Assembly: GCA_030754595.1 (NCBI GenBank) | Contig: JASLZZ010000116.1 | Coordinates: forward strand, 1 to 62,768 | Direction: 5' to 3' | Source of the DNA: Nitrospinota bacterium | GTDB lineage: Bacteria > UBA8248 | DNA: 62,768 nucleotides | Shown: positions 1-62,768 of the stretch, in pieces | Numbering within the stretch: position 1 is the first letter of the stretch | Layout: the number at the start of each line of letters is the position of its first letter | Position numbers and translations under genes: made by a program | Notes under the pieces: generated by a model | Database searches by the model: none | Told to the model about the DNA's origin: nothing | Seen by the model: the letters and a program-made list of their open reading frames with translations, nothing else

Positions 1-142
1 CCGTTAAAAGATTCGACAAATCCATTCTCCCAGGGGCTTCCTGGTTCGATGAAGAGCGTTTGCACGCCAAGGTTCGAAAGCCAGTTTCTCACGCGTTTCG
101 AAGTGAACTCAGGCCCGTTATCCGAACGAATGTGATCGGGAC
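1..142 (-). mobile_element. IS3-family transposase (rve integrase core) fragment, runs off the left edge
   Basis: Reverse-strand translation PDHIRSDNGPEFTSKRVRNWLSNLGVQTLFIEPGSPWENGFVESFNG contains the SDNGxEF and PGSPWENGxxESFNG motifs of IS3 OrfB. Similarity stops at ~142. Not in the ORF track. Confidence 0.9.
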
Positions 143-145
143 AAA

Positions 146-402
146 ATGAAAGGGGGCTCCCCGGCCTACCGGATCACCAAAACAGCGCTTAACGCCCTGA
201 CGGGCATTCTCGCCGACGAGCTCAGGGACTCGGGCATCCTGGTCAACGCGGCCACCCGGGCTACTGCTTAACCGACATGGGCGGCCCGAGCGCCGCCCGC
301 TCGGCCGAGGAGGAGGCCGACACTACGGCCTGGCTCGCCACTCTTCCCGGGGGCGGGCCCACGGGCGGATTTTTCTTCGACCGCAAGCTATTTGATTGGT
401 AG
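146..402 (+). pseudogene. 3' remnant of a short-chain dehydrogenase/carbonyl reductase, frameshifted
   Basis: Reads AYRITKTALNALTGILADELRDSGILVNA (YxxxK). After a 1-nt shift near 253 it continues HPGYCLTDMGGPSAARSAEEEADTTAWLATLPGGGPTGGFFFDRKLFDW*. The N-terminal Rossmann half is absent. Confidence 0.8.
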
Positions 403-487
403 AACCGGCGTTCGCGGCCGGATCGGATTTCGTGTAAAACCGGGGCGTCACATATCACGCCCGGCTGGACCAGGAGCTCTCCTTCCC

Positions 488-1168
488 ATGACCGAAGATG
501 TACGGCAAGAAGCCGAACACCTGAGCCAGCGCCTTTCGGGCGCGGCGGATTTGGTCGCAAGAGAGGTTGACGATCTTTCCGGCGAGCGGATGACCTTCTC
601 CCGCGACGAGCCCGTCTGGGCCCGGTGGTCGGCCGAAGTTCAGCTTCGCCACATGGCCTGCGTCCCCTGCCGGTGGCTGCACGGCATTTTTCACGAGGGG
701 CTGGAGAACGAAGGATACCGCCTGCCGGAGGTGGACATGGAGACCATCCAGGCGGGAACCGACCGGCATGTGCCCCCCGAAATCTGCCCGGACCGTGAAA
801 CGCTGATCGCTCATATGCGGATGATGTTCGATTTTTGCCTGGAGATTCTCGACCGCGAGACGCTCGAGTCGCTCCGGGCGCTCAAATGCGTGCGGCTGGT
901 GGACACCGAGGCCTGGCGAGAGGATTCCCCCGAGCGGCCCATCGACTTCTGGCGAATGCTCGCGAAACCCCACCCCTACGGGGTGCACGAAGATCCGGAC
1001 CGGCCCGGCCATTTCCCGATGGAGCTGATCGCGGTCCTCCGGCAAATTTACTGGGAAACACTGGCCCACCTTCGCACCATCCAGCGGCTCAAGGGGCTGA
1101 TGGAGCTGACGATTCGGGCCGAGCTTCCCCGGGAAGGCTATCTGACCGTCCCCAAATTCTACGACTGA
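488..1168 (+). CDS. hypothetical protein, DinB-like helical fold
   Basis: WSAEVQLRHMA and ETLAHLRTIQRLK resemble DinB_2 motifs. ATG at 488 is preferred over TTG at 392. Confidence 0.5.
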   Translation: MTEDVRQEAEHLSQRLSGAADLVAREVDDLSGERMTFSRDEPVWARWSAEVQLRHMACVPCRWLHGIFHEGLENEGYRLPEVDMETIQAGTDRHVPPEICPDRETLIAHMRMMFDFCLEILDRETLESLRALKCVRLVDTEAWREDSPERPIDFWRMLAKPHPYGVHEDPDRPGHFPMELIAVLRQIYWETLAHLRTIQRLKGLMELTIRAELPREGYLTVPKFYD

Positions 1169-1177
1169 GCAACCGCG

Positions 1178-2212
1178 TTGAATCAAAAACCAAACCACGA
1201 AAACGAAAAAAAAAGCGGTTTATTTTCCTGGAAGCTTCTCGCCGGTCTGGCGCTCATGGCCGTGTTTCTCTGGCTGGCTTTCCGGAAAATACCGCTGGGC
1301 AGCTTCATCGATACGCTGAGGGAGGTGAGTCTCCTTCCGCTGGCGGCGGCGGCGGCGATTGTGGTTCTGTCCATCGTCTTACGCGGCTGGCGGTGGAAGA
1401 TCATGCTGGCCTCCTCCCAGCCCGAACTCAAAAAGCGCTACGCCGTCATGGCCACCGGGGTGGGATACGCGGTGAACCTGGCGATTCCCCGGGGCGGCGA
1501 GGTGGCCCGCGCCATATTTCTCAAGAGAATCGCCAGCACTTCTCTGGTGGCGGGCCTGAGTTCGGTCCTGGCCGAGCGCCTGATCGATGTGGTTTCGTTG
1601 TGCGTTCTTTTCGTCGCGACTCTCTCGCTCTATCAGCATCAACTCGAAGGCGTTTTTCCGGGCGTCGGGCGGGGAATGTTTTTCGCCGGACTCCTCGCCA
1701 TGGGGGGGTTCGCCGTCATGTGGGTGATAAGCCGCAATCCGGACAGGACCTCGGGGTGGATCGGGAAAATCCTTTATCGCTTCTGGCCCTCGCAAGCGGA
1801 AAGAATATCCGGCTGGGAGGAGAGTTTCTCTCTGGGGCTGGGGGGGGGGTTTGTCCGAAAAAATGCGCCGGCAATGATCGCCCTGACGGCCGGAATCTGG
1901 CTCCTCTACATCGCCGCCAACTGGACGATTATCTTCGCGTTTCCATCGACCCGGATCGCTTCGCTGACGGTCCTCGACATTTGCGCGGTCACCGTCGTGG
2001 TCGCCATTTCCTTTTCTCTCCCCTCGCCGGGCGGCACCGGGACCACCCATTTCTTCGTCAGCCAGATGCTCACCGGAATCTACGGCATCGATCCGGCTCA
2101 CGCTCTTGCCTACGCCACCCTGCTTCACCTGGTGGGAACCGTTCCGGCCCTTCTCCTGGGCGGGGCATCGGCCATGTTCATGGAATCCGTCAAAACCGGC
2201 GAGGCGTCCTGA
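1178..2212 (+). CDS. lysylphosphatidylglycerol synthase TM-domain (UPF0104) flippase-like membrane protein
   Basis: Multiple TM helices; RGWRW, NLAIPRGGEVAR, ERLID and LPSPGGTG motifs. Confidence 0.85.
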   Translation: MNQKPNHENEKKSGLFSWKLLAGLALMAVFLWLAFRKIPLGSFIDTLREVSLLPLAAAAAIVVLSIVLRGWRWKIMLASSQPELKKRYAVMATGVGYAVNLAIPRGGEVARAIFLKRIASTSLVAGLSSVLAERLIDVVSLCVLFVATLSLYQHQLEGVFPGVGRGMFFAGLLAMGGFAVMWVISRNPDRTSGWIGKILYRFWPSQAERISGWEESFSLGLGGGFVRKNAPAMIALTAGIWLLYIAANWTIIFAFPSTRIASLTVLDICAVTVVVAISFSLPSPGGTGTTHFFVSQMLTGIYGIDPAHALAYATLLHLVGTVPALLLGGASAMFMESVKTGEAS

Positions 2213-2434
2213 ACCACGCCAGGCGGGCACCTAAAGCCGGCCGGGTTCGGCATAATTAATTTAAGTTCTTTACCTCCGAATTCAGTCGAGATTAAATAGA
2301 AAGTATCTGGACTTTGAGCCCTACGGGTGATAAACCATTTTTCAAGTAACAAATAATGAATAATCCGGGGGGGGTCTGGGGTTTCCGCCTGCGGAAACAC
2401 ATCGGAATAACCGGTTTCATGGAGGGAGATAACC

Positions 2435-3091
<657 letters not shown>

Positions 3092-3100
3092 ACATCCCAT

Positions 3101-3152
3101 AACAAAAAACCCCGGCGGCTTCCGAGAAAGGCCGTCGGGATTTTTGTTTTGT
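3101..3152 (+). terminator. intrinsic terminator, probably bidirectional
   Basis: A-tract, stem CCCGGCGGCTT/AGGCCGTCGGG, T-tract, immediately after the prx stop. Confidence 0.7.
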
Positions 3153-3180
3153 CAGCCAAGAACTAAAACCTGACCGCACA

Positions 3181-3313
3181 AGCAGATTCTTCTCTCGCTG
3201 CGCTCGTTCAGAATGACAACTTAGTCTTTTGTTCCTTTCATTCTGAGGCAACTTTATTTTTTGTTCCTGTCATTCTGAGCGGAGGGCTAAAGGCCCGGAG
3301 TGAAGAATCTGCT
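3181..3313. repeat. REP/REPIN-like inverted palindromic element
   Basis: AGCAGATTCTTC...CAGAATGACA (3181-3218) is inverted against TGTCATTCTG...GAAGAATCTGCT (3268-3313). A partial third copy TTTGTTCCTTTCATTCTGAG lies at ~3228. Confidence 0.7.
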
Positions 3314-3431
3314 TTTTCCGCGATGCCTGCCCGCGCGCTCACCCCCGACACCCGCGCGTAATTCCACCCCGTCTGAAACGGGGTGGCCTCCCAGGTCTCG
3401 GGGCCGTGCTTATGGCCCGCCGCCTCCGGGT

Positions 3432-4175
3432 CTAGGGGGCGTTTCCGGCCTCGTGCTCGATGAGGGCCGCCTTGAGCGCCACGCCCGATCCGAATCCTCC
3501 CAGCTCGCCCGAGCTGGCGATGACGCGGTGTCAGGGTATCAGGAGCGGCACCGGATTCCGGTGAAGCGCTCCGCCCACGGCGCGGACCGCGCGGGGCCGC
3601 CCGGCCTCGGCCGCCACCCATTTGTAGGAGCGCGTCTCTCCGTAGGGGATCCGCTCCGTCGCGCGGAGGACGTCGCGGCTGAAGGGGGTGAGCGCCGAGA
3701 GGTCCACCGCCAGATCGAATGTTTTCCGGCCGCCGCCGAGGTATTCGTCGATCTCCTTGAGGGCCCGGCGCGATACTTCACCCGCCCCGCCGAGATCGCT
3801 CTTGCCGTGCTTCGCCCCGCCTCCCCCCCGGAGCATCCGCACCGCCGAAACCTCGTCTCCCGAGTCGCCGACCTCTATTTCTTTCCGGACCCTGGCGATC
3901 CACTTTTCAACCACCGGGCCGGATGGTGCTGTATGTTTCATGGCGCTTTCCTCCTTTTTCGGTCTTATCGCCTCGGGGCCGTCAATCATTTCGGCGGCGC
4001 GAATTTCCCTTCTCGCCGCCAGGCCCAGCCGGTCCCGCATCCAGCTCGAAACCGGGAGCTGGGCCAGCTCCGCCGCCCGCCGCAGCGAGCCGAGAAGATC
4101 GAGAGAGACACGGATGTTCAGCGGATGCCCCAGACTTAATTTTCGCTTAATATTCACCTTAGTATCGTAACGCAA
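3432..4175 (-). CDS. ogt: selenocysteine-containing methylated-DNA-[protein]-cysteine S-methyltransferase (MGMT/Ogt), possibly with an N-terminal RHH domain; alternative start at 3941
   Basis: IPYGETRSYKWVA and RAVRAVGGALHRNPVPLLIP-TGA-HRVIASSGELGGFGSGVALKAALIEHE. The TGA (3531-3533) replaces the Cys of the PCHR motif, and the frame continues with canonical MGMT sequence to TAG at 3432-3434. Confidence 0.9.
3500..3517 (-). promoter_or_regulatory. bacterial SECIS-like hairpin for the ogt UGA
   Basis: mRNA CCAGCUC-GGGC-GAGCUGG: perfect 7-bp stem with a G-starting loop, beginning 13 nt after the UGA. Confidence 0.75.
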
Positions 4176-4234
4176 TTGGCAGTACGTATCAAGTGCGAAT
4201 TGTGGGTTTTTTTGGTGATCGGATTTTCCGGGCG

Positions 4235-4630
4235 CTACCCCGGGCTAATCGCGTCCCTCGCCCGCTCAAGCTCCAAGACTCCGGGCGGGCGCCCGCCGGA
4301 CTCGACCAGCGCGGCGTCTCCGCCCGCCAGCTCCATCCAAAGGACCGCCTCGCCGAGATCGGCGTCGGGTGAGATGCGCACCGCCCTCGCCGATGATCGA
4401 TCCTTTCCCGCAAGCACGTCCACCAACTCGCCCGCCGTCAAAAAAGTTTCCGGCGCCCGGATGCGCTCCGAAATCTCCTCTCCGCGAAGAAGCCCGATCA
4501 AACGTCCGCCCCCGGCGCACACCGCCGCCCAGGGTGCGTTTTTCCGGTTCATCGCGACCCAGGCCGCGCGCGCGTCATCCTCCGGAGCGACGATCGACAC
4601 CGCCTGCAAAAAACACTCGCGCACTTTCAT
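4235..4630 (-). CDS. CBS-domain pair protein (divergent)
   Basis: MKVRECF..SIVAPEDDARAAWVAM..GRLIGLL..LTAGELV..ISPDADLGEAVLWM..GRPPGVL fits a tandem CBS pattern. Confidence 0.7.
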   Translation of the reverse strand: MKVRECFLQAVSIVAPEDDARAAWVAMNRKNAPWAAVCAGGGRLIGLLRGEEISERIRAPETFLTAGELVDVLAGKDRSSARAVRISPDADLGEAVLWMELAGGDAALVESGGRPPGVLELERARDAISPG

Positions 4631-4682
4631 GGATGTCTCTATTTGTCCGGCGGGGAAATCTCTTTGCCGGGGGGGGGTTGGC

Positions 4683-5465
4683 CTACTCGCCCCGGAATTC
4701 GGGCTTGCGCTTTTCCTTGAACGCGGCGAGCGCCTCGGCAAAATCCTTCGTGAAATTCAGCGGCATCCGGACGGCATTCGAGAATTCGATGGCCTGGCTC
4801 ATCGGCATCCGGCTGGTCTGCTCGATGACCTTTTTCGCCCCGCGCACGCCGAGCGGGCCGTTGGCCGCGATGGAGCGGGCCAGGGCCAGGGCTTCTTCCA
4901 TCAGCTGATCGGCGGGATAGGCCCGGTTGACGAATCCGATGCGCTCGGCCTCCTCGCCGTCGAAACGGCGCGCCGTATAGATCAACTCCTTGGCAAGACC
5001 GGCGGGGATCACCCGGGGCAGGCGGACCGTCCCTCCCGCGCCGGGAAAAACGCCAAGCGCGGTTTCGGGAAAACAAAGGGTCGCATCGGCGGCGGCGAGG
5101 CGGATATCGCAGGCGAGGGAGATCTCCATCCCCCAGCCGAAGGTGTGGCCGTTGATAGCGGCGATGGTGGGCATGGGAAGATTCTCCCACCGGGTGACGG
5201 TCTCCATGCCGAGAAGTTGATACCGGTCGGCGTCTTCTTTCGTGTGGGTGGCGCTTTCCTTGAGGTCGCGGCCCGTGCTGAAGGCGCGCCCTTCGCCGGT
5301 CAGAACGACGACGCGCACTTCTTTTTCTCCGGCGAGCGCCGCGCCGAGCTCGGTGAACTCCTCGGCGAGGTTCATGCCGAGGGCGTTAAGGCGCTCCGGG
5401 CGGTTGATCGCCACCCGGGCGATACCCTCGTCAACCGCGTATTTGATCTCCGTGAATTCGCGCAC
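4683..5465 (-). CDS. enoyl-CoA hydratase/isomerase (crotonase family)
   Basis: INRPERLNAL, AFSTGRDL, AAINGHTFGWGMEISLACD, FPETALGVFPGAGG, AFKEKRKPEFRG. Confidence 0.95.
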   Translation of the reverse strand: MREFTEIKYAVDEGIARVAINRPERLNALGMNLAEEFTELGAALAGEKEVRVVVLTGEGRAFSTGRDLKESATHTKEDADRYQLLGMETVTRWENLPMPTIAAINGHTFGWGMEISLACDIRLAAADATLCFPETALGVFPGAGGTVRLPRVIPAGLAKELIYTARRFDGEEAERIGFVNRAYPADQLMEEALALARSIAANGPLGVRGAKKVIEQTSRMPMSQAIEFSNAVRMPLNFTKDFAEALAAFKEKRKPEFRGE

Positions 5466-5501
5466 GCAACTCTCCCCGAAAAATTCGCCTCCGAGTTCCG
5501 T

Positions 5502-6032
5502 TCAGTTTTTGAGCTGTCCGGCCACCTCGTCCACGAATCCGAGCGTCACCGATTTCATTTCATCGGCGCTCAGATTGCTGACCGGATGCGGAAGTTTGAC
5601 GTAGGGGTGGCCTTCCATCCCCTTGCCCTTGAACTGAAAGTCCGCCGCCGTCCTGAAGGCCTCGGTGATCACCGTGGTGGAGGGGACTCCGCGTTTCTCG
5701 AACTCAACCGTGTCGTGCACACTGCACAACGTGCAGGAGCCTCAGCCCCCGAGGGCGCATATCACCACATCGCACTGGTCGGCCATCTCCGCGATCATCT
5801 CGTCCGGAGCCGGCTTCGAGTAGTGCTCCTTGCGGCGCACGACCACTTCCTTGACGCCGTATTTCTCGCGCAGCGACTCCCCCAACGTCTCCAGGATGAC
5901 GTCGGCCTGCTCCTTGGTGTTGTCGAGAACACCGACCACTTTCCCGCTCAGGTCCGGGGGACGGGCGGCGAGAGCCACCGCCTTGCTCACGCTCCCCGCC
6001 GTGGGATCGACAAAATCCATCTTCACCGTCAT
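5502..6032 (-). CDS. UGSC-family selenoprotein (176 aa, Sec97)
   Basis: ORFs 5742..6056 and 5502..5729 are in one frame and joined through TGA at 5742-5744: CDVVICALGG-U-GSCTLCSVHDTVEFEKRGVP. Contains LSGKVVGVLDNTK and LPHPVSNL motifs; RBS AAGGAG before ATG 6032. Confidence 0.92.
5712..5730 (-). promoter_or_regulatory. bacterial SECIS-like hairpin for the UGSC UGA
   Basis: mRNA GUUGUGCA-GUG-UGCACGAC: 8-bp stem (one G-U pair) with a G-starting loop, beginning 11 nt after the UGA. Confidence 0.7.
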
Positions 6033-6239
6033 GGCATGTCTCCTTTTCGGAATCATTCAAAGAATAGGCGGCTATCATATTCCCGGGCGAAGGGGCTGTC
6101 CACTGACCGAGAGGGCCCGCCCGAAAACCTCCCCTTCTCCCGCCGGGCATTTTATGCGAAAATCCCCCTCTCGCGGGCGAGGCCGACCACCCCCCGCCGG
6201 ACACCCTCATTTCAAACGCCGATCCCATGGAGCGATGCC

Positions 6240-8501
6240 ATGCCCAGTTACGATTTGGTCGGAAAATCCAATATCCGCTACGACGCCATTCCGAAATCGG
6301 ACGGCTCGGTGCCCTACGGGGAGGACCATCTCCCCGACGGGGCGCTTCACTGCGGGGTCCTCTTCACCCCGGTGCCTTACGGCCGCCTCAAGAGCATCGA
6401 CACCGCCGCCGCCGAGCGGATTCCGGGCGTCGCGGCCGTCCTCACCGCCAAGGACATCCCCGGAAAGAATTTCCGCTTCGGCTCGAACACGGCCACCCAT
6501 GAGGGTCAGCCCGTCCTCGTCGAGGACATGATCGAGTTCACCGGCGACGCGCTCGCCGTCGTGGGCGCCGAGACGAGAGACGCCCTCGAAGCGGGCATCG
6601 CGGCCATTAAGCTCGAGATCGAGGCCCGGGAGGGGGTGTGGACCACCCGCCACGGCGATAAAAGCGCGGAGGAGCGCCGGGTCTGCGATTTCGAGGTTAC
6701 GCGCGGAGACCCCAAAGGCGCTTTCGCGGAGGCCGATGTCATCATCGAGCGCACCTACGAGACCCAGCTCGCCGAACACGCTTTCCTCGAGCCCGCCTCG
6801 GGGACCTCCTGGATCGAGGAGGACGGCGTCCTCACCATCCGGGTCGGGACCCAGCTGATCGAGTACTACCGCGCGATGGCGATGATGCTGGCCGTTCCGC
6901 AGAGCCGGGTCCGCCACCTGGGCACCTACGTCGGCGGCGGATTCGGGGCGAAGGGGATGCTCACCGTCGAACCCTATCTGGCGCTGCTGACCCACCTGAC
7001 CAGGCGGCCCGCGCACATGGCCATGGGCCGCGAGGAGGGCTTCCGCTCCACGTCGAAAAAACATCCCTTTGTGATGCGCTACCGCACCGCCGCCTCGAAG
7101 GAGGGGAAAATCCTCGCAGTCGAGGCCGACGTTATCGGCGACGCGGGAGCGTACCCCTACAAATCGAACCTGTTTCTCCTCGGCGGCATGTGCATCGCCA
7201 CCGGCCCCTACGAGGTGCCCAACGCCGAAGTCAGGTGCCACGGCTACCTCACCAACAACCCCATCACCAACGCCATGCGCGGGGTGGGCTCGAACCAGCT
7301 CTGCTTCGCCTACGAAAACCAGATGAACCTCGTCGCGGAGGCGCTGGGGATGGGCCCCTTCGAGCTCCGGCGCCGGAATTTCCTCCAGAAAGGCGGACAA
7401 CTCGTCACGGGCCAGAAAATCGAATACGGGCCTGGTCTCGAGGAATGCCTCGACGGCGCCATCAAGGCGCTCGGCGAGCCGGCCAAACCCGCCCCCGGCA
7501 AGCGAATCGGCCAGGGCTTCGCGGCCAACATCACCGGCTACGGCCGCCCCATGGACTCGGCCGAGGCGGCTGTTCACATGGAGCCCGACGGAAGCGCCGT
7601 CGTCCGGGTGAGCGCCCCCGACATCGGCGCGGGCCAGGGCGCCACCCTCCAGACCCTCGCCGCCGAATCCCTCGGTCTCAGGCTCGATCAGGTCTCGACC
7701 CGGCTCTCCGACTCGGCGTCGACGCCGCTCTCGGGCATCACCGCCGGCAGCCGTCAAACCCTAATGGCGGGCAACGCCCTGAAACTCGCCGCCGAGGAAA
7801 TCAGGAAATCCCTGGTTAAGGGCGCGGCGACGCTCCTCGAAGCCTCGGAGAACGACATCCGCCTCGGCGGGGGCGAGGCCTGGGTCTCCTCCGCCCCGGA
7901 CCGCCGCGTCCCGATGGGCCAGGCGGCGTGCGAAGCCAAAAAAATGAGAGAGTCGCTTCACTGCACCCACGGCTACAATATGCCCGGCCACGAATACGAA
8001 AACCCCGAGCGCTACATGGGCGGTTTGGGCGGCTGGGCGGACTACACCTTCGGCGTGCACGCCTCCGAGGTCGAGGTGGACATCGACACCGGCGAGGTCA
8101 ACCTCCTAAAACACGTCGCCGCGCACGAGGTGGGAATCGCCCTGAACCCCACGAGCGTCGAGGGCCAGTTCGAGGGCGGCGCGGTCATGGGCATCGGCTA
8201 CGCCCTTCACGAGGAAATGACGATGACCGAGGGCGATTGCCGCTCGCAGAGTTTTCACGAATACCTGATCCCCACTTCCTCGGACGTGGGCGATTTCAAG
8301 AACGTCGTCCTCGAGGGCGGCGAGGGCGCGGGCCCTTACGGCGCGCGGGGGGTCGGCGAGCCTCCCTGCAACAACGCGCCGGCGGCGGTGGCTCTCGCCA
8401 TCAACGACGCCATCGGCGCGATCATCTACGAGCTTCCCATCACCCCCGAGCGGGTGTTCCGGACGATTCGGGAGAAGAAAAACGGGGGTGGTGGTCACTA
8501 G
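6240..8501 (+). CDS. xanthine dehydrogenase/CoxL-family molybdopterin-binding subunit
   Basis: QLAEHAFLEP, VGGGFGAKG, AMRGVGSNQ, TAGSRQT, VEGQFEGG, GARGVGEPP. The real start is MPSYDLVGKS at 6240; the upstream part of the 1441-aa ORF is antisense shadow. Confidence 0.95.
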   Translation: MPSYDLVGKSNIRYDAIPKSDGSVPYGEDHLPDGALHCGVLFTPVPYGRLKSIDTAAAERIPGVAAVLTAKDIPGKNFRFGSNTATHEGQPVLVEDMIEFTGDALAVVGAETRDALEAGIAAIKLEIEAREGVWTTRHGDKSAEERRVCDFEVTRGDPKGAFAEADVIIERTYETQLAEHAFLEPASGTSWIEEDGVLTIRVGTQLIEYYRAMAMMLAVPQSRVRHLGTYVGGGFGAKGMLTVEPYLALLTHLTRRPAHMAMGREEGFRSTSKKHPFVMRYRTAASKEGKILAVEADVIGDAGAYPYKSNLFLLGGMCIATGPYEVPNAEVRCHGYLTNNPITNAMRGVGSNQLCFAYENQMNLVAEALGMGPFELRRRNFLQKGGQLVTGQKIEYGPGLEECLDGAIKALGEPAKPAPGKRIGQGFAANITGYGRPMDSAEAAVHMEPDGSAVVRVSAPDIGAGQGATLQTLAAESLGLRLDQVSTRLSDSASTPLSGITAGSRQTLMAGNALKLAAEEIRKSLVKGAATLLEASENDIRLGGGEAWVSSAPDRRVPMGQAACEAKKMRESLHCTHGYNMPGHEYENPERYMGGLGGWADYTFGVHASEVEVDIDTGEVNLLKHVAAHEVGIALNPTSVEGQFEGGAVMGIGYALHEEMTMTEGDCRSQSFHEYLIPTSSDVGDFKNVVLEGGEGAGPYGARGVGEPPCNNAPAAVALAINDAIGAIIYELPITPERVFRTIREKKNGGGGH

Positions 8502-8507
8502 CCTCTA

Positions 8508-8569
8508 CCGAAAAACACCCACAAAAAAGCCCCGGCTACTCCCGGGGCTTTTTTGTGGGTGTTTTTCGG
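8508..8569. terminator. bidirectional terminator / perfect 28-bp inverted repeat
   Basis: CCGAAAAACACCCACAAAAAAGCCCCGG, 6-nt loop, then its exact reverse complement; lies between convergent genes. Confidence 0.8.
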
Positions 8570-8669
8570 ATTAATTATCGGCGGGCTCCCCTACTCCTCC
8601 AAAATCCACCAGGCTTCGAGGGGGAGCGGGTCAAAGCGGTCCAAATCGCGCTGGCGGCAGTGCCGCGGC

Positions 8670-9698
8670 CTAGGCCTCGAAGCGCCGCGACACGGGGCGA
8701 CTTGCGCCGTTCCACCCGTGCATCACCGCGCTGATGGGTCCGGGGTTTCCGCCCGCGACGATGATCATGAGGTCTTCGGGCGCCTTGATGGTCGGGACGA
8801 AGAACGAGTCGTCGCCCAAATCGACCTCGATGGGCAGGTCCTTGATCCGGTCCTCAAGGTAGCCGCCGCCGGTTTTGAGCTCGCCGAGGGTCTTGCCCGC
8901 CTTCTCGTAGAGCCATTTATGAACGTCTGTCTTGCTCCATCCCGCGGCGGCGCAGATTTTCGCGTGGTCCGGGCTGATCGCCACCACCAGATCCGACCGC
9001 CTGAGGGCGTTCATGCACCCGAGGTAGGCCATGGCGTCCACCGGACCGGCGAGCAGGGTTTCGGGATCGCGGCTCATATCGTCGAAAACGAGTTTTGGAT
9101 TCTCGCAGGCGACGACGGTGACCGCGTTGTCCCCGGCGGCATGGCCCCTCGTCACCGAAAGCGTCTCCCAGGGGCTGTCGCCTTCGTTCTCGCGGATGCA
9201 GTAGGTATAGCGCGAGGGTTGAGAGAAAGTGCTCATCGAGGTGACGCCCGGAATCCCCGCTCCGAGGTTCATGAGCATGAGCCGGATCGCGCGGCCGATG
9301 GTGGCGTTCGCCCGAAAGCCCGGACCGAAACAGCCCGAGCCGCCGTGCAGGCCGATTTTCTTGGCATAGGGGCCGTTAAATATCATGAGCGGGGCGGCGC
9401 TGTGCATCGTCGCCTGAACGCCGTTTATGTTGAAGGGCGGCTCGAGGATGGCCTCGATTCCGGCGAGGACGGCCGTAAGATATTCAGGCCTGCAGCCAGC
9501 CATGACCGCGTGTGTCGCCACCATTCGGACGCTCGCCGGCTCGTTCGCGGGCGGCACCTCGCCGACGAACGCTTCCGGGTCGCGGGAGGTTCCGGTCAAC
9601 ATGTCCTCGATCCGCCCTTCGGTCGGAATGACGACCGGCAGACCGTCCGACCAGGGTTTGTCGAAAAAAAACTCGAATTCATCGTCAGGCAAAGTCAC
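8670..9698 (-). CDS. uncharacterised 'DGLPVVPPT' protein (UGSC-associated type), paralog 1
   Basis: WSDGLPVVIPT, HAVMAGCRPEYL, GCFGPGFRANATIGRA, IIVAGG; GTG start after GAAAGGA. Confidence 0.8.
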   Translation of the reverse strand: MTLPDDEFEFFFDKPWSDGLPVVIPTEGRIEDMLTGTSRDPEAFVGEVPPANEPASVRMVATHAVMAGCRPEYLTAVLAGIEAILEPPFNINGVQATMHSAAPLMIFNGPYAKKIGLHGGSGCFGPGFRANATIGRAIRLMLMNLGAGIPGVTSMSTFSQPSRYTYCIRENEGDSPWETLSVTRGHAAGDNAVTVVACENPKLVFDDMSRDPETLLAGPVDAMAYLGCMNALRRSDLVVAISPDHAKICAAAGWSKTDVHKWLYEKAGKTLGELKTGGGYLEDRIKDLPIEVDLGDDSFFVPTIKAPEDLMIIVAGGNPGPISAVMHGWNGASRPVSRRFEA

Positions 9699-9740
9699 AA
9701 TGATTTTCCTTTCCAGGCGGGACTCCTCCCGAATCAACCG

Positions 9741-10763
9741 CTAAACGGAATACGCCCGCGACACGGCGCGGCTACCGCCGTTCCAGCCGTGCATGACCGC
9801 GCTGTGCGGGCCGGGGGCGCCGCCGGCAACGATAATGTGCGAATCGGTCGGATCCTTGATCAGGGGCACAAAATAATCGTCGTTTTCGAGATCAACCGCA
9901 AACGGGAGATTCTTCATCCACTCCTCGCGCCACTGGCCCGCCCGCTTGAGGTCGCCGAGCCTTCGGCCCGCGAGCGTGCACAGGCGGCCGCGCACCTCTT
10001 CGCGAGAGAGATCGGAGCAGATGGCCGCCTGCTGGGGCGAGAGGGCGAGGACGAGATCCGAGCGCACCCACTGGTTCCAGCAGCCGAGATGCGACATCGT
10101 GTCGGCGATGCTGAAGAAAAGCTGCTCGGGGCCGCGGGCGTAGTTGTCCACCACGAGATGGGGGTTTTCGCAGGCGACCGCCGTCACGACATTTTCGCCG
10201 GACGCGTAGCCCCGGCTGGCCGAAAACGCCTCCCAGGGGCTCTCGGCCTCGTTCTCGGCGATGCAGAATGTGTACTTTGACGGCTGGCCGAAGGTGCTCA
10301 TCGAAACCACGCCGGGGATCCCCCCGCCCAGGTTCAGGAGCATGAGCCTTATCGCCCGGCCTATCGTCGCGTTCGCCCGGAAACCGGGGCCGAAGCACCC
10401 CCGCCCGCCATACAGGCCTATCCGCCGGGCATGGGGGCCGTTGACGATGAGCAGCGGCGCCGAGCTGTTCATCGAGCCCTGGAGGCCGTTGATCCCGAAT
10501 CGCTCGTCCAGGATAGCTTCCATCCCCGCCAGTACGACGGGAAGATACTCGGGCAGGCAACCGGCCATCACGGCATGCGCCGCGATACTGTGGACGTTCG
10601 CCGCCGCGAAGGCGGGGGGTATCTCGCCCACCGGCTCGTCCTGCCCGCGCGAGGTTCCCTCGAGCATCCGGGCGATGCGCTCCTCGGTCGGCGGCACGAC
10701 CGGCAGACCGTCCGACCAGGATTTGTCGAAAAAAAACTCGAATTCATCGTCAGGCAAGGTCAC
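9741..10763 (-). CDS. uncharacterised 'DGLPVVPPT' protein, paralog 2
   Basis: Same motifs; the leader and first codons are nearly identical to paralog 1. Confidence 0.8.
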   Translation of the reverse strand: MTLPDDEFEFFFDKSWSDGLPVVPPTEERIARMLEGTSRGQDEPVGEIPPAFAAANVHSIAAHAVMAGCLPEYLPVVLAGMEAILDERFGINGLQGSMNSSAPLLIVNGPHARRIGLYGGRGCFGPGFRANATIGRAIRLMLLNLGGGIPGVVSMSTFGQPSKYTFCIAENEAESPWEAFSASRGYASGENVVTAVACENPHLVVDNYARGPEQLFFSIADTMSHLGCWNQWVRSDLVLALSPQQAAICSDLSREEVRGRLCTLAGRRLGDLKRAGQWREEWMKNLPFAVDLENDDYFVPLIKDPTDSHIIVAGGAPGPHSAVMHGWNGGSRAVSRAYSV

Positions 10764-10804
10764 AGCGATTTTCCTTTCCGGGCAGGACTCCCGCCGAAGC
10801 CGCC

Positions 10805-11833
10805 CTAGACGGAATACGCCCGCGACACGGCACGGCTACCCCCGCTCCAACCATGCATCACCGCCGTCTCGGGGCCGGGGACCCCGCCCGCGACGATGAT
10901 CTTCAAATCCCCGGGGTCTTTCACGGTAGGAACGAAAAAATCATCGTCGTCCAGATCGACGGGTATCGGCAGAGAGCGCATCCGCTCCTCCCGGAAGTTG
11001 CCGCCCCGCCGAAGATCTCCCACCCGCCGGCCCGCCATCTCGAGGAGGCGGCCGTGAACGTCTTCTTTCGAAAGGCCGTCCGCGGCGCAAATTTCCGCGT
11101 GCTGCGGGGCGAGGGCGACGACGAGGTCCGAGCGCGTCCAGTTGTTCCAGCTGCCCAGGTGGGCCATGGCGTCTGCGACCGCGATCAGATAACGGCTGGC
11201 GGTGCGGCTCGTGTCGTCGAAGACAAGCTGGGGGTTTTCGACGGCTACCAGGGTTACGGCATCCTCCCCCGGACGATGGCCCAGGCTCTCCGAAAGCGGG
11301 GGCCAGGAGCTTTCCTCTTCGTTCTCGCGGATGCAAAAGGTGTAGCGCGAAGGCTGGGAAAAGGTGCTCATCGAAGTGACTCCGGGGACCCCCGCCCCGA
11401 GATTCAGGAGGATGAGCCGGATCGCACGGCCGATGGTGGCGTTCGCACGGAAGCCGGGACCAAAACAACCGAGGCCCCCGTTGATGCCGATTTTTTCGGC
11501 ATAGGGGCCGTTCACGATCATCAGCGGCGCGACGGCGTGCATGGTGGCCTGAATGCCGTTGATGTTGAATGGCCCCTCGAGCATCGCCCCGGCGCCCGCC
11601 AGGACGACGGGAAGATACTCGGGTAGGCAACCGGCCATCACGGCATGAACCGCGATATCGCGGACGCTCGCCGCCTCCAGGGCGGGGGGTATCTCGCCCA
11701 CCGGCTCGTCCGGCCCGCGCGAGGTTCCCGCGAGCATCCGGGCGATGCGCTCCTCGGTCGGCGGCACGACCGGCAGGCCGTCCGACCAGGGCTTATCGAA
11801 GAAAAATTCGAACTCGTCCGATGGATCGATCAA
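10805..11833 (-). CDS. uncharacterised 'DGLPVVPPT' protein, paralog 3
   Basis: Same motifs; TTG start at 11833 follows the RBS GGAGGTG. Confidence 0.8.
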   Translation of the reverse strand: MIDPSDEFEFFFDKPWSDGLPVVPPTEERIARMLAGTSRGPDEPVGEIPPALEAASVRDIAVHAVMAGCLPEYLPVVLAGAGAMLEGPFNINGIQATMHAVAPLMIVNGPYAEKIGINGGLGCFGPGFRANATIGRAIRLILLNLGAGVPGVTSMSTFSQPSRYTFCIRENEEESSWPPLSESLGHRPGEDAVTLVAVENPQLVFDDTSRTASRYLIAVADAMAHLGSWNNWTRSDLVVALAPQHAEICAADGLSKEDVHGRLLEMAGRRVGDLRRGGNFREERMRSLPIPVDLDDDDFFVPTVKDPGDLKIIVAGGVPGPETAVMHGWSGGSRAVSRAYSV

Positions 11834-12100
11834 CCGACACCTCCAATTCTCGGCTGAGATAGTCCACGGCTGAGGGATGAGATGGGCCGCATCGAACACT
11901 CCTCCAAAAACGCGCGGGGGCGCTTGGTTTTTTTACGGGTGACCTTTTCTTCAGAGCCAGCAATTTACCGCCCGGAAACGTAAAGCACCAGCCTCGATTT
12001 TTTTCGCGGAGGGCGTTCGTGTGGCAAAATTGCGCACGAATCAAAATAAATTCCCGGCTATCCCTCAACCATCCCCCGGCTAAACCAAGGAGCTTGATAC

Positions 12101-12487
12101 ATGCCCATTTATCCGAATTTTGGGAGCCATCCGGAGGAGGGAATCTCCTATACGGGCGCCTCCGCCTCCTGGCAGCATGGCCGGAACCTGAGCGTCGGTC
12201 TGCTGCGAGTGGAGGGCGGCGCCTTCCCCACCCCTTACTACCATAACGACGAGCAGTTTATTTATATGCTGAAGGGGCGCATTCACATCGCCAGCGGCGG
12301 CGAAATCAGCGACGCCTCCCCCGGCGATCTCGTCCACTTCCTGCCCGGCGACAACAACGAAGTCGCCGCGCTGGGCGTAGAGGTCGCGGAATTTCTCCTG
12401 AGCCGGGGCCCGGCGCGCGAAAACCCGAACGATGACGTTTTCACGCCCGAGGGCGAGGCGGCGAATAGCCTGCTCCGGGAGGAGTAG
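12101..12487 (+). CDS. cupin-domain protein with degenerate metal site
   Basis: PYYHNDEQFIYMLKG and PGDLVHFLPG cupin motifs; RBS AAGGAG. Confidence 0.7.
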   Translation: MPIYPNFGSHPEEGISYTGASASWQHGRNLSVGLLRVEGGAFPTPYYHNDEQFIYMLKGRIHIASGGEISDASPGDLVHFLPGDNNEVAALGVEVAEFLLSRGPARENPNDDVFTPEGEAANSLLREE

Positions 12488-12595
12488 AAAAATCCGTTTC
12501 CGGGGAAACAAAATGTCCCAAACCGGTGTTCTCCATGATAGACAAGCATGTCTCCGGACATTTCGGCCATTTTTCATCTTAAGGGAGGTGTTTCC

Positions 12596-13489
12596 ATGAA
12601 GCGCATCGTCGCCGCAGCCGCGCTCGCGGCCCTGCTAGCTCTGCCGGTAGCGGCCCTGGCCGCAAGGGATTTCTCGAAGGTCAAGATCAAGCCCGTCCAC
12701 GTCGGAGGGAGCGTTCACATGCTCACCGGGTCGGGCGGCAACATCGGCGTCTCTGTGGGCCCGGACGGCCTGCTGATGATCGACGATCAGTTCGCCCCGC
12801 TGGCCGAACGGATGCAGGCCGCCCTCAAGAATTTCGACAAAGGGGGCCTCAAGTTCATCCTGAACACCCACTGGCACGGGGGCCACACCGGAGGCAACCA
12901 CACCTTCAGCCGGCTGGCTCCGATCATCTCGCACACCAATGTGCGAAAGCGCCTCACCCAGACCATCAAACGCGGCAAGCGCGTCTTCAAGCCCCGGCCC
13001 AAGGAAGCGCTCCCGGTCGTCACCTTTGACGATTCGCTCTCGATTCACTTCAACGGCGAGGAGATCAGGGTCATCCATTACCCCTCCGGCCACACCGACG
13101 GGGACAGCGTGATCTTCTTCACGAAATCGAACGTCGTCCACATGGGCGATCACATGTTCTCGGGGAGATTTCCCTTCATCGACCTGTCCACCGCAGGAAA
13201 CGTCGAAGGTTATACCCGAAACGTCGCGGCGATCATGAAAAAGATTCCGGCGGGCGCCAAGATTATCCCCGGCCACGGCCCGCTGTCGGGGCTGAAGGAG
13301 CTCCGCGCGTTTCACAGCATGCTGACCGCGACAACAGAGATCGTCCGCAAGCAGATCCGGGCGGACAAATCCCTCGCCGAGGTCAAGGCGAAGGGGCTCC
13401 CTGCGAAGTGGAAGGGCTGGGCCTGGCGGTTCATCAACAAAGGCCGCTGGCTCACGATTGTCTACACGAGCCTGTCCAAGAAAAAATAA
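12596..13489 (+). CDS. secreted MBL-fold metallo-hydrolase (cyclase-like)
   Basis: Signal peptide, GGNIGVS, IDDQFAPL, NTHWHGGHTGGN, GHTDGD, HMGD, IIPGHG; RBS GGGAGG. Confidence 0.9.
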   Translation: MKRIVAAAALAALLALPVAALAARDFSKVKIKPVHVGGSVHMLTGSGGNIGVSVGPDGLLMIDDQFAPLAERMQAALKNFDKGGLKFILNTHWHGGHTGGNHTFSRLAPIISHTNVRKRLTQTIKRGKRVFKPRPKEALPVVTFDDSLSIHFNGEEIRVIHYPSGHTDGDSVIFFTKSNVVHMGDHMFSGRFPFIDLSTAGNVEGYTRNVAAIMKKIPAGAKIIPGHGPLSGLKELRAFHSMLTATTEIVRKQIRADKSLAEVKAKGLPAKWKGWAWRFINKGRWLTIVYTSLSKKK

Positions 13490-13502
13490 GCCGGGCGCAA
13501 TT

Positions 13503-13545
13503 CAAAAAAAAGAGGCGACCCTTCGGGGATCGCCCCTTTTTTTTG
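13503..13545. terminator. bidirectional intrinsic terminator
   Basis: A8, GAGGCGACCC-TTCG-GGGATCGCCCC, T8, between convergent genes. Confidence 0.8.
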
Positions 13546-13555
13546 CGCGTGCGTG

Positions 13556-14026
13556 CTATTCGTTGATGTGCCAATCGTCTGTCATCTTGCAGCCGCTCGC
13601 TCTAAAAAGGTTATAGGCCGGGCAGCGCTTCATGTAGTCCGCGTTGAGCGCCTCAACCTGTCCGGGAGTGGCGTCGATCTTCATCCATACGTCGGTCTCC
13701 GCCTCGCTCGGATTGGATTGATAGCCCTCCTGGCCCCCGACGCCGCGCGGGCTATAGACGATTGTGGATTTCACCTTCATCGACTCGATTTCGAGCTTGG
13801 CGTCCTTGGCGCACCGCTCGACGATCACCGCCGTGCACCCGGCGAGCGAAGTCACCAGATCGCCCAGGGGCGAGGGGCCTTTGTCCGAGCCCCCGAGCCT
13901 CTTGGGCTCGTCCACGATCATGGTGTGGCCGCCCTTGACGGTCACGACGCTTTTGGCGTGGCCCTTGAAATCCGCCTCCTCCCAGTTTTCCGTCGTCTCG
14001 GGCACTTCCTTTGCTCTGATTGCCAT
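13556..14026 (-). CDS. OsmC/Ohr family protein
   Basis: DEPKRLGGSDKGPSP, SLAGC and RCPAY (two conserved Cys); RBS AGGAG. Confidence 0.9.
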   Translation of the reverse strand: MAIRAKEVPETTENWEEADFKGHAKSVVTVKGGHTMIVDEPKRLGGSDKGPSPLGDLVTSLAGCTAVIVERCAKDAKLEIESMKVKSTIVYSPRGVGGQEGYQSNPSEAETDVWMKIDATPGQVEALNADYMKRCPAYNLFRASGCKMTDDWHINE

Positions 14027-14044
14027 GGGTGTCTCCTGTAAGCC

Positions 14045-15247
14045 CTAGAGTTCCGTGCCTTCTCTTAAAATCGCCAAATAGGGTTCATATGCAAAACGAA
14101 TGTTTCTCCTGAGTCCCGGTCTTCTGACTAAAAGATTCTCTTTTTCAAATTCCTTGCACAATGTCATGGCTGTCGGATAAGACACTCCCAGAACTCCTGA
14201 AACGTGATTTGCCGTTACTATCGGACTCTCAAACAACAAACCCAACAAAGAATTGGAATTTTTTCCTTTTAATTTTCCTGAGGAAGCAATTTTTCTGTGC
14301 GCTTCACGCATATCAAGAATCGTATGCGCGGTTTCCACCGCCTGCTCGGCCGTCTGGATCACGCCGTTTAGAAAAAACCGCACCCACCCTTCCCAGTCTC
14401 CCCTTTCTCTGGTTGCCATTAGCATATCGTAATACTCGTTCTGGTTTCTCTTGAAGTAATAACTAAGATACAACAGCGGACGCGCCAAAATATTCTCAAC
14501 GCCCAACATGAAGGTAATCAACAAACGGCCAATACGTCCGTTTCCGTCCAGAAAAGGATGGACTGTCTCGAATTGCGCGTGCGCCAACGCGCATCTGATC
14601 AGCGGCGGGTCTTTTTTGTTTTCGCAAAGATATTTCTCGAATTCATGGAGCGCGTTTTTCATTTCATGAACTGGCGGCGGGACATACGAGGCGGTGGCCG
14701 GCGTGGACCCGGAAGGACCAACCCAATTCTGGATTGTCCGAAATTCACCGGGGTCTTTTTCCGATCCCCGAACGCCCTCAAGGAGAATTTTGTGTATTTC
14801 ACGTATCAACCTTAGCGAAAGCGGGAAGGTGTCGATTCTCTCGAACCCATGCTCAAGAGCAAGGACATAATTTATAACCTCCCTTGTGTCGACTCTGCGC
14901 TCTCGGTTTTTTTCGTCAATTTCATATTCAAGCACATCCACCAGAGACGCCTGCGTCCCTTCGATCTGGGAGCTTAACAACGCTTCTTTCCAGACATAGG
15001 CCATCACAAACCCATCCGGGTCAGGCAGTACCGAACCCACGCCATCGAGGCGCGCTAGGGCCCTATCGGCCGACGAAAGCAGTAGCTGCAACTCGCCCTC
15101 CAGCCGAAGGGGGGGATCGAGGGGAAGCGGAGAGGGAATGAACGCGCGGTATCCCGTGGTTTGGCGAACGTATCTCCCGCCCCTGGCCTCCGTACCCACG
15201 CTACCTTGTGCCATGTCAGCCAAACTCCCAAATTTGGGATAAAGCAC
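14045..15247 (-). CDS. Fic family protein (Fic_N + Fic + C-terminal HTH); start could be 15214
   Basis: HPFLDGNGRIGR catalytic motif; SSQIEG inhibitory-helix motif; lower GC than the flanks. Confidence 0.93.
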   Translation of the reverse strand: MLYPKFGSLADMAQGSVGTEARGGRYVRQTTGYRAFIPSPLPLDPPLRLEGELQLLLSSADRALARLDGVGSVLPDPDGFVMAYVWKEALLSSQIEGTQASLVDVLEYEIDEKNRERRVDTREVINYVLALEHGFERIDTFPLSLRLIREIHKILLEGVRGSEKDPGEFRTIQNWVGPSGSTPATASYVPPPVHEMKNALHEFEKYLCENKKDPPLIRCALAHAQFETVHPFLDGNGRIGRLLITFMLGVENILARPLLYLSYYFKRNQNEYYDMLMATRERGDWEGWVRFFLNGVIQTAEQAVETAHTILDMREAHRKIASSGKLKGKNSNSLLGLLFESPIVTANHVSGVLGVSYPTAMTLCKEFEKENLLVRRPGLRRNIRFAYEPYLAILREGTEL

Positions 15248-15547
15248 CCACCCAATGCGGGCGCTAAAGAAAGATTTCTTTCACTAATGAGAATATGCCA
15301 TTCCTTATGAAAAAAAAAGGGCAATTTTTTTCATAAGGAAAAAGATAAAAAAGAAAACTTTCATAAAAGCCAGGAGGCATTTAAGCACAAACCATTTAAA
15401 AACAATCGTATACTGACATCCCCCCACATATTTGGGTTTAAACCCAATCACCCCCTACATGTGGGGGGGGGTAATTTGTCACGTGGGGGCTAATACCTAG
15501 GCGTTATTCAAACTGACGGGTTCGGGTCAACTGGAATCGATGATTCC

Positions 15548-18500
15548 CTACGCCACGACCCGGCCTGGCCCGTAATCGCCGGGCGCGTAGTTGAGGTGGG
15601 TGGCGAGCCAGCGCTCGGCCTCCTCGAGGGGGATGCCCTTGCGTCGGGCGTAGTCTTCGGCCTGATCGCGCTCGATTCGCCCGACGGCGAAGTAGCGGCT
15701 GTCGGGGTGGGCGAGGTAAAACCCCGAGACCGAGGCGGCGGGAAACATCGCACAGCTCTCGGTCAGCGAGATTCCTGTGCGCGCCTCGGCGCCCAGCAAA
15801 TCGAAAATAAGCCGCTTTTCGGTATGATCCGGGCAGGCGGGATAACCCGGCGCCGGGCGAACCCCTCTGTAGCGCTCCCTGATCAGGTCCTCGTCCGTCA
15901 GGCTCTCGTCAGCCGCGAAGCCCCAGTATTCTTTCCGCACCCGCTCGTGGAGCCATTCCGCGAAGGCCTCGGCCAGCCGGTCGGCCAGGGCCTTGACCAT
16001 GATGCTTTGGTAGTCGTCGTTCTCGCGTGTAAATCTTTCGGCGAGCGCGGCTGTTCCCAGGCCGGCGGTCACCGCGAAAAGGCCCATGTAGTCGCTCACG
16101 CCGCTGTCCGCCGGGGCGATGAAGTCGGCGAGGCAAAGGTTTGGGTTCCCGGCGCGTTTTTGGGCCTGCTGGCGGAGCATGTGAAACCGCGTAACGGGAT
16201 CCCCGGAGGCGCCCTCCGCACGAACCTCGATGTCGTCGGACCCGGCCCGGCAGGCGGGAAAAAGGCCGAGGACGCCATTGGCGGTAATGAGATTGTCGCG
16301 AACGATCTCGTCGAGGAGGATATTCGCGTCCTCGAAAAGGCTCTTGGCTTCCTTTCCCGAGGTGGGCGAGTTGAGAATGTCGGGATATTTTCCCTTGAGC
16401 TCCCAGGCAAGAAAGAACGGGGACCAGTCGATGTAGGGCCTCAGCGTCTCGATCGGGACGGCCTCAAGGACGGTGACGCCCAATTTCGCCGGTGCGGGAG
16501 CTTCATAGCCGCTCCAGTCTAAATCCAGCGCGTTCGCCCGCGCCGCCCCGAGGGCGAGATAATCAGCCGCCCGTGAGCGGTCCTCGAACTGCTCGCGGAT
16601 CTCAGCGTACTCTTCACTCACGCCGGAAAGATAATCCGCCCGCCGTTCGCCGTTCACCAGCGCTCCCACGGCCGGAACGCTTTTCGAGGCGTCGGCGACG
16701 TGAACCACTCCGGCGGAATAGTTGGGCGTGATCTTGACGGCGGTGTGTTTTCTCGAGGTCGTCGCCCCGCCAATCAGCAGCGGTATCTTGAGGCCGCGAC
16801 GCTCCATCTCCTTGGCGACATGGGTCATTTCCTCGAGCGAGGGGGTGATCAGGCCGCTGAGGCCGATGACGTCGGCCTCCTCCTCGACGGCGGTGTCGAG
16901 TATCTTCTGGGCCGGAACCATGACGCCCAAATCGACGATTTCGAAATTGTTGCAGCCGAGGACGACGGCGACGATGCTCTTGCCGATGTCGTGGACATCT
17001 CCCTTGACGGTCGCCATGACCACCTTGCCGGGCTTGCGGGCCGTCTTCGCCAGTGCCTTTTCCTCCTCCAGGAATGGAACAAGATAGGCGACCGCCTTTT
17101 TCATCACACGGGCGCTCTTGACCACCTGGGGCAGAAACATCTTCCCCTCTCCAAAAAGGTCACCGACGAAGTCCATGCCTTCCATGAGTGGACCCTCGAT
17201 GACCTTGATCGGACTGCCGAGGCTTTGCCTCGCTTCCTCGGTGTCCTCGTCGATGAATTCGACGATTCCGCGCAGGAGGGCGTGCTTGAGACGCTCCTCG
17301 GCCGGAGCCTCCCGCCAGGCGAGCTGTTCTTTCCCGGATTTTTTCCCGCTTCCCTTGAGCCGCTCGGCGGCGTCGATCAGCCGGTCGGTCGCGTCCGGAC
17401 GGCGGTTCAACAAAACGTCCTCCACGAGTTCTAAAAGCTCGCGGGGAATTTCCTCGTAGACCTCGAGTTGGCCGGCGTTCACGATGCCCATGTCGAGGCC
17501 GGCGCGGACGGCGTGATAAAGAAACGCCGAGTGCATCGCCTTCCGGACGGCGCCATTTCCCCTGAAAGAGAACGAGACGTTGCTCACCCCGCCGCTGACC
17601 CTCGCCAGCGGGAGATTTTTCTTAATCCACTCCACCGCCCGGAAGAACGCGACGGCGTAGCCGTTGTGCTCCTCGATGCCGGTCGCCACGGTCAGAACGT
17701 TCGGATCGAAAATAATGTCTCCGGCCGGGAAGCCGACCTCCTCGGTGAGGATCCGGTAGGCGCGGGCGCATATCTCCGTTTTCCGCTCGAACGTGTCCGC
17801 CTGCCCTTCTTCGTCGAAAGCCATGACGACAACCGCCGCGCCGTAGCGGAGAATCTCCCGCGCATGCTCCCTGAAAACGTCCTCTCCTTCCTTGAGGCTG
17901 ATGGAGTTGACGATCCCCTTTCCCTGCAGGCACTTCAGCCCGGCCTCGATCACCGGCCATTTCGATGAATCGATCATGAAGGGCAGGCGCACGATATCCG
18001 GCTCGGCGGCCATGAGGTTGACGAACTTCGTCATCATCTCCTCGGAATCGAGCATTCCCTCGTCGAGGTTGATGTCGAGCGCCTGGGCGCCGCCCTCGAC
18101 CTGGTTGCGCGCCACCTCGAGGGCCTTTTCCAGATCTCCGGCGAGGATGAGCTTCGCGAACCGGCGCGAACCGGCTACGTTCGTCCGCTCGCCGATGTTC
18201 ATGAAATTCGACTCGGGGGTGAGGATTGCCGGCTCGAGACCGCTGAGCTGGAGGTGGTTCGTCCTCTCGGGCGGCTTTCTGGGCGTGACGCTCTCGACCG
18301 CCTCCGCCACCAGGCGAATATGCTCCGGCGTCGTGCCGCAGCAGCCGCCGACCACGTTGAGAAAACCGCTTCGGGCGAAATTGCCGATCAGGCGGAGAAA
18401 CTCCGCCGGCGTCTCGTCGTATTCGCCGAATTCGTTGGGAAGGCCCGCGTTGGGATGGGCGCTCACCGGAACGGGAGCGACGTTCGACAACTCTTCTATA

Positions 18501-19267
18501 AACGGGCGCATCTGTTTCGCCCCGAGAGCGCAATTGAGGCCGACGCTGAGTAGATTCGGGGTGTGGGCGACCGATATCCAGAAGGCGTGAGGGGTCTGCC
18601 CCGACAGGGTGCGGCCGCTCTGATCGGGGAGCGTTCCCGATATCATGATCGGAAGCCGTCGGTCGGCCTTCTCCGCCAGCGCTTCGATGGCATAGATTGC
18701 CGCCCGGCCGTTGAGCGTATCGAAAACGGTTTCGATGAGGAGGATGTCCGCCCCGCCGTCGATGAGCCCACGAATCTGCTCGGTATAGACGGCGGCGATC
18801 TCATCGAAGGTCACCGCCCGGTGGCCGGGGTTTCCCACGTCGGGCGAAATCGAGAGCGCGCGGTTCGTCGGCCCGATGGAGCCCGCGACGAACCTGGGTT
18901 TGTCCGGGTTTGTCCGGGTAAATTCCGCGCAGAGCCGCTTGGCGATTTTCGCGGCCTCGAAGTTGAGCTCATACACGAGGCCCTCCAGGGAATAGTCGGC
19001 CTGAGAGATGGCGTTCGAGTTGAAAGTGTTGGTCTCAACGATATCGCACCCAACCTCGAGAAAGGAGTGGTGAATCTCCCCGATAATTTTCGGCTGGGTG
19101 AGGGTAAGGAGATCGTTGTTTCCCTTCAGATCGCACGGGTGATCCCCGAACCGATCCCCGCGAAAATCCGCCTCTTCGAGATCGTAGCTTTGAATCATGG
19201 TGCCCGAGGCGCCGTCCAGCACCATGATTCTCTCTTTCAGAATCGATCTGAGCTCTTCAATCGGCAT
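15548..19267 (-). CDS. metH: cobalamin-dependent methionine synthase
   Basis: LDGASGT, GLNCALG, GGCCGT, IGERTNV, DVHDIG B12 motif, [12 protein letters not shown]. Confidence 0.98.
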
Positions 19268-19454
19268 CTTGTGGGGTTTCCGGTTTCCCGTGCCCGCCAA
19301 ATTTTTCGAAGCGGGCTCCGGTCGATGGACTCAAAACGGCTGAACTTTCCCACACAGCAGGAACGGGCACAACCCGGCTATTTCGGACAATTTTCCCGGA
19401 TAGGTGAGACGGATGGAGCGGCGCCACGGTGGCGCCCAGTGGAGGGGAACAAAA

Positions 19455-20063
19455 TCAGAGCGCCTTCAGGACCTCTTTGGCATGACCTTCGACCTGAACT
19501 TTTTTAAATACTTTTTCAATGATTCCCTCTTCATCGATGATGAAGGTCGTCCGGAATACACTTTTAAATTTCATGCCGTAAAGGGTTTTTTCGCCATAAA
19601 CCCCAAACTGCGTAGCGACAAGGCCATCCGGATCCGCGAGGAGGGAATACCTGAGATCGAGATTTTCGCTAAACCGCTTGTGGCTCACCTCGTTGTCGGG
19701 GCTGACACCCAGAACCGCCGCGCCCTTGGCCTCGAACTTTTTATTTTCCTTGTTGAATTCATCGGCTTCGAGCGTACAGCCGGGCGTGTCGTCCTTGGGA
19801 TAGAAATAGAGGATAACTTTTTTCCCCTGGTAACTGGCCAGACGGTGCATTTTTCCGTTCCCGTCCCGGAGCCTGAAATCGGGCGCTTTGGCGCCGGGAC
19901 TGGCGCCCTTGGGTCTTGATTTGGTCTTGGCTTTGGGTTTCGGCTTGGCCTTGGTCTTGGGGGCGGGCTTTGATTTCGCCTTTTTTTTGGCAACCGCCTT
20001 GGGTTTGGCCTTCGTTTTCAGCTTAGCCTTTGTTTTCGCTTTACTTGCAGCCTTGGCCACCAC
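19455..20063 (-). CDS. bcp: BCP/PrxQ peroxiredoxin with a ~50-aa Lys/Ala/Pro-rich N-terminal extension
   Basis: APDF, LYFYPKDDTPGCTLEA, RTTFIID; RBS GGGAGG before GTG 20063. Confidence 0.92.
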   Translation of the reverse strand: MVAKAASKAKTKAKLKTKAKPKAVAKKKAKSKPAPKTKAKPKPKAKTKSRPKGASPGAKAPDFRLRDGNGKMHRLASYQGKKVILYFYPKDDTPGCTLEADEFNKENKKFEAKGAAVLGVSPDNEVSHKRFSENLDLRYSLLADPDGLVATQFGVYGEKTLYGMKFKSVFRTTFIIDEEGIIEKVFKKVQVEGHAKEVLKAL

Positions 20064-20180
20064 CTGCCTCCCGATGGATTATCAAAAAAGCGGCCACTCG
20101 TGCCACCTTCAAAACTCACTGAAATCTATGGGATTATGGCACAGACCGGCCAAATCTTCAAGGGAGGCTTTAGATGTGGG

Positions 20181-21026
20181 CTAAACGCCCCAATCGCGGG
20201 CATATCTGAAGTCGCGGTCAATGGTTCTTTGGCTGACCTTGGCGATGAGCGGAAGGCGCCTCTTGTACTGGCTTCTCTGGATCAGGCGAAGGATTCCATC
20301 CACCACTTCGGCGGCGAAACCCTTCTCCAGGATTTCCGCCCGGTCATAACGGTGATCGATGAGATAGTGAAGGACGGAATCGACCTCCTCGTAGGTAAGG
20401 CCCAGCTCTTCCTCGTCCGTCTGGCCCGCCCACAAGTCCGCGCTCGGCGGCTTGTCGATAACCCCAGCGGGAACGCCCACATGTCTCGAAATTTGTCTCA
20501 CCTGCGTCTTGAAAAGATCCCCGATGGGGTTCACCGCGCTGGCCATGTCTCCAAAGAGCGTTCCGTAGCCCAGGAGAAGCTCGGTTTTGTTGCTCGTTCC
20601 CACCACCAGGGCGCTGGCGGCGGCGGACTGATCGTAGAGGATGGTCATCCGCTCGCGGGACATCTTGTTGCCCCGCCTGAGGTTCGTCGCGTCCGGATAT
20701 TTGTCGAAATAGGCGTCCACCTGAGGCGTAATTTTCACCCGCTTGAAGGTGATCCCGCAGGCCTTCGCCACCTCGCGCGCATCCGCCTCGCTCTGGGGAT
20801 TCGAAAGACGGTAGGGCATGCATATGCCCCAGACATTCTCCGGCCCCATGGCCTGCGCCGCCAGGAATGCCGAAAGGGCGCTGTCGATCCCGCCCGAGAG
20901 GCCGATAACGATTTTTTCCATTCCGACCTTGCTCACTTCGTCCCGGATGAACCCGACCAGCAATTTTGTCGTCAGGCGGGCGTCCATCTCAAGCTCCGCC
21001 AGGCTCTCGTTCACCAGGTCTTTCAT
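20181..21026 (-). CDS. nadE: NAD+ synthetase, synthetase domain only
   Basis: [46 protein letters not shown]. Confidence 0.95.
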
Positions 21027-21243
21027 CTGAAACGGCACTGCGTCTCTCCTCGATTCGGGTGACCCATAGTGGTCGGTATCATGCCGTCTCGCCAAGCCCC
21101 CCGCAAGAGAGTCGTCCGCAACATAGCCAACCGTTGCGGAACCATGGGCCCGGCGAGGATTGACCCCCCGCCTGCCAGGCTTTAGGTTTCCGGGGAGCCA
21201 ACCCTCCCGGCGAAAAATTCGCTACTTCAATCAAGGAACCGCC

Positions 21244-22017
21244 ATGCCCCTTATTGGAAATATCGAAGACCTCAAATGGAATTACGAGGAGGAGGCCAGC
21301 GGGGGATCTAAATCTCCCATGCTGATCAATACGCTGCATCTCGAGGTGCGCATCATCGTTCTCGCGCCGGGGCAGTGCCCGCCCTACCACCGTCACCACA
21401 AGGAAATGGACGAGGGCTATCTGATTCGGCAGGGGCGCGGCCTCTTGACCATCGACGGCGAGAAATTCGAGGTCCGCGCGGGCGATGTGCTGCTCGGGAA
21501 GAGAGGCGGCTACCATAACCTCCTGAACATCGGGGACGAGGATCTCATCGAATTCAACTTCAGGGGCGGGAAAATGCCCTCGGGCTTCATTGCTCCGGAA
21601 GACGACGGGGAGACCCCGGGAGTGGATGTCTCCGGCGGGACTCCTGGAGACGGCTACATACGGCGGAATATCTTTGACGAGCCATCCGAGAGCGTCCCCG
21701 ACAACGAGCAGGAGACCGGAACCCCGAATGTCTTTGCGACGGAGTTTCTCGAGCTGTTCGCCTTCTCCCGCCAGAGCGGCGACCGGAACCAAATTCACCG
21801 CCACCAAGAAGCCTTGGACGAGGCGGCTTATCTTGTCCGGGGCGAAGGCAGGATGATCTTTCATATCGACGGCGAGGACATCGAGGCCGCCGAGGGGGAC
21901 CTGATTCACATCCCCGGCGGCTCCTGGCACCACGTCAACAGAATCTCCGATGGCGATTTGATCGTTCTCAATTTAAGGGGAGGGGCGCTTCCCTCCGCCA
22001 ACCAGTGGGGAAAATAG
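21244..22017 (+). CDS. tandem cupin-domain (bicupin) protein
   Basis: HRHHKEMDEGY..GDVLL..YH and HRHQEALDEAAY..GDLIHIPGGSWH. Confidence 0.85.
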   Translation: MPLIGNIEDLKWNYEEEASGGSKSPMLINTLHLEVRIIVLAPGQCPPYHRHHKEMDEGYLIRQGRGLLTIDGEKFEVRAGDVLLGKRGGYHNLLNIGDEDLIEFNFRGGKMPSGFIAPEDDGETPGVDVSGGTPGDGYIRRNIFDEPSESVPDNEQETGTPNVFATEFLELFAFSRQSGDRNQIHRHQEALDEAAYLVRGEGRMIFHIDGEDIEAAEGDLIHIPGGSWHHVNRISDGDLIVLNLRGGALPSANQWGK

Positions 22018-22040
22018 GCCCCTCGGGCAAGGGAGGTATC

Positions 22041-22430
22041 ATGGGTGTTATCGGCGGCTACCACCATGTTCACATCGTCAGCCCCGATCCCGAGGCGGTG
22101 GCGCGGTGGCTCGGAGAGTTCCTCGGAGGGGAGGTCACAGGCCGCGAGGAGCCCCGCGGGGCGCGCAACGTCATCGTCCGCATCGGAGAGGCGGCTCTGA
22201 GCATCCGCACTCCCCGGCCCTCCGATAAAATCATCGAAACCGAAGGCGCCCGGCCCTTCGGTCTCGATCACATCTGTTTTCTCGTTGACGATCTCAAGGC
22301 CATGGTCGAGCGCATGCGCGCGCGGGGCGTCGAAATCCCCGAGGAGATTTTCGCCCATTCGGGCGGCAGCGACGCCGCCTTCGTTGTGGGTCCCGAAAAC
22401 GTTTTGTTCGAACTCATCCAAAAAAAATAA
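22041..22430 (+). CDS. VOC/glyoxalase family protein
   Basis: YHHVHIVSPD, GLDHICFLVDDL, FVVGPENVLFELIQ; RBS GGGAGG. Confidence 0.9.
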   Translation: MGVIGGYHHVHIVSPDPEAVARWLGEFLGGEVTGREEPRGARNVIVRIGEAALSIRTPRPSDKIIETEGARPFGLDHICFLVDDLKAMVERMRARGVEIPEEIFAHSGGSDAAFVVGPENVLFELIQKK

Positions 22431-22442
22431 AAGGAGTCTCTC

Positions 22443-22838
22443 ATGAGCATCACCGGAAACTACCGCCTCGTTCATCTTATCAGCCAAGACCCCGGGGCGA
22501 CAGGCGAATGGTACGCCGAATTCCTGGGCGGCGAGATCGTCGGCGACGACGAGTTGCGCGGGTCGCAAAACGTGAGGGTGCGGCTGGGAGATTCCCTGCC
22601 CTTCATCCGGGGCGTGCGCGAGACCGACGACATCGACCCATCGGCCACCGGAAAGCAGCGTTTCGGCATCGACCACTTCTGCTTTGAGGTGGAAGGTCTC
22701 GATGGAATGCTCGAGGCCTTCGCGGCCAAGGGCGGGGAGATCCCGGTGCCGCCGTTCGAGCTGCCCGGCGGCAACCGCGCGGCCTTCGTGACTGGGCCCG
22801 ATGGCGTGGCCATGGAGCTTATTCAGCCGCCGGCTTGA
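22443..22838 (+). CDS. VOC/glyoxalase family protein (paralog of the upstream gene)
   Basis: GIDHFCFEVEGL, FVTGPDGVAMELIQ; RBS AAGGAG. Confidence 0.9.
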   Translation: MSITGNYRLVHLISQDPGATGEWYAEFLGGEIVGDDELRGSQNVRVRLGDSLPFIRGVRETDDIDPSATGKQRFGIDHFCFEVEGLDGMLEAFAAKGGEIPVPPFELPGGNRAAFVTGPDGVAMELIQPPA

Positions 22839-22995
22839 TGGGGTTTTTCATGAGCGGTCTTTTTGAATAACAAGCTCCAGGTGGCTTCCAGCGAGGAGCC
22901 GGCGGGGGTTTTTGAGGCAGGCCATACATACGCTGGAGAGCGGCTGGCGAGTGATTCAAGAATTTCTGCCGAACCCCAAGACGCTTTTTTTAAGA

Positions 22996-23730
22996 TCACG
23001 GAAATCGGAAGGATTTCAAATCGAAAATCCATTTTGACTTTTGGGGGGGGTGGTCAGAATTCAGGGGCATGGATAATTTGTCATTAATGATTTCCTCAAG
23101 CCACCGAAGGTCGAATTTTCCGTAGAAATTTTTCGGGGCAAGGGCCTTGAGGTGAATGCTGTTGGCTTCGAGGATTTCTGAATTGATTTCACGGTAACCC
23201 AAGGGCCCAAAATAATTACGCGAAAATAAATACAGAAGTCCGTACGTTACAATCTCAATGGCGGCGTAAAGGGGTGTGTCGGAATCGATTTTTAGTTCAA
23301 TGAATTCGTATTTTTTCTTTCCGAAACGGCGGACCAGATCAATCGCTCTTCGCTTATCGGCGCGGGGCCCAGCGAGCCCGGAAGAAGTAGGAACCTGGTT
23401 GACCCAACTTTCGTCTGTCAGCCTCACAGTGGCCCTTTCGAGCTTAACCTCCAGGCTGGCACTTTTTTTCGAAATGTCGAGAACTTTTTCAAACCGCCAA
23501 TTTTGGGTTGACGCGGTGCGTGGGGATTTGCTCTGACTATTTTTCCAGTTCCGGACAATTCGCCTGTACATTTTCTGGAGGAGGCGCTTTCCCTTCGGCC
23601 CTGCTGGCGGCTTTTCTGATAATCGTTTCCAGCATGTACGATAGCGGTAACGGGGCGCTGATTTTCCGATGTTTTTTATTTGAAAAATTTCATCGACGAT
23701 TTCATCCGCGCCGCTTAGAATGCTGGACAT
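22996..23730 (-). CDS. hypothetical protein, probable PD-(D/E)XK nuclease fold; possibly frameshifted near the 3' end
   Basis: AIDLV...EFIELK...YAAIEIVTYG resembles the D..ExK nuclease motif; low GC; RBS GGAGGGAG. Confidence 0.55.
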   Translation of the reverse strand: MSSILSGADEIVDEIFQIKNIGKSAPRYRYRTCWKRLSEKPPAGPKGKRLLQKMYRRIVRNWKNSQSKSPRTASTQNWRFEKVLDISKKSASLEVKLERATVRLTDESWVNQVPTSSGLAGPRADKRRAIDLVRRFGKKKYEFIELKIDSDTPLYAAIEIVTYGLLYLFSRNYFGPLGYREINSEILEANSIHLKALAPKNFYGKFDLRWLEEIINDKLSMPLNSDHPPQKSKWIFDLKSFRFP

Positions 23731-23784
23731 TTCTCCCTCCAGTAAAACACGAGGGCCGGGGGGACGACGACGGAAACTTATGTG

Positions 23785-24975
23785 CTAGCGAAGAAAAGAA
23801 AAGGTCTTGCCCTTGGGCAACGACTTTAGGTCCTCAAAAAACTGGATTTCCGTGATTTCGGTTGGCCATTCCAGCCTCACGAAAACCCACAAGTCCCTTC
23901 CGTGTTTTTGTTCAAGACCAATTGCCTTCAGGTGAAACAGCTCATTGAGATCCCTGATCAATGCACCGCGCGGATCCTTCAATGTTCTATATCCACCTTC
24001 CGTTCTCTCGATAATTTTACTAACAGTCATTCCGTCTGTTTCCAGCAACAGGGTGAGTATATGCAGTTGGCGCTTGGCAATAACCCGTTTGCGGGGAGTT
24101 CGCGTCGTGCGGAAAAGATCATGCATAAGGTCTCGGTATAATGCTTTGGATATGTGTCCCTGGATTTCCTTGAGCAGCCTTTGACTTTGGAGGTAAATTC
24201 CCCTTAACCCCAGCTTTAAAAAAGCGGTCAAATCATAACCGCTCGCCCAAACTTCGTTTAGCACACGTAAATATGCGTTTTTTTCGTCGTAATAATAATT
24301 CGACATCGCTATAAATGACGTATCGCGGAGGCCCGCGCGTTGAAGCATCAGCGCTTCCAGGGCCCTAGCCGTTCGGCCGTTTCCGTCAAGGAAAGGGTGC
24401 AACGCCGCCAGATGATAATGCGCCGCCAGGGCCTGAATGAGCGGATCGTGCCCCTGAAAGTCTTTTTGGACTGCTTCTGCAAGCCGATTAAATGCCCTGG
24501 CGCACTCCTCGCCACCCTCGGCCCCGCGGTGACGCGGGCTGCCGAACAAGACATTCTGATCGCGCCCCCGAATTTCGCCCGGAGGACAATGATCGTCGTC
24601 CGCGCCCGTAACGATATACCGATGAATTTCGAGAATCAGGCCGGTGTCAACGGGTTGATCGTCGGGAACCGTGGCTATCCAGCGATACGCCCGCATCGCG
24701 GCGCTTACCTGTTTTTGTGAACGGGTAAAAAGCTCCTTCTCCGACTCTTCCTTTAGGGCTTCGTCCAGTTCCCCTTCGGTAAAATCGGCGCCTTCGATCC
24801 GAGAGGTTCCCGCAACCTCGCGCTTAAGCTCCATTTCCTGGAGGGACTCAACCCATGCCCGCTGGTAGGGAACCGTTTTGACGGAATAGACTGCTGCCTT
24901 TGCGTCCACCAGCTCGCTGGTGACTGCGCCGATATCGTATTTTATCCAGTTCGTGGGCGGCTGATATCTCATCAC
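23785..24975 (-). CDS. Fic family protein
   Basis: HPFLDGNGRTAR catalytic motif; TSRIEG motif; lower GC. Confidence 0.92.
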   Translation of the reverse strand: MMRYQPPTNWIKYDIGAVTSELVDAKAAVYSVKTVPYQRAWVESLQEMELKREVAGTSRIEGADFTEGELDEALKEESEKELFTRSQKQVSAAMRAYRWIATVPDDQPVDTGLILEIHRYIVTGADDDHCPPGEIRGRDQNVLFGSPRHRGAEGGEECARAFNRLAEAVQKDFQGHDPLIQALAAHYHLAALHPFLDGNGRTARALEALMLQRAGLRDTSFIAMSNYYYDEKNAYLRVLNEVWASGYDLTAFLKLGLRGIYLQSQRLLKEIQGHISKALYRDLMHDLFRTTRTPRKRVIAKRQLHILTLLLETDGMTVSKIIERTEGGYRTLKDPRGALIRDLNELFHLKAIGLEQKHGRDLWVFVRLEWPTEITEIQFFEDLKSLPKGKTFSFLR

Positions 24976-25138
24976 ATTCCGGAAAATAATCTACTTCACT
25001 TTACTTGTCAATAAGATATATATACTTATTAAACAAAAGGTTATATAGTTAAAATCTGTAGCTATTTTGATTTCATTTTAGTTTCGTTTACATCTTTATT
25101 CTCCCGTCATTTCGCATATAAACGTGGGTAGTTTGGTG

Positions 25139-25981
25139 CTAACGGTAGTTTCGAACAACTAGCTCGGGGATTTTGCCGCGCCCGGCGGTGGAGGAGTTGA
25201 TGGCGCGCGCGGCGAGGACCTGCTTGATATCGAATCCTTTGTAGAGTTTCCGGATCAGCGGGGTGTCGGAGTTAGAGAGCATGAACCGTACGCCGGCGCC
25301 GTCGAGCGCGCGGCAGACGGCGGCGAGGCCGCGCTGCGCATCCTCGCCGAAGCCGCCGGCGGTGTAGGCGGTGAAGTTAGATGTCTTCGAGAGCGGCTGA
25401 TAGGGCGGGTCGAGATAGACGAAGTCTCCGGCCTCGGTCCATTCAGGGATATCCTGGAAGCCGCGGCGCCCGATTTGGGCGCGGGCCAGGGCCGCCGAGG
25501 CGAGGCGAAGGCCATCTACATCGCAGATTTTGGGATTGGTGTAGCGGCCGAAGGGGACGTTGAAGCGCCCGCTTTTGTTCACACGGTAGAGGCCGTTGAA
25601 GCCGGTTCGGTTCAGGAAAATGAACCGCGCGGCGCGGCCGGCGGGCGAGAGCCGGGCGGGGTTTTGCGCCCGCACGCGGTAGTAGTGCTCCCGCTGGTAG
25701 GTGTGCCGCCCGAGGTGGCGAATCACGCCCTCGGCGTCGGCGCGGACCGCCTCGAAGGTGCGGACCAGATCGTCAATCCGGTCGGAGAGGTAGGCCCGGC
25801 CCTCGATTCGGGGGCAGAGGCTGAAGAACACCGCGCCGCTGCCGAGAAAGGGCTCGTGATAGTCGCCGATTTCCCGGGGAAACAGGGGCGCGTACTGGGG
25901 GAGGAGGCGGCCCTTGCCGCCGGCCCATTTGAGAAACGGGCGCGCGGCGGGACGCCGTGCGGTCCGGGCGGTGTCAGTCAT
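25139..25981 (-). CDS. DNA adenine methyltransferase (Dam/D12 class)
   Basis: FLKWAGGK, EPFLGSGAVFF, FNGLYRVN, YLDPPY, MLSNS. Confidence 0.95.
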   Translation of the reverse strand: MTDTARTARRPAARPFLKWAGGKGRLLPQYAPLFPREIGDYHEPFLGSGAVFFSLCPRIEGRAYLSDRIDDLVRTFEAVRADAEGVIRHLGRHTYQREHYYRVRAQNPARLSPAGRAARFIFLNRTGFNGLYRVNKSGRFNVPFGRYTNPKICDVDGLRLASAALARAQIGRRGFQDIPEWTEAGDFVYLDPPYQPLSKTSNFTAYTAGGFGEDAQRGLAAVCRALDGAGVRFMLSNSDTPLIRKLYKGFDIKQVLAARAINSSTAGRGKIPELVVRNYR

Positions 25982-26218
25982 ACGGGCAATCTGTCCTTTC
26001 AACAGAAATACAGTCGGCGGGATTCCTTTAAGTGGGAATCTAGATCCTTTTAAACTTTTGAGATCATTATATTTAAAATAGATCGTGAGCGCCAGCCCGA
26101 ACCGTAAGGGGGCCGGGGGAAGGTTTTTTCGGAGAGGGGGTTCCGGTTCGGAGGGAGGATTCCGGAATTTTTTGCGGGAAAGGCCTGGAGTGATCCGAAG
26201 CCGCCCGGGCGCCGGGCT

Positions 26219-27085
26219 TTAGTCCTCCGAGCGGTCGGCCTGGATTCGCCTGAGCTCCCTGAGCGTGAGGTGGAGGTCTTCGTCCCTAAGGGTGGGCGTT
26301 GCGATGCGCGACCGGCGAACGTCGGCGGTGTCCACGTCGGCGATGAGAAGCTTCGCCTTCCAGCGGGGGGCGGAGGCAATCGTCTCGCCGGTGGGCAGAA
26401 TGACCTCGGAACCGCCCCAGAAGCTGATTCCATCCTCGTATCCGACGCGATTGCAAAAGAAAACGAACTGGCTGAAGGCCGACGCGTGCGCCCGCGTCAG
26501 CGAATTCCACTGGCGCTCGATAGCCAGGCTCGATTTCCCGTCATTTTGTTTTTTGACCCCCCGCGCCGGGCTCGACGAGGGAATGATGAGCAAGTCGGCG
26601 CCGTCCTGCGAGGCGATGTAAGCCAGGCTCGGGTGCCAGGCGTCCTCGCAGATCAACATCGCCGCCCTCCCGAAGCGGGTGTCGAAGGCGCGCACCCGCT
26701 TTCCCGCGCCAACGTACCTCCCCTCGTCAAACAGGCCGTAAGTGGGCAAGTAGAGCTTCCTGTGCTGGTGGAGGAGCTTCCCCCCCTCAAAATATCCCGC
26801 CGTGTTGTAGAAACCGTGACGCGAGGACTCCTCGATATAACCGACGACGATGGAGATCTCCTCGCTCATCGCGGCGATCTCCTTGAACAGGGGCGAGCTT
26901 TTGCGAATAGCCGCCTCGGGAACGATGTCTTTCAGGAAATATCCCGTAACCGAGAGCTCGGGAAACACCAACAGGTCCACCCCGCGCTTGAGGGCTTTTT
27001 TCACCTCTCCCCGTATTATCTTCTCGTTGGCCTCGAGGTTTCCCAGCGTCGGGCCTATTTGGGCCAAGCCCACCTTGAATTTCAT
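26219..27085 (-). CDS. carbon-nitrogen hydrolase; probable stand-alone glutaminase subunit of NAD synthetase
   Basis: E-K-C triad: FPELSVTGY, RKLYLPTYGLFDEGRY, ICEDAWH; also SSSP and NRVG..FWGGS. Confidence 0.9.
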   Translation of the reverse strand: MKFKVGLAQIGPTLGNLEANEKIIRGEVKKALKRGVDLLVFPELSVTGYFLKDIVPEAAIRKSSPLFKEIAAMSEEISIVVGYIEESSRHGFYNTAGYFEGGKLLHQHRKLYLPTYGLFDEGRYVGAGKRVRAFDTRFGRAAMLICEDAWHPSLAYIASQDGADLLIIPSSSPARGVKKQNDGKSSLAIERQWNSLTRAHASAFSQFVFFCNRVGYEDGISFWGGSEVILPTGETIASAPRWKAKLLIADVDTADVRRSRIATPTLRDEDLHLTLRELRRIQADRSED

Positions 27086-27161
27086 TCCGTCGCTCCGTAA
27101 TTCAGGAAAAGAAACTCTCTAGCACAACGCTCTCGCCCGCGAAACCGGCGTGGCGAAATTT

Positions 27162-27593
27162 TCATATAAAAAGCTTCGTGCGGGCGCCGCTCGTCTGCTT
27201 GAGAAAGTTCGGCAAGCTGATCACCTCGTCCACGATGCCTTCTAAATCTTCCTCCGACAGATCCAGAAATTTAACCTGCGCGGCGCAGGCGTAGAGTTTT
27301 AACTTCCCCGTCTGCCGGGCGGTATCGATAAGATCGCTCACCGAGTGTGCGCGCGCTTTTTTCATTCGCGCTTCGATCCTGGAGCCCTCCTCCCCGTAGG
27401 AGGCCGGAAGCCGGGTGTCGTCCAAGCCGTCATCCGCGAATCGCCGAAGCGCCTCGAAAAAAAGAATTACCCTGACATCGTCGCCATTGGCGGAGGCGCT
27501 CACCGCCAGCGTCGCCACCTGGTAAAGGCGATCATAGTCCCCGCTGTGGGCGAATATGACGAACTGCGCGCCGCTCGTCGGGCCATTACTCAT
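27162..27593 (-). CDS. DsrE/DrsH-like family protein
   Basis: SGDYDRL, VILFFEAL, KLYACA, C-terminal LFI. Confidence 0.75.
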   Translation of the reverse strand: MSNGPTSGAQFVIFAHSGDYDRLYQVATLAVSASANGDDVRVILFFEALRRFADDGLDDTRLPASYGEEGSRIEARMKKARAHSVSDLIDTARQTGKLKLYACAAQVKFLDLSEEDLEGIVDEVISLPNFLKQTSGARTKLFI

Positions 27594-28441
27594 CGGCCCG
27601 GCGCCGCCGTTCTGGCGTACCGGAAACCAACGCCAGCATGGGCTTTCGACGGAGCCTCCTTCCAGCGGCTATCGGTGCGAATGTCTTTTTCCGGGCTCCT
27701 CCAGAACCCGCCCCGGACAACCCGGAGGCTGCCGCGCCGCGGGCCCTTCGGATTGCGCGCCGGCGACCGGGCGTAGTAGGCGGCCTCATAATAGTCGCTC
27801 GTCCATTCAGCGGCATTTCCCGCCACGTCCACCGCTCCGTAGGGGCTTTTGTCGAGAGGGAAGTTACCGGACGGAAGAGGGCTCTTCTGGCGTTTCCCGA
27901 AATTCGACGACCCCGGTGCGGCCAGGTCGCCCCAAGGGAATATGCGGCGGTCCGTCCCTCGGGCGGCTTTCTCCCACTCCGCCTCGGTCGGAAGCCGCTT
28001 GCCGGTCCAGGCGCAATACTCCTCCGCGTCGAACCAGGTGACCAGGGTTACCGGAATGTCTCCCGCGCCAAGTGGCGCCCTGTTTCCGCTCCATGTAAAC
28101 CGGCTCCAACTCCCAATGCGCCTCGCGGCGCTTCGGAGGCTCGGCGCCGACCGGCCCGTAGAGCGCACAAACCGCCCGTAGGCTGCGTTGGTTACCTCGA
28201 ATTTGTCTATTTTAAACGAGTCCAGATAAACGAACCTTCCGGGAAAATCGTCCTTCTTTTTAGGTGGGGCCGGCCGTGCGTCTCTTCCGCGAAAAAAATC
28301 TCCGGCCGGAACAGGCGCCATTGGCGAGACGTCCCGGCCCTTTCCTGCGGGGAGGGCCGGTGGCCCGGCCCTTCGGCCCGCGCCCCCACAACCCGAAACA
28401 ACGGCCACCGCCAAAAACGCCCAAACCAAGGAGCGGGTCAT
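27590..28441 (-). CDS. formylglycine-generating-enzyme (FGE-sulfatase) domain lipoprotein
   Basis: Lipobox VVSGC; KFEVTNAAY, RLPTEAEWEKAARG, GNAAEW, RVVRGG. Confidence 0.88.
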   Translation of the reverse strand: MTRSLVWAFLAVAVVSGCGGAGRRAGPPALPAGKGRDVSPMAPVPAGDFFRGRDARPAPPKKKDDFPGRFVYLDSFKIDKFEVTNAAYGRFVRSTGRSAPSLRSAARRIGSWSRFTWSGNRAPLGAGDIPVTLVTWFDAEEYCAWTGKRLPTEAEWEKAARGTDRRIFPWGDLAAPGSSNFGKRQKSPLPSGNFPLDKSPYGAVDVAGNAAEWTSDYYEAAYYARSPARNPKGPRRGSLRVVRGGFWRSPEKDIRTDSRWKEAPSKAHAGVGFRYARTAAPGR

Positions 28442-28683
28442 TCAAAATCTTTCGGTTTCACGTCCTTGAAATCGAAATCAGGCAAGTCGGACGGGGGGGG
28501 CGGCTCCGGGCGGACCGCCCGCCTTTCCTGATACCGGCCAACGGCGCTCCAAATCAGCACACCGGCAACCGTGACCGCGCCCAGAGCGGCTGCCATCCCG
28601 GAATTCTTCGTATATATGAATCCGGCCATCAGGAACCAGAATACGAATCCCGCACAAGTCGCCCACATCGATCTTGATTCCAT
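28438..28683 (-). CDS. small membrane protein (2 TM)
   Basis: Two hydrophobic segments; the stop overlaps the next ATG (ATGA). Confidence 0.6.
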   Translation of the reverse strand: MESRSMWATCAGFVFWFLMAGFIYTKNSGMAAALGAVTVAGVLIWSAVGRYQERRAVRPEPPPPSDLPDFDFKDVKPKDFE

Positions 28684-28862
28684 GTTTGCCCCATGATTGC
28701 CGGCGTCCGGGAAAAGCCTCCTTTTTCCGTAAGTAGGCGCCGCGAAAATTTCCCTTATCGTCCAGATTGTTGAGCCTCGGTTCAACCGCCTAGGATCGGA
28801 AAGAATGCTCGATAGCGCCGGCCGGATCGGAACCGCTCGGCCGGAAATGCGTGGGGTTGCTC

Positions 28863-29255
28863 TCAGGCTGTTTCCGCGGCGGGAGGAAGCTGGCCTTCGA
28901 TCTGGGCATCGTTTCCGGTCATGTGACAGGCGCCCTCGAAAACCGCGCCCTCTTCGATATAAATGCTCGGCGTGTACACTTCACCCTTAACGTGACTTCC
29001 CGCCCGTATTTCGCATTTCTCCTTGGCCTCTATCTTCCCTTCCACTTCACCCATCACGAGAACGGTTCCGGCCTGAATGTTCGCGGTGATGCGCGCGGCC
29101 GCGCCAATAATAAACGTATCCTCGGTGATGACTTCCCCCTCGAGAACGCCATCGACCCGCACGGTGCCCTCGAAAGAAATCACGCCCTTGAACTCGGTTC
29201 CTTCCCCCAAAAACGCTCGTATGCTTTTTTCGTAGTTTTTGTCGCTGCGGGCCAT
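28863..29255 (-). CDS. bactofilin (polymer-forming cytoskeletal protein)
   Basis: LGEGTEFKG..VRVDG..EG and IEEGAVFEGACHM; downstream of parB. Confidence 0.92.
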   Translation of the reverse strand: MARSDKNYEKSIRAFLGEGTEFKGVISFEGTVRVDGVLEGEVITEDTFIIGAAARITANIQAGTVLVMGEVEGKIEAKEKCEIRAGSHVKGEVYTPSIYIEEGAVFEGACHMTGNDAQIEGQLPPAAETA

Positions 29256-29302
29256 TAATTTTCCTCCGCTAACCGATCAAATAATTTTCAGGGGGACGCG
29301 TT

Positions 29303-30241
29303 TTACGAAAGCCGATCCAGTATGCCTTCAAGAATCTCGGCCGAGTAATATTCGATAACCACCTGCCCCTTTTTCTCGTCGCCATGAATCAGCACCTTGG
29401 TTCCCAGTGTCCCGCGCAGACGATCGCCGATTTCGCGAAGGAACACCGCTTGTGGCCCGGTGGGGCCCTCTCCCCGGGAAGATACCGCGTATCTTCCTCT
29501 TTTGGCCGCCGGACCCGCAAGCGCCTTTCGAACCCGGCTCTCGAGCTGGCGTACCGAAAGGCCGGACTTTTCCGCCACTCGGGCAAGTTTCAGGATTTCC
29601 TCTTCCTCGCGAAGGGCCAAAAGGGCGCGCGCGTGGCCCATGGACAAATCTCCGGCGGCCACGATCTCCTGAACCGAAGCGGGCAGCCGAAGCAGCCGTA
29701 TATAGTTGGCCACCGTGGAGCGGTCTTTCCCGACACGGGCGGCAACCTCCTCCTGGGTAAGGGCGAGGCGAACCATCATGCTTTCGTAGGCGGCGGCTTC
29801 CTCCATCGGGTTCAGATCGGAGCGCTGAATATTTTCGATCACGGCGATTTCGAGGGAGTCCTCCGCCGCCGCGTTGATGACGATTGCGGGCACTTCGGGG
29901 AGGCCCGCCATCCGGGCCGCCCGCCAACGCCGCTCCCCGGCGACAATCTGATATCCGCTACCGGAGGGATTCACGAGGATCGGCTGGAGCACGCCGTGGC
30001 GCCGGACGGACTCGGCCAGCTCTCCCAGCTCGTCATCGTCAAACTCCATTCGTGGCTGATGAACGCCGGGCTGGAGGCGATCGATCGACACCTGAATGAT
30101 GCGGCTCCCGTCGGGCTCGGGCGGCGATGCGCGGTCCGGATCGGGCTTCATTGCGTGCGCCGCCGGAGGCGCCGCATCCGTTTCCGCCGACAAAAGAGCA
30201 TCGAGCCCGCGGCCAAGTCCTCTTTTTTTTGCCGTCGCCAT
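29303..30241 (-). CDS. parB: chromosome partitioning protein ParB
   Basis: RGLGRGLDALL, QPR, GVLQPILV, AGERRWRA, ENIQRSDLNPMEEA, HTH. Confidence 0.97.
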   Translation of the reverse strand: MATAKKRGLGRGLDALLSAETDAAPPAAHAMKPDPDRASPPEPDGSRIIQVSIDRLQPGVHQPRMEFDDDELGELAESVRRHGVLQPILVNPSGSGYQIVAGERRWRAARMAGLPEVPAIVINAAAEDSLEIAVIENIQRSDLNPMEEAAAYESMMVRLALTQEEVAARVGKDRSTVANYIRLLRLPASVQEIVAAGDLSMGHARALLALREEEEILKLARVAEKSGLSVRQLESRVRKALAGPAAKRGRYAVSSRGEGPTGPQAVFLREIGDRLRGTLGTKVLIHGDEKKGQVVIEYYSAEILEGILDRLS

Positions 30242-31083
30242 TATTCGTGTCCTTTCAATTCCACGCGCATCAGAAACTCCCTGGCCATCGCGAGGTAGGC
30301 CTGTGCGCCCGAGGAAGAAATATCGTAAGCGATTATCGGCCTTCCGTGGCTCGGAGCCTCGGCCAGACGAACGCTACGCGGAATCGCCACCCGGTAAACC
30401 AGGTCCGGCATATGGGAGCGAAGATCCTCGTCGACTTGCCTGGAAAGGTTGGTCCGCGCGTCGTACATCGTCAAAACAATTCCCCCAAGACGAAGGCCCG
30501 GATGGATCGACCCACGGACGCGCTCGACTGTTTTGATAAGCCGCGCCAGACCCTCAAGAGCAAAATACTCGGCCTGGATGGGTACCAGGATCTCGTCGGC
30601 GGCCTTGAGGGCATTCAGGGTGAGCAGGCTCAAGGAGGGGGGACAGTCTACAAAAATATAGCGAAAGTATTTTTTGTAAGGCTCAAGAGACGCCTTCAGG
30701 CGGCCTGTCCGGTTATCAACATCGGCCAGCTCAAGCTCCGCCCCGACCAGGTCAACAGAGGATGGAATTATTTTAAGTCTTTTAATTTCAGTATCTTGTA
30801 CGGATTCGCGGCCTAGCGGATCGCCCAGAACAAGCGACCGGTAAAGGGCGGAATCGTCGGCCGAAATGCCGAAGGCGCTCGTGGCGTTGGATTGGGGATC
30901 GAGATCGACCAGGAGGGTGGGTTTATCGGCTACAGCCACACAGGCAGAAAGGTTGACGGATGTGGTGGTCTTCCCCACTCCTCCTTTTTGGTTAACTACG
31001 GCAATGACGCGGCAACCCGGCGAGCTGTTTTCCCGGGGTCCGAAAACCGGCGTTTGGGGGGCGAGTGTTTTTTCTTGCATCAT
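30241..31083 (-). CDS. parA: chromosome partitioning ATPase ParA/Soj
   Basis: NQKGGVGKTT, DLDPQSNAT, DCPPSL, EAPSHG. Confidence 0.97.
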   Translation of the reverse strand: MMQEKTLAPQTPVFGPRENSSPGCRVIAVVNQKGGVGKTTTSVNLSACVAVADKPTLLVDLDPQSNATSAFGISADDSALYRSLVLGDPLGRESVQDTEIKRLKIIPSSVDLVGAELELADVDNRTGRLKASLEPYKKYFRYIFVDCPPSLSLLTLNALKAADEILVPIQAEYFALEGLARLIKTVERVRGSIHPGLRLGGIVLTMYDARTNLSRQVDEDLRSHMPDLVYRVAIPRSVRLAEAPSHGRPIIAYDISSSGAQAYLAMAREFLMRVELKGHE

Positions 31084-31154
31084 TTCCCGGGAATTTAGAG
31101 TAGTGATTTACGTTTTCAAGAGCTTCGCACAGCAACAAACGAAATTCAAGGTTT

Positions 31155-31170
31155 TGTTCCACGTGAAACC
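31155..31170. promoter_or_regulatory. parS site
   Basis: TGTTCCACGTGAAACC matches the TGTTNCACGTGAAACA consensus. Confidence 0.9.
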
Positions 31171-31186
31171 TGAAAAAATCGAAATT

Positions 31187-31202
31187 TGTTTCATGTGGAA
31201 CA
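31187..31202. promoter_or_regulatory. parS site
   Basis: TGTTTCATGTGGAACA, a near-consensus palindrome. Confidence 0.85.
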
Positions 31203-31307
31203 GGCCTGCGAAAATACTCTTCGTTTTGGTGGAGGGGCAGAGGGCAAAAGAGGAGATCTTCGGAATAGGCGGGACGGGTAATTTCGGAAAGCCGGAACGG
31301 GTGGCAG

Positions 31308-33224
31308 TTATTCCTGTTCCTGCGAACCGCCGGTGGTGGAAGCGGCTGCCCGGCGGAGGTGGAATTCGAGGACGGTGGCAGCGGCGGGGGTAACGCCCGA
31401 AATGCGCGCTGCCTGTCCGAGGGTTTTGGGCCGGATCTCCTCCAGGCGCTGGCGCACTTCCGCGGTCAGGTTCTTAACGTCGCTGTATGAGAAGCTGTCT
31501 GGAATCCGGACGCGATCGGCGGCGCGCAATGCAGCAACCTGCCTGGATTCGCGCTTAAAATAGTCTTTGTACTTGATTTCGGCGAGGACAAAGCGGCGGG
31601 CTTCATTGTCGAGTTCTTCCCACTTGTCCCGAAAGCGGCCGCCCATCAGATTGTCCACACGGGCCGCCAGTTCGGGGGTCATCTCGGGCCGGCGCAATAA
31701 ATCACCTAATTTCAATGTTTTGCGCGGAGAGGTCGAGCCGGAGCTCTCGAGCAGGGCGGTAACGTCGCCCTTTGGGTTAATTTCTGTAACTTCAATATAT
31801 TCAATTGCTTCTGAGCATTTTCGCGACTTTTCGAGGTTTTCGCCATAGGCGCTCTCGTCGAGCGAGCCCACCTCGCGCCCCAACCCCATCAGCCGCGCAT
31901 CGGCATTGTCGTGCCGAAGGTTGAGGCGGTGTTCCGCCCGGCTGGTGAACATGCGGTAGGGCTCTTGAACCCCCTTGGTCACCAGATCGTCAATCAACAC
32001 CCCGATATAGGCTTGTTCCCGCCCGAGGACGAGCGGCTCCTCCCCGCTCACGAAACGGGCTGCGTTGATGCCGGCCATAATTCCTTGGGCGGCGGCTTCC
32101 TCGTAGCCGGTTGTCCCGTTAATCTGGCCTGCATGAAAAAGTCCGGCCACTCGCTTGGTCATCAGGCCCGGGTCCAGTTCGGTCGGGTCCACGTAATCAT
32201 ACTCAACCGCATAGCCGGGGCGCATCATCTCCGCCCGCTCAAGGCCCTCGATGGTTCTGATTACGCCCAGCTGAACATCGACGGGAAGGCTGGTGGAAAG
32301 CCCATTTACGTAGACTTCGCGGGTATTCCGGCCCTCCGGCTCAAGAAATATCTGGTGCGCCTCCTTGTCCGGAAAACGCATGATTTTGTCCTCGATGCTG
32401 GGGCAGTATCTCACCCCGATTCCTTCGATTTGACCGTTATACATCGGAGCCCGATCAATGTTTTCGCGAATCAGGGCATGTGATTTTTCGTTAGTGTAGG
32501 TAATGTGGCAGGGGATTTGCGTTTGTGTAATCTCTTTTGTTCGGAATGAAAAAGGGAGGGGGGGCTCGTCGCCGGGCTGGTCCTTTAACCCACCATATTC
32601 GATCGACTTCCCGTCGAGCCGTGGCGGGGTTCCAGTCTTCATTCTGCCGATTCTGAACCCAAGCTCCGCAAGCTGGCCGGTAAGTCCCTTCGAGGCGGCT
32701 TCGCCGGCCCGGCCTCCCTCAACTTTTCTGTCTCCGAAGTGCAATATCGCGCCCGTAAACGTCCCCGGAGTCATAATAACGGCCGGGGCAAGGTACTTTT
32801 CTCCGAGCCGCGTCTCCACGCCAGCCACTTTATTGTTTTCAATCAAAAGACAGGCCAAAGGGCCTTGTTTTAGAAAAAGGCCCGGTTGGTTTTCCACGGC
32901 CTGTTTTATGTGAAGACGATACATCTGCTTGTCGGCCTGGGCGCGGAGAGCTTGAACGGCTGGGCCCTTTTTCGTGTTGAGCATGCGAAACTGGATGCCG
33001 GTGGCATCGATGGCACGCCCCATTTCGCCACCAAGGGCGTCGATTTCGCGCACCAACACCCCCTTGGCCAGCCCGCCAATCGCCGGATTACACGACATCA
33101 GGCCCACCGTATCGAGGTTCATGGTAACGAGAAGGGTCCGCTTGCTCATGCGGGCCGCCGCCATTGCGGCCTCACACCCGGCGTGCCCGCCGCCCACTAC
33201 AATCACGTCATGCTTTATGTTCAA
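31308..33224 (-). CDS. mnmG: tRNA uridine-5-carboxymethylaminomethyl modification enzyme
   Basis: [53 protein letters not shown]. Confidence 0.98.
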
Positions 33225-33303
33225 ATAGATATTTCTCCGGACGAAATGTCCTGAAATTCTTGTTGCTACGCCGATCAGAAGATCGGAAAAGAGGGCAAGG
33301 CTA

Positions 33304-34746
33304 TCATTTTCCTATGCAAAATGTGGAGAAAATTTTATCCAAAAGGGCCTGGCCGTAATCTCGGCCCAAAAGCTCTGAAAGCGCCCGCTGCGCCTCGTTC
33401 AAATCGACGGCGACGAGCTCGGGAGATGTGGTGTTATTAAGTCCTTCGGCTCCTCTCTCGATGGCCTTTTTGCATCTCACCACCAAATCCCTGTGCCGCT
33501 CGCGGGCGAGGAAGAGCTGATTCCCGCCGAACTCGTCTCCCTCGTTGCCAATTAAGGTTGAGGCCATCGTCTCCTTGAGGTTCTCGATTCCTTCGCCCGT
33601 CAATGCCGAGACAGGACAAACGCAGGCGGCCTTACCCGAAAATTTCGATATGCCGGGCGCCTTCACGTGAGGGAGATCCGTCTTATTCGCGACCATAATG
33701 ACCGGACAGTCCAGTTCGCCCAATTCGGCACTTGCCCAGCGGACCTCTTCCGGCCCGGCCGCCGCATCCACCACCACCAAACAAATGTCCGAGCCGGCGG
33801 CGGCCCGGCGCGCTCTTTTGGTTCCCTCGAGCTCAACCGGATCGCCCGTTTCCCGTATGCCCGCGGTGTCGATTAGCCGGACGGGAATTCCCCCGATATC
33901 ACACACCTCCTCGACAGTGTCCCTGGTTGTGCCCGGGGTCGGGCTCATGATGGCTCTTTCCTCTCCCAGAAGGCGATTCAGGAGGGTGGACTTGCCCGCG
34001 TTTGGGCGGCCCAGAATGGCAATCCGGGCGCCCTCGCGAAGAATCCGGCCCGAATTATAGGTTTTTTCAAGTCCCTCGAGCGCATCCCTGACTTCCATAA
34101 ATCGCCGGGCGAGCTCTTTCTCGTCCATTGGCTTTCCCTGGACGGCCGGGCCCGCTCCAGGCTCAAACTCATCGGGAAAATCAATTGCCGCCTCAAGATG
34201 CGCCCCTGCCTCGACAATTTTTTCCCATATAGACTCAAGGGTTTTTGAAAGACCGCTATCAAGATGCGAAAGCGCTGCCTGGGCCGCGCGCCGGGTCTCG
34301 GCCGAAACCAGGTCCGCGACCGATTCGCACTGCAGAAGATCGATTTTCCCCGCGAGAAACGCTCTTTTCGTAAACTCCCCCGGCCCGGCCGACCGGGCCC
34401 CCGCTTCGCTGGCCGCCACAAGAAGCGCCCGCACGATCCCCGGCCCCCCGTGGCAGTAAAGCTCGGCCATATTTTCTCCCGTATAGGAGCCCGGGCCAAA
34501 AAACATAACGGCCATTCCTTCGTCAAACGCCCCGCCGTCCGCCCCCACAAACCTTCCCACCCGAAATTTTCGATTCTCGAAATCCCCTTCGGTGTCCTTC
34601 GGACGAAAAATTTTACGCACAATTTTTTCGGTTTCGGCGCCGCTAAGGCGAACGACGGCGATAGCCCCCTTTCCGGGCGCCGAGGAAAGCGCGGCGATGG
34701 TGTCCCTGTACAAAAGGCCCCCCAATTCTCCAGAATGTGTTGGCAT
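33304..34746 (-). CDS. mnmE: tRNA modification GTPase
   Basis: [39 protein letters not shown]-terminal FCIGK. Confidence 0.97.
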
Positions 34747-34799
34747 CGCCGTCCTCAAATTTTGTATGGTGAATCTTTCCACGCGCTCGTGGGGATTAT

Positions 34800-35813
34800 A
34801 TGGCAGAACTTCGGCGCGACCCATATGCCGACAGGTGGACGCTGTTTGCGTCGGAAAGGGCCAACCGGCCCCGGGACGCCGCCCGCTCGCCTGCGACACC
34901 GACGACGCCCAAAGAGGACTGTCCGTTTTGCTGGGGTAGCGAGGAAAAAACGCCGCCCGAAATCGACAGGATCGGAGGGGCGGACGATCGGCCTTCTTGG
35001 CGGGTCCGTGTTGTTGCCAACAAATTTCCGGCCGTTTCCGTTGACGCCCTGACGGAAGAGGGGGGGAGCCTTTTCGGGTTCATGGCCGGCGGCGGCCGCC
35101 ACGAGGTAATCGTCGACTCGTTCGATCACCACCGGGGCCTGGCCGACCTGCCAGACGAACATTCCGTCCAGGTTCTCTCGATGCTCCAGCGCCGGGTACG
35201 GGCTTTATTCGAGATCCCCTCCGTCCGGGCGGTCTCGCCGTTTAAAAACCACGGCGCGCCGGCTGGCGCCTCATTCGAACACTCTCACTTGCAGGTCATC
35301 GCGACCCCCGCCCTCCCGGCCAACCTTGCCATCGAGCGGCGAATCGCCGAGCGCTATTATTGTGAAAACGGACATTCGCTCGCCGAGGAAACGGGCCGAT
35401 GGGAACTCGGGCAGGGTACCCGGATTGTCGAGGCCGGCGACAGCGGCGCCTTGGTTTATTGTCCTTTCGCCTCCCGCTTTCCCTATCAAACAACGATTGC
35501 TCCGTGGCCCCCCCAAAACAGCTTCGCCGTCTCGCCGCCCGAGGCGATCGCGGCAGCCGGGGCCGCCTTCGCCCGTTCGCTCAGGCGAATCAAAAACCTT
35601 CTGGGCGATCCGTCCCTAAACGCCTTTTTTTATATCGAAACCCGTCCCGAGGCGGCGGAGTCCCCCTCCGCCCACTGCTGGCGGATCGAAATCATCCCCC
35701 GCCTGACGGTCTTGGCCGGCCTTGAGCTCGGGAGCGGAATGTACATTAACGAGGCGTTGCCAGAAAGGGCGGCGGAAAGTTTGCGGGCCGCAGACGCGCG
35801 AAACCCCTCCTAG
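34800..35813 (+). CDS. galT: galactose-1-phosphate uridylyltransferase
   Basis: ELRRDP, CPFC, NKFPA, HEVIV, FKNHG..AGASFEHSHLQ (HxHxQ). Confidence 0.9.
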   Translation: MAELRRDPYADRWTLFASERANRPRDAARSPATPTTPKEDCPFCWGSEEKTPPEIDRIGGADDRPSWRVRVVANKFPAVSVDALTEEGGSLFGFMAGGGRHEVIVDSFDHHRGLADLPDEHSVQVLSMLQRRVRALFEIPSVRAVSPFKNHGAPAGASFEHSHLQVIATPALPANLAIERRIAERYYCENGHSLAEETGRWELGQGTRIVEAGDSGALVYCPFASRFPYQTTIAPWPPQNSFAVSPPEAIAAAGAAFARSLRRIKNLLGDPSLNAFFYIETRPEAAESPSAHCWRIEIIPRLTVLAGLELGSGMYINEALPERAAESLRAADARNPS

Positions 35814-35836
35814 GGCCGGGCTCCTCACACAATAAC

Positions 35837-36598
35837 TCAGGTCATCCAGCGGCCGCCATTGATGTCGAGCGTTACGCCCGTGATGTAGCTTGACCCCGGT
35901 GTCGAGAGGTACCAGATGCCGTCCGCGATCTCTTCCGCACCGCCCGGCCTGGCCATCGGAATGGTTTTGTTGATTTCGGGGAGCCTGTCCTTGTGCATTT
36001 CCGCCACCCGGGGCGAAAGCACGACGCCCGGCGCAACCGCATTTGCCGTGATTCCGTGCGGGGCGAGTTCAACCGACAGCCGCCGGGTGAGCCCCAGAAT
36101 GCCCGCCTTCGCCGCGCCGTAATGAAGCGCCGTCTCGATAATTCCCGTACGGCCCGCTTGTGAGGATATGTTGACGATTCTCCCGTAACCCTCTTTTTTC
36201 ATGGCCGGCGCGGCTTCCCTGCAGCACAGAAAAACGCTTTTCAGGTTCCAGGCGAGAATGGCGTCCCAGTCCTCTTCTTTCTGGTCTTCAATGGCGTGGG
36301 TTTCGAAAAAACCGCCCGCGCAATTCACGAGAATTTCAACCTTCCCCCATCGCTCCAGGACCAGACGAAAAGCCTCTTTTGTCTCGGAAGCCGACGTAAC
36401 GTCCGCCCGCACAAAAAGAGCGTCCGCGCCATCGGCTTTGATTTTTTCGGTAATCGAATTTCCCTTGTCAGGGTCTTTGTCCACAACCGCGACCCTGGCG
36501 CCCTCAGCAGCAAACCGGCTAACCACGGCCTCGCCAATTCCCGCCGCGCCGCCGGTGACAACTGTCACATGATCTTTGATAGACGATCTTTCGTTCAT
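35837..36598 (-). CDS. SDR family oxidoreductase (FabG-like)
   Basis: TGGAAGIG, NCAG, YGAAK, NAVAPG, ITGVTLDINGG. Confidence 0.95.
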   Translation of the reverse strand: MNERSSIKDHVTVVTGGAAGIGEAVVSRFAAEGARVAVVDKDPDKGNSITEKIKADGADALFVRADVTSASETKEAFRLVLERWGKVEILVNCAGGFFETHAIEDQKEEDWDAILAWNLKSVFLCCREAAPAMKKEGYGRIVNISSQAGRTGIIETALHYGAAKAGILGLTRRLSVELAPHGITANAVAPGVVLSPRVAEMHKDRLPEINKTIPMARPGGAEEIADGIWYLSTPGSSYITGVTLDINGGRWMT

Positions 36599-36610
36599 TT
36601 CTCCTCCGGA

Positions 36611-37230
36611 TCAGGTTTTGCGCCTCGTAATTGTTTCGGTCGCCTGAAAAGAAACCCCGGACTGTCCGACCGCGCTTTTGCGGTGCGCCATAACGAAGCA
36701 GGTGTCATCATCGAAGTTCCAGTCCCGGTCCACCAAAAGGCCCGATCTGCGAACAATTTTTTTCGTCTCCCGGACGTTCAGGCGACACCAAATAGGCGGG
36801 CCGTATTCCGTGGGTCTGGGGTGCCATTCCACAACTATCACCCGGCCACCCGGACGTAGCGCCCGGTGGGCTTCGCCCATTAACGCTTCCGGCGTCGCCG
36901 TTTCATGGAGAACAAAACCAGGCATCGCAAAATCCGCGCATCCGTCGGAAAGCGGAATTTTCGGATTGCTGGATTTTCTGATGTGTAAATTTTTCAGCCC
37001 AAGCCTTTTCTTTTGCTCCCGAAGTTCCTGAAGCATCAGCGGCGAGATGTCGCACACAAGAACGCTGCCGTCCTTTCCGACAATCCGGCAGGCCGGCATG
37101 CAGAAAAAACCCGGCCCGCGTCCAGCATGGTCATCCTCCGGCGCAGCCCGATGGCGCGAAGCGTTTTTGCCGGGGGCATTATCCTGCGGCGTTGGTCGCT
37201 GACCAACAGGCGCATCCGGCTCGGCGGCAT
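36611..37230 (-). pseudogene. class I SAM-dependent methyltransferase, frameshifted in motif I
   Basis: One frame reads ...GLRRRMTMLDAG and another continues GPGFFCMPACRIVG..DIS..IPLSDGCADF..LHE..LRPGG; the break is at ~37115. Confidence 0.75.
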
Positions 37231-37249
37231 GGCCCAGGGTTGGCGCGCT

Positions 37250-38914
37250 TTAGCTTCCTTCGGCAAGTTTTGGGGGCGTTATGGACCTGTTAACGAAATA
37301 TTGCTGCGCGATAGAAAGCGCATTATTCATAAACCAATAAATCACCAGGCCAACCGGCACCGGATAGTAAACAAACATCCCCGTAAAGATGACGGGCATG
37401 AACATCATCATTTTGGCTTGGGAGGGATCGGCTGAAGTCGGGGTCATTTTCTGTTGCAAGAACATCGACAGGCCCATGAGAATCGTGAACACATGAAACG
37501 GGTCCTGCTTGGAAAGATCTGTTATCCACCAAAAAAACGGGGCCTGGCGAAGTTCGATAGAAACCAAAAGGGCATTATAAAGCCCGAAAAACACGGGAAT
37601 TTGAATCACCATCGGAAGACAGCCCATCATTGGGTTGACTTTGTGTTCCTTGTAAAGAGCCATTACCTCCTGATTCATTTTGTTTTTGTCGTCTTTGTAT
37701 ATTTCCTTGAGTTGAGCCATTTTGGGCTGGAGCTTTTGCATGTTGCGCATGTTGCGCATGCTCACCTGCGTAAGGGGGTAGAAAATAAGCTTGATCAGGA
37801 TGGTGAGCAATATAATGGCGACGCCCCAATTGCCCGTTACCGAGTGGGAGAGGCGAAGGATGTACATGAGGGGTTTCGCGATAAAGGCGAATTTCCCGTA
37901 ATCAAGCGCTTCTTCGAGGCTGGCATTCAGCTTCTCGAGTCTCTGCGTTTCTTTGGGGCCCACGTAAATATCGAGCGCGGCCGCGGTTTTTTGTTTGAGG
38001 GGAAGCGGGACTATGGTGGCAAAGTTTTTCTCCGCGCCGCTTCCGACCAAAAGCCGAACCTCCGACCGGCCGTCCCCGCCACGGGGAATCAGGGCCGCGA
38101 GAAAATATTTGGACTGAATGCCCAGCCATTTGGTTCCTCCGCCCCGAACCACGGGTTTTCCTGTTTCCGGGGCGTCGTATTCAAGATCCTCCCCGACAAA
38201 ACTCATCGGCCCTTCGATTATGCCTCCGTAGTTGTTCCCGCCACTCCCGCCCAGGCGGGGCGCCCACGAGATGCCGATGGGTTTGGGCGAGCCGGGAAAC
38301 TCCACTCGAAGCGTAGTGCCTATCGTGTAGCTGTCGTAGTGAAAAACAAACGTTTTCTCCGCCGCCAGGCCGGTGGCGTCGCGATAGACGAAGCCGACCC
38401 TGCCCTCCGGATTCGTGGGCGAGAGAGAAAGATCGCCGCCCACCACGCGGTAGGTGGCTTTGTTCAGTCTCAGGGCCGCGTCTCCTCCCATTAAAAAAAG
38501 CGGGCGGATGGAGGGACTTGACCCCACGATTAGCTCAATCGGTTTTTTGGTTTCGTCGGTCAGATACTTATTCAGTCGCGCGGACACCATGCCGGCGCCT
38601 CGGTTGGTGAACTCGAAAATGGCCGGACCCACGTCAACCACCACGCGTCTTTCGTCCGGGGCCTTAACTTCGAGCTTGCCGGATTCGGGCGCGGATTGCT
38701 TTGCTGTGGGTTGGCTGTGCGCGGAAGGGCTGGCTGCCGGTGAAGACAGGGGAGCTACGGCGGCCGGCTGTTTCGGCTTTTTCGCCGTTATGCTTTTCGC
38801 GATTCGCTGTTTTTTTTCAAGATTTTTTTCCTGCTGGGGCCGGATGTAAAAATACTCCCAAGCAACAAGAACGGCGATCGATAAGACTGCGGCAAGAATC
38901 GCATTTTTTTCCAT
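37250..38914 (-). CDS. yidC: membrane protein insertase
   Basis: N-terminal TM, periplasmic domain, NWGVAIILLT, GCLPMVIQIPVF, WITDLS, GLVIYW. Confidence 0.97.
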   Translation of the reverse strand: MEKNAILAAVLSIAVLVAWEYFYIRPQQEKNLEKKQRIAKSITAKKPKQPAAVAPLSSPAASPSAHSQPTAKQSAPESGKLEVKAPDERRVVVDVGPAIFEFTNRGAGMVSARLNKYLTDETKKPIELIVGSSPSIRPLFLMGGDAALRLNKATYRVVGGDLSLSPTNPEGRVGFVYRDATGLAAEKTFVFHYDSYTIGTTLRVEFPGSPKPIGISWAPRLGGSGGNNYGGIIEGPMSFVGEDLEYDAPETGKPVVRGGGTKWLGIQSKYFLAALIPRGGDGRSEVRLLVGSGAEKNFATIVPLPLKQKTAAALDIYVGPKETQRLEKLNASLEEALDYGKFAFIAKPLMYILRLSHSVTGNWGVAIILLTILIKLIFYPLTQVSMRNMRNMQKLQPKMAQLKEIYKDDKNKMNQEVMALYKEHKVNPMMGCLPMVIQIPVFFGLYNALLVSIELRQAPFFWWITDLSKQDPFHVFTILMGLSMFLQQKMTPTSADPSQAKMMMFMPVIFTGMFVYYPVPVGLVIYWFMNNALSIAQQYFVNRSITPPKLAEGS

Positions 38915-38937
38915 TCAACGCGTCTCCATCCAGCCCG

Positions 38938-39183
38938 CTAGGGAACCGGGTCTTCTCCGCCCGGATGGAAAGGATGGCATCGGGCAATTCGGCGAAAGGC
39001 GAGCCACGTCGCCCGAGCCGGCGAATGGCGACGAAACGCTTCCATGGCATAATGCGAGCAGGAAGGATTGAATCGACAGCTTCCCGGAAGCGCCGGGGAA
39101 ATCAAAAGCTGATACGCCCGGATTAATATAGCTGCGGCAACCGAAAGGAAATTTTGAAATATTTTGACAGCCCGCTCACCCAT
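38938..39183 (-). CDS. yidD: membrane protein insertion efficiency factor
   Basis: [32 protein letters not shown]. Confidence 0.95.
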
Positions 39184-39517
39184 GGGCAGACCTAAGGGCG
39201 TCGAGGAACGCCTTTTCAATTTCTTTTTGCTCCGCGTCAGCCATCGAACGGCCGGCAATGACGACCACATCCGACTCCACCGGCATAATGTCTCGATTTT
39301 TGCGAAATGCCTCGCGAACAAGCCTCTTGGCACGATTGCGCTTGACGGCATTTCCAGATTTTCGGGAGGCGATGACGCCGACCCTGGTTGGTCCGCCCGT
39401 ATCCGCCATCACATAAAGAGTAAAGCGGCGACTGCGGCGTTTTTTGCCTTTCTTTAGAACCAACCTGAAATCCGGGCCCCGCCGAATTTTCATTTCCGGT
39501 CGGAGTTTTTGATCCAC
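39176..39517 (-). CDS. rnpA: ribonuclease P protein component
   Basis: [21 protein letters not shown] (RNR motif); conserved synteny. Confidence 0.95.
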
Positions 39518-39560
39518 AGCCGGCTTCTCGTAAGAAAGGGCACAACCTCGGGCGGGGCTT

Positions 39561-39695
39561 TTATGCTGAAAGTTTTTTTCGTCCCTTGGCCCGCCGCCGT
39601 TTCAAAATGGAACGGCCGCCCGTTGTTTTCATCCTGCTCCGAAACCCGTGGGATTTCGCACGCTTGTTTCGGTTCGGTTGATATGTTCTCTTCAC
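39561..39695 (-). CDS. rpmH: 50S ribosomal protein L34
   Basis: Manual translation [44 protein letters not shown] (GTG start); absent from the ORF track. Confidence 0.97.
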
Positions 39696-39848
39696 GACCC
39701 TGCCTCTTTTTTCCTTGTGTTGGGGGAGCCGTAACGGTTTGGATTGACCTCCCTCCCAAAAAGCAGTGCAACAATAGCCACGAAGATATCCGTTGTCAAG
39801 AAATTAAGAGCACCGTCGGTGCGACCCGAAAAGCCCATCAGGGGCCAG

Positions 39849-39933
39849 TTTTCCACATTTTGCCCCGCTGAGGTCAAGAAATTCGCTCTCTGGTGTGGAA
39901 AATTCGCGAAGGAGGGGTATTTTTTGTGGATAT
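39849..39933. promoter_or_regulatory. DnaA boxes in the rpmH-dnaA divergent promoter region
   Basis: TTTTCCACA (39849), TGTGGAAAA (39894), TGTGGATAT (39925). Confidence 0.7.
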
Positions 39934-40114
39934 CCAGAGCGTTTGGGTGTATTGTCCCGGAAACAGCAGCCCGCGCGCGATTGGCGCGCCTTGGGCCTCA
40001 CCTTTTGGATCTTGCCTTGAATGTGCAGCTTTTCGGTAATATTACGCCCCCGAGTCCGGTTCGGCGCCATGTTTTGTGTTTCCGGTCGTCCGGCACGGAT
40101 CAAAGGCACTTAAT

Positions 40115-41464
40115 ATGAACGATTTGTGGGATAGGTGTCTGGAAAGAATCAAAGACGAAATTTCTCCTCAGGCATATGAGCGCTGGTTTTCGACTTCGCG
40201 CCAGGCCTCCAGCACCGATTCTACCCTCACCGTCCAGGTTCCGGATCGGTTTTTTGCTGAAACTATTCACAATCGCTATTGGGGGATTCTGGGTGATGTG
40301 GTTCGCCTGGAGGGAGGAGAAGGCGTCTCTCTTCAGATTGAATTCCCCGAGGGCTCCGCGCCCCGAAACGGAGCGGCCCCAGACTCCGGGCCCGTTCTCC
40401 TGCCTACCCCTCCGCCGGCGCCTGCTCTGCGGAAACCCGATTTCCTGAACCCAAAATATACGTTCGACACTTTTGTCATCGGCGCCTCTAATCAACTGGC
40501 ACACGCCTGCAGTCTCCAGGTCGCGGATGAGCCGGGTTCCAGGCTCAATCCTCTTTTTATTTACGGTGGTGTTGGCCTTGGCAAAACCCACCTTCTTCAC
40601 GCCATCTCCCATGGCCTTATTGAGCGACGCCCCAACGCTCGCATTTACTATACCTCGGCCGAAAATTTCATTAACGAGCTCATCGGCTCTCTTCAGCGAA
40701 ACCATATGCCCGAATTCCGGAGCAGGTTCCGAAAAATTGATGCCCTGCTTGTGGATGACATTCAGTTTATCGCCGGAAAAGAACGCACCCAGGAAGAGTT
40801 TTTCTTCACCTTCAACGCTCTTTATGAAGCGGGAAAACAAATAATCATTACCAGCGACCGTGTTCCCAGGGATACGCCCGGTCTCGAGGAGCGGCTGCGG
40901 GCTCGGTTTGTTTGGGGGATGATGGTGGATGTTGGCGCTCCGGACTTTGAGACCAAAGTAGCCATTCTCCAAAAAAAATCGGCCGAACAAAACTTTAATC
41001 TTCCCCCCGAGGTTGCCCATTTCGTCGCCGGCAAGGTCCGATCCAACATACGCGAACTTGAGGGGTGTCTAATTAAACTTATTTTTCACGCCTCCCTGCA
41101 TGGCACCGACATAGACCTGCCCATTGCCGAAGAGCTTCTCAAACAAATCATTAGAGAGCCCTCCCGGGTCACGACAATCGAAAATATTCAGCGGGTTGTT
41201 TCGGAGCACTACCAGGTAAAGGTTTCGGATTTAAAATCAAAAAACCGATCTCAGGCGTTCACCCTCCCCCGGCAGGTGGCGATGTTTCTCAGCCGCAACT
41301 TAACCTCCGCCTCCACAACCGAGATTGGCCGCCGTTTCGGCGGAAAAGATCATTCCACCGTTATTCATTCCGTCCGGAAAATCCAGAATCTTGTCGACAA
41401 GGACTCCGCTTTTTCCGCGACCGTTCAACGCCTAAGCGAGCGCGTGGACCTGTTACAGCAATAG
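40115..41464 (+). CDS. dnaA: chromosomal replication initiator
   Basis: LNPKYTFDTFV, GGVGLGKTHL, LVDDIQF, NIRELEG, FGGKDHSTVIH. Confidence 0.99.
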   Translation: MNDLWDRCLERIKDEISPQAYERWFSTSRQASSTDSTLTVQVPDRFFAETIHNRYWGILGDVVRLEGGEGVSLQIEFPEGSAPRNGAAPDSGPVLLPTPPPAPALRKPDFLNPKYTFDTFVIGASNQLAHACSLQVADEPGSRLNPLFIYGGVGLGKTHLLHAISHGLIERRPNARIYYTSAENFINELIGSLQRNHMPEFRSRFRKIDALLVDDIQFIAGKERTQEEFFFTFNALYEAGKQIIITSDRVPRDTPGLEERLRARFVWGMMVDVGAPDFETKVAILQKKSAEQNFNLPPEVAHFVAGKVRSNIRELEGCLIKLIFHASLHGTDIDLPIAEELLKQIIREPSRVTTIENIQRVVSEHYQVKVSDLKSKNRSQAFTLPRQVAMFLSRNLTSASTTEIGRRFGGKDHSTVIHSVRKIQNLVDKDSAFSATVQRLSERVDLLQQ

Positions 41465-41680
41465 GGGGTTGTTGTGAACAAATCTCCCGTTTTCCACAAC
41501 CGCCTCCCCTGTCCGTTTTTCCCCCGACCCCAACCCCCCGCCCCGCCCCCTTTTTTTCCACAACCACAAAAATATACCACAAAAGCTTTATCAAGCCCTT
41601 ACAACCCTTCTTCACATTTCCCCACCGCCTACTACTACTACTAATAGATCTTAATTAATAGAAATAAATAATAGGGGCTT
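41465..41680. other. replication origin oriC (unwinding region)
   Basis: DnaA boxes at 41473, 41490 and 41554; tandem boxes at 41608-41625; GC spacer; (CTA)5 DnaA-trios at 41629-41643; AT-rich tract to ~41675. Confidence 0.9.
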
Positions 41681-41689
41681 GGTGAAACC

Positions 41690-45390
<3,701 letters not shown>

Positions 45391-45426
45391 GCCTATATTG
45401 ACGGTAGGCCTCGGGCCTGCGATCGG

Positions 45427-46221
45427 TTGCGGCAGGCATGTCCTCCCACCCAATTTCTCGTTTTTTGTGGACGCCCGAGATTGCGGCCGGGCCCGCAAGG
45501 GGAGGACTCCGAAACGACCCTGGAAACGCTTCCCGACGGCATTCAGAATTCCCTGTCTTGGCAAGTCAGACAACACTCCCAGACAGGAAAGCCGGCCGCT
45601 TCGGCCGTCTGGCCCTTTATTACCATCTCCAAGCAATATGGCTGCGAGGGTTTCAAGCTTGCCAATCTTCTCGCCAAACGGCTCAACCCCGCTTCCCCGG
45701 CGCCGATCCCGTGGGTGGTGATGGGAAAAGAGGTGGTCGAGGAGATCGCCGAAAAAAAGGGAGATACCGCCAAATTTGTAGACGCACTAAACACCAGCTG
45801 CCGCAGCTTCATTCGCCAGACGATTGAGTCGTTGCTCGGGGGAAGGCCGACGGAGTATCAGGCCTATGAGACACTTGCCGAGGTCCACACGGCGCTCGCC
45901 GGGGCCGGCCGCGTCATTCTTTTGGGGTGTGGCGGGGGAATTGTTTGCGGGGGCGTCGAGGCGGGGGTGCACGTTCGTCTGATTGCCCCGCTATCCTGGC
46001 GCGCCAAAAAAATTGCGACTGAAAGGAAAATCGACGCCCACGAGGCCGAAGCGATTACGGTCCGGGAGGAAAGACAGCGCGAGGCGTTTGTGCGCGACTT
46101 TACGGGCGAGGATGTCGCCGATCCGCCCAGGTATGATGTCGTCTTTAACAACGCGCAGGTCGAGATCGAGACGGTGGCGGAGGCGATTTTTTCGATGATG
46201 AAAAACAAGAGACTGACCTGA
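45427..46221 (+). CDS. cytidylate kinase-like family protein (start uncertain)
   Basis: ITISKQYGCEG, VILLGCGG, HVRLIAPLSWR, YDVVFN. Confidence 0.75.
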   Translation: MRQACPPTQFLVFCGRPRLRPGPQGEDSETTLETLPDGIQNSLSWQVRQHSQTGKPAASAVWPFITISKQYGCEGFKLANLLAKRLNPASPAPIPWVVMGKEVVEEIAEKKGDTAKFVDALNTSCRSFIRQTIESLLGGRPTEYQAYETLAEVHTALAGAGRVILLGCGGGIVCGGVEAGVHVRLIAPLSWRAKKIATERKIDAHEAEAITVREERQREAFVRDFTGEDVADPPRYDVVFNNAQVEIETVAEAIFSMMKNKRLT

Positions 46222-46384
46222 TCCCTGTCGCCGCACAAAACCGGAAGCCAGGGCGTCGCCCGGCGGCGAGTCCGGATGATTGGCGCGAAAGTATGCCCCC
46301 TCCAACTCCTTGAAAAGAGAGGCGAAACGGGGGCCGTGCCCTGCGCAACCATTTGTTTTTTCAGGCCCTAACTGCGTTATTTTG

Positions 46385-46393
46385 TGGTACTAT
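46385..46393 (+). promoter_or_regulatory. candidate extended -10 promoter for gyrA
   Basis: TGGTACTAT (TGn-TACTAT) about 115 nt upstream of the gyrA ATG. Confidence 0.3.
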
Positions 46394-46508
46394 CATCGTT
46401 CGTTCTAACGCCCGCCCCGCAGCGATCACGGCGAAAGTCAGAGTTGGTTATTTCACATTGACGCGCCCTCCCGGAGGGGGGGGCGAGCGCAAGGAGAGAC
46501 CCTGGGGC

Positions 46509-48932
46509 ATGGACAATCTTCAAAGCGTCAACATCGAAGAGGAGATGAGTACATCGTTCATGGACTACGCCATGAGCGTAATCATCGCGCGGGCTCTGCC
46601 CGATGTCCGCGACGGCCTCAAGCCGGTCCACCGCCGGATCCTCGTCACGTTAAATGACCTCAGCCTGAATCATACCAAGGCCTACCGCAAGTGCGCCAAA
46701 ATCGCCGGCGACGTGAGCGGAAACTACCACCCCCACGGCGAAGCGGTCGTCTATCCCGCCCTCGCCCGGATGGCCCAGGATTTTTCGATGCGGGGTGTCC
46801 TGGTGGACGGCCAAGGCAACTTCGGTTCCGTTGACGGCGATCCGCCCGCCGCAATGCGCTACACCGAAGCACGCATGACCGAAATCGCCGAGAACATACT
46901 CACCGACATCGAAAAGGAAACTGTCGATTTCGTCGACAACTACGACAACACCCGGCGAGAGCCCTCCGTTCTTCCCTCGCGCATTCCCAATCTCCTCCTC
47001 AACGGCTCGACGGGAATCGCCGTCGGCATGGCGACGAACATACCGCCGCACAATCTCGGGGAGCTCTGTGACGCCCTTTTGCTTGTTCTGAAAAATCCGA
47101 ACGTCAAGTTCGACAAGCTGGTCAAAACGCTCCCGGGGCCGGATTTTCCCACCGCCGGAATCATCTATGGCCGCAAGGGGATACGCGACTACCACGAAAC
47201 CGGCCGGGGCCATCTCCAGCTTCGTGCGCGTGCGCTTCTGGAGATCGACGACCGCACCGGGCGCCAGCGAATCGTCATATCCGAGATTCCCTATACCGTA
47301 AACAAGGCGCGCCTGATCGAAAAGATCGCCGATCTTGTGCGCGCCGGCCGCGTGAAGGAAGTCTCGGACATCCGAGACGAGAGCGATCGGAACGGCATGC
47401 GCATCGTCGTCGAGCTCAAGCGAGACGCCGTTGGGGGCGCGGTTTTAAATCGGCTTTACAAACACACCCAGATGCAGATCACCTTCAGCGTCATCATGAT
47501 TGCCCTGCTGAACAATCAGCCGCGCGTCATGCCGATCAGGGACATGATGTCCCACTTCCTTCGTTTCCGGAGGGAGATTCTCCTCCGCCGGACGCGGTTT
47601 GATCTACGGAAAGCCGAAGAGCGCGCCCATATTCTAGAAGGCTACCGAATCGCGCTCGACAAGATTGACGCCGTGATCAAGCTCATCCGCGGGAGCAAGA
47701 CCGCAGACGTCGCCCGCCAAGGGCTGATGACGAAATTCGGCCTCACTCAAATTCAGGCCCAGGCGATCCTCGAGATGCGCCTCCAGCGTCTGACCGGGCT
47801 GGAGCGAGACAAAATCGAATCGGAATACAAGGAGCTCCGGAAGGCGATCAGGCACTTTCGGCGGATTCTGGTGGACGAAAAAATTCAGACGGGCATCCTC
47901 CAGGACGAAATCGGGGAGGTGAAGAAAAAATTCGCCGACGAGCGTCGGACGGAAATTGTCGACGAGTCGGGCGACATCGCCCCGGAAGACATGATCGTCG
48001 AGGAGGACATGGCGGTTACGATTTCGAACTCCGGCTACATCAAGCGAAACGCCATCAGTCTTTATCGCTCCCAGCGCCGCGGCGGCAAGGGCGTCGTCGG
48101 AATGAACACCAAGGAAGAGGATTTCGTCGAGCATTTATTTATAGCCTCAACCCACGACTATCTCCTCTTTTTCTCAAACAACGGGAGATGTTACTGGCTC
48201 AAGGTGTACGAGGTTCCGCAGGCGGGCCGGGCGGCGCGCGGCAAGGCCGTGGTCAACGTGCTCAACCTCTCCTCGGGCGAGAAAATCACCGCCGTTCTCC
48301 CGGTCCGAAAATTCGAGCCCGATCGCTATGTCTTTATGGCGACGAAAAACGGCACCATCAAGAAAACCGAACTCACCGCGTTTAGCCGCCCCCGCGCCGG
48401 TGGAATTATCGCGCTGGGCCTCGACGCGGGCGACGAGCTGATTGGCGTCGGCCAAACCGACGGATCGCGTGAAATCTTCATCGGGACGCAACTCGGGAAA
48501 GCGGTCCGTTTCCCCGAGGCCGCCGTGCGCCCGATGGGTCGGACGGCCCGTGGCGTTCGCGGCATCGGCCTCGCGAAGGGCGATTCCGTCGTCGGAATGG
48601 AAATCGTCTCCTCGGGAGATACGATTTTAACGGCCACCGAGCTCGGGTTTGGAAAGCGCAGCCTGATCGACGACTACCGGACCACCAACCGCGGCGGCAA
48701 GGGCGTCATTAATCTCAAGGTCACCCCGAAAAACGGAAAAGTGATCGGCGTTCGAAGGGTTAGCGAGGAAGACGAGTTCATGCTAATCACGACCGGAGGA
48801 TTAATGATAAGGGCCAGGGTCAGGGACGTTTCTGTCATCGGACGTTCCACCCAGGGGGTTCGCCTGATCGGCACAAAGGGAGCCGACCGGGTTGCGGCGT
48901 TGGGCCGAATCGAGGAAAATGGAAGCTCTTAA
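46509..48932 (+). CDS. gyrA: DNA gyrase subunit A
   Basis: RALPDVRDGLKPVHRR, YHPHG, AAMRYTE, GyrA-box QRRGGKG. Confidence 0.98.
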   Translation: MDNLQSVNIEEEMSTSFMDYAMSVIIARALPDVRDGLKPVHRRILVTLNDLSLNHTKAYRKCAKIAGDVSGNYHPHGEAVVYPALARMAQDFSMRGVLVDGQGNFGSVDGDPPAAMRYTEARMTEIAENILTDIEKETVDFVDNYDNTRREPSVLPSRIPNLLLNGSTGIAVGMATNIPPHNLGELCDALLLVLKNPNVKFDKLVKTLPGPDFPTAGIIYGRKGIRDYHETGRGHLQLRARALLEIDDRTGRQRIVISEIPYTVNKARLIEKIADLVRAGRVKEVSDIRDESDRNGMRIVVELKRDAVGGAVLNRLYKHTQMQITFSVIMIALLNNQPRVMPIRDMMSHFLRFRREILLRRTRFDLRKAEERAHILEGYRIALDKIDAVIKLIRGSKTADVARQGLMTKFGLTQIQAQAILEMRLQRLTGLERDKIESEYKELRKAIRHFRRILVDEKIQTGILQDEIGEVKKKFADERRTEIVDESGDIAPEDMIVEEDMAVTISNSGYIKRNAISLYRSQRRGGKGVVGMNTKEEDFVEHLFIASTHDYLLFFSNNGRCYWLKVYEVPQAGRAARGKAVVNVLNLSSGEKITAVLPVRKFEPDRYVFMATKNGTIKKTELTAFSRPRAGGIIALGLDAGDELIGVGQTDGSREIFIGTQLGKAVRFPEAAVRPMGRTARGVRGIGLAKGDSVVGMEIVSSGDTILTATELGFGKRSLIDDYRTTNRGGKGVINLKVTPKNGKVIGVRRVSEEDEFMLITTGGLMIRARVRDVSVIGRSTQGVRLIGTKGADRVAALGRIEENGSS

Positions 48933-50415
48933 GGTATTTGCGGGACTAGCCGTGCCGAGAACCCTCCCATCCATTTTTAGCGGGATTGTCTGCGCTGCAG
49001 CCGTGGCTATTGCCGTTGCGGGTTGTGCGGCCCGGCGGCCGCATGTGGTGTCTTCGGGTGTCGCCCCGAGTCCGCAGCGGCGCCTGGTCCCGCCTCCGCG
49101 CCCGCTGGCCAAGCCACAAAAAAAATCTCCGGCCCCCGCCCTCTTGAAGCTCATGGCCGCCACCACGGAGAGCGAAAAGGGGGAGCGCGCCTACCGGAAC
49201 GAATACTACAAGTCCGCTGCTCGTCATTTCCGAAAGGCGCTTGAGTTGACTCCCGGCTATCTCCACTCGCTGTCCGGGCTGGGATGGACCCTCTACGATT
49301 CGGGCCGGCCGGGCGAGGCTTTTCCGATCTTTCAAGACGCCCACAACCGCCACCCCCGCGACAGGGGCGTTCGCCGCGGGCTCGCCTACCTCTATTTCCG
49401 CTATGGCCGCACCGAAAAGGCAAGGGCACTTCTCGGGTCGCTTGACAGGGAGCGGTGGCCCGAACTCGCGAACATCGAAGACGAGTTGAGGGAGATGAAA
49501 TTGAAGGGCGCGCCGCTGCCCAGGCTGCCGAGCGAGAAGCGCGAAAAACCCGAAAACGGCGAAGAAAAAATTTCGGATCGCCTGTTTGGTTTTCTCAAGG
49601 AGAAGTCTCCGGCCGAACGGGAGAAAGAAGACCGGGTCCCGGAAACGCTCATGGAGGCCTTAAAGGAGCCCGTACCCGAAAAGCCCGAAAAAGAAAAACG
49701 CCCCCTTCCGAAGAAGAAAAAAGAACTCCTGCTCTCCCTGGGGAAGGGGAAATTCATCCGCGCCCAACCTCCCTCTTTTCACACCATGGTGGACGTGCCC
49801 GGCGGCTTGCTCCCGGTGGTGCGCCAGACGGCTAAAAGAATTGCGCCCTTTCGGATCGACAAGCTTGAAGTGACAAACGCCCTGTATGCCGCTTTTGTCC
49901 GAAAGGCCGGCGCGGCGAAACCGCCCTTCTGGAAATGGGCGAGATTCGTGGGGCCCCACCTTCCGGTCGTGGGGGTGACCTGGAACGAGGCAAGGGCTTA
50001 TTGCCGCTGGGCAGGCAAAAGACTTCCCGCCGAAGAGGAGTGGGAATTCGCGGCGGGACAGGGCGACAAGGATCGGAACTATCCCTGGGGAAAAAAGTTC
50101 GTGGGGCGGCACGCGGTTTTCGGGCTTCGCCCCGATCGGGGAGGCCCAAAGGCGGTTGGCCGTCGGCCCGGAGGAGCAAGTCCGTACGGCGTGGAGGATA
50201 TGTCGGGAAACGTCTGGGAATGGGTGGAAAGCCCGTTTCGCCGAAGAGAAAACGGAGCTAAGCTGGTCTCCCGCGGGGGGGTGGTTTACCGGACGCTCAG
50301 GGGCGGCTCCTGGGTGAACGGACGCGGGGCCATGCGGATTTCAAGCAGGACGGGCGCTTTGCCGGGCCGCCGGCTTCCGGTTTACGGCTTTCGGTGTGCG
50401 GCGGATTCTCCCTGA
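48919..50415 (+). CDS. TPR + FGE-sulfatase domain lipoprotein
   Basis: Lipobox AVAGC, TPR-like helices, charged linker, RLPAEEEWEFAA, DMSGNVWEW, GFRCA. Confidence 0.8.
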   Translation: MEALKVFAGLAVPRTLPSIFSGIVCAAAVAIAVAGCAARRPHVVSSGVAPSPQRRLVPPPRPLAKPQKKSPAPALLKLMAATTESEKGERAYRNEYYKSAARHFRKALELTPGYLHSLSGLGWTLYDSGRPGEAFPIFQDAHNRHPRDRGVRRGLAYLYFRYGRTEKARALLGSLDRERWPELANIEDELREMKLKGAPLPRLPSEKREKPENGEEKISDRLFGFLKEKSPAEREKEDRVPETLMEALKEPVPEKPEKEKRPLPKKKKELLLSLGKGKFIRAQPPSFHTMVDVPGGLLPVVRQTAKRIAPFRIDKLEVTNALYAAFVRKAGAAKPPFWKWARFVGPHLPVVGVTWNEARAYCRWAGKRLPAEEEWEFAAGQGDKDRNYPWGKKFVGRHAVFGLRPDRGGPKAVGRRPGGASPYGVEDMSGNVWEWVESPFRRRENGAKLVSRGGVVYRTLRGGSWVNGRGAMRISSRTGALPGRRLPVYGFRCAADSP

Positions 50416-50466
50416 GCGGTTTTGTGGTAAATAGTCTTTAAAATTCCGATTATCGATAGCCGGAGG

Positions 50467-50991
50467 GTGCGAGGAATGATTTTTAATCGATCTGCATTGA
50501 TTGGCTTGATTGCGGTCTTATTTGTCTGGGCGGGCCTGGCCGGGGGCGTTGCCGCGCAGACAACCCCCGACCCCCCCGCCCAGCTTCCGGCGGTGCCGGG
50601 AATCACGGCGCCCGCCGCCCCCTCGGGGCTCACCCCCGCCCCCGGCGCCGTTCCGCAGGTGACGCTTCCTCCCACACAGCGCCCGCTCGATTTGGTGGTG
50701 ACCATCACAATGGCCAACGGCACGTCGGAGACTTTTTCGCGCGAGATTCACCTGATGGAAGTCATCACCCTTCCGGACGGCAGGATCGAGATGGTCCACC
50801 TCGTTCTGGTTTCGGGCGGAGAGCGCAACACGCACGTTTGGTACAACTATTTCCGTGTGGCGAAACTGGGATACCGCTTTATAACCGGCGAGGGGCGGAA
50901 CAAGGTTCACATGCGCGTCGTGCACCCAACCACTCCCACCCGAGAGCTTACCGAACGGGTCGAGCCGTTGAGTCCCCGGGACTTCCGCTAA
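50467..50991 (+). CDS. hypothetical secreted protein
   Basis: Signal peptide ending VAA-Q, Pro-rich linker; co-directional in the gene string. Confidence 0.6.
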   Translation: MRGMIFNRSALIGLIAVLFVWAGLAGGVAAQTTPDPPAQLPAVPGITAPAAPSGLTPAPGAVPQVTLPPTQRPLDLVVTITMANGTSETFSREIHLMEVITLPDGRIEMVHLVLVSGGERNTHVWYNYFRVAKLGYRFITGEGRNKVHMRVVHPTTPTRELTERVEPLSPRDFR

Positions 50992-51031
50992 AACAGCCCG
51001 GCCACACAAACCGCCAGGAGGGTTTTCCGGG

Positions 51032-51925
51032 ATGTCCGGAAATGATTACGCCAACCCGGATCTAGTCTGGTCCCCCGATCGCCTGAAAGATCGGATCGGC
51101 GGCCGGAAGGGAGACGATCTGATTTTGATAGACACGCGCCCCGCGCCCAATTGGAGCGGAGGGCACATCGAGGGCTCCGCGCAACTCGATATCTACGGGA
51201 TATCACTCAACGATACGGGGCCCGAGGCGCTGGCGGCGTTTACCTGGATGCTTGCCTATCTCATGGAAATCCGGGGCGTTGATTATGGGAAGACGGTGGT
51301 TTTTTATGAAGACGCGACCGGATTTCGCGCGGCGCGCGGGTTTTGGTTTCTCGAGTATCTCGGCCACAAAGACGTTCATGTCCTCGACGGGGGGATGGCG
51401 GCCTGGAGGGATGCGGGGCATCCGGTGACGACCGAGGCCTGGCCGATGGCCCAGGGCGCCCAGGACCCGGGGCCCGGGGGGACCAGGAAAATCATACGGT
51501 CCAGCTTCGCCAGCCACCTCGAAACCCCCGACGAGGGAAAAATCGCCACGGCCGGCTATATTCTCGATCACCTCGAGGACCCTGGCATAGTGATTCACGA
51601 TACGAGGAGCGAGGGGGAGTATTTCGCCGAGAACGTGCGTGCCGCAAGAGGCGGGGCGATTCCCGGCTCGCGGCATCTTGAATGGATGGATTTTGTGGGC
51701 GAGGACGGCGCCCTTCTCCCGGCGAAGGAGCTTCGCACGATGGTGGAGAGGATCGGATGCACGGCGGACAAGGAGATCGTCCCGCTTTGTCAGGGCGGCT
51801 ACCGCTCCGCGCACGCCTATCTGGTCTATCGCCTTCTCGGCTATCCGCGCGTGAGGAACTACCTCGGCTCGTGGAAAGAGTGGGGGGACAGGACTGACCT
51901 GCCTATTGAGGTTCCAAAACGCTAG
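51032..51925 (+). CDS. thiosulfate/3-mercaptopyruvate sulfurtransferase (tandem rhodanese)
   Basis: GHIEG, VLDGG, DTRSEGEY, LCQGGYRS, YLGSWKEW. Confidence 0.93.
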   Translation: MSGNDYANPDLVWSPDRLKDRIGGRKGDDLILIDTRPAPNWSGGHIEGSAQLDIYGISLNDTGPEALAAFTWMLAYLMEIRGVDYGKTVVFYEDATGFRAARGFWFLEYLGHKDVHVLDGGMAAWRDAGHPVTTEAWPMAQGAQDPGPGGTRKIIRSSFASHLETPDEGKIATAGYILDHLEDPGIVIHDTRSEGEYFAENVRAARGGAIPGSRHLEWMDFVGEDGALLPAKELRTMVERIGCTADKEIVPLCQGGYRSAHAYLVYRLLGYPRVRNYLGSWKEWGDRTDLPIEVPKR

Positions 51926-52443
51926 CCGCCGAGACGCGGCGCGATGGTCCGGGCGATCAGACCCGCCACCGGCGGCATCCAGATCACCGACAAGACACGA
52001 ACAAGGAAAAAACCACCACCCAGAATCGGGATTTCATAAACGAGCATCCGGAACGGGCCGAAAACGGCGGTCCCCGTCAGCAGGGTCACGATGGGTCCGA
52101 CACCCGCTCCGCCCTTGAGGAGCCCCGCCACTATCGGGTAGACCACCCACGGAGCGCCGAAGGGAATGCTGCACCCGGCCACCCAACCAAGGAGGATGCC
52201 TTTCCAGCCGGAGCGGGCGGAGAGCCATTCATCGACCAGATCCTGGGGCAGGATTTCGGGCAGAACCGCCCCGATCATGAAACCCAGAATCATTTTCGGA
52301 AGGATGTCGAGAAACAAGACGCCCGCTTTTCCGGCGGCAGCGAGCGGGATCGAAGCCGATTTCTGAAAAGAGACATAGTAAAGGATAATGACAATACTCA
52401 AGAGGGCGAGTGTCGTTTTGTCCGTAACACTGGGCATCGGCAA
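51922..52443 (-). CDS. permease-like membrane protein (DUF318 type)
   Basis: Hydrophobic; LP.MILGF, WLS..SGWKGI, YPIVAGLLKGGAG, YEIPILG. Confidence 0.7.
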   Translation of the reverse strand: MPMPSVTDKTTLALLSIVIILYYVSFQKSASIPLAAAGKAGVLFLDILPKMILGFMIGAVLPEILPQDLVDEWLSARSGWKGILLGWVAGCSIPFGAPWVVYPIVAGLLKGGAGVGPIVTLLTGTAVFGPFRMLVYEIPILGGGFFLVRVLSVIWMPPVAGLIARTIAPRLGG

Positions 52444-52535
52444 ATCCCTTTCGCTGGTAGCGCGGTTGGATTGTCGGCCACTGCGGCCATGGGCGTAGCC
52501 CCCGCCGTGGGGGCTGCGCGGCGAGAACTCCGGGA

Positions 52536-53897
52536 ATGACAGAATCGCCGCGAAACGAATCTTACCTGACGGAGCCGGTGCCGGGAACGGGGGGCCGCCT
52601 TCGCACGGAAGACGATGATTTCCGCGTCGAGGAAATTCCCCTCAATCCCCCCGAGGGCCTGGGCGATCATCTTTATCTGCGGCTGGAAAAACGCGGGCTC
52701 CCGACGCTGGAGGCCGTCCGAGCCATCGCCCGTTTGGCCGGCGTGGATGAAAAAGACATTGGCTATGCCGGTCTGAAGGATGCGCGTGCGGTGACGCTGC
52801 AGTGGATATCCGCGCTTGCCCCCGGCAGTGGAGCGGAGCGCAAGCTGGCCTCCTCGCGGCTTCCGGAGGGCCTGCGGATAACGGAGGTCAAGAGAGGCCG
52901 CGCCAAGCTCAGGCGGGGCGATCTTCTGGGGAACCGCTTTGATATTCGGGTCAGGGGGGTCTCTCCCGGAGCGGCTGATCGGGCGCGTGAGACGCTGGCG
53001 GCGCTCACGGAACGCGGGGTTCTCAACGCCTATGGCGAGCAAAGATTCGGCGTGCGCGGAAACTCCGCCGAAGTGGGCCGTGCGCTTGTCCTGGGGGACT
53101 GGGCCGGGGCCCTGGCTCATCTTTTCGGCTCTTCCCCGGTTGAGGCTGAAAAGAATAGCAGATCCGCCGAGGCGGCCCGTAGGTTCGGGGCGGGCGATTT
53201 GGCGGGCGCTCTTCGACTTTATCCCGAGGGATGGAAGGCCGAGCGGCGCGTGCTCACCGCTCTCATGGCCGGGGTGGCCCCCGAGAAGGCGCTGAAGGCG
53301 ATCCCCCGGAGGGAGCGCGTTTTGTTTGCCTCGGCGCTCCAGTCCGCCATATTTAATGCGTGTCTGGCGAGGCGGCTCGATGGAGGCGCCTGCGATAGGC
53401 TTCTCTCCGGTGACGCGTTGTTCAGCCACAAAAGCGGCAAGATCCGCCGCATCGGAGACCCCGGAAAAGAAGCCGCCGCCCTGGCCCGGTTCGATGTGAG
53501 CCCGGCGGGTCCGCTCGTTGGCGAAAAAATGCTGGAGGCCAGGGGGGAGCCGGGCGAGATGGAGGCGGACGCGCTGCGGGTTTTGGGTCTCGATCGCGGC
53601 GCACTGAACAAAGGCCTCGCGCGAATGGGCGTCCGGGGCGGACGAAGACCCTACCGCGCCCGGCTCCGGGTGGAGGGAGTCTCGGCCGAGGGAGGGGATC
53701 TGCGCCTTCGCTTCGAGCTGCCTCCCGGCGCTTACGCCACCGAGGTCCTCCGCGAGGTGATGAAGGTGGAATCGCCCGGGGGAGCGAGATATTATCTCCG
53801 AGAGGTAAATCTCCAGGAGGCTCCCAGTCGGGAGATTCTCTGTCAAGAGACTCTCTGTCGAGAGTCACCCCGAACAATCGACGGCGGAGGAGCTTGA
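52536..53897 (+). CDS. truD: tRNA pseudouridine(13) synthase
   Basis: DFRVEE, GYAGLKDARAVTLQ, GNRFDI, NAYGEQRFG, SALQSAIFN, FELPPGAYAT. Confidence 0.95.
   Translation: MTESPRNESYLTEPVPGTGGRLRTEDDDFRVEEIPLNPPEGLGDHLYLRLEKRGLPTLEAVRAIARLAGVDEKDIGYAGLKDARAVTLQWISALAPGSGAERKLASSRLPEGLRITEVKRGRAKLRRGDLLGNRFDIRVRGVSPGAADRARETLAALTERGVLNAYGEQRFGVRGNSAEVGRALVLGDWAGALAHLFGSSPVEAEKNSRSAEAARRFGAGDLAGALRLYPEGWKAERRVLTALMAGVAPEKALKAIPRRERVLFASALQSAIFNACLARRLDGGACDRLLSGDALFSHKSGKIRRIGDPGKEAAALARFDVSPAGPLVGEKMLEARGEPGEMEADALRVLGLDRGALNKGLARMGVRGGRRPYRARLRVEGVSAEGGDLRLRFELPPGAYATEVLREVMKVESPGGARYYLREVNLQEAPSREILCQETLCRESPRTIDGGGA
53787..53876 (+). repeat. degenerate 15-bp tandem repeat in the truD 3' end
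   Basis: GAG recurs every 15 nt (53802, 53817, 53832, 53847, 53862), e.g. GAGATTCTCTGTCAA/GAGACTCTCTGTCGA. Confidence 0.55.
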
Positions 53898-54796
53898 TGA
53901 AGGTTTTCGTTACCGGCGGAACCGGCCATGTTGGCGAATCCGTGGTGCGCCTGCTTTCCGAGGGCGGCCACGATAGCCGGGTTCTTTCCAGGGACGCCGA
54001 GGCGGCGCGAAGACGGGCGGAAGCTATCCCGCGCGTCTATCCCGTTCGCGGAGACATTACCGGCGGCGCCGGTCATCTGGCCGGGGTGATGAAAGGCAAC
54101 GAAGCCGTTATCCACATCGTCGGCATCATCATCGAAAAAGGGACCCCGGGGTTCGAAGCCATGCACACCGAGGGCACGCGCCATGTTGTCGAAGCCGCGA
54201 AACAAGCGGGCGTGAAGCGCTTTATTCATATGAGCGCTCTCGGCGCCCGCGAGGACGCCGCCGCCCGCTACCACCGGACGAAATTCGCAGCCGAGCAAAT
54301 TGTCCGCGAGAGCGGGCTCGACTGGACGATTTTCCGCCCGTCGATCATCTACGGAGAGCGCGACGAATTTTTGAACACCTTCGCCGGAATCGCCCGCCGT
54401 TCACCGGCAATTCCCATCATCGGATCGGGGCGCGGAAAGCTTCAGCCAATCTGGGTGAAGGACGTGGCCCGTTGTTTCGTCGGGGCGCTCGACACGAGCG
54501 AGACCTTCGGCCGGACATACGAAATGGGCGGCGACAAGGCGTATTCCATCAAGGAGACTTTGCGCCTCCTGCTCAGATCAATGAGCAAGCGAAGACTCTT
54601 CGCGCACATGCCGGCGGATGCCGCTCGCCTGCAAGCGAAGATGTTCGACTACCTTCCCGGCAAGCCCCCCTTCACCGAGGACCAGATCACCATGCTGGCC
54701 GAGGACAACGTCTGCGACCCCGCCCCGCTGAAAGAAGCCTTCGGCCTGAATCTCCGGCCGATGGAAGACTACCTCGCTGAGCGGTTCGGTAAGTAA
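53894..54796 (+). CDS. NAD-dependent epimerase / complex I NDUFA9-like atypical SDR
   Basis: VTGGTGHVG, HMSALGA, YHRTK, RPSIIYG, QPIWVKDVA. Confidence 0.9.
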   Translation: MMKVFVTGGTGHVGESVVRLLSEGGHDSRVLSRDAEAARRRAEAIPRVYPVRGDITGGAGHLAGVMKGNEAVIHIVGIIIEKGTPGFEAMHTEGTRHVVEAAKQAGVKRFIHMSALGAREDAAARYHRTKFAAEQIVRESGLDWTIFRPSIIYGERDEFLNTFAGIARRSPAIPIIGSGRGKLQPIWVKDVARCFVGALDTSETFGRTYEMGGDKAYSIKETLRLLLRSMSKRRLFAHMPADAARLQAKMFDYLPGKPPFTEDQITMLAEDNVCDPAPLKEAFGLNLRPMEDYLAERFGK

Positions 54797-54934
54797 AACC
54801 ACACATGCCCAGGGCAGCCTCCCCCTGGAGGGTGGCCGAAATGATTGCCAGCCGGAACGCGGCGGGCATCTGCGGTTTGGGAGGGGCGGCGGGGCCGCGC
54901 AAGTGATTGCCGTTCTCGCACAGGCCTTTTTTGT

Positions 54935-56428
54935 TCAGGCTTTGCCGGCGTGCCGTGCGGCGCCCTCTCCGGCGAGCTTGCCGAATACGGCGCCCGACAT
55001 CAGCCCCGAACCGCCGGGATAGTTGTAGTAGAAAAGCCCGCCGACGAGCTCCCCGCAAGCGAAGAGCCCCGGAACATTCTTGTTTTCCGCGTCCAGGACC
55101 TGGGAGTTTTTCGTGGTGCGCAGCCCCCCGAAGGTAAAGGTGATCCCGGCGGTGACGCCGTAGGCCTCGTAGGGGGGCGCGTCCATTTTTTGCGCCCAGT
55201 TGGATTTGGGCGGATCGATCCCCACGGTTTTTTTCCCGTCGAGGATCGTCGGATTGAATTCGGTGTCCTGCACGGCGGCGTTGTACTCCTCGATGGTTTT
55301 GACGAAACCCTCGACGTCGATCTCCATTTGCTCCGCAAGCCCCTCAAGCGTGTCCGAGGCGCATTTCGTCACCTCGCGGATGCGGTACTCATCTCGCATG
55401 AGAGGAAGGCATTTTTGATCGAAAATCTGCCAGGCGATTCGGCTGGGCTGCCTGAGCACGCGCCTTCCATATTCGGCGTAGGTGTAATTGCGAAAATCCG
55501 CTCCCTCGTCAACGAAGCGCTGCCCATGAATGTTGACGATGAGCCCGAAGGGATAGGAGTGTTTCTGAAAGCTCTCGCCCACTTTGCGATCACCGAAGGG
55601 GGGGGCGCCGAGGTCCCACTGAACGGTGTGGGACGAACTCCAGTGGCCGAAGGACTGCGCCCCGACCTCGAGAGCCATCTGGATGCCTTCGCCGGTGTTA
55701 TAGGGAGTGCCGCGAACCTTGGCGAGCTCCCAGTCCGGCCCCAGGTAGCGGCAGCGCATTTCGGTGTTTGCCTGAAATCCCCCCGCGCCGAGGACGATCG
55801 CGTCGGCCTCGATCTCGTAGGGCCCGTTTTCTCCGCGGACCTCGATTCCGGTGATCGCGCCCATCCGGTCCGCGATGAGACGGGTGGCCTTCGAGGCGTA
55901 GCGAATTTCGATCTCGTCTTTTTCGGCCCGCTCGATCAGAAAATCCACAAGGCCAACGCCACCACCGACAGCTTCGAGAACGAGGCCTCCCCAGAAGCGG
56001 AGTTTGCCTCCGACCTTGAAAGCCTGCCTTCCGCTCGCGAGGACGAAACGCACGTTTTTTGTCCGAAGCCATTTCATCGTCGGCAGGGAATTAAAAATCA
56101 ACGTGTTGGCGAGATCGGGGTCGGACATGTTGTCCGTCAAACGATAGAGGTCGCCGAAAAAACCGTCACTCGTATACGGCTTGATCTCGACCCCGGATTT
56201 TTCCGTGTCCGACATGTCGCCGACGAGATCGAAGACCTCATCTACGTTGTCGAAAGCAAAGCGGAAAAGTCCGCCCGTGAAGTAGGAGTTTCCGCCGCGC
56301 CATTCTTGTGGGGCTTTTTCTAGCACGAGCACCGAGGCCTCGTTTTCCTTGGCGGCCAGCGCCGCGCAAAGCGCAGCGTTCCCGCAGCCTACGACAACGA
56401 CATCGAAACGCTCATTTCCCTCTGGCAT
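54935..56428 (-). CDS. tcuA: FAD-dependent tricarballylate dehydrogenase TcuA-like
   Basis: VVVGCGNAALCAA, RGGNSYFT, GGFQAN, VRGTPYNTG, GITFTFGGL, NYPGGSGLMSGAVFG. Confidence 0.85.
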   Translation of the reverse strand: MPEGNERFDVVVVGCGNAALCAALAAKENEASVLVLEKAPQEWRGGNSYFTGGLFRFAFDNVDEVFDLVGDMSDTEKSGVEIKPYTSDGFFGDLYRLTDNMSDPDLANTLIFNSLPTMKWLRTKNVRFVLASGRQAFKVGGKLRFWGGLVLEAVGGGVGLVDFLIERAEKDEIEIRYASKATRLIADRMGAITGIEVRGENGPYEIEADAIVLGAGGFQANTEMRCRYLGPDWELAKVRGTPYNTGEGIQMALEVGAQSFGHWSSSHTVQWDLGAPPFGDRKVGESFQKHSYPFGLIVNIHGQRFVDEGADFRNYTYAEYGRRVLRQPSRIAWQIFDQKCLPLMRDEYRIREVTKCASDTLEGLAEQMEIDVEGFVKTIEEYNAAVQDTEFNPTILDGKKTVGIDPPKSNWAQKMDAPPYEAYGVTAGITFTFGGLRTTKNSQVLDAENKNVPGLFACGELVGGLFYYNYPGGSGLMSGAVFGKLAGEGAARHAGKA

Positions 56429-56489
56429 GAATCAGGACCTCTTGATTTTAGTGATGGAACGGCGAACAGGCTCCGACCCATACCTTAAA

Positions 56490-58700
56490 CTATTTGGCTG
56501 GAGGGAGCAAAATCACGTGCGGCAGAGCGGGAGGCGAGGCGAAGCCCGGCGAGCGATTTTCTTTTTGGATTTGGGTGGTCTGGAGCGCGGGAAAGCGGAC
56601 AATGAACGTCGTGCCCTCTCCGGTCTCGGTTTCCAGCAAGACTTCTCCCCCGTGATTTTTCACAGTGCCGTGCAAAACCGACAAGCCCAGGCCCGTTCCC
56701 TTGTCGGGCTCCTTGGTCGTGAAAAACGGATCGAATATCCGGGGCAGCGCTTCGCTCGAGATTCCCTCGCCGGTATCAGAAACACGAACTTCCCAAAACT
56801 GATTTCCCTCTACTTCAACTCTGCCGGACGAAATGGAAAGCGTTCCCCCGCCCGGCATCGCGTCCAGGACGTTGCTGATGAGATTAAGGAAAACCTGCTG
56901 GATCTGGTTGGCGTCCTCCATGACAACCGACGGGCCCTCGCTTAAATTAAGTTTCATTTTAACTCCCGAGGGAGAGAACTCATATTTAATCAGATTGAGG
57001 CTTGCATCCAGAGCGTCGTCGGGGTCGAAGGGCTCCGTCGACGGAACTTCGTCGCGGGAGAACCTTCGCAAATCATCGCAAATTTTCTTGATGCGGTTGA
57101 CGTTCCGCACAATGATGTCGGCGGATTGTTTTTCTTCGCTGCCTCCGGGGACATCGGACGCGAGCATTTCCGCGCGAAGCTGAATCACTCCGGCCGGATT
57201 GAGAATTTCGTGGGCCGCTCCCGCCGCAAGGGTTCCGAGAGAGGAGGGCTTCTCGGCCCGGACGATCATCTCCTGGCTCAGGCGAAGCTCTTCAAGCGCC
57301 TTCCTTAAGTTGGAGTAGTTTTCAGCATTTTCGATGGCTATGGCTGCCATGTTGGCAAGCGATTTGATGATTTCGAATTCGCCTTTGGTGTATTCCCGCT
57401 TCTTCCGAGTGAGACAACTCAGCACACCGATCGTTTGCTCTTCGTATTTCAGCGGAACGGAAAGAGACGACTCGATTCCATATTTCCGGATGACATCGGG
57501 TTTTTTCCAAAAGGGAAATTCTTTCACATTTTCGATAAATTGGAGTTGGCTTGTTTTGGCGGCCATACCAACTTCGCCATCTCCACGTCCATATGTTCCT
57601 TGGGGTTCTTCGGAAAAGTAATCGCCCAGAGACGCCCGCATGGAATAAATATCTTCCTGGCAAATAAAGACAGCGACATCGGACAGGTCCAGCAGAGAAC
57701 GCGCTGATTCTAGAATCGATTCGAGAACCTCGTCTAGGTCGAGGCTCGTGCTTATCTTCAAGGTCAGGTCGTTGAGGGTGGCCAGGCGCTTGATGTACCT
57801 CTCTCGTTTTCTTTCGGCGCGTATTTTCTCGATGACGTCCTGAACGGTCCCAACTATCCGGATCGGATTGCCCGTCTTGTCTCGGAACAGCTTGCTCTCG
57901 GCATGAACGATCCGACTGTTTCCATCTAGAAGAGGTATTCTGTAATCAAGGCGGAATGTTCCTTCCTCCTGCGATAAGTTGATGTTTCTTTCCCGAACAG
58001 TATCCCTGTCCTCGGGATGAACCCGAGAAATAAATTTCTCAAAGGTTATGGCGATTTCTTGGGGTTCCACTCCGAAAATCCGGTAGGTTTCATCCGACCA
58101 GTACATTTTATCCGTTAAGAGGTTTCTTTCCCAGCTTCCGATGCTGGCGATTTTCTACGCCTCGGCGAGGCACGCTTCGCTCTGGCGAATGGTTTCTTCG
58201 GCGCGTTTTTGCGCGGTAAAGTCCCTGTGGATGAGGCTGACGGCGATCACATCGCCGTCCTCGTTTCTAACGGGCGAGGTCGTGGTACCTACAGGCACTG
58301 ATGAGCCGTCTTTTCTTGCCTTGCTGACCTCCGTCTGAAATGTTTCTCCACGGCTCGCTCTTTCCCTGAGATCTGGGCTGTGCCAATCTGATTCGGGGAA
58401 AATGATATTTGTTGAATTTCCAAGGGCTTCTTCCTCGCTGTATCCATAGATTTTTTCGGCCCCGGAATTCCAGTGGATGATCCGGTGGTCCAGGTCCCAG
58501 ATGATGATGGCGTCGGCGTTGTCGTCCACGACGCTCTTGAAAAAATCCAGGCTTTTCCGGGACTCCTCGTACAGGCGGGTGTTCTGGATTGCCGATCCGA
58601 TATGGTCCGCGATGGAGACAAGCAATTCCTCCTCCTCGCCCGTGAACGCATCGGGCTCCTCTCGAAGAAGCATAAAATGCCCGTTCTCCGCGTCGATCTT
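56490..58700 (-). pseudogene. GAF/PAS/PAS/GAF sensor histidine kinase, 5'-truncated with an internal TAG
   Basis: ORFs 58155..58673 and 56490..58106 are in frame across TAG 58155-58157 (LAEA*KIASIGSW). H-box AHEILNP, N-box NLISN and DPFFTTK..GTGLGLS are present. The sequence begins mid-GAF. Confidence 0.85.
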
Positions 58701-58865
58701 TACTATTTCGCTTTAAGTAAATCCAATATTAAAATTTAGTTAGGCTACTCCAACTTACCGGATGACCTTATTCAAGATTTATGTCAAAAGTAGAGTCCAA
58801 AAAGTTCGGCGAAATTTGAGCTACCCGTTAGAAACCTCAGTCATCACACCATGAAAAAATGACTC

Positions 58866-60248
58866 TCATGCAAACAACCTTCGGTACATATCCGAGCAGA
58901 ACAAAAAATCCGAATCGTATTTTTTTTTCAAATCATCAAACGCCCTCCAGTTCGGGTACATCAGACGAAAATGATCGGCGGAAAGCATCTCATCTTTTGC
59001 AAGGTACGTTTTCCCGCCGGCCCAGGATACAACATCGTTCATACGTCCGAAAAGATCGATCAGTTCTTTCCTCCTTCCGGGATCGACTGGAATGTCGATC
59101 CCGATGGAGCAACCGTCTAAAGAAAAGCCCAGCATAAATTCATCTTTCCTGTGGCTTTTGATCGCCGTCAGGTGGGAAGGATGCCCATAGGCCTGTGTCA
59201 ACAAAATTAGTTCACGAAACGCCTCGACACAATTCGCGAAGGGTAACAGAGGTTCCAACTCAAGGTATCCATGAGGCTCAAAAAGAGATTTCCAGCCCGG
59301 GATCGTGTCAAGAAGGAATGTGAACTCGAAAAAATTTTGAATGCCGGCCTCCCCGCCCGAGGCCATACGATCCAAATGGTATTTTGCCGAATTGACCATT
59401 TTCATCATCGGGTTTCCAAAAAAAGGTTTGATCACGGGCCATATCCACGTCCTCGGAAAAAAACCGAAAAAATAAGGAGAGGTATAGGAAAACTCCCGGC
59501 CGGATTTAGCGGACCTCGGTGCCTCTACGAAGCTTGCAGCATGAATCGTCCCCCGGCCGAAATTCGCGCCTTTGGTGAAGCAGTCCACCCACCCAATATG
59601 ATAGTCGGCGGTCCCCCTCAGCGTCCCAAAATCATCGAGCATCCTCTCGAGAGAGGAAACGGTCCATTTTCGGACCTTAAGAAAGGGCGAGGGAATACGC
59701 TTAAGTTGAAGGTCAATCTCAAGAACCACGCCAAACATTCCCATGCCGCCGATAACCGCGTGAAATAACTCGGAGTTTTTCTCGCGGCTGCACCGGTGCT
59801 CGTCCCCCCTCGCCGTCAGGAGGGTAAACTCAACCACGCAGGCTCCGAAGTTTCCGTCGGACCATCCATTTTTTCCGTGGACGTTATTCGAGAGCGCCCC
59901 GCCGATGGAGGGATAACGCGTACCGGGAACGACAGGAAGCACCCAATTATCCTTTAGGCAGCAATTGAGCGCCTGTTCGAATCTTACCCCGGGTTCGACC
60001 CGCATCTGGCCGTTTTCTGGATTCCAATCCAAAATTCGGTCCATTCCGCTCAAATCGAGTATGGCGCCGCCCGAATTAAGAATTTCATCGCCATAACTAT
60101 ACCCCGCCCCGCGAAGGGTCACCGAAAGACCCCGGTGGCTGGCTTCTTTCAGGATACGATCCACATCTTCTGGAGAGCCAGCACGCGACACATAAGACTC
60201 CGCGTGGGAGGCGTTGGACCAACCGAAGGTGCGCTCCAGGCTAAACAT
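58866..60248 (-). CDS. FAD-binding oxidoreductase, DprE1-like
   Basis: RGAGYSYGD, VVPGT..SIGG..NNVHGKN, GGMGMFG, YLAKD, DSDFLFCSDMYRRL. Confidence 0.88.
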   Translation of the reverse strand: MFSLERTFGWSNASHAESYVSRAGSPEDVDRILKEASHRGLSVTLRGAGYSYGDEILNSGGAILDLSGMDRILDWNPENGQMRVEPGVRFEQALNCCLKDNWVLPVVPGTRYPSIGGALSNNVHGKNGWSDGNFGACVVEFTLLTARGDEHRCSREKNSELFHAVIGGMGMFGVVLEIDLQLKRIPSPFLKVRKWTVSSLERMLDDFGTLRGTADYHIGWVDCFTKGANFGRGTIHAASFVEAPRSAKSGREFSYTSPYFFGFFPRTWIWPVIKPFFGNPMMKMVNSAKYHLDRMASGGEAGIQNFFEFTFLLDTIPGWKSLFEPHGYLELEPLLPFANCVEAFRELILLTQAYGHPSHLTAIKSHRKDEFMLGFSLDGCSIGIDIPVDPGRRKELIDLFGRMNDVVSWAGGKTYLAKDEMLSADHFRLMYPNWRAFDDLKKKYDSDFLFCSDMYRRLFA

Positions 60249-61137
60249 TGATCATATTGAGAAAGTTTTCGCCAAGAATTAAATCACGGTCCCGCTCGCT
60301 CACCGGCAAGCGGTCAATCCATCCCTTCACACGCCCATAGTCATAAGAACCGTCTGAAGTTAAAAAGCCGTAGGGGCTGTCCGTCCCGTAGAGGCACTTC
60401 TCCGGCCCGGCGAAGGCAACGGCCCGTCTGACAAATCTCTCGCTCAAATGGGCACTGGAAAGATCCATGTAAGCATTGGGAAAACCCCGGACCACAGGCC
60501 AGAGCGCCTTGAAGTAGGGTATCCCGGCATGGGCATAGATGATTTTGAGCCGCGGAAAACTCTCCACCAGCCACCGGTAGTCGCCCTGAGCGCCAAAACC
60601 CATATGGAGGATTAACGGAAGCGCAATCTCCTCGGCCCGCCGGGCGATTCCCTCAAGGTCGGCCAAAGGATACCTGTGCCAATAGGGATGCGCTTTCACA
60701 CCAATCATCCCCCGCACCCCGCGCCATCTTTCCATCTCGTCGAGCACGCCGGGATTGTCCTTGGGGTTTAAGAAAATCCAGCCCCAAAAGCGATCCGGTT
60801 TTTTTTCGATCGCCTCGGCAACGCTCTCATTGTCCATTTTCATGGTCTTTACGTATCCGACGCTGCCTTTCGTAAAAGGTCGCCAAACGGGCCGGAGGGT
60901 GTCCTTCTCATCATAAAAGGACAGACTTACCGCAGCGGCCACCGGCCGGAGCAGCGAAGAATTCATCATATTCCGTTGAACCATGAGGAGAAATTGGGGT
61001 TTTTTCGGCTCCACCTCATCGTTGACTCGCGCCATGAGCGCAACACGGCCAATTCCCTCTTCATCCATTTTCTTGACCATATCCTCGATCTCGAGAGATC
61101 GAACATCCAAGTGGGCATGACAGTCGATAATCATCAA
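60241..61137 (-). CDS. amidohydrolase_2 family protein
   Basis: IDCHAH, GVKAHP, ILHMG, YAHAG, LYGTDSP, ILGEN. Confidence 0.88.
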   Translation of the reverse strand: MMIIDCHAHLDVRSLEIEDMVKKMDEEGIGRVALMARVNDEVEPKKPQFLLMVQRNMMNSSLLRPVAAAVSLSFYDEKDTLRPVWRPFTKGSVGYVKTMKMDNESVAEAIEKKPDRFWGWIFLNPKDNPGVLDEMERWRGVRGMIGVKAHPYWHRYPLADLEGIARRAEEIALPLILHMGFGAQGDYRWLVESFPRLKIIYAHAGIPYFKALWPVVRGFPNAYMDLSSAHLSERFVRRAVAFAGPEKCLYGTDSPYGFLTSDGSYDYGRVKGWIDRLPVSERDRDLILGENFLNMINV

Positions 61138-61447
61138 ACATTCCTGACTCTGAATGGATCGGCAGGCGGGAGATTGCGCTTACCCCTCATTTTCTCCGAA
61201 CGCCCAACCCGACATTCCGTAAAACCAGATTCCATGAAATCGAATGAACTAAAGCATAAATCGCGAAAAACGGGAATTGTGCGAATGTCTTATTAGTGTG
61301 ATTGGCCTCCTTCGGTCAATGAAGATAATTTCCCGGAACTCCTCTCTTCTTCAGATCTTCAATAAAACAAACTCAAAAAACACTCGGATTTTGTCTTTAA
61401 CGTAAAAAAAAGGCTTATTCCAAGGCATCGGGGTTTCTCAAAAATCT

Positions 61448-62350
61448 CTACGGCTTTCGCCCTTCGGTAAAAATTAAAAACCCCAACCTTGACCAAATCC
61501 AAGCATACAAACCGTCAGGAATCATTCTCTCAAAATTCCGGCGCCACCTAATGGGCAGAAAAAAAGATACTGCTTTTTTCTGCTCAAATGCGGTTTGGTG
61601 GACAATTTCCAACTCCGGAAACAACTGGGTTCGGATAATTTTCCGGGTAAAATACTTGACGAGCGGTGCGCCTCCCACTTCCTTCCAGTCGGTGTATCGA
61701 TTACGAAGCTCTTGCACGCCCATCGCAAGAAGTTTTCCGCGAAAAACACCGTACCCGAGGATCACATTGATCCAGTTGAACATGGAGTTTTTATTATAGA
61801 TCATGATGCCCAAGCGCCCGCCGGGTTTCAAGATCCGGGATATCTCTTTCGCACAGACAATGGTGTCGGGGCTATGATGGATGACGCCCCAGCTCCAGAC
61901 ATAATCGAAGCTCTGGCTTTCGAAAGGTAATCTCTCTGCATCAGCCTCACTGACTTCCGCATGAAACCCCTTCAGGGAAAGCCGCCGCCGGGTAACCTCC
62001 ACTGAAGTCGGCGACAAATCCACAGCGGCGAGAACCGCACCGGCGCGGCACAATATCTCGCTGTGCGTGCCGAGGCCGCATCCGACCTCAAGGACCTTCT
62101 TTCCGGGGAGCCAGTCAATCGGCATCAAACGAGAAAACATCGGCTCATCCCTAACATGAGCGAAATATGCATCATGGTCGAAATTCCGATCTACACCCTC
62201 TAAATAATTCAAAAAATCATCATCGTTCATATCGGTATCTACCCCCAAATAGGGGGTTTCGCCTGTATCAACATAATCCTGCGAATGGCGCGACCACCAA
62301 TTTCGCGATTTCTCTTTTAAATCAAAGTCGTTCTTTTCCAACGTTACCAC
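61448..62350 (-). CDS. class I SAM-dependent methyltransferase
   Basis: VLEVGCGLG, DAERLPF, SWGVIHH, LKPGG. Confidence 0.92.
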   Translation of the reverse strand: MVTLEKNDFDLKEKSRNWWSRHSQDYVDTGETPYLGVDTDMNDDDFLNYLEGVDRNFDHDAYFAHVRDEPMFSRLMPIDWLPGKKVLEVGCGLGTHSEILCRAGAVLAAVDLSPTSVEVTRRRLSLKGFHAEVSEADAERLPFESQSFDYVWSWGVIHHSPDTIVCAKEISRILKPGGRLGIMIYNKNSMFNWINVILGYGVFRGKLLAMGVQELRNRYTDWKEVGGAPLVKYFTRKIIRTQLFPELEIVHQTAFEQKKAVSFFLPIRWRRNFERMIPDGLYAWIWSRLGFLIFTEGRKP

Positions 62351-62398
62351 CGGTCCTTTTTTCGCTGGCCGCCGCCAATTTGAGGGAGCAAAGACCCT

Positions 62399-62768
62399 TC
62401 AGCCAGTCAACATGCGTGAAAATTCCTTGTACCGCTCATCCCAATCGAATCCCTGGACAGACTTCGAACGATGAAACCGATCAGCTTCATTCTGGGTGTT
62501 CAAAGACCGGTTCAACATTTCTAGGTGCTCTTCTGTATTGACGGCATAAAGCGCCAATTCTCCGGCAACGGCTCGGGTTTCCTCAAGGTCCGACACCACG
62601 AGCGGAAGCCCGGCACTCAGGGCCTCGTAAACTTTGATTGGACTCATGCTCTTGCTTAACTCATTTATCCGGAACGGCAACCAAAAAATATCAATTCCCG
62701 CGAGGAAGGCTGGTAGCGTCTTTCTTTCCTGAGGAGGCCAGAAGTACACGTTAGGCAGCATCACTTCC
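62399..62768 (-). CDS. glycosyltransferase (GT4/TuaH-like), C-terminal part; runs off the right edge
   Basis: LPFRINE..MSPIKVYEALSAGLPLVVS..FDW. Confidence 0.8.
   Translation of the reverse strand, partial: EVMLPNVYFWPPQERKTLPAFLAGIDIFWLPFRINELSKSMSPIKVYEALSAGLPLVVSDLEETRAVAGELALYAVNTEEHLEMLNRSLNTQNEADRFHRSKSVQGFDWDERYKEFSRMLTG

Follow-up and report, generated by a model that had tools for sequence, protein, structure and literature searches.

A UGSC selenoprotein and a large unnamed partner family at a Nitrospinota locus, and a candidate two-subunit selenoenzyme

The locus lies in a 62,768-nucleotide (nt) contig of a Nitrospinota bacterium (JASLZZ010000116.1), the whole of which was analysed (hereafter, the window). 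Its minus strand carries, in transcription order, genes for a UGSC selenoprotein containing selenocysteine (Sec), an enoyl-CoA hydratase, a small CBS-like protein and a Sec-containing Ogt alkyltransferase. A molybdopterin-binding subunit of the XDH/aldehyde oxidase family is encoded divergently from this string and converges on three tandem paralogs, which we refer to as the partner family; open reading frame (ORF) strands and domain matches agree with the sequence-only reading in this arrangement. The features are as follows.

3432–4175, minus strand: Ogt/MGMT-type alkyltransferase, Sec at the active site (PF01035, TIGR00589)
4235–4630, minus strand: small CBS-like protein, 131 residues (Pfam CBS match below cut-off; ESM Atlas CBS clusters)
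4683–5465, minus strand: crotonase-family enoyl-CoA hydratase/isomerase (PF00378)
5505–6032 (or to 6056), minus strand: UGSC selenoprotein, 176 residues from the ATG at 6032 (PF24696, NF041046)
5712–5730, minus strand: SECIS-like hairpin of UGSC (predicted fold and covariation)
6074–6102, minus strand: promoter-like site upstream of UGSC (consensus match only)
About 6240–8501, plus strand: XDH/aldehyde oxidase-family molybdopterin-binding large subunit (PF01315, PF02738, PF20256)
8515–8562, bidirectional: terminator-like hairpin between the converging paralog array and XDH gene (stem and T-runs)
8670–9737, minus strand: partner-family paralog 1, last in the tandem array (ORF, paralog identity)
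9741–10763, minus strand: partner-family paralog 2, 340 residues (ORF, conserved motifs)
10805–11899, minus strand: partner-family paralog 3, first in the tandem array, its true start probably near 11830 (ORF, paralog identity)

Within the minus-strand string, 36 nt separate UGSC from the hydratase, 52 nt the hydratase from the 131-residue protein and 59 nt the latter from Ogt. Family matches for UGSC, the hydratase and Ogt fall in the order that had been read from the sequence, and these three labels and that of the XDH subunit hold. The remaining two, 'CBS' and 'RHH', are weaker than written: the 131-residue protein matches Pfam CBS at E = 0.039, under the cut-off (ESM Atlas, 0.93 to CBS clusters), and is kept in same-family genomes at 49–72% identity, and residues 1–100 of Ogt, to which 'RHH' referred, have no Pfam match at E values up to 10. 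The hydratase matches PF00378 at 1.8 × 10−59 but falls short of the cut-off of even its best NCBIfam equivalog, PRK07657 (245 bits; cut-off 363).

The in-frame TGA of the UGSC gene (5742–5744) is read as U in the motif GGUGSC. The protein is a full member of its family, above both curated cut-offs (PF24696, 4 × 10−53; NF041046, 147 bits against 125). The U/C-G-S-C motif is kept in 35 of 35 aligned homologues, and among 70 motif-covering UGSC hits the first position is TGA in 67 and Cys in one. A hairpin with a stem of 8 bp and a GUG loop is predicted to start 14 nt after the TGA; across 66 sequences (63 distinct), 93.1% of the stem cells are paired and both sides have changed in six of eight pairs, a level of covariation reached by none of 500 shuffles. 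The Ogt TGA (3531–3533, in IP-U-HRV) is spanned by the PF01035 match (5.5 × 10−31) and followed by a 7-bp hairpin; TIGR00589 is matched at 102 bits (cut-off 46), and the codon is TGA in 15 and Cys in two of 17 same-family regions. Because the family matches cross both TGAs, the UGSC hairpin covaries and Ogt relatives interchange Sec and Cys, the two codons are more than chance occurrences, and on this sequence evidence we assign both as selenocysteine codons of known selenoprotein families. The Sec machinery that the sequence-only reading presupposed is present in the source genome (selA, selB, selD and tRNA-Sec), as are yqeB and yqeC, on a different contig from the locus. That reading also expected gene callers to break such genes, and all 120 UGSC relatives among the matches listed are pieces of 96–117 residues matching the part before the TGA. 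Exact metatranscriptome contigs span 5472–6044, over the UGSC gene.

A promoter-like site (TGGACA, 17 nt, TATGAT; 10 of 12 consensus matches) precedes UGSC in the divergent spacer between it and XDH. The hairpin at 8515–8562 has a 20-pair stem with 12 G–C pairs and T-runs on both strands. As the paralog array ends at this bidirectional terminator and UGSC has its own promoter-like site, the two seem to be transcribed separately.

The three paralogs are 63–67% identical to one another and separated by gaps of 3 and 41 nt. Paralog 2 carries the motifs DGLPVVPPT, AVMAGC and RANATIGRA and the cysteine of a C..ENE motif, all conserved; the cysteines in AVMAGC and C..ENE are near-invariant across the family. 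A Pfam and NCBIfam scan of the paralogs gave no match, and neither collection holds a model of the family, which is very large: at least 7,817 of 8,000 scored candidates are relatives of paralog 3 at E ≤ 10−3, mostly of about 341 residues with about 93% ORF coverage. Among 70 scanned members there was no Pfam match, no consistent NCBIfam match and no detectable relation to GrdE or PrdA. The AlphaFold2 model of paralog 2 (pLDDT 94.5, pTM 0.93) found no clear solved relative in fold searches (Foldseek, best E 1.7 × 10−3, TM 0.27; VIA-align, best Z 5.6). In a phylogenetic tree, each array position groups with its own orthologues in other genera, and these position-specific clades mark the paralogs as old and stable.

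The solid conserved link at this locus is that of the three paralogs with UGSC. We surveyed the neighbourhoods of the best 80 of 607 partner relatives from one-genome-per-species contigs, the loci most similar to the query, which cover many phyla. A UGSC match, always on the partner's strand, occurs at 69 of the 80 loci. It is no more than 250 bp away in 67, downstream of the partner in 55 and upstream in 12; a contig end explains just two of the 11 loci with no UGSC within reach. Clustering of all neighbouring ORFs in these loci revealed no conserved neighbour except UGSC. Among 61 genomes comprising the source genome, relatives and outgroups, the related ones not being independent, the same 39 have both families and the other 22 have neither. 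Furthermore, UGSC is fused to the partner domain, N-terminally or C-terminally, in 26 of 48 long representatives picked from at least 150, and pieces that stop at the TGA identify many of these fusions as selenoproteins. The association of DGLPVVPPT/AVMAGC proteins with UGSC, which the sequence-only reading had stated, is therefore real and strong. In the window, UGSC sits 2.6 kb from the array, with the opposite-strand Mo gene between them.

The fusions also bear on what UGSC does. Among the same 48 proteins, the partner domain is joined to AhpC/Redoxin in two, to FeThRed_B in one and to Pyr_redox_2 in one, and thioredoxin-like CxxC heads were spotted by eye on partner proteins. These peroxiredoxin-like, FTR-beta, TrxR-like and thioredoxin-like attachments suggest interchangeable electron donors, in which case UGSC would act only as the partner's own thiol/selenol-disulfide oxidoreductase in place of thioredoxin, maintaining the partner's cysteines in reduced form or turning the partner on and off. 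Its selenium would then never meet the substrate, leaving catalysis, or redox sensing, to the partner. The partner's own two near-invariant cysteines fit this, as does the loss of the U/C-x-x-C motif from several fused UGSC domains, from which it also follows that UGSC could be partly structural. We nevertheless consider a purely reductant role unlikely. Sec in 67 of 70 hits is unusually strict for a mere disulfide reductant, and the UGSC model (pLDDT 94.2) is an α/β, flavodoxin-like fold (Foldseek TM at most about 0.5 to flavodoxin-like proteins), with the U-G-S-C motif beginning a helix and no clear thioredoxin fold. Moreover, the sole detectable kin of UGSC are protein-B selenoproteins, in which Sec acts on the substrate. 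When 35 UGSC sequences were compared with protein-B models, 28 matched GrdB (TIGR01917; best E 6.5 × 10−6), 22 GrdF, 14 GrdH, 13 TIGR01918 and six PrdB, which shows UGSC to be distantly related to the Sec segments of GrdB, GrdF, GrdH and PrdB.

Gene counts speak to how the paralogs share UGSC. The source genome has six partner genes and three UGSC genes, and in relatives partner genes are about twice as numerous as UGSC genes, which fits the earlier suggestion that one UGSC serves several large subunits. Two other loci of this genome are canonical adjacent partner–UGSC pairs, and a partner gene on contig C50 stands alone. Rather than being alternatives with different substrates, the three paralogs may be subunits of one hetero-oligomer docking a single UGSC, an arrangement for which position-specific orthologues held together across genera in arrays of three to five copies, the tight spacing of the window genes and the double-domain proteins of about 710 residues in the family could all argue. 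This remains a tentative alternative, in our view doubtful, given that a lone partner gene with one UGSC is what most loci of other phyla contain, so that a homomer suffices, that array copy number ranges from one to five among relatives, and that all three window copies keep the family-conserved residues.

The remaining genes are conserved neighbours within the window's taxonomic family and stand outside the universal system. In a sample of 20 chosen regions from genomes of that family, UGSC is adjacent to the hydratase gene in 17, and an XDH orthologue (69–85% identical) is divergent from this pair in 13, from five genera, lying also between the pair and the partner array in 12 of those 13. 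One genus has added a second crotonase, and in its one region scanned for the extra ORF an acyl-CoA dehydrogenase lies in the same string. The source genome's other partner loci lie beside a family III CoA-transferase, an SdhA/B-like pair with a Fumerase_C protein, and a converging DMSO-reductase-family Mo enzyme. Together with the yqeB and yqeC genes, these neighbours could reflect an integrated Se/Mo pathway along the lines of the sequence-only reading. In it, UGSC and its three paralogous partners would act on one substrate class together with the Mo hydroxylase subunit and the crotonase (joined in some relatives by an acyl-CoA dehydrogenase), for example by hydroxylation of a heterocycle or acid, reductive cleavage and CoA-ester processing. 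Such a pathway is improbable. The proposed tie to Mo and CoA-ester chemistry does not extend beyond the family, outside which XDH-like genes (23–30% identity) occur within 10 kb at four and crotonases at nine of 79 loci, and UGSC is the sole conserved neighbour in the ORF clustering. Even within the family, one genus has lost XDH but keeps partner, UGSC, hydratase and Ogt, one member retaining an 80-residue XDH remnant, and in relatives the stretch from the array to XDH has taken in unrelated genes, among them restriction-modification, BREX and ABC-transporter genes. In the window, XDH is on the opposite strand, behind the bidirectional terminator. The Mo subunit is an orphan, as the sequence-only reading had it, with no Fer2_2 or FAD_binding_5 match among the scanned window ORFs and hence no Fe–S or FAD subunit gene beside it, but such lone subunits are a common feature of this genome (11 Mo subunits against three Fer2_2 genes, all on other contigs). 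The conserved neighbours may be a sign that carboxylic acids or CoA esters are the substrates in this lineage.

Collectively, we favour, with some reserve, a two-subunit selenoenzyme that is linked to thioredoxin and has one UGSC shared among several large subunits. The three tandem paralogs would be alternative (or co-assembling) large subunits that bind substrate, and the 176-residue UGSC protein the small subunit common to them. By analogy with GrdB, GrdF, GrdH and PrdB, the selenol would attack either the substrate bound to the enzyme or an intermediate linked to a cysteine of the large subunit; the nearby cysteine of UGSC would resolve the product to a selenenyl-sulfide, and a thioredoxin-type donor would re-reduce it. 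The analogy may not extend to the chemistry, since the large subunit has no detectable relation to GrdE or PrdA.

Comparison with the glycine/sarcosine/betaine and D-proline reductases shows that these, like the window locus, combine a small Sec protein with a larger one that binds the substrate. The matches to GrdB are weak and cover its Sec-bearing segment; the window UGSC scores about 15 bits against a cut-off of 602, far under the family cut-offs, and has about 176 residues against 431 model positions, and its partner family lacks similarity to the pyruvoyl partners GrdE and PrdA. The presence of trxA and trxB in grd operons would be a parallel to the partner family's fusions with thioredoxin-type domains. 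The known Grd and Prd reductases belong to fermenting anaerobes, whereas the carriers named in the records here are mostly non-clostridial metagenome-assembled genomes, such as those of Nitrospinota, Chloroflexota and Burkholderiales. The PrdB family, with a UxxC Sec motif, is listed in Table 2 of Zhang and Gladyshev (2008; PMC2398784).

The XDH-family subunit has all three Mo-binding large-subunit domains of a family that includes Se-dependent, YqeB/YqeC-matured enzymes, but scores under every NCBIfam equivalog cut-off. The window Ogt, like the Sec-containing methylated-DNA-protein-cysteine methyltransferase listed with ABB14497.1 in PMC9312934 and PMC13188914, is a PF01035 protein in which Sec replaces the acceptor Cys of P-C-H-R. 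The Sec-containing methyltransferase is listed as a rare selenoprotein, appearing as one GOS read in PMC2398784. Here the Sec form ends the UGSC string and is kept across the taxonomic family. The window ORF carries about 88 additional N-terminal residues with no family match, which aligned only in the three own-genus regions and in one other genus.

The system had been taken as undescribed, but Fig. S1A of PMC2398784 prints a 'UGSC/Unknown_1' fusion, and both selenoprotein families appear in that paper. The AVMAGC block of 'Unknown_1' also occurs in the three window paralogs, so the partner family, still unnamed, was already in print in 2008. In the text available, that paper places the fusion only in metagenome reads and a few genomes and suggests a fold like that of thioredoxin and a possible function in redox chemistry, whereas our predicted UGSC model looks flavodoxin-like. 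That neither protein has an assigned reaction, as the sequence-only reading stated, agrees with the available part of a 2026 review (PMC13188914). In the window, UGSC and its partner are separate genes, with three large subunits sharing one UGSC. Relative to the available text of PMC2398784, the near-obligate pairing, the fusions to other redox domains and the distant kinship with GrdB are new.

The locus contains a minus-strand string of four closely spaced genes, in which the small selenoprotein UGSC is followed by a crotonase-family enoyl-CoA hydratase (ECH), a 131-residue protein and an Ogt-type alkyltransferase. Beside this string lie an XDH-family Mo-binding subunit and an array of three paralogs of a DGLPVVPPT/AVMAGC protein family, hereafter referred to as the partner family. 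The features are as follows.

5505-6032 (counting from the ATG at 6032, with an alternative ATG upstream at 6056), minus strand: UGSC, with an in-frame TGA at 5742-5744 (GGUGSC, Sec at residue 97)
4683-5465, minus strand: ECH, crotonase family, 36 nt after UGSC
4235-4630, minus strand: 131-aa protein (CBS-like), 52 nt after ECH
3432-4175, minus strand: Ogt-type alkyltransferase, 59 nt after the 131-aa protein, with an in-frame TGA at 3531-3533 (IP-U-HRV)
6074-6102: promoter-like site upstream of UGSC
~6240-8501, plus strand: XDH-family Mo-binding subunit, divergent from UGSC and converging on the array
8515-8562, between XDH and the array: bidirectional terminator-like hairpin of 20 pairs
10805-11899, 9741-10763 (paralog 2) and 8670-9737, in tandem, minus strand: three partner paralogs, 63-67% identical to one another

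A scan of the whole window returned no Rfam family at gathering score. The paralog array is flanked by a small cupin gene (12101-12487, plus strand) and an OsmC-like gene (13556-14026, minus strand), the latter scoring 68 bits against NF041052, 'OsmC-related (seleno)protein' (cut-off 95), and carrying no TGA; among 20 chosen regions from other genomes of the same taxonomic family, 7 keep OsmC next to the array and 11 keep the cupin there. Between the locus and a replication-origin set comprising parAB, mnmG/E, yidC, dnaA (40076-41464), recF and gyrB/A lie two genes with a Fic domain and one for a D12-class adenine methyltransferase (14045-15247, 23785-24975 and 25139-26002, all minus strand).

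Both in-frame TGA codons fall within recognizable protein families. UGSC matches PF24696 (180 bits, cut-off 25, 4e-53, residues 15-182) across its TGA, and also NF041046 (147 bits, cut-off 125). The U(C)-G-S-C motif is invariant in 35 of 35 aligned UGSC homologues, the matches that span it in the 80 related loci described below have TGA in 67 of 70 cases and a Cys codon in 1 of 70, and each of the 150 UGSC matches listed from a search of 61 genomes contains one TGA. Likewise, the Ogt match to PF01035 (5.5e-31, residues 164-243) crosses the TGA, and TIGR00589 is matched at 102 bits (cut-off 46). The Ogt acceptor motif P-C-H-R reads IP-U-HRV, U replacing the Cys, and in 17 same-family regions the acceptor codon is TGA in 15 and Cys in 2. 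The preceding part of this protein had been labelled RHH in the sequence-only reading, a label that we drop: residues 1-100 gave no Pfam match at E values up to 10, and they align in the nearest genera only.

An 8-bp hairpin starts 14 nt after the UGSC TGA, and a hairpin also lies downstream of the Ogt TGA in a single-sequence fold. Because the single-sequence folds after both TGAs are no stabler than shuffles (z -0.23 and -0.57), it is the covariation alignment alone that carries weight for the hairpin. This gap-free alignment covers 39 nt from the UGSC TGA in the window and 65 homologous genes of related loci. The hairpin cells are paired in 93.1% of cases, against 86.3 +/- 0.6 in shuffles; 6 of the 8 pairs are altered on both sides, including a swap between C-G and G-C at one pair in 13 sequences, and the observed value was reached by 0 of 500 shuffles on any of five measures. 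The Sec codon and SECIS hairpin together make up a 33-nt stretch (5712-5744, minus strand) encoding UGSCT.CSVHD. Many contigs otherwise unlike the window, from both DNA and RNA runs, match this stretch alone with 2-3 differences, as would fit a strong constraint on it.

The genome also encodes the Sec machinery whose presence had been made a test of the locus: selB (364 bits), selA (552 bits), selD (345 bits) and tRNA-Sec (73.6 bits) all exceed their cut-offs, with selB and selA both on contig C113, and yqeB and two yqeC-type genes are present as well. The selD gene (L011, G000:C16:24543-25505) itself has an in-frame TGA, which makes SelD a probable selenoprotein as well. The expectation that standard gene callers would fragment such genes was right for UGSC, since public protein databases contain UGSC of the window type in pieces only: 120 of 120 relatives among the matches listed are 96-117-aa pieces corresponding to the stretch ahead of the TGA.

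We surveyed the association between the partner family and UGSC at the levels of gene fusion, gene neighbourhood and genome content. For fusions, 48 long proteins were picked from 150 listed partner representatives. A whole UGSC domain precedes the partner domain in 11 of 15 proteins of 516-564 aa, and 12 of 15 proteins of 414-453 aa begin inside UGSC, downstream of its Sec codon; these are gene calls that start past the TGA. Three proteins of ~460 aa have the reverse order, with the partner domain first and then UGSC truncated at profile position 92, immediately ahead of Sec. Other partner proteins are fused to AhpC/Redoxin (2), the ferredoxin-thioredoxin reductase catalytic chain (1) or a thioredoxin-reductase-like Pyr_redox_2 domain (1), and several partner heads judged by eye are thioredoxin-like with CxxC and are followed by a common PGCGS(R/K) linker. 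These repeated domain fusions tie the partner family, at the level of sequence, to thioredoxin-type donors. The PGCGS(R/K) stretch, seen between a thioredoxin- or peroxiredoxin-like head and the partner domain in locus L062 (9560-11011, plus strand) and in proteins P0154, P0244, P0182 and P0209, could represent an additional motif for redox or docking.

The neighbourhood sample comprised the best 80 of 607 confirmed partner relatives in one-genome-per-species contigs. A UGSC match accompanies the partner gene in 69 of these 80 loci, on the same strand every time, and lies no more than 250 bp away in 67, downstream in 55 and upstream in 12. In two of the 11 loci lacking UGSC, the contig stops no more than 250 bp from the partner gene. 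Clustering of all open reading frames (ORFs) in the 80 loci revealed no widely shared neighbour except UGSC; antisense ORFs aside, the next ORF cluster after UGSC occurs in 14 of 80 loci, from related Dehalococcoidia-type genomes.

The phyletic sample of 61 genomes comprised the window's own, 37 from the same order, 7 from the same class and 16 more. The partner family occurs in 39, UGSC in exactly the same 39, and both are absent from the other 22, which we take as a pattern rather than a test because related genomes are not independent. The copy numbers of partner and UGSC genes stand at about 2:1. The window's own genome has six partner genes and three UGSC genes: canonical adjacent pairs on contigs C109 and C84, a partner gene without UGSC beside it on C50, and the three array genes with the one window UGSC. 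The statement in the sequence-only reading that the DGLPVVPPT/AVMAGC family usually accompanies or is fused to UGSC is thus borne out by 69 of 80 loci, 39 of 39 genomes and fusions in both orders, and the putative partnership rests on fusion, adjacency and co-occurrence together.

The partner family is large. In a 90%-identity database, 7,817 of 8,000 scored candidates match it, most of them ~341 aa long and labelled hypothetical, and among 50%-identity representatives it numbers at least 4,910 at E<=1e-3 and 1,145 at E<=1e-30. Its near-invariant residues are DGLP..PPT, the Cys of AVMAGC, R.N...GR and a second Cys in C..ENE. The three window paralogs have no Pfam or NCBIfam match; among 70 diverse members, none matches Pfam at E<=0.01 and no NCBIfam family is matched by more than one at E<=1. 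Relatives of GrdE or PrdA were sought with the same sequence profiles in these 70 members, which yielded no Pfam match (E<=0.01) and no consistent NCBIfam match. The best hit of the partner profile to solved structures by sequence has an E value of 0.35. The predicted structure of paralog 2 is of high confidence (pLDDT 94.5, pTM 0.93), and in a VIA-align comparison with 48,161 chains the highest Z is 5.6, with none reaching 8, the match covering residues ~200-330 only. As modelled, the partner family thus appears to be without a clear solved fold. Class I fumarate hydratases were the best Foldseek match (E 1.7e-3), but with a TM of 0.27 and an rmsd of ~17; we did not accept these or the other fumarase, PrpD and Toblerone-fold rows of the fold searches as relatives.

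UGSC does have distant kin. The window protein matches the GrdB model TIGR01917 at 15 bits (cut-off 602, E ~0.009) over the Sec-bearing segment, GrdB positions 330-404. Across 35 full-length UGSC homologues, TIGR01917 is matched by 28 (best E 6.5e-6), sarcosine GrdF by 22, betaine GrdH by 14, TIGR01918 by 13 and PrdB by 6. Because all of these scores fall far under the family cut-offs, the profile matches indicate that UGSC is distant kin of GrdB, GrdF, GrdH and PrdB, and not a member of these families. Modelled with a pLDDT of 94.2, UGSC is predicted to form an alpha/beta sandwich in which Sec opens a helix directly after a strand. A thioredoxin fold was proposed for UGSC in 2008 (PMC2398784, in the passages available); the best Foldseek matches of our model are flavodoxin-like or Rossmann-like and generic, with TM no higher than ~0.5, and no thioredoxin is among the matches listed. 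By sequence, the best match of UGSC to solved structures has an E value of 0.26.

The best-supported reading of these data is a two-subunit selenoenzyme, with a large subunit that exists in several old paralogs, UGSC as the small Sec subunit, and thioredoxin-type donors. By analogy with GrdB, the kinship suggests a selenol mechanism: the UGSC selenol would act on a bound substrate or a Cys-linked intermediate, resolution would lead to a Se-S bond, and this bond would then be re-reduced. In the window, several old paralogs probably share the one UGSC.

The remaining genes of the locus are assigned with differing precision. XDH has the hammerhead and two MoCo-binding domains (PF01315, 2e-16; PF02738, 3e-65; PF20256, 1e-63), and all 13 of its NCBIfam matches, among them PucD, XdhA, 4-hydroxybenzoyl-CoA reductase alpha and Se-dependent XDH, fall under cut-off, the best being TIGR03196 (400 bits, cut-off 784). 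As first described, it is an orphan at this locus: no gene for a [2Fe-2S] or FAD subunit flanks it or is found among the scanned window ORFs, and none adjoins the related XDH in 13 other regions wherever the gaps there were scanned. The genome contains 11 XDH-family Mo subunits of ~750-870 aa (contigs C39, C62, C98, C69, C35, C137, C30, C105 and C116, the last being the window contig) versus three Fer2_2 genes, none of them on the window contig. Most of its Mo subunits therefore appear without an adjoining Fe-S partner, and a lone Mo subunit is the rule in this genome and not a mark of the locus. ECH matches PF00378 (201.6 bits, cut-off 27) and reaches no NCBIfam equivalog cut-off. For the 131-aa protein, the earlier label CBS is on weaker ground than first written: PF00571 scores under its cut-off (14.7 bits against 24, E 0.039), and the ESM Atlas places the protein with CBS clusters (0.93, 171 shared features).

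To see how far this arrangement extends, we compared the window with its nearest public record, a metagenome-assembled genome with the same gene order and 85-98% protein identity, and with the 20 same-family regions, which were chosen mainly as places where UGSC lies near a partner gene and are not a random sample. In 13 of the 20, from five genera, UGSC-ECH and an XDH ortholog (69-85% identity) are arranged divergently, and in 12 of these 13 the ortholog also lies between UGSC-ECH and the partner array; the block is turned round in one. Four regions from one small-genome genus have the order partner-UGSC-ECH-...-Ogt without XDH, one of them with an 80-aa XDH remnant; the other regions have a distant partner-UGSC pair only (two) or the triple array only (one). 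In 17 of 20 regions UGSC and ECH are adjacent and Ogt comes after them. The array varies from 1 to 5 partner copies per region. One genus has a second crotonase, and an acyl-CoA dehydrogenase is found in its one region whose extra ORF was scanned. In a tree of 35 partner sequences, which left out 5 of the 9 regions of the best-sampled genus, each array position groups with its counterparts in other genera, so the array duplications are older than the genera.

The boundary between the array and XDH is loose, since in relatives this spacer holds unrelated genes, including restriction-modification genes, BREX pieces and an ABC transporter; it looks like an insertion hot spot. The inserts comprise an NgoFVII-type restriction enzyme with a C5 methylase and Vsr, an Eco57I-type methylase, BrxC/D pieces and the ABC transporter (loci L119, 7262-9655; L120, 9700-11899; L126, 8101-11120; L121, 1586-6498).

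Outside the family, within 10 kb of the partner gene in 79 loci (after setting aside a near-identical one), XDH-like genes are found in 4 (23-30% identity), crotonases in 9, Ogt in 1 and the CBS-like protein in 0. Together with the crotonase, the CBS-like protein and Sec-Ogt, the Mo subunit makes up a syntenic block specific to the lineage, although one genus does without the Mo gene. The proposed link to Mo-dependent and CoA-ester chemistry therefore stands as synteny kept within the window's family, but it is rare beyond it (XDH-like and crotonase counts as above), and we regard an integrated Se/Mo pathway as an unlikely explanation of the locus. The two-subunit selenoenzyme is our preferred reading, and the other partner loci of the genome offer no more than a loose hint at carboxylic-acid metabolism. 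One partner locus adjoins a family III CoA-transferase and an FAA hydrolase. In L138 (G000:C84:31000-48000, ~7945-14129), partner and UGSC genes have directly behind them, in the same orientation, three genes for an SdhA-like flavoprotein, an SdhB-like Fe-S protein and a class I fumarase C-terminal-domain (Fumerase_C) protein. In L139 (G000:C50:19000-36000, 7700-11916), the UGSC-less partner gene converges on a DMSO-reductase-family molybdopterin oxidoreductase, with a TctABC transporter nearby; this convergent Mo enzyme echoes that of the window.

The 8.6-kb stretch of the locus recurs nearly unchanged in marine metagenomes, with at least half of its sampled words in 18 runs from 10 studies, one of which runs may be the source. 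Exact metatranscriptome contigs (two runs of one study) cover only UGSC (5472-6044), one of them through the TGA, and a 218-nt piece of XDH; none bridges UGSC to the crotonase, and these contigs are silent on strand, level and co-transcription.

Three results make the function of UGSC testable: its near-obligate partner, the thioredoxin-type fusions and the GrdB-type kinship. The partner brings to UGSC a family of at least 4,910 50%-identity clusters without a Pfam or NCBIfam model or a clear solved fold, and the window adds a setting among organic-acid and CoA-ester genes, particular to its lineage, that could point to substrates. More speculatively, and with the odds against it in our judgement, the system might represent a new thioredoxin-driven class of selenoenzymes, a pyruvoyl-free counterpart of glycine and proline reductases in non-clostridial marine and soil bacteria, in which one small Sec subunit docks interchangeable large subunits that set substrate choice; the array, lone Mo hydroxylase and crotonase/acyl-CoA dehydrogenase genes would here form one reductive breakdown route for a carboxylic acid or heterocycle.

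The core idea predates the window. UGSC is described among the most abundant selenoprotein families of ocean metagenomes, with 255 Sec sequences in the GOS paper (PMC2398784), and a 2026 review still calls the functions of such proteins largely uncharacterised (PMC13188914); the available portions of PMC2398784, PMC9312934 and PMC13188914 give no assigned reaction for UGSC. Both selenoprotein families of the locus are listed in the same three sources (in PMC2398784, in the available passages and Table 2), and the domain drawn there as 'Unknown_1' (Fig. S1A, PMC2398784) is the partner domain, with the same AVMAGC block in its alignment. Cultured carriers include the source of locus L087, a Robertmurraya chromosome, and Hyphomonas neptunium and Sulfitobacter, which are listed in the 2008 figure. 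The description of the system as undescribed must thus be withdrawn: the UGSC/Unknown_1 fusion was already printed in PMC2398784. With the families and their fusion in print, the window is a further example, in an unusual layout, of a known but uncharacterised system.

Follow-up and report, generated by a model that had tools for sequence, protein, structure and literature searches.

The locus described here raises the question of whether a TGA codon at the alkyl-acceptor position of an O6-alkylguanine-DNA alkyltransferase (AGT) codes for selenocysteine (Sec), and what the gene that carries it does as a whole. It lies in a 62,768-nucleotide stretch of DNA from a Nitrospinota bacterium (GTDB UBA8248; contig JASLZZ010000116.1), which in its full length is referred to as the window. 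The minus-strand Ogt/MGMT gene, translated over 3941..3432, yields 169 amino acids with a single in-frame TGA in the context NPVPLLIP-U-HRVIASSGELGGFGSGVALKAALIEHE (the flanks also read NPVPLLIP-U-HRVIASSGELGGFG) and ends at a TAG. An earlier note on this DNA had reported that the Cys codon of the PCHR motif is TGA and that the conserved C-terminus continues in frame beyond it, and both observations hold, as the TGA (positions 3533-3531) is codon 137 of the 169-residue translation and the frame stays open to the TAG. This short coding sequence (3432..3941, minus strand), which starts at an internal ATG, comprises the AGT only and matches PF01035 with 107.7 bits (cut-off 27) and TIGR00589 with 102.6 (cut-off 46.4). 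The predicted structure of the AGT matches those of OGT proteins, with a Foldseek E-value of 2e-9 and a probability of 1.00 to M. tuberculosis OGT. A gap-free alignment of the active-site region with human AGT puts the TGA (3531..3533, minus strand) at Cys145, while the human Tyr114, Arg128 finger, Asn137 hinge, His146-Arg147, Lys165 and Glu172 correspond to Y178, R192, N201, H210, R211, K229 and E236 of the longer product described below; the equivalent of Tyr158 is a Phe. Equivalents of Tyr114, Arg128 and Asn137 are present in 42/43, 43/43 and 43/43 TGA-bearing AGTs of the class, respectively. ATL proteins have Trp or Ala in place of the nucleophile of the (I/V)PCHR(V/I) motif, whereas the codon at this position in the window is TGA, which probably specifies Sec. 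A general reassignment of TGA to Trp is ruled out, because TGA terminates genes in this genome and in its relatives.

The genome carries the machinery for Sec insertion, viz., tRNA-Sec (selC; 73.6 bits), selA, selB and selD, all over their cut-offs; the selD match (G000:C16:24543-25505, L019) itself holds one TGA and is likely a Sec form. UBA8248 is listed among the most selenoprotein-rich bacteria in the BSepDB report (PMC13326102, Table 2), and selA could be detected in 49 of the 51 genomes of the class that we compared. The earlier note had proposed to look for the TGA in orthologues, and a PF01035 match with TGA is present in 43/51 class genomes, at the acceptor codon in all 43. Among the remaining eight, five have a Cys form (G006, G010, G014, G017 and G026), two (G002 and G005) have only a paralogue-type AGT match and one 67%-complete genome has no match. 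The Cys orthologue of G010 (L055) is split over two frames by an apparent frameshift. Eleven genomes have no PF01035 match apart from the TGA copy; one of these is G028 (L054), where an apparent frameshift brings a stop 10 codons past the TGA. The genome of the window has a second AGT, of the Cys form, on contig C28. In four family members the orthologue is a Cys form even though selA is retained, so that Sec is dispensable, and we rejected the loss of Sec machinery as the cause of a reversion to Cys. Compared with 16 relatives, the part upstream of the TGA has an uncorrected pN/pS of 0.34 and the part downstream one of 0.35. At positions 3531-3533, no letters other than those of TGA are found in the contigs of four out of four run assemblies from four studies, two of which are possibly the source of this DNA itself. 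The runs containing the stretch are labeled marine or seawater, and only 13-15% of its sequence words occur in four RNA runs.

Downstream of the TGA, the perfect CCAGCTC-GGGC-GAGCTGG hairpin reported in the earlier note, 13 nucleotides away, is indeed present (3500..3517, minus strand) and forms a SECIS-like element with a 7-bp stem and a GGGC loop that starts 20 nucleotides after the UGA. By itself the hairpin of the window is unremarkable (z = -1.52; 14 of 200 shuffles fold equally well), and it becomes significant only across relatives. Taking the structure from the window and aligning 18 related genes (15 distinct), which are kin, all 105 cells of the stem are paired and 10 have changes on both sides; either value was reached by 0/500 shuffles, and controls in which the structure was slid along the alignment gave 25-54% pairing. 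Thus, the hairpin is conserved in orthologues, a point that the note had proposed to check, and covaries. An apical loop starting with G, on a stem-loop just past the UGA, is present and a simple hairpin rule is passed by 41/43 class genes. Such a rule is passed by 74/108 TGA-AGTs (from the 120 matches listed) versus 15/117 Cys-AGTs taken from a metagenome scan, and after synonymous recoding of the TGA-AGTs it is met by 21.6 ± 3.6 of 109. The perfect stem is absent from the four family members with Cys, and no Rfam family matched within the window. The UGA is thus very probably decoded as Sec, through the downstream hairpin and SelB, and the evidence from sequence supports a true AGT of the Sec form, which as a kind had been predicted previously. 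That the TGA is instead a nonsense mutation in a pseudogene, or a sequencing error, could be argued from the database copies, all of which stop at the Pro before TGA, from the second stop in G028 and from the insignificance of the window hairpin taken singly. This reading is extremely improbable and already contradicted by the class-wide occurrence of TGA at one codon, the covarying stem and equal selection on both sides, the agreement of four assemblies and the status of the TGA copy as sole AGT in 11 genomes. The earlier note had named Cys codons in all close relatives, a read error and relaxed selection downstream as signs against Sec; none of these was found, with TGA in most relatives (43/51), concordant assemblies and pN/pS equal across the codon (0.35 versus 0.34).

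The coordinates that the earlier note gave for the gene, 3432..3941, are right for the short form but do not delimit the whole gene, as the frame is open upstream to a GTG at 4157. The AGT frame thus opens 72 codons before the internal ATG and encodes 241 amino acids (3432..4157, minus strand), comprising a ribbon-helix-helix (RHH)-like domain, a linker and the AGT with Sec209. This front of the gene, with the RHH-like domain, a promoter and a palindrome, was overlooked by that note. In G001, G003, G004 and G009 the first 55 residues are conserved, and all four of these fused relatives begin with an ATG at the position that the GTG has here. The internal ATG is preceded, at a distance of 8 nucleotides, by the Shine-Dalgarno sequence AGGAGG (3950..3955, minus strand), and a GGAG-type site stands ahead of the internal ATG in 5/5 fused genes. 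A profile search of the 51 class genomes found the fused form in five and a stand-alone paralogue of the domain in 12. The fusion is in frame in 5/5 genomes with this RHH type, with linkers of 57, 60, 57, 75 and 63 nucleotides; for each genome taken singly, a linker free of stops is not remarkable (P 0.49-0.64), and we therefore rejected it as proof of selection. At position 3982, within the linker, the window has T but all four run assemblies have C, which changes an Asp to Gly. The RHH region has a pN/pS of 0.30 compared with 0.23-0.27 for the AGT parts, purifying selection being alike in both. Among the best 120 database homologues, 13 clusters carry RHH and AGT together, all 13 ending at the Pro before TGA, and 0/91 full-length Cys matches have an RHH domain. 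The fused 241-residue frame is very likely translated, and two products, a long and a short form, are likely made, since the old internal start has kept its ribosome-binding site in 5/5 genes.

The RHH-like domain (4002..4124, minus strand) has the pattern of a strand (PLNIRVS), helix A and helix B. Its own best Pfam match, to a NikA-like family, has an E-value of 0.12, which is below the cut-off. At E≤0.001 there are 618 relatives of the domain, and 39 of the 44 that were scanned match NikA-like, TacA1, HicB, RHH or DUF6290 families with E≤0.01, all of which we take to be RHH folds. Its Atlas neighbors are NikA-like, RHH_1 and RHH_5 clusters at 0.92-0.93. Helices are predicted at residues 18-31 and 37-57. 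The RHH region is predicted to form a homodimer with a score of 0.80 against 0.00 for the best control, with an interface that includes residues 7-18 and helix B; the mark for a dimer is reached by 20/30 true pairs and 1/23 single chains, the contacts of separate runs agree by 98% and pLDDT is 84 or more. The score may in part reflect likeness to solved RHH dimers. Searches with the predicted monomer against solved structures, like a sequence search of the PDB, are less telling, in that Foldseek lists ORF56, Arc, NikR and omega, all with E>1, the best VIA match (Z 5.0) is an unrelated structure, and in the full-length model the RHH part has a pLDDT of <55.

Upstream of the GTG lies the sigma-70-like promoter TTGATA-17-TACGAT (4164..4192, minus strand), the only such site in 3000-4800, where 0.3 are expected. 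It ends 6 nucleotides before the start codon, a geometry expected of a leaderless transcript, and the transcript of the long form is likely leaderless. An imperfect palindrome, GTACTG-N7-CGTTAC (4167..4185, minus strand), spans the spacer and the -10 box and is a candidate operator. RHH autorepressors such as Arc, CopG and the NikA/TacA-like proteins combine a strand-helix-helix fold and dimerization with a palindrome over their own promoter. The window gene resembles them in its strand-helix-helix pattern, predicted dimer and palindrome over its own promoter but differs in the fusion to an AGT, as the RHH relatives, among the 150 matches listed, are almost all small stand-alone proteins of 50-130 residues. 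In the 3.55 Mb of the genome, only four sites lie within three mismatches of the 19-bp palindrome of the stand-alone RHH gene; three of these belong to that gene, and the fourth is 4167-4185. In 5/5 fusion genomes there is a single fused-type box, at this promoter, although the search pattern came from these five sites themselves and therefore demonstrates uniqueness rather than enrichment. The occurrence of one box per genome argues against a regulon, and we rejected a regulon or SOS-like box, the palindrome being found only at the two RHH promoters and exact TGCCAWTGGCA elsewhere at chance level; lexA is present separately in the genome. Three TGCCAWTGGCA palindromes lie upstream of the stand-alone RHH-like gene (G000:C126, about 3100-3430, L070, with 11 relatives), which in several genomes is oriented divergently to a gene of DnaJ type that has an HPD motif.

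Five fused and seven stand-alone RHH promoters can be aligned in register at the -35 box, palindrome, -10 box and start codon, the alignment leaving out five of the 12 stand-alone loci, which have longer or differing leaders. The fused palindrome has drifted from that of the paralogue (15/18 match), and the strand reads LNIRVS in the fused protein and LQIRMN in the paralogue; both strand and palindrome diverged and were then conserved among the five fused genes. Because domain and promoter are homologous to those of the stand-alone paralogue and in register with them, it appears most likely that a promoter-plus-RHH cassette was duplicated ahead of the Sec-AGT, strand and box diverging together afterwards. 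The palindrome itself may simply have remained from the promoter that was duplicated. The same homology would suit a history in which the copied cassette merely supplied a promoter, the short form repairs DNA and the long form is no regulator. The strong internal ribosome-binding site in 5/5 fused genes, the restriction of the fusion to 5/51 genomes, probably by one event, and eight database clusters that gene callers begin at the internal ATG are in keeping with such a history. Yet the RHH region is under purifying selection at a synonymous divergence of 0.6-0.7, strand and palindrome left the sequence of the paralogue and then remained fixed among the five, and the reading frame was preserved across four different linker lengths, so that we consider the RHH part unlikely to be only a passenger on a real Sec-AGT. 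The fusion is not needed for Sec-AGT function, as 38/43 genomes with a TGA-AGT lack it.

We favor, with a probability of roughly 0.6, a joint model in which Sec-dependent repair is combined with autorepression. The AGT would flip O6-alkylguanine like other AGTs and transfer the alkyl group once and irreversibly to selenium, UGA being read as Sec through the hairpin and SelB. The leaderless transcript would give the long form, whose RHH dimer would repress the promoter of its own gene, and the internal ribosome-binding site would give a short form for repair only. Repression by the long form at the candidate palindrome is, on balance, probable, since a dimer bound there would overlap the -10 box. 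In the weakest step, which we put forward tentatively, alkylation of Sec would destabilize the AGT domain, remove the attached repressor and so lead to replacement of the spent enzyme. Such derepression after repair is plausible by analogy, because alkylated OGT proteins are destabilized (PMC5751216) and degraded (PMC10814553), and Cada2 is switched by methylation of its PCHR cysteine (PMC10957082). Whether the locus is a one-protein alkylation homeostat, in which the RHH-Sec-AGT occupies its own -10 box until selenium is alkylated while the internal start supplies the bulk of the repair form, is likewise doubtful; if true, it would constitute an adaptive response by derepression, and the selenoprotein would be a transcription factor that senses DNA damage.

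Among known systems, the Caulobacter protein Cada2 (Kamat et al. 2024, PMC10957082) also joins a DNA-binding region to a PF01035 domain, binds its own promoter and is switched by methylation at PCHR, but it has a Cys acceptor and activates a regulon through a helix-turn-helix, whereas the window protein is RHH-like, likely has Sec as acceptor and has a single site per genome, over the -10 box, in the geometry of a repressor. E. coli Ada is similar in joining a regulator to an AGT domain and different in that it switches on Cys38 rather than the PCHR cysteine, as stated in the same source. Neither an Ada zinc-binding domain nor an AraC-type helix-turn-helix domain was found in the 241-residue protein, and the Ada model scores 73 bits against 345. 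Thus, the window protein is not a member of the Ada or Cada2 regulators, though it may conceivably work alike. The Ada zinc domain was found in 0/5 fusion genomes but was also missing from 20 of the 46 others, which makes the RHH domain a weak candidate for a replacement of Ada.

A product ending at the UGA deserves separate consideration. The UGA lies past both the RHH and the helix-turn-helix of the AGT, so that a 208-residue product would retain both DNA-binding parts, and a Cys AGT paralogue that could take over repair is present in 5/5 fusion genomes; the truncated protein, an RHH joined to an inactive AGT, might then be a repressor that accumulates at low selenium and turns the gene off. 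Beyond the position of the UGA and the Cys paralogue this is pure conjecture, a truncated AGT domain would likely be unstable and the hairpin is conserved for read-through, all of which makes such a repressor improbable.

As to what selenium contributes under the joint model of Sec repair and autorepression, the benefit is likely a ready-ionized nucleophile rather than turnover, since an engineered human AGT with Sec at position 145 stays active in the N137A background where Cys fails (Haruna et al. 2014, PMC4150793). Faster transfer through Sec is plausible. The engineered protein has Sec at the acceptor, protects E. coli from MNNG and so establishes that repair of MNNG damage in vivo is within the reach of such a protein, but it is artificial and SECIS-free and was followed by survival assay only. 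The relaxation that its rescue of N137A would allow is not seen in natural genes, as 43/43 TGA-AGTs of the class keep Asn137, and we thus rejected the idea that Sec relaxes the need for this residue. The earlier note had offered two further possibilities involving new chemistry: that the substrate differs, or that the methylated selenol is recycled and the enzyme turns over. The long retention of a costly residue across the class and many phyla would be consistent with this, as would the Phe at the Tyr158 position in 103/109 TGA-AGTs among the matches listed, compared with Tyr in at least 79/117 Cys-AGTs, and the presence of a cupin gene after the AGT in many members of the family. However, the residues for base flipping and DNA binding are unaltered and the pocket is Ogt-like, which does not bear out a different substrate; no demethylating partner travels with the gene, which does not bear out recycling; and Sec and Cys swap within one family. 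Phe is frequent in Cys forms too (91/214 rows), a phylogenetically independent comparison comprises five pairs only (median p 0.5), and a Y139F change is expected to affect catalysis little (PMC5751216). Sec-Phe co-evolution was accordingly set aside, the raw association being strong and its independence from ancestry not established. The cupin, which is cysteine-dioxygenase-like, follows Sec and Cys forms alike and is intact after the AGT in many relatives (for example at L027:2081-2653, CDO_I match E 0.002, below the cut-off), but in this genome about 570 bases are deleted and only its last 20 codons are left (3339..3402, minus strand). On these grounds new chemistry has little chance of being the explanation. 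On the other side of the cupin remnant, a 1-Cys peroxiredoxin gene (2435-3091, plus strand) converges on the AGT, and a terminator-like stem at 3111-3139, readable on both strands, lies between the two genes.

The Sec-AGT extends well beyond the class. In a pattern scan of GTDB genomes, 109 of the 120 matches listed are AGTs with TGA at the acceptor, those outside the class being called from the acceptor codon and AGT sequence alone, and at least 93 of 105 rows of the matches listed fall by record label into ten named phyla, of which Thermodesulfobacteriota (34) and Bacillota (23) are the most frequent. Sec and Cys states interchange with 25-26 changes, versus about 98 in shuffled data, on an unrooted tree of 89 residues on which gains and losses are not separable. 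An RHH domain was found at one of the 109 other Sec-AGT loci, 40 of the 120 listed loci having too little upstream DNA. A distinct short group of TGA-AGTs (NPYAPEVP-U-HRV; L078, L097, L100, L104, L105, L113, L156, L161, L162 and others) has a longer C-terminus and no more than 55-105 residues ahead of the TGA, includes many Desulfobacterales-type records and with about 20 rows forms a clade of its own.

A Sec-AGT was predicted in 2005 (CHY0809, PMC1287953), when it was termed unique to one species and recent, was found again in PMC1976440 and PMC2398784 and in algae (PMC7539508), and appears in the tables of PMC9312934 and PMC13188914. The window gene shares with CHY0809 the UGA at the PCHR cysteine, a stem-loop downstream and Sec machinery in the genome; it differs in being near-universal in its class, with relatives in ten named phyla, and in its RHH fusion, none being described for CHY0809 in the available text of that report. 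The Sec-AGT is thus far commoner than the 2005 report and an ocean count of 1 in 2,880 implied. The earlier note was right that Sec forms had been predicted, but its remark that they are not biochemically characterized holds only in part, given the engineered U145 protein (PMC4150793); a literature search, with most subscription journals outside its reach, found no test of a natural Sec-AGT. A search of the same scope for an alkyltransferase with a ribbon-helix-helix found no report. The Sec-AGT therefore belongs to a catalogued kind, while its RHH-fused form is unreported within the literature searched. Most selenoproteins of known function are oxidoreductases (PMC2398784), whereas here a stoichiometric, non-redox Sec is kept across a whole bacterial class, and natural Sec/Cys pairs (G007 and G020 versus G017) offer a way to study the contribution of selenium purely as a nucleophile. 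Every close database copy examined is cut at the UGA, so that these repair genes appear broken in annotation. If the RHH fusion switches on alkylation, it would add a third adaptive-response architecture to those of Ada and Cada2; otherwise, the locus would still hold a solid, catalogued selenoprotein with an unusual autoregulatory head.

The window contains a further selenoprotein gene at 5502-6056 (minus strand), in which two ORFs are joined through a TGA at 5744-5742 to give a UGSC-family protein (NF041046, 147 bits; cut-off 125). Upstream of the region of this gene are three tandem paralogous ORFs of 340-364 residues (…KPWSDGLPVV…; 8670-11899, minus strand).

Follow-up and report, generated by a model that had tools for sequence, protein, structure and literature searches.

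Comparative evidence for selenocysteine at an in-frame UGA codon in a UGSC-family gene of a Nitrospinota bacterium

The locus and its interrupted reading frame

The window, that is, the whole 62,768-nucleotide stretch of DNA analysed here, belongs to a Nitrospinota bacterium (GenBank assembly GCA_030754595.1, contig JASLZZ010000116.1). On its minus strand, a UGSC-family selenoprotein gene occupies 5502..6032, an assignment that draws on the translation, on two family models and on the starts and 176-aa length of the orthologues. The in-frame UGA (5742..5744), codon 97, and a SECIS-type hairpin (5712..5730) both lie within this coding sequence. An enoyl-CoA hydratase gene (4683..5465, minus strand; PF00378, 201.6 bits) is located 36 nt downstream; a terminator-like site was not found in the 36-nt gap, and the two genes are probably co-transcribed. 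On the other side of the UGSC gene lies a plus-strand gene for a xanthine dehydrogenase (XDH)-family molybdopterin subunit (6240..8501; PF02738, PF20256, and PF01315), which scored below every NCBIfam equivalog cut-off. Beyond it are three minus-strand copies of a gene referred to here as the partner gene: copy 3 (8670..9737), with the motifs DKPWSDGLPVV, AVMAGC, and RANATIGRA; copy 2 (9744..10763), which has a GTG start and is 46-58% identical to partner genes in other taxa; and copy 1 (10805..11899), whose true start is probably internal. Copies 1 and 3 were delineated by translation and alignment. The XDH-like gene is situated between the UGSC gene, from which it diverges, and the partner genes, with which it converges. 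The [2Fe-2S] subunit genes of XDH-type enzymes are absent from the 62.8-kb window and are found on three other contigs. The window also contains a second hidden selenoprotein gene, which is Ogt/MGMT-like and has its TGA at 3533..3531.

When translated through the internal stop, the minus strand exhibits a single 176-codon frame that runs from ATG 6032 to the TGA at 5504..5502. Its sole internal stop is TGA 5744..5742, and the codons quoted in the original prediction (TGC GCC CTC GGG GGC TGA GGC TCC TGC ACG TTG TGC) are present on this strand with the TGA in frame; the flanking peptide reads ...VVICALGG-U-GSCTLCSVHD.... A mechanical ORF list made with translation table 11 splits the gene into 5742..6056 (104 aa) and 5502..5729 (75 aa, TTG start). 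The prediction had described these as two annotated ORFs joined into one; the joining stands for the two mechanical ORFs, the only sense in which the word annotated can be checked. The orthologues use the same ATG as 6032, are 176 aa long, and have U as residue 97. Since they all begin at the equivalent of 6032, the predicted length of 176 aa and the position of U at residue 97 are correct, and the alternative start at ATG 6056 was ruled out. The UxxC motif with an additional cysteine is likewise present, as U97-G98-S99-C100 followed by C103. A Shine-Dalgarno-like AAGGAG (6039..6044, minus strand) is found 6 nt 5' of ATG 6032 by direct reading, and a promoter-like TGGACA-17-TATGAT (6074..6102, minus strand) agrees with the consensus at 10 of 12 positions, which is a consensus match only.

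The read-through protein is recognized by two family models. It scores 147.2 bits against NF041046, 'UGSC family (seleno)protein' (cut-off 125; positions 2-144 of 147), and 180.6 bits against Pfam PF24696, 'UGSC family' (cut-off 25; positions 2-170 of 172). By these models, the gene is a member of the already catalogued UGSC family and not a new kind of element. The marks of a Sec form are all found together: an in-frame TGA, a downstream SECIS, and Sec machinery in the genome.

Conservation of the UGA codon and the capacity to decode it

Within the phylum, the UGSC family was found in 43 of 51 genomes, including all 41 genomes of the window's taxonomic family, with at most nine matches per genome. 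Each of the 150 phylum matches listed carries one TGA (87 further matches exist beyond these). With the window protein as a query, the taxonomic family yielded 39 full-length matches to orthologues, every one of which spans one TGA at an identity of 62-99%; one further match, not counted among the 39, is a C-terminal fragment situated where its contig ends. In the species-genome collection, 80 of the 80 orthologous loci kept have TGA at this column. Their records carry labels such as Nitrospinota, Nitrospinaceae, Tectomicrobia, Burkholderiales/Betaproteobacteria, and Chloroflexota; those of the Nitrospinota type are the closest. Given the conservation in 39/39 and 80/80 loci, the arrangement of the frame around the TGA goes beyond chance, and the comparison indicates that the UGA is under purifying selection.

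A scan of 1.84 billion representatives yielded 1583 relatives at E<=0.001. From 150 listed relatives, 28 homologues were fetched, full-length and long forms being chosen, and a formal alignment places Cys in the U column in 28/28 of these distant full-length proteins. The original prediction had pointed to CGSC at this column, which is indeed the motif of most of the 28; CGAC, CGGC, CGNC, and CGTS also occur.

An alternative is that the TGA is a real stop and that a gene of 96-104 aa precedes a 75-aa ORF that is decayed or unrelated to it, as in a split gene or a pseudogene. Such a reading is encouraged by the way in which the gene appears in databases. In addition to the table-11 listing with its two ORFs, public gene callers report only the N-terminal 96- to 104-aa piece; nearly all of the best 120 matches in a word-indexed protein search are 96-residue proteins ending at the UGA, and C-terminal fragments of 53-82 aa exist as separate database proteins. 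However, all 80 loci, from differently labelled phyla, retain both the frame and the peptide beyond the TGA (55-94% identity), and full-length Cys homologues extend colinearly through the two halves. Moreover, the PF24696 match needs both halves, and the genome has a complete Sec machinery. Termination at codon 97 is thus exceedingly improbable.

The Sec machinery was identified in an assembly of 138 contigs that is 96.9% complete. The tRNA-Sec scores 73.6 bits and is called by ARAGORN as tRNA-SeC with the anticodon TCA; SelB, SelA, and SelD score 364.5, 551.8, and 345 bits, respectively. All four lie above curated cut-offs, and the gene for SelD itself contains one in-frame TGA. Absence of tRNA-Sec or SelB from the genome, which the original prediction had named among the findings that would refute it, is therefore not the case. 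The same genome encodes two further UGSC paralogues on other contigs, with exactly one TGA each.

Metatranscriptome contigs, from four libraries of three studies, agree with the window at every letter; within the range considered (4600..6300), their coverage of 5287..6044 is incomplete. The UGA is bridged by two contigs (5472..5777 and 5650..6018, from two runs), which extend more than 31 letters to either side of it. The TGA is confirmed by these independent data. As evidence of UGSC transcription, the contigs are weak because RNA libraries can carry DNA.

The UGA might also be read through without Sec, by TGA reassignment or by near-cognate insertion of Trp or Cys, or the letters might represent a sequencing error for TGC. 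Read-through by itself leaves the residue unnamed, and Cys forms of the UGSC family exist. Nevertheless, the UGSC gene itself ends with TGA and its neighbours are whole under table 11, which argues against a general reassignment, while the occurrence of TGA in 80/80 independent assemblies and in RNA-library contigs without a differing letter argues against a sequencing error. A SECIS-type hairpin under selection 3' of the UGA, together with the presence of tRNA-Sec and SelB, also speaks for Sec, so that a residue other than Sec is highly improbable. On these comparative grounds, TGA 5744..5742 is considered to encode selenocysteine within one 176-residue protein.

The hairpin downstream of the UGA

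The hairpin that had been predicted 11 nt downstream of the UGA, with 8 bp and a GUG loop, is found at 5730..5712. In particular, the UGA is followed by the 11-nt spacer GGCUCCUGCAC and then by GUUGUGCA-GUG-UGCACGAC, in which 5730..5723 pairs with 5719..5712 and the loop occupies 5722..5720. The hairpin is an element of the minimum-free-energy fold and has a free energy of -10.3 kcal/mol on its own. The bacterial SECIS consensus (bSECIS model) given in the legend to Fig. 2 of a 2026 review asks for an apical loop of 3-9 nt with at least one G in its first two positions, mostly G[G|U], an upper stem of 4-16 bp, a distance of 16-37 nt from the UGA to the apical loop, and a free energy of -7.5 kcal/mol or lower (PMC13188914). 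Here, the loop is GUG (3 nt), the stem has 8 bp, the distance is 19 nt (11 + 8), and the energy lies below the limit; thus, the hairpin agrees with all four published consensus criteria, as the claim of a bacterial SECIS layout implies. In the paralogues, the loops are GUU, GUA, or UGUAU.

The synonymous sites of the gene provide a measure of selection at the RNA level. In the 28 orthologue coding sequences compared (of 30 family loci, two, of 178 and 182 aa, were excluded), codons 101-107 (ACG TTG TGC AGT GTG CAC GAC) are base-identical in 28/28, although they include four- and sixfold degenerate Thr, Leu, Ser, and Val codons, whereas the flanking codons vary freely. Mean synonymous entropy is 0.28 over codons 98-109 compared with 0.86 for the remainder, and the only twelve-codon windows with entropy as low (4 of 165) all overlap the hairpin. 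Because the hairpin overlies the invariant peptide C-T-L-C-S-V-H-D, this conservation is partly a protein constraint. Pairing was also followed across taxa: in 62 distinct orthologue sequences, 496/496 cells of the stem are paired, and the pair G18-C30 is replaced by A-U in four orthologues, through the synonymous changes TTG to TTA and CAC to CAT, and by G-U in two. Among 40 distinct sequences of the paralogue groups, three of the eight pairs change on both sides. One such double change turns C-G into G-C and thereby Cys-x-Val into Trp-x-Ile; another turns G-C into A-U by two synonymous changes. All these comparisons involve sequences that are related rather than independent, and the shuffle control tends to overstate.

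Support for the hairpin has to come from its conservation, since the entire 71-nt region shows no folding advantage over shuffled sequences (z -0.45). An Rfam scan of 5400..6150 returned noise only (E 2.9-5.9). The minimum-free-energy fold also contains an extended lower stem that pairs the bases right behind the UGA; as the 3' side of this extension shows free synonymous variation, it was left out of the element. Taken as a whole, the pattern of synonymous invariance and compensatory change indicates that 5730..5712 is a selected hairpin of the SECIS type.

A second, 6-bp hairpin, CUGCAC-GUU-GUGCAG (5722..5736, minus strand), overlaps the 5' arm of the SECIS stem, and the original prediction proposed that it competes with this stem and tunes Sec insertion. 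The structure does exist in the sequence: it can form with -7.5 kcal/mol, and its pairs are intact in 94.1% of cells among the orthologues. Folds and pair counts nevertheless make a regulatory role very unlikely. No compensatory change was found for it in either alignment, and its ensemble pair probability is 0.01-0.04, whereas the SECIS stem reaches 0.63-0.95. Changes in the shared arm are accompanied by repair of the SECIS pair but leave the competing pair broken; in orthologues, this concerns four cells of pair 14-18 and 18 cells of pair 9-23, and across paralogues, pair 10-22 is broken in 20 of 40. Moreover, the TGC codons for the CxxC motif by themselves account for the arms of the competing hairpin. 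With the UGA in the A site, the 5' arm of this hairpin, located 6-11 nt downstream of the codon, would presumably lie inside the mRNA channel, as judged from the bacterial ribosome footprint. We conclude that this second hairpin is probably a by-product and not a tuner of read-through.

In bacteria, SECIS hairpins are bound by SelB, which brings Sec-tRNA(Sec) to the UGA codon. In the proposed mechanism, a ribosome positioned at UGA 5744..5742 would have hairpin 5730..5712 at its mRNA entry, with the base of the hairpin 11 nt from the codon. The hairpin would recruit SelB with Sec-tRNA(Sec), and selenocysteine would be inserted as residue 97; the second TGA (5504..5502), which is devoid of such an element, would lead to termination. 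The Sec-decoding part of this scheme is based on comparative evidence, not on protein chemistry.

Predicted protein, partner family, and known systems

AlphaFold2, provided with 19 aligned Sec forms, models the UGSC protein (pLDDT 84.6) as five beta-alpha units whose sheet is predicted to be all beta-alpha-beta, and the predicted domain is of the Rossmann/flavodoxin-like alpha/beta type. In this model, U97-G-S-C100 lies in a loop between strand 89-94 and helix 102-113. Residues U97, G98, S99, C100, T101, C103, H106, and D107, and also H149 and P150, are invariant in 19/19 Sec forms. The position of U97-G-S-C100 in a loop, followed by C103, H106, and D107, suggests that U97 and C100 may constitute a selenol/thiol (selenenylsulfide) redox centre, for which a thioredoxin-reductase-like flavoprotein or a thiol would be the likely electron source. 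Structure searches (Foldseek, VIA-align) returned many unrelated Rossmann/flavodoxin-like chains at TM <=0.5 and Z 9-11, a generic result with nothing specific, and a function was not derived from these matches because they represent only generic alpha/beta folds. Among solved structures searched with the UGSC profile, nothing was found below E 0.4.

The partner family, of approx. 340 aa, is characterized by the motifs GW(S/T)DGLPVVPPT, AVMAGC, RANATIGRA, and ENE..SPW in the alignment, the Cys of AVMAGC being invariant, and the partner genes matched no Pfam or NCBIfam family. Copy 2 was modelled by AlphaFold2 with a pLDDT of 86.1; class-I fumarate hydratase, the best Foldseek match, was rejected as a relative at a TM of only 0.28 and an rmsd of 17. 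Outside the window's taxonomic family, a partner gene is located within 2.5 kb of the UGSC orthologue and on the same strand in 60/80 loci, mostly directly upstream; the relatives of copy 2 in other taxa also lie on the UGSC strand, in most cases as its immediate upstream neighbour. In the genome under study, a partner gene (330-366 aa) lies directly upstream of both other UGSC paralogues. In a complete related genome, the partner adjoins UGSC in five of six fetched loci, and the sixth is the orthologue of the gene in the window, with its partner beyond the XDH-like gene. Furthermore, the partner domain occurs behind a Cys-type UGSC domain in fused proteins of 485-657 aa, and another protein fuses UGSC with a pyridine-nucleotide-disulphide oxidoreductase. 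Fusions and synteny together appear to tie UGSC to this unnamed family.

The immediate neighbours show a different distribution. At the other orthologue loci of the taxonomic family, the XDH gene is present in 29/29 and the enoyl-CoA hydratase gene in 28/29 (the one miss is at a contig end), but among the 80 loci elsewhere, they occur in only 15 and 19, respectively. As the partner is found near UGSC in 60 of these 80 loci and XDH in only 15, the ancestral unit is most readily understood as partner-UGSC, and the XDH gene as a clade-specific insertion. A point against partner pairing at the present locus is the separation, in this clade, of UGSC from the partner genes, which are located beyond the XDH-like gene.

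The best explanation of the data as a whole, to which we assign a probability of roughly 93%, is that the gene is a member of the UGSC family whose product would carry Sec97, inserted via the hairpin and SelB, and would likely serve as the redox subunit of a two-part enzyme. Its second subunit would most likely be the 'GW(S/T)DGLPVVPPT' partner. A more far-reaching proposal, which goes by analogy and which we regard as unlikely, is that UGSC and its partner form the two subunits of an undescribed Se-dependent reductase that works in the manner of protein B of glycine and proline reductases and is wired, in this clade, to a lone XDH-family molybdenum subunit and an enoyl-CoA hydratase. If this were true, the wiring would suggest that the substrate is an acyl-CoA or an N-heterocyclic compound, and UGSC would be the electron entry point for the molybdoenzyme.

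Selenoproteins B of glycine/sarcosine/betaine reductase and D-proline reductase (GrdB, GrdF, GrdH, and PrdB) resemble UGSC in a weak but repeated profile similarity around Sec, in the UxxC motif, and in pairing with a second, larger protein. Among 19 UGSC proteins, NCBIfam selenoprotein B models give matches centred on Sec for GrdB in 16, for PrdB in 12, and for GrdH in 10. The scores are far from those of members (15 bits for TIGR01917, the cut-off of which is 602.2; the best E-value among the 19 is 0.00046), and Pfam GRDB (PF07355) is absent among their matches at E<=10. UGSC differs further in being only 176 aa long and in having a partner unrelated by sequence to any named family, and no pyruvoyl-proprotein/selenoprotein A family (GrdE, PrdA, GrdA) was found among the ORFs scanned in 1..15247. 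The similarity to GrdB and PrdB is therefore a hint of remote kinship, not of membership. With the UxxC/CxxU selenoproteins of the thioredoxin fold (Trx-like, Prx-like, SelW-like), UGSC shares a UxxC that immediately precedes the N-terminus of a helix and, presumably, a role in thiol/selenol exchange; the structural matches listed include no thioredoxin-fold entry.

The SECIS element of E. coli fdhF is longer and more complex and contains a bulged U; the hairpin described here is shorter and simpler and is devoid of this bulge. It resembles the bacterial SECIS consensus in being an in-frame hairpin just 3' of the UGA with a 3-nt loop that starts with GU (PMC13188914). Through its synonymous-site invariance and compensatory changes, the locus contributes an unusually clean example of such an element.

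The closest known system is the UGSC family itself. In its account of the family, the Global Ocean Sampling selenoproteome describes 'UGSC-containing' proteins with a UxxC motif as a major family, with 255 Sec forms compared with 21 Cys homologues, which places UGSC among the commonest environmental selenoproteins, and it mentions a fusion to the domain 'Unknown_1' (PMC2398784). In its survey of prokaryotic selenoproteins, the 2026 review names 'UGSC-containing protein, NF041046' among those with largely uncharacterised functions (PMC13188914). The present gene agrees with the family as catalogued (NF041046/PF24696) and as described in the ocean survey in its U-G-S-C motif, its length class, the predominance of the Sec form over the Cys form, and the fusion to a second domain of unknown nature (PMC2398784), and no essential difference between the two was found. 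As the family is already catalogued under these accessions, the find is correct and fairly ordinary; gene callers truncate the gene at the UGA, and reading through it recovers the whole protein. With regard to the fold, the Rossmann/flavodoxin-like domain predicted here contrasts with the 'likely Trx-like fold' suggested in the ocean survey (PMC2398784). What is peculiar to this clade is that an XDH-like gene separates UGSC from its partner genes and that an enoyl-CoA hydratase gene follows it; this neighbourhood, including the three partner genes, could guide the search for a substrate.

Expansion of the UGSC family

The UGSC family has expanded in the lineage of the window: three Sec-type copies are present in its own genome, and related genomes (G014-G036) have up to nine matches each. 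The two paralogues outside the window lie on contig C109 at 40013-40450 (locus L017) and on contig C84 at 40065-40496 (locus L019). Each copy has its own SECIS variant, with loops GUG, GUU, GUA, and UGUAU. Next after the paralogue on C84 comes a gene (1981..3432 of L019, + strand) that encodes a flavoprotein of the succinate dehydrogenase/fumarate reductase type (PF00890, 243.5 bits), a possible electron partner. The selenophosphate synthetase (SelD) gene of the same genome (locus L022, contig C16:24543-25505) contains one in-frame TGA; thus, SelD is a selenoprotein as well.

Partners and fusions of UGSC proteins

UGSC typically occurs beside, or fused to, a member of a family of ~340-aa proteins, and the window carries this family as three tandem paralogues (8670..11899, - strand) sharing 63-69% mutual identity. 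No Pfam or NCBIfam model was found for this family, and its predicted fold has no convincing relative among solved structures. Other fusions involve Cys-type UGSC domains: database protein P0230 combines such a domain with a pyridine-nucleotide-disulphide oxidoreductase, and in P0217 it is joined with a TetR N-terminal domain, a fusion that may be a gene-calling artefact.

Neighbouring genes in the window

The ORF at 4235..4741 (- strand) overlaps the end of the enoyl-CoA hydratase gene, beside which it is kept in the genus of the window and at locus L091; it gives only a faint hint of a CBS domain (E 0.099). The gene at 6240..8501 (+ strand) encodes a molybdopterin subunit of the xanthine dehydrogenase family that scores under all NCBIfam equivalog cut-offs, including those of its best matches, pucD (400 versus 784 bits) and 4-hydroxybenzoyl-CoA reductase alpha (382 versus 995 bits). 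No [2Fe-2S] subunit gene was found within the window, and all three Fer2_2 matches in the genome are on other contigs.

An Ogt/MGMT-like gene with an in-frame TGA

The Ogt/MGMT-like methyltransferase gene at 3435..3998 (- strand) is a second hidden selenoprotein gene of the window. Its in-frame TGA (3533..3531) stands in place of the alkyl-acceptor Cys, in the context NPVPLLIP-U-HRVIASSGELGG. PF01035 matches the read-through protein over positions 1-80 of 81 with 107.4 bits, versus 60.9 bits over positions 1-51 for the truncated ORF, and a 7-bp hairpin with the loop GGGC begins 13 nt past the UGA. A Sec form of this family is listed in a review (PMC13188914).
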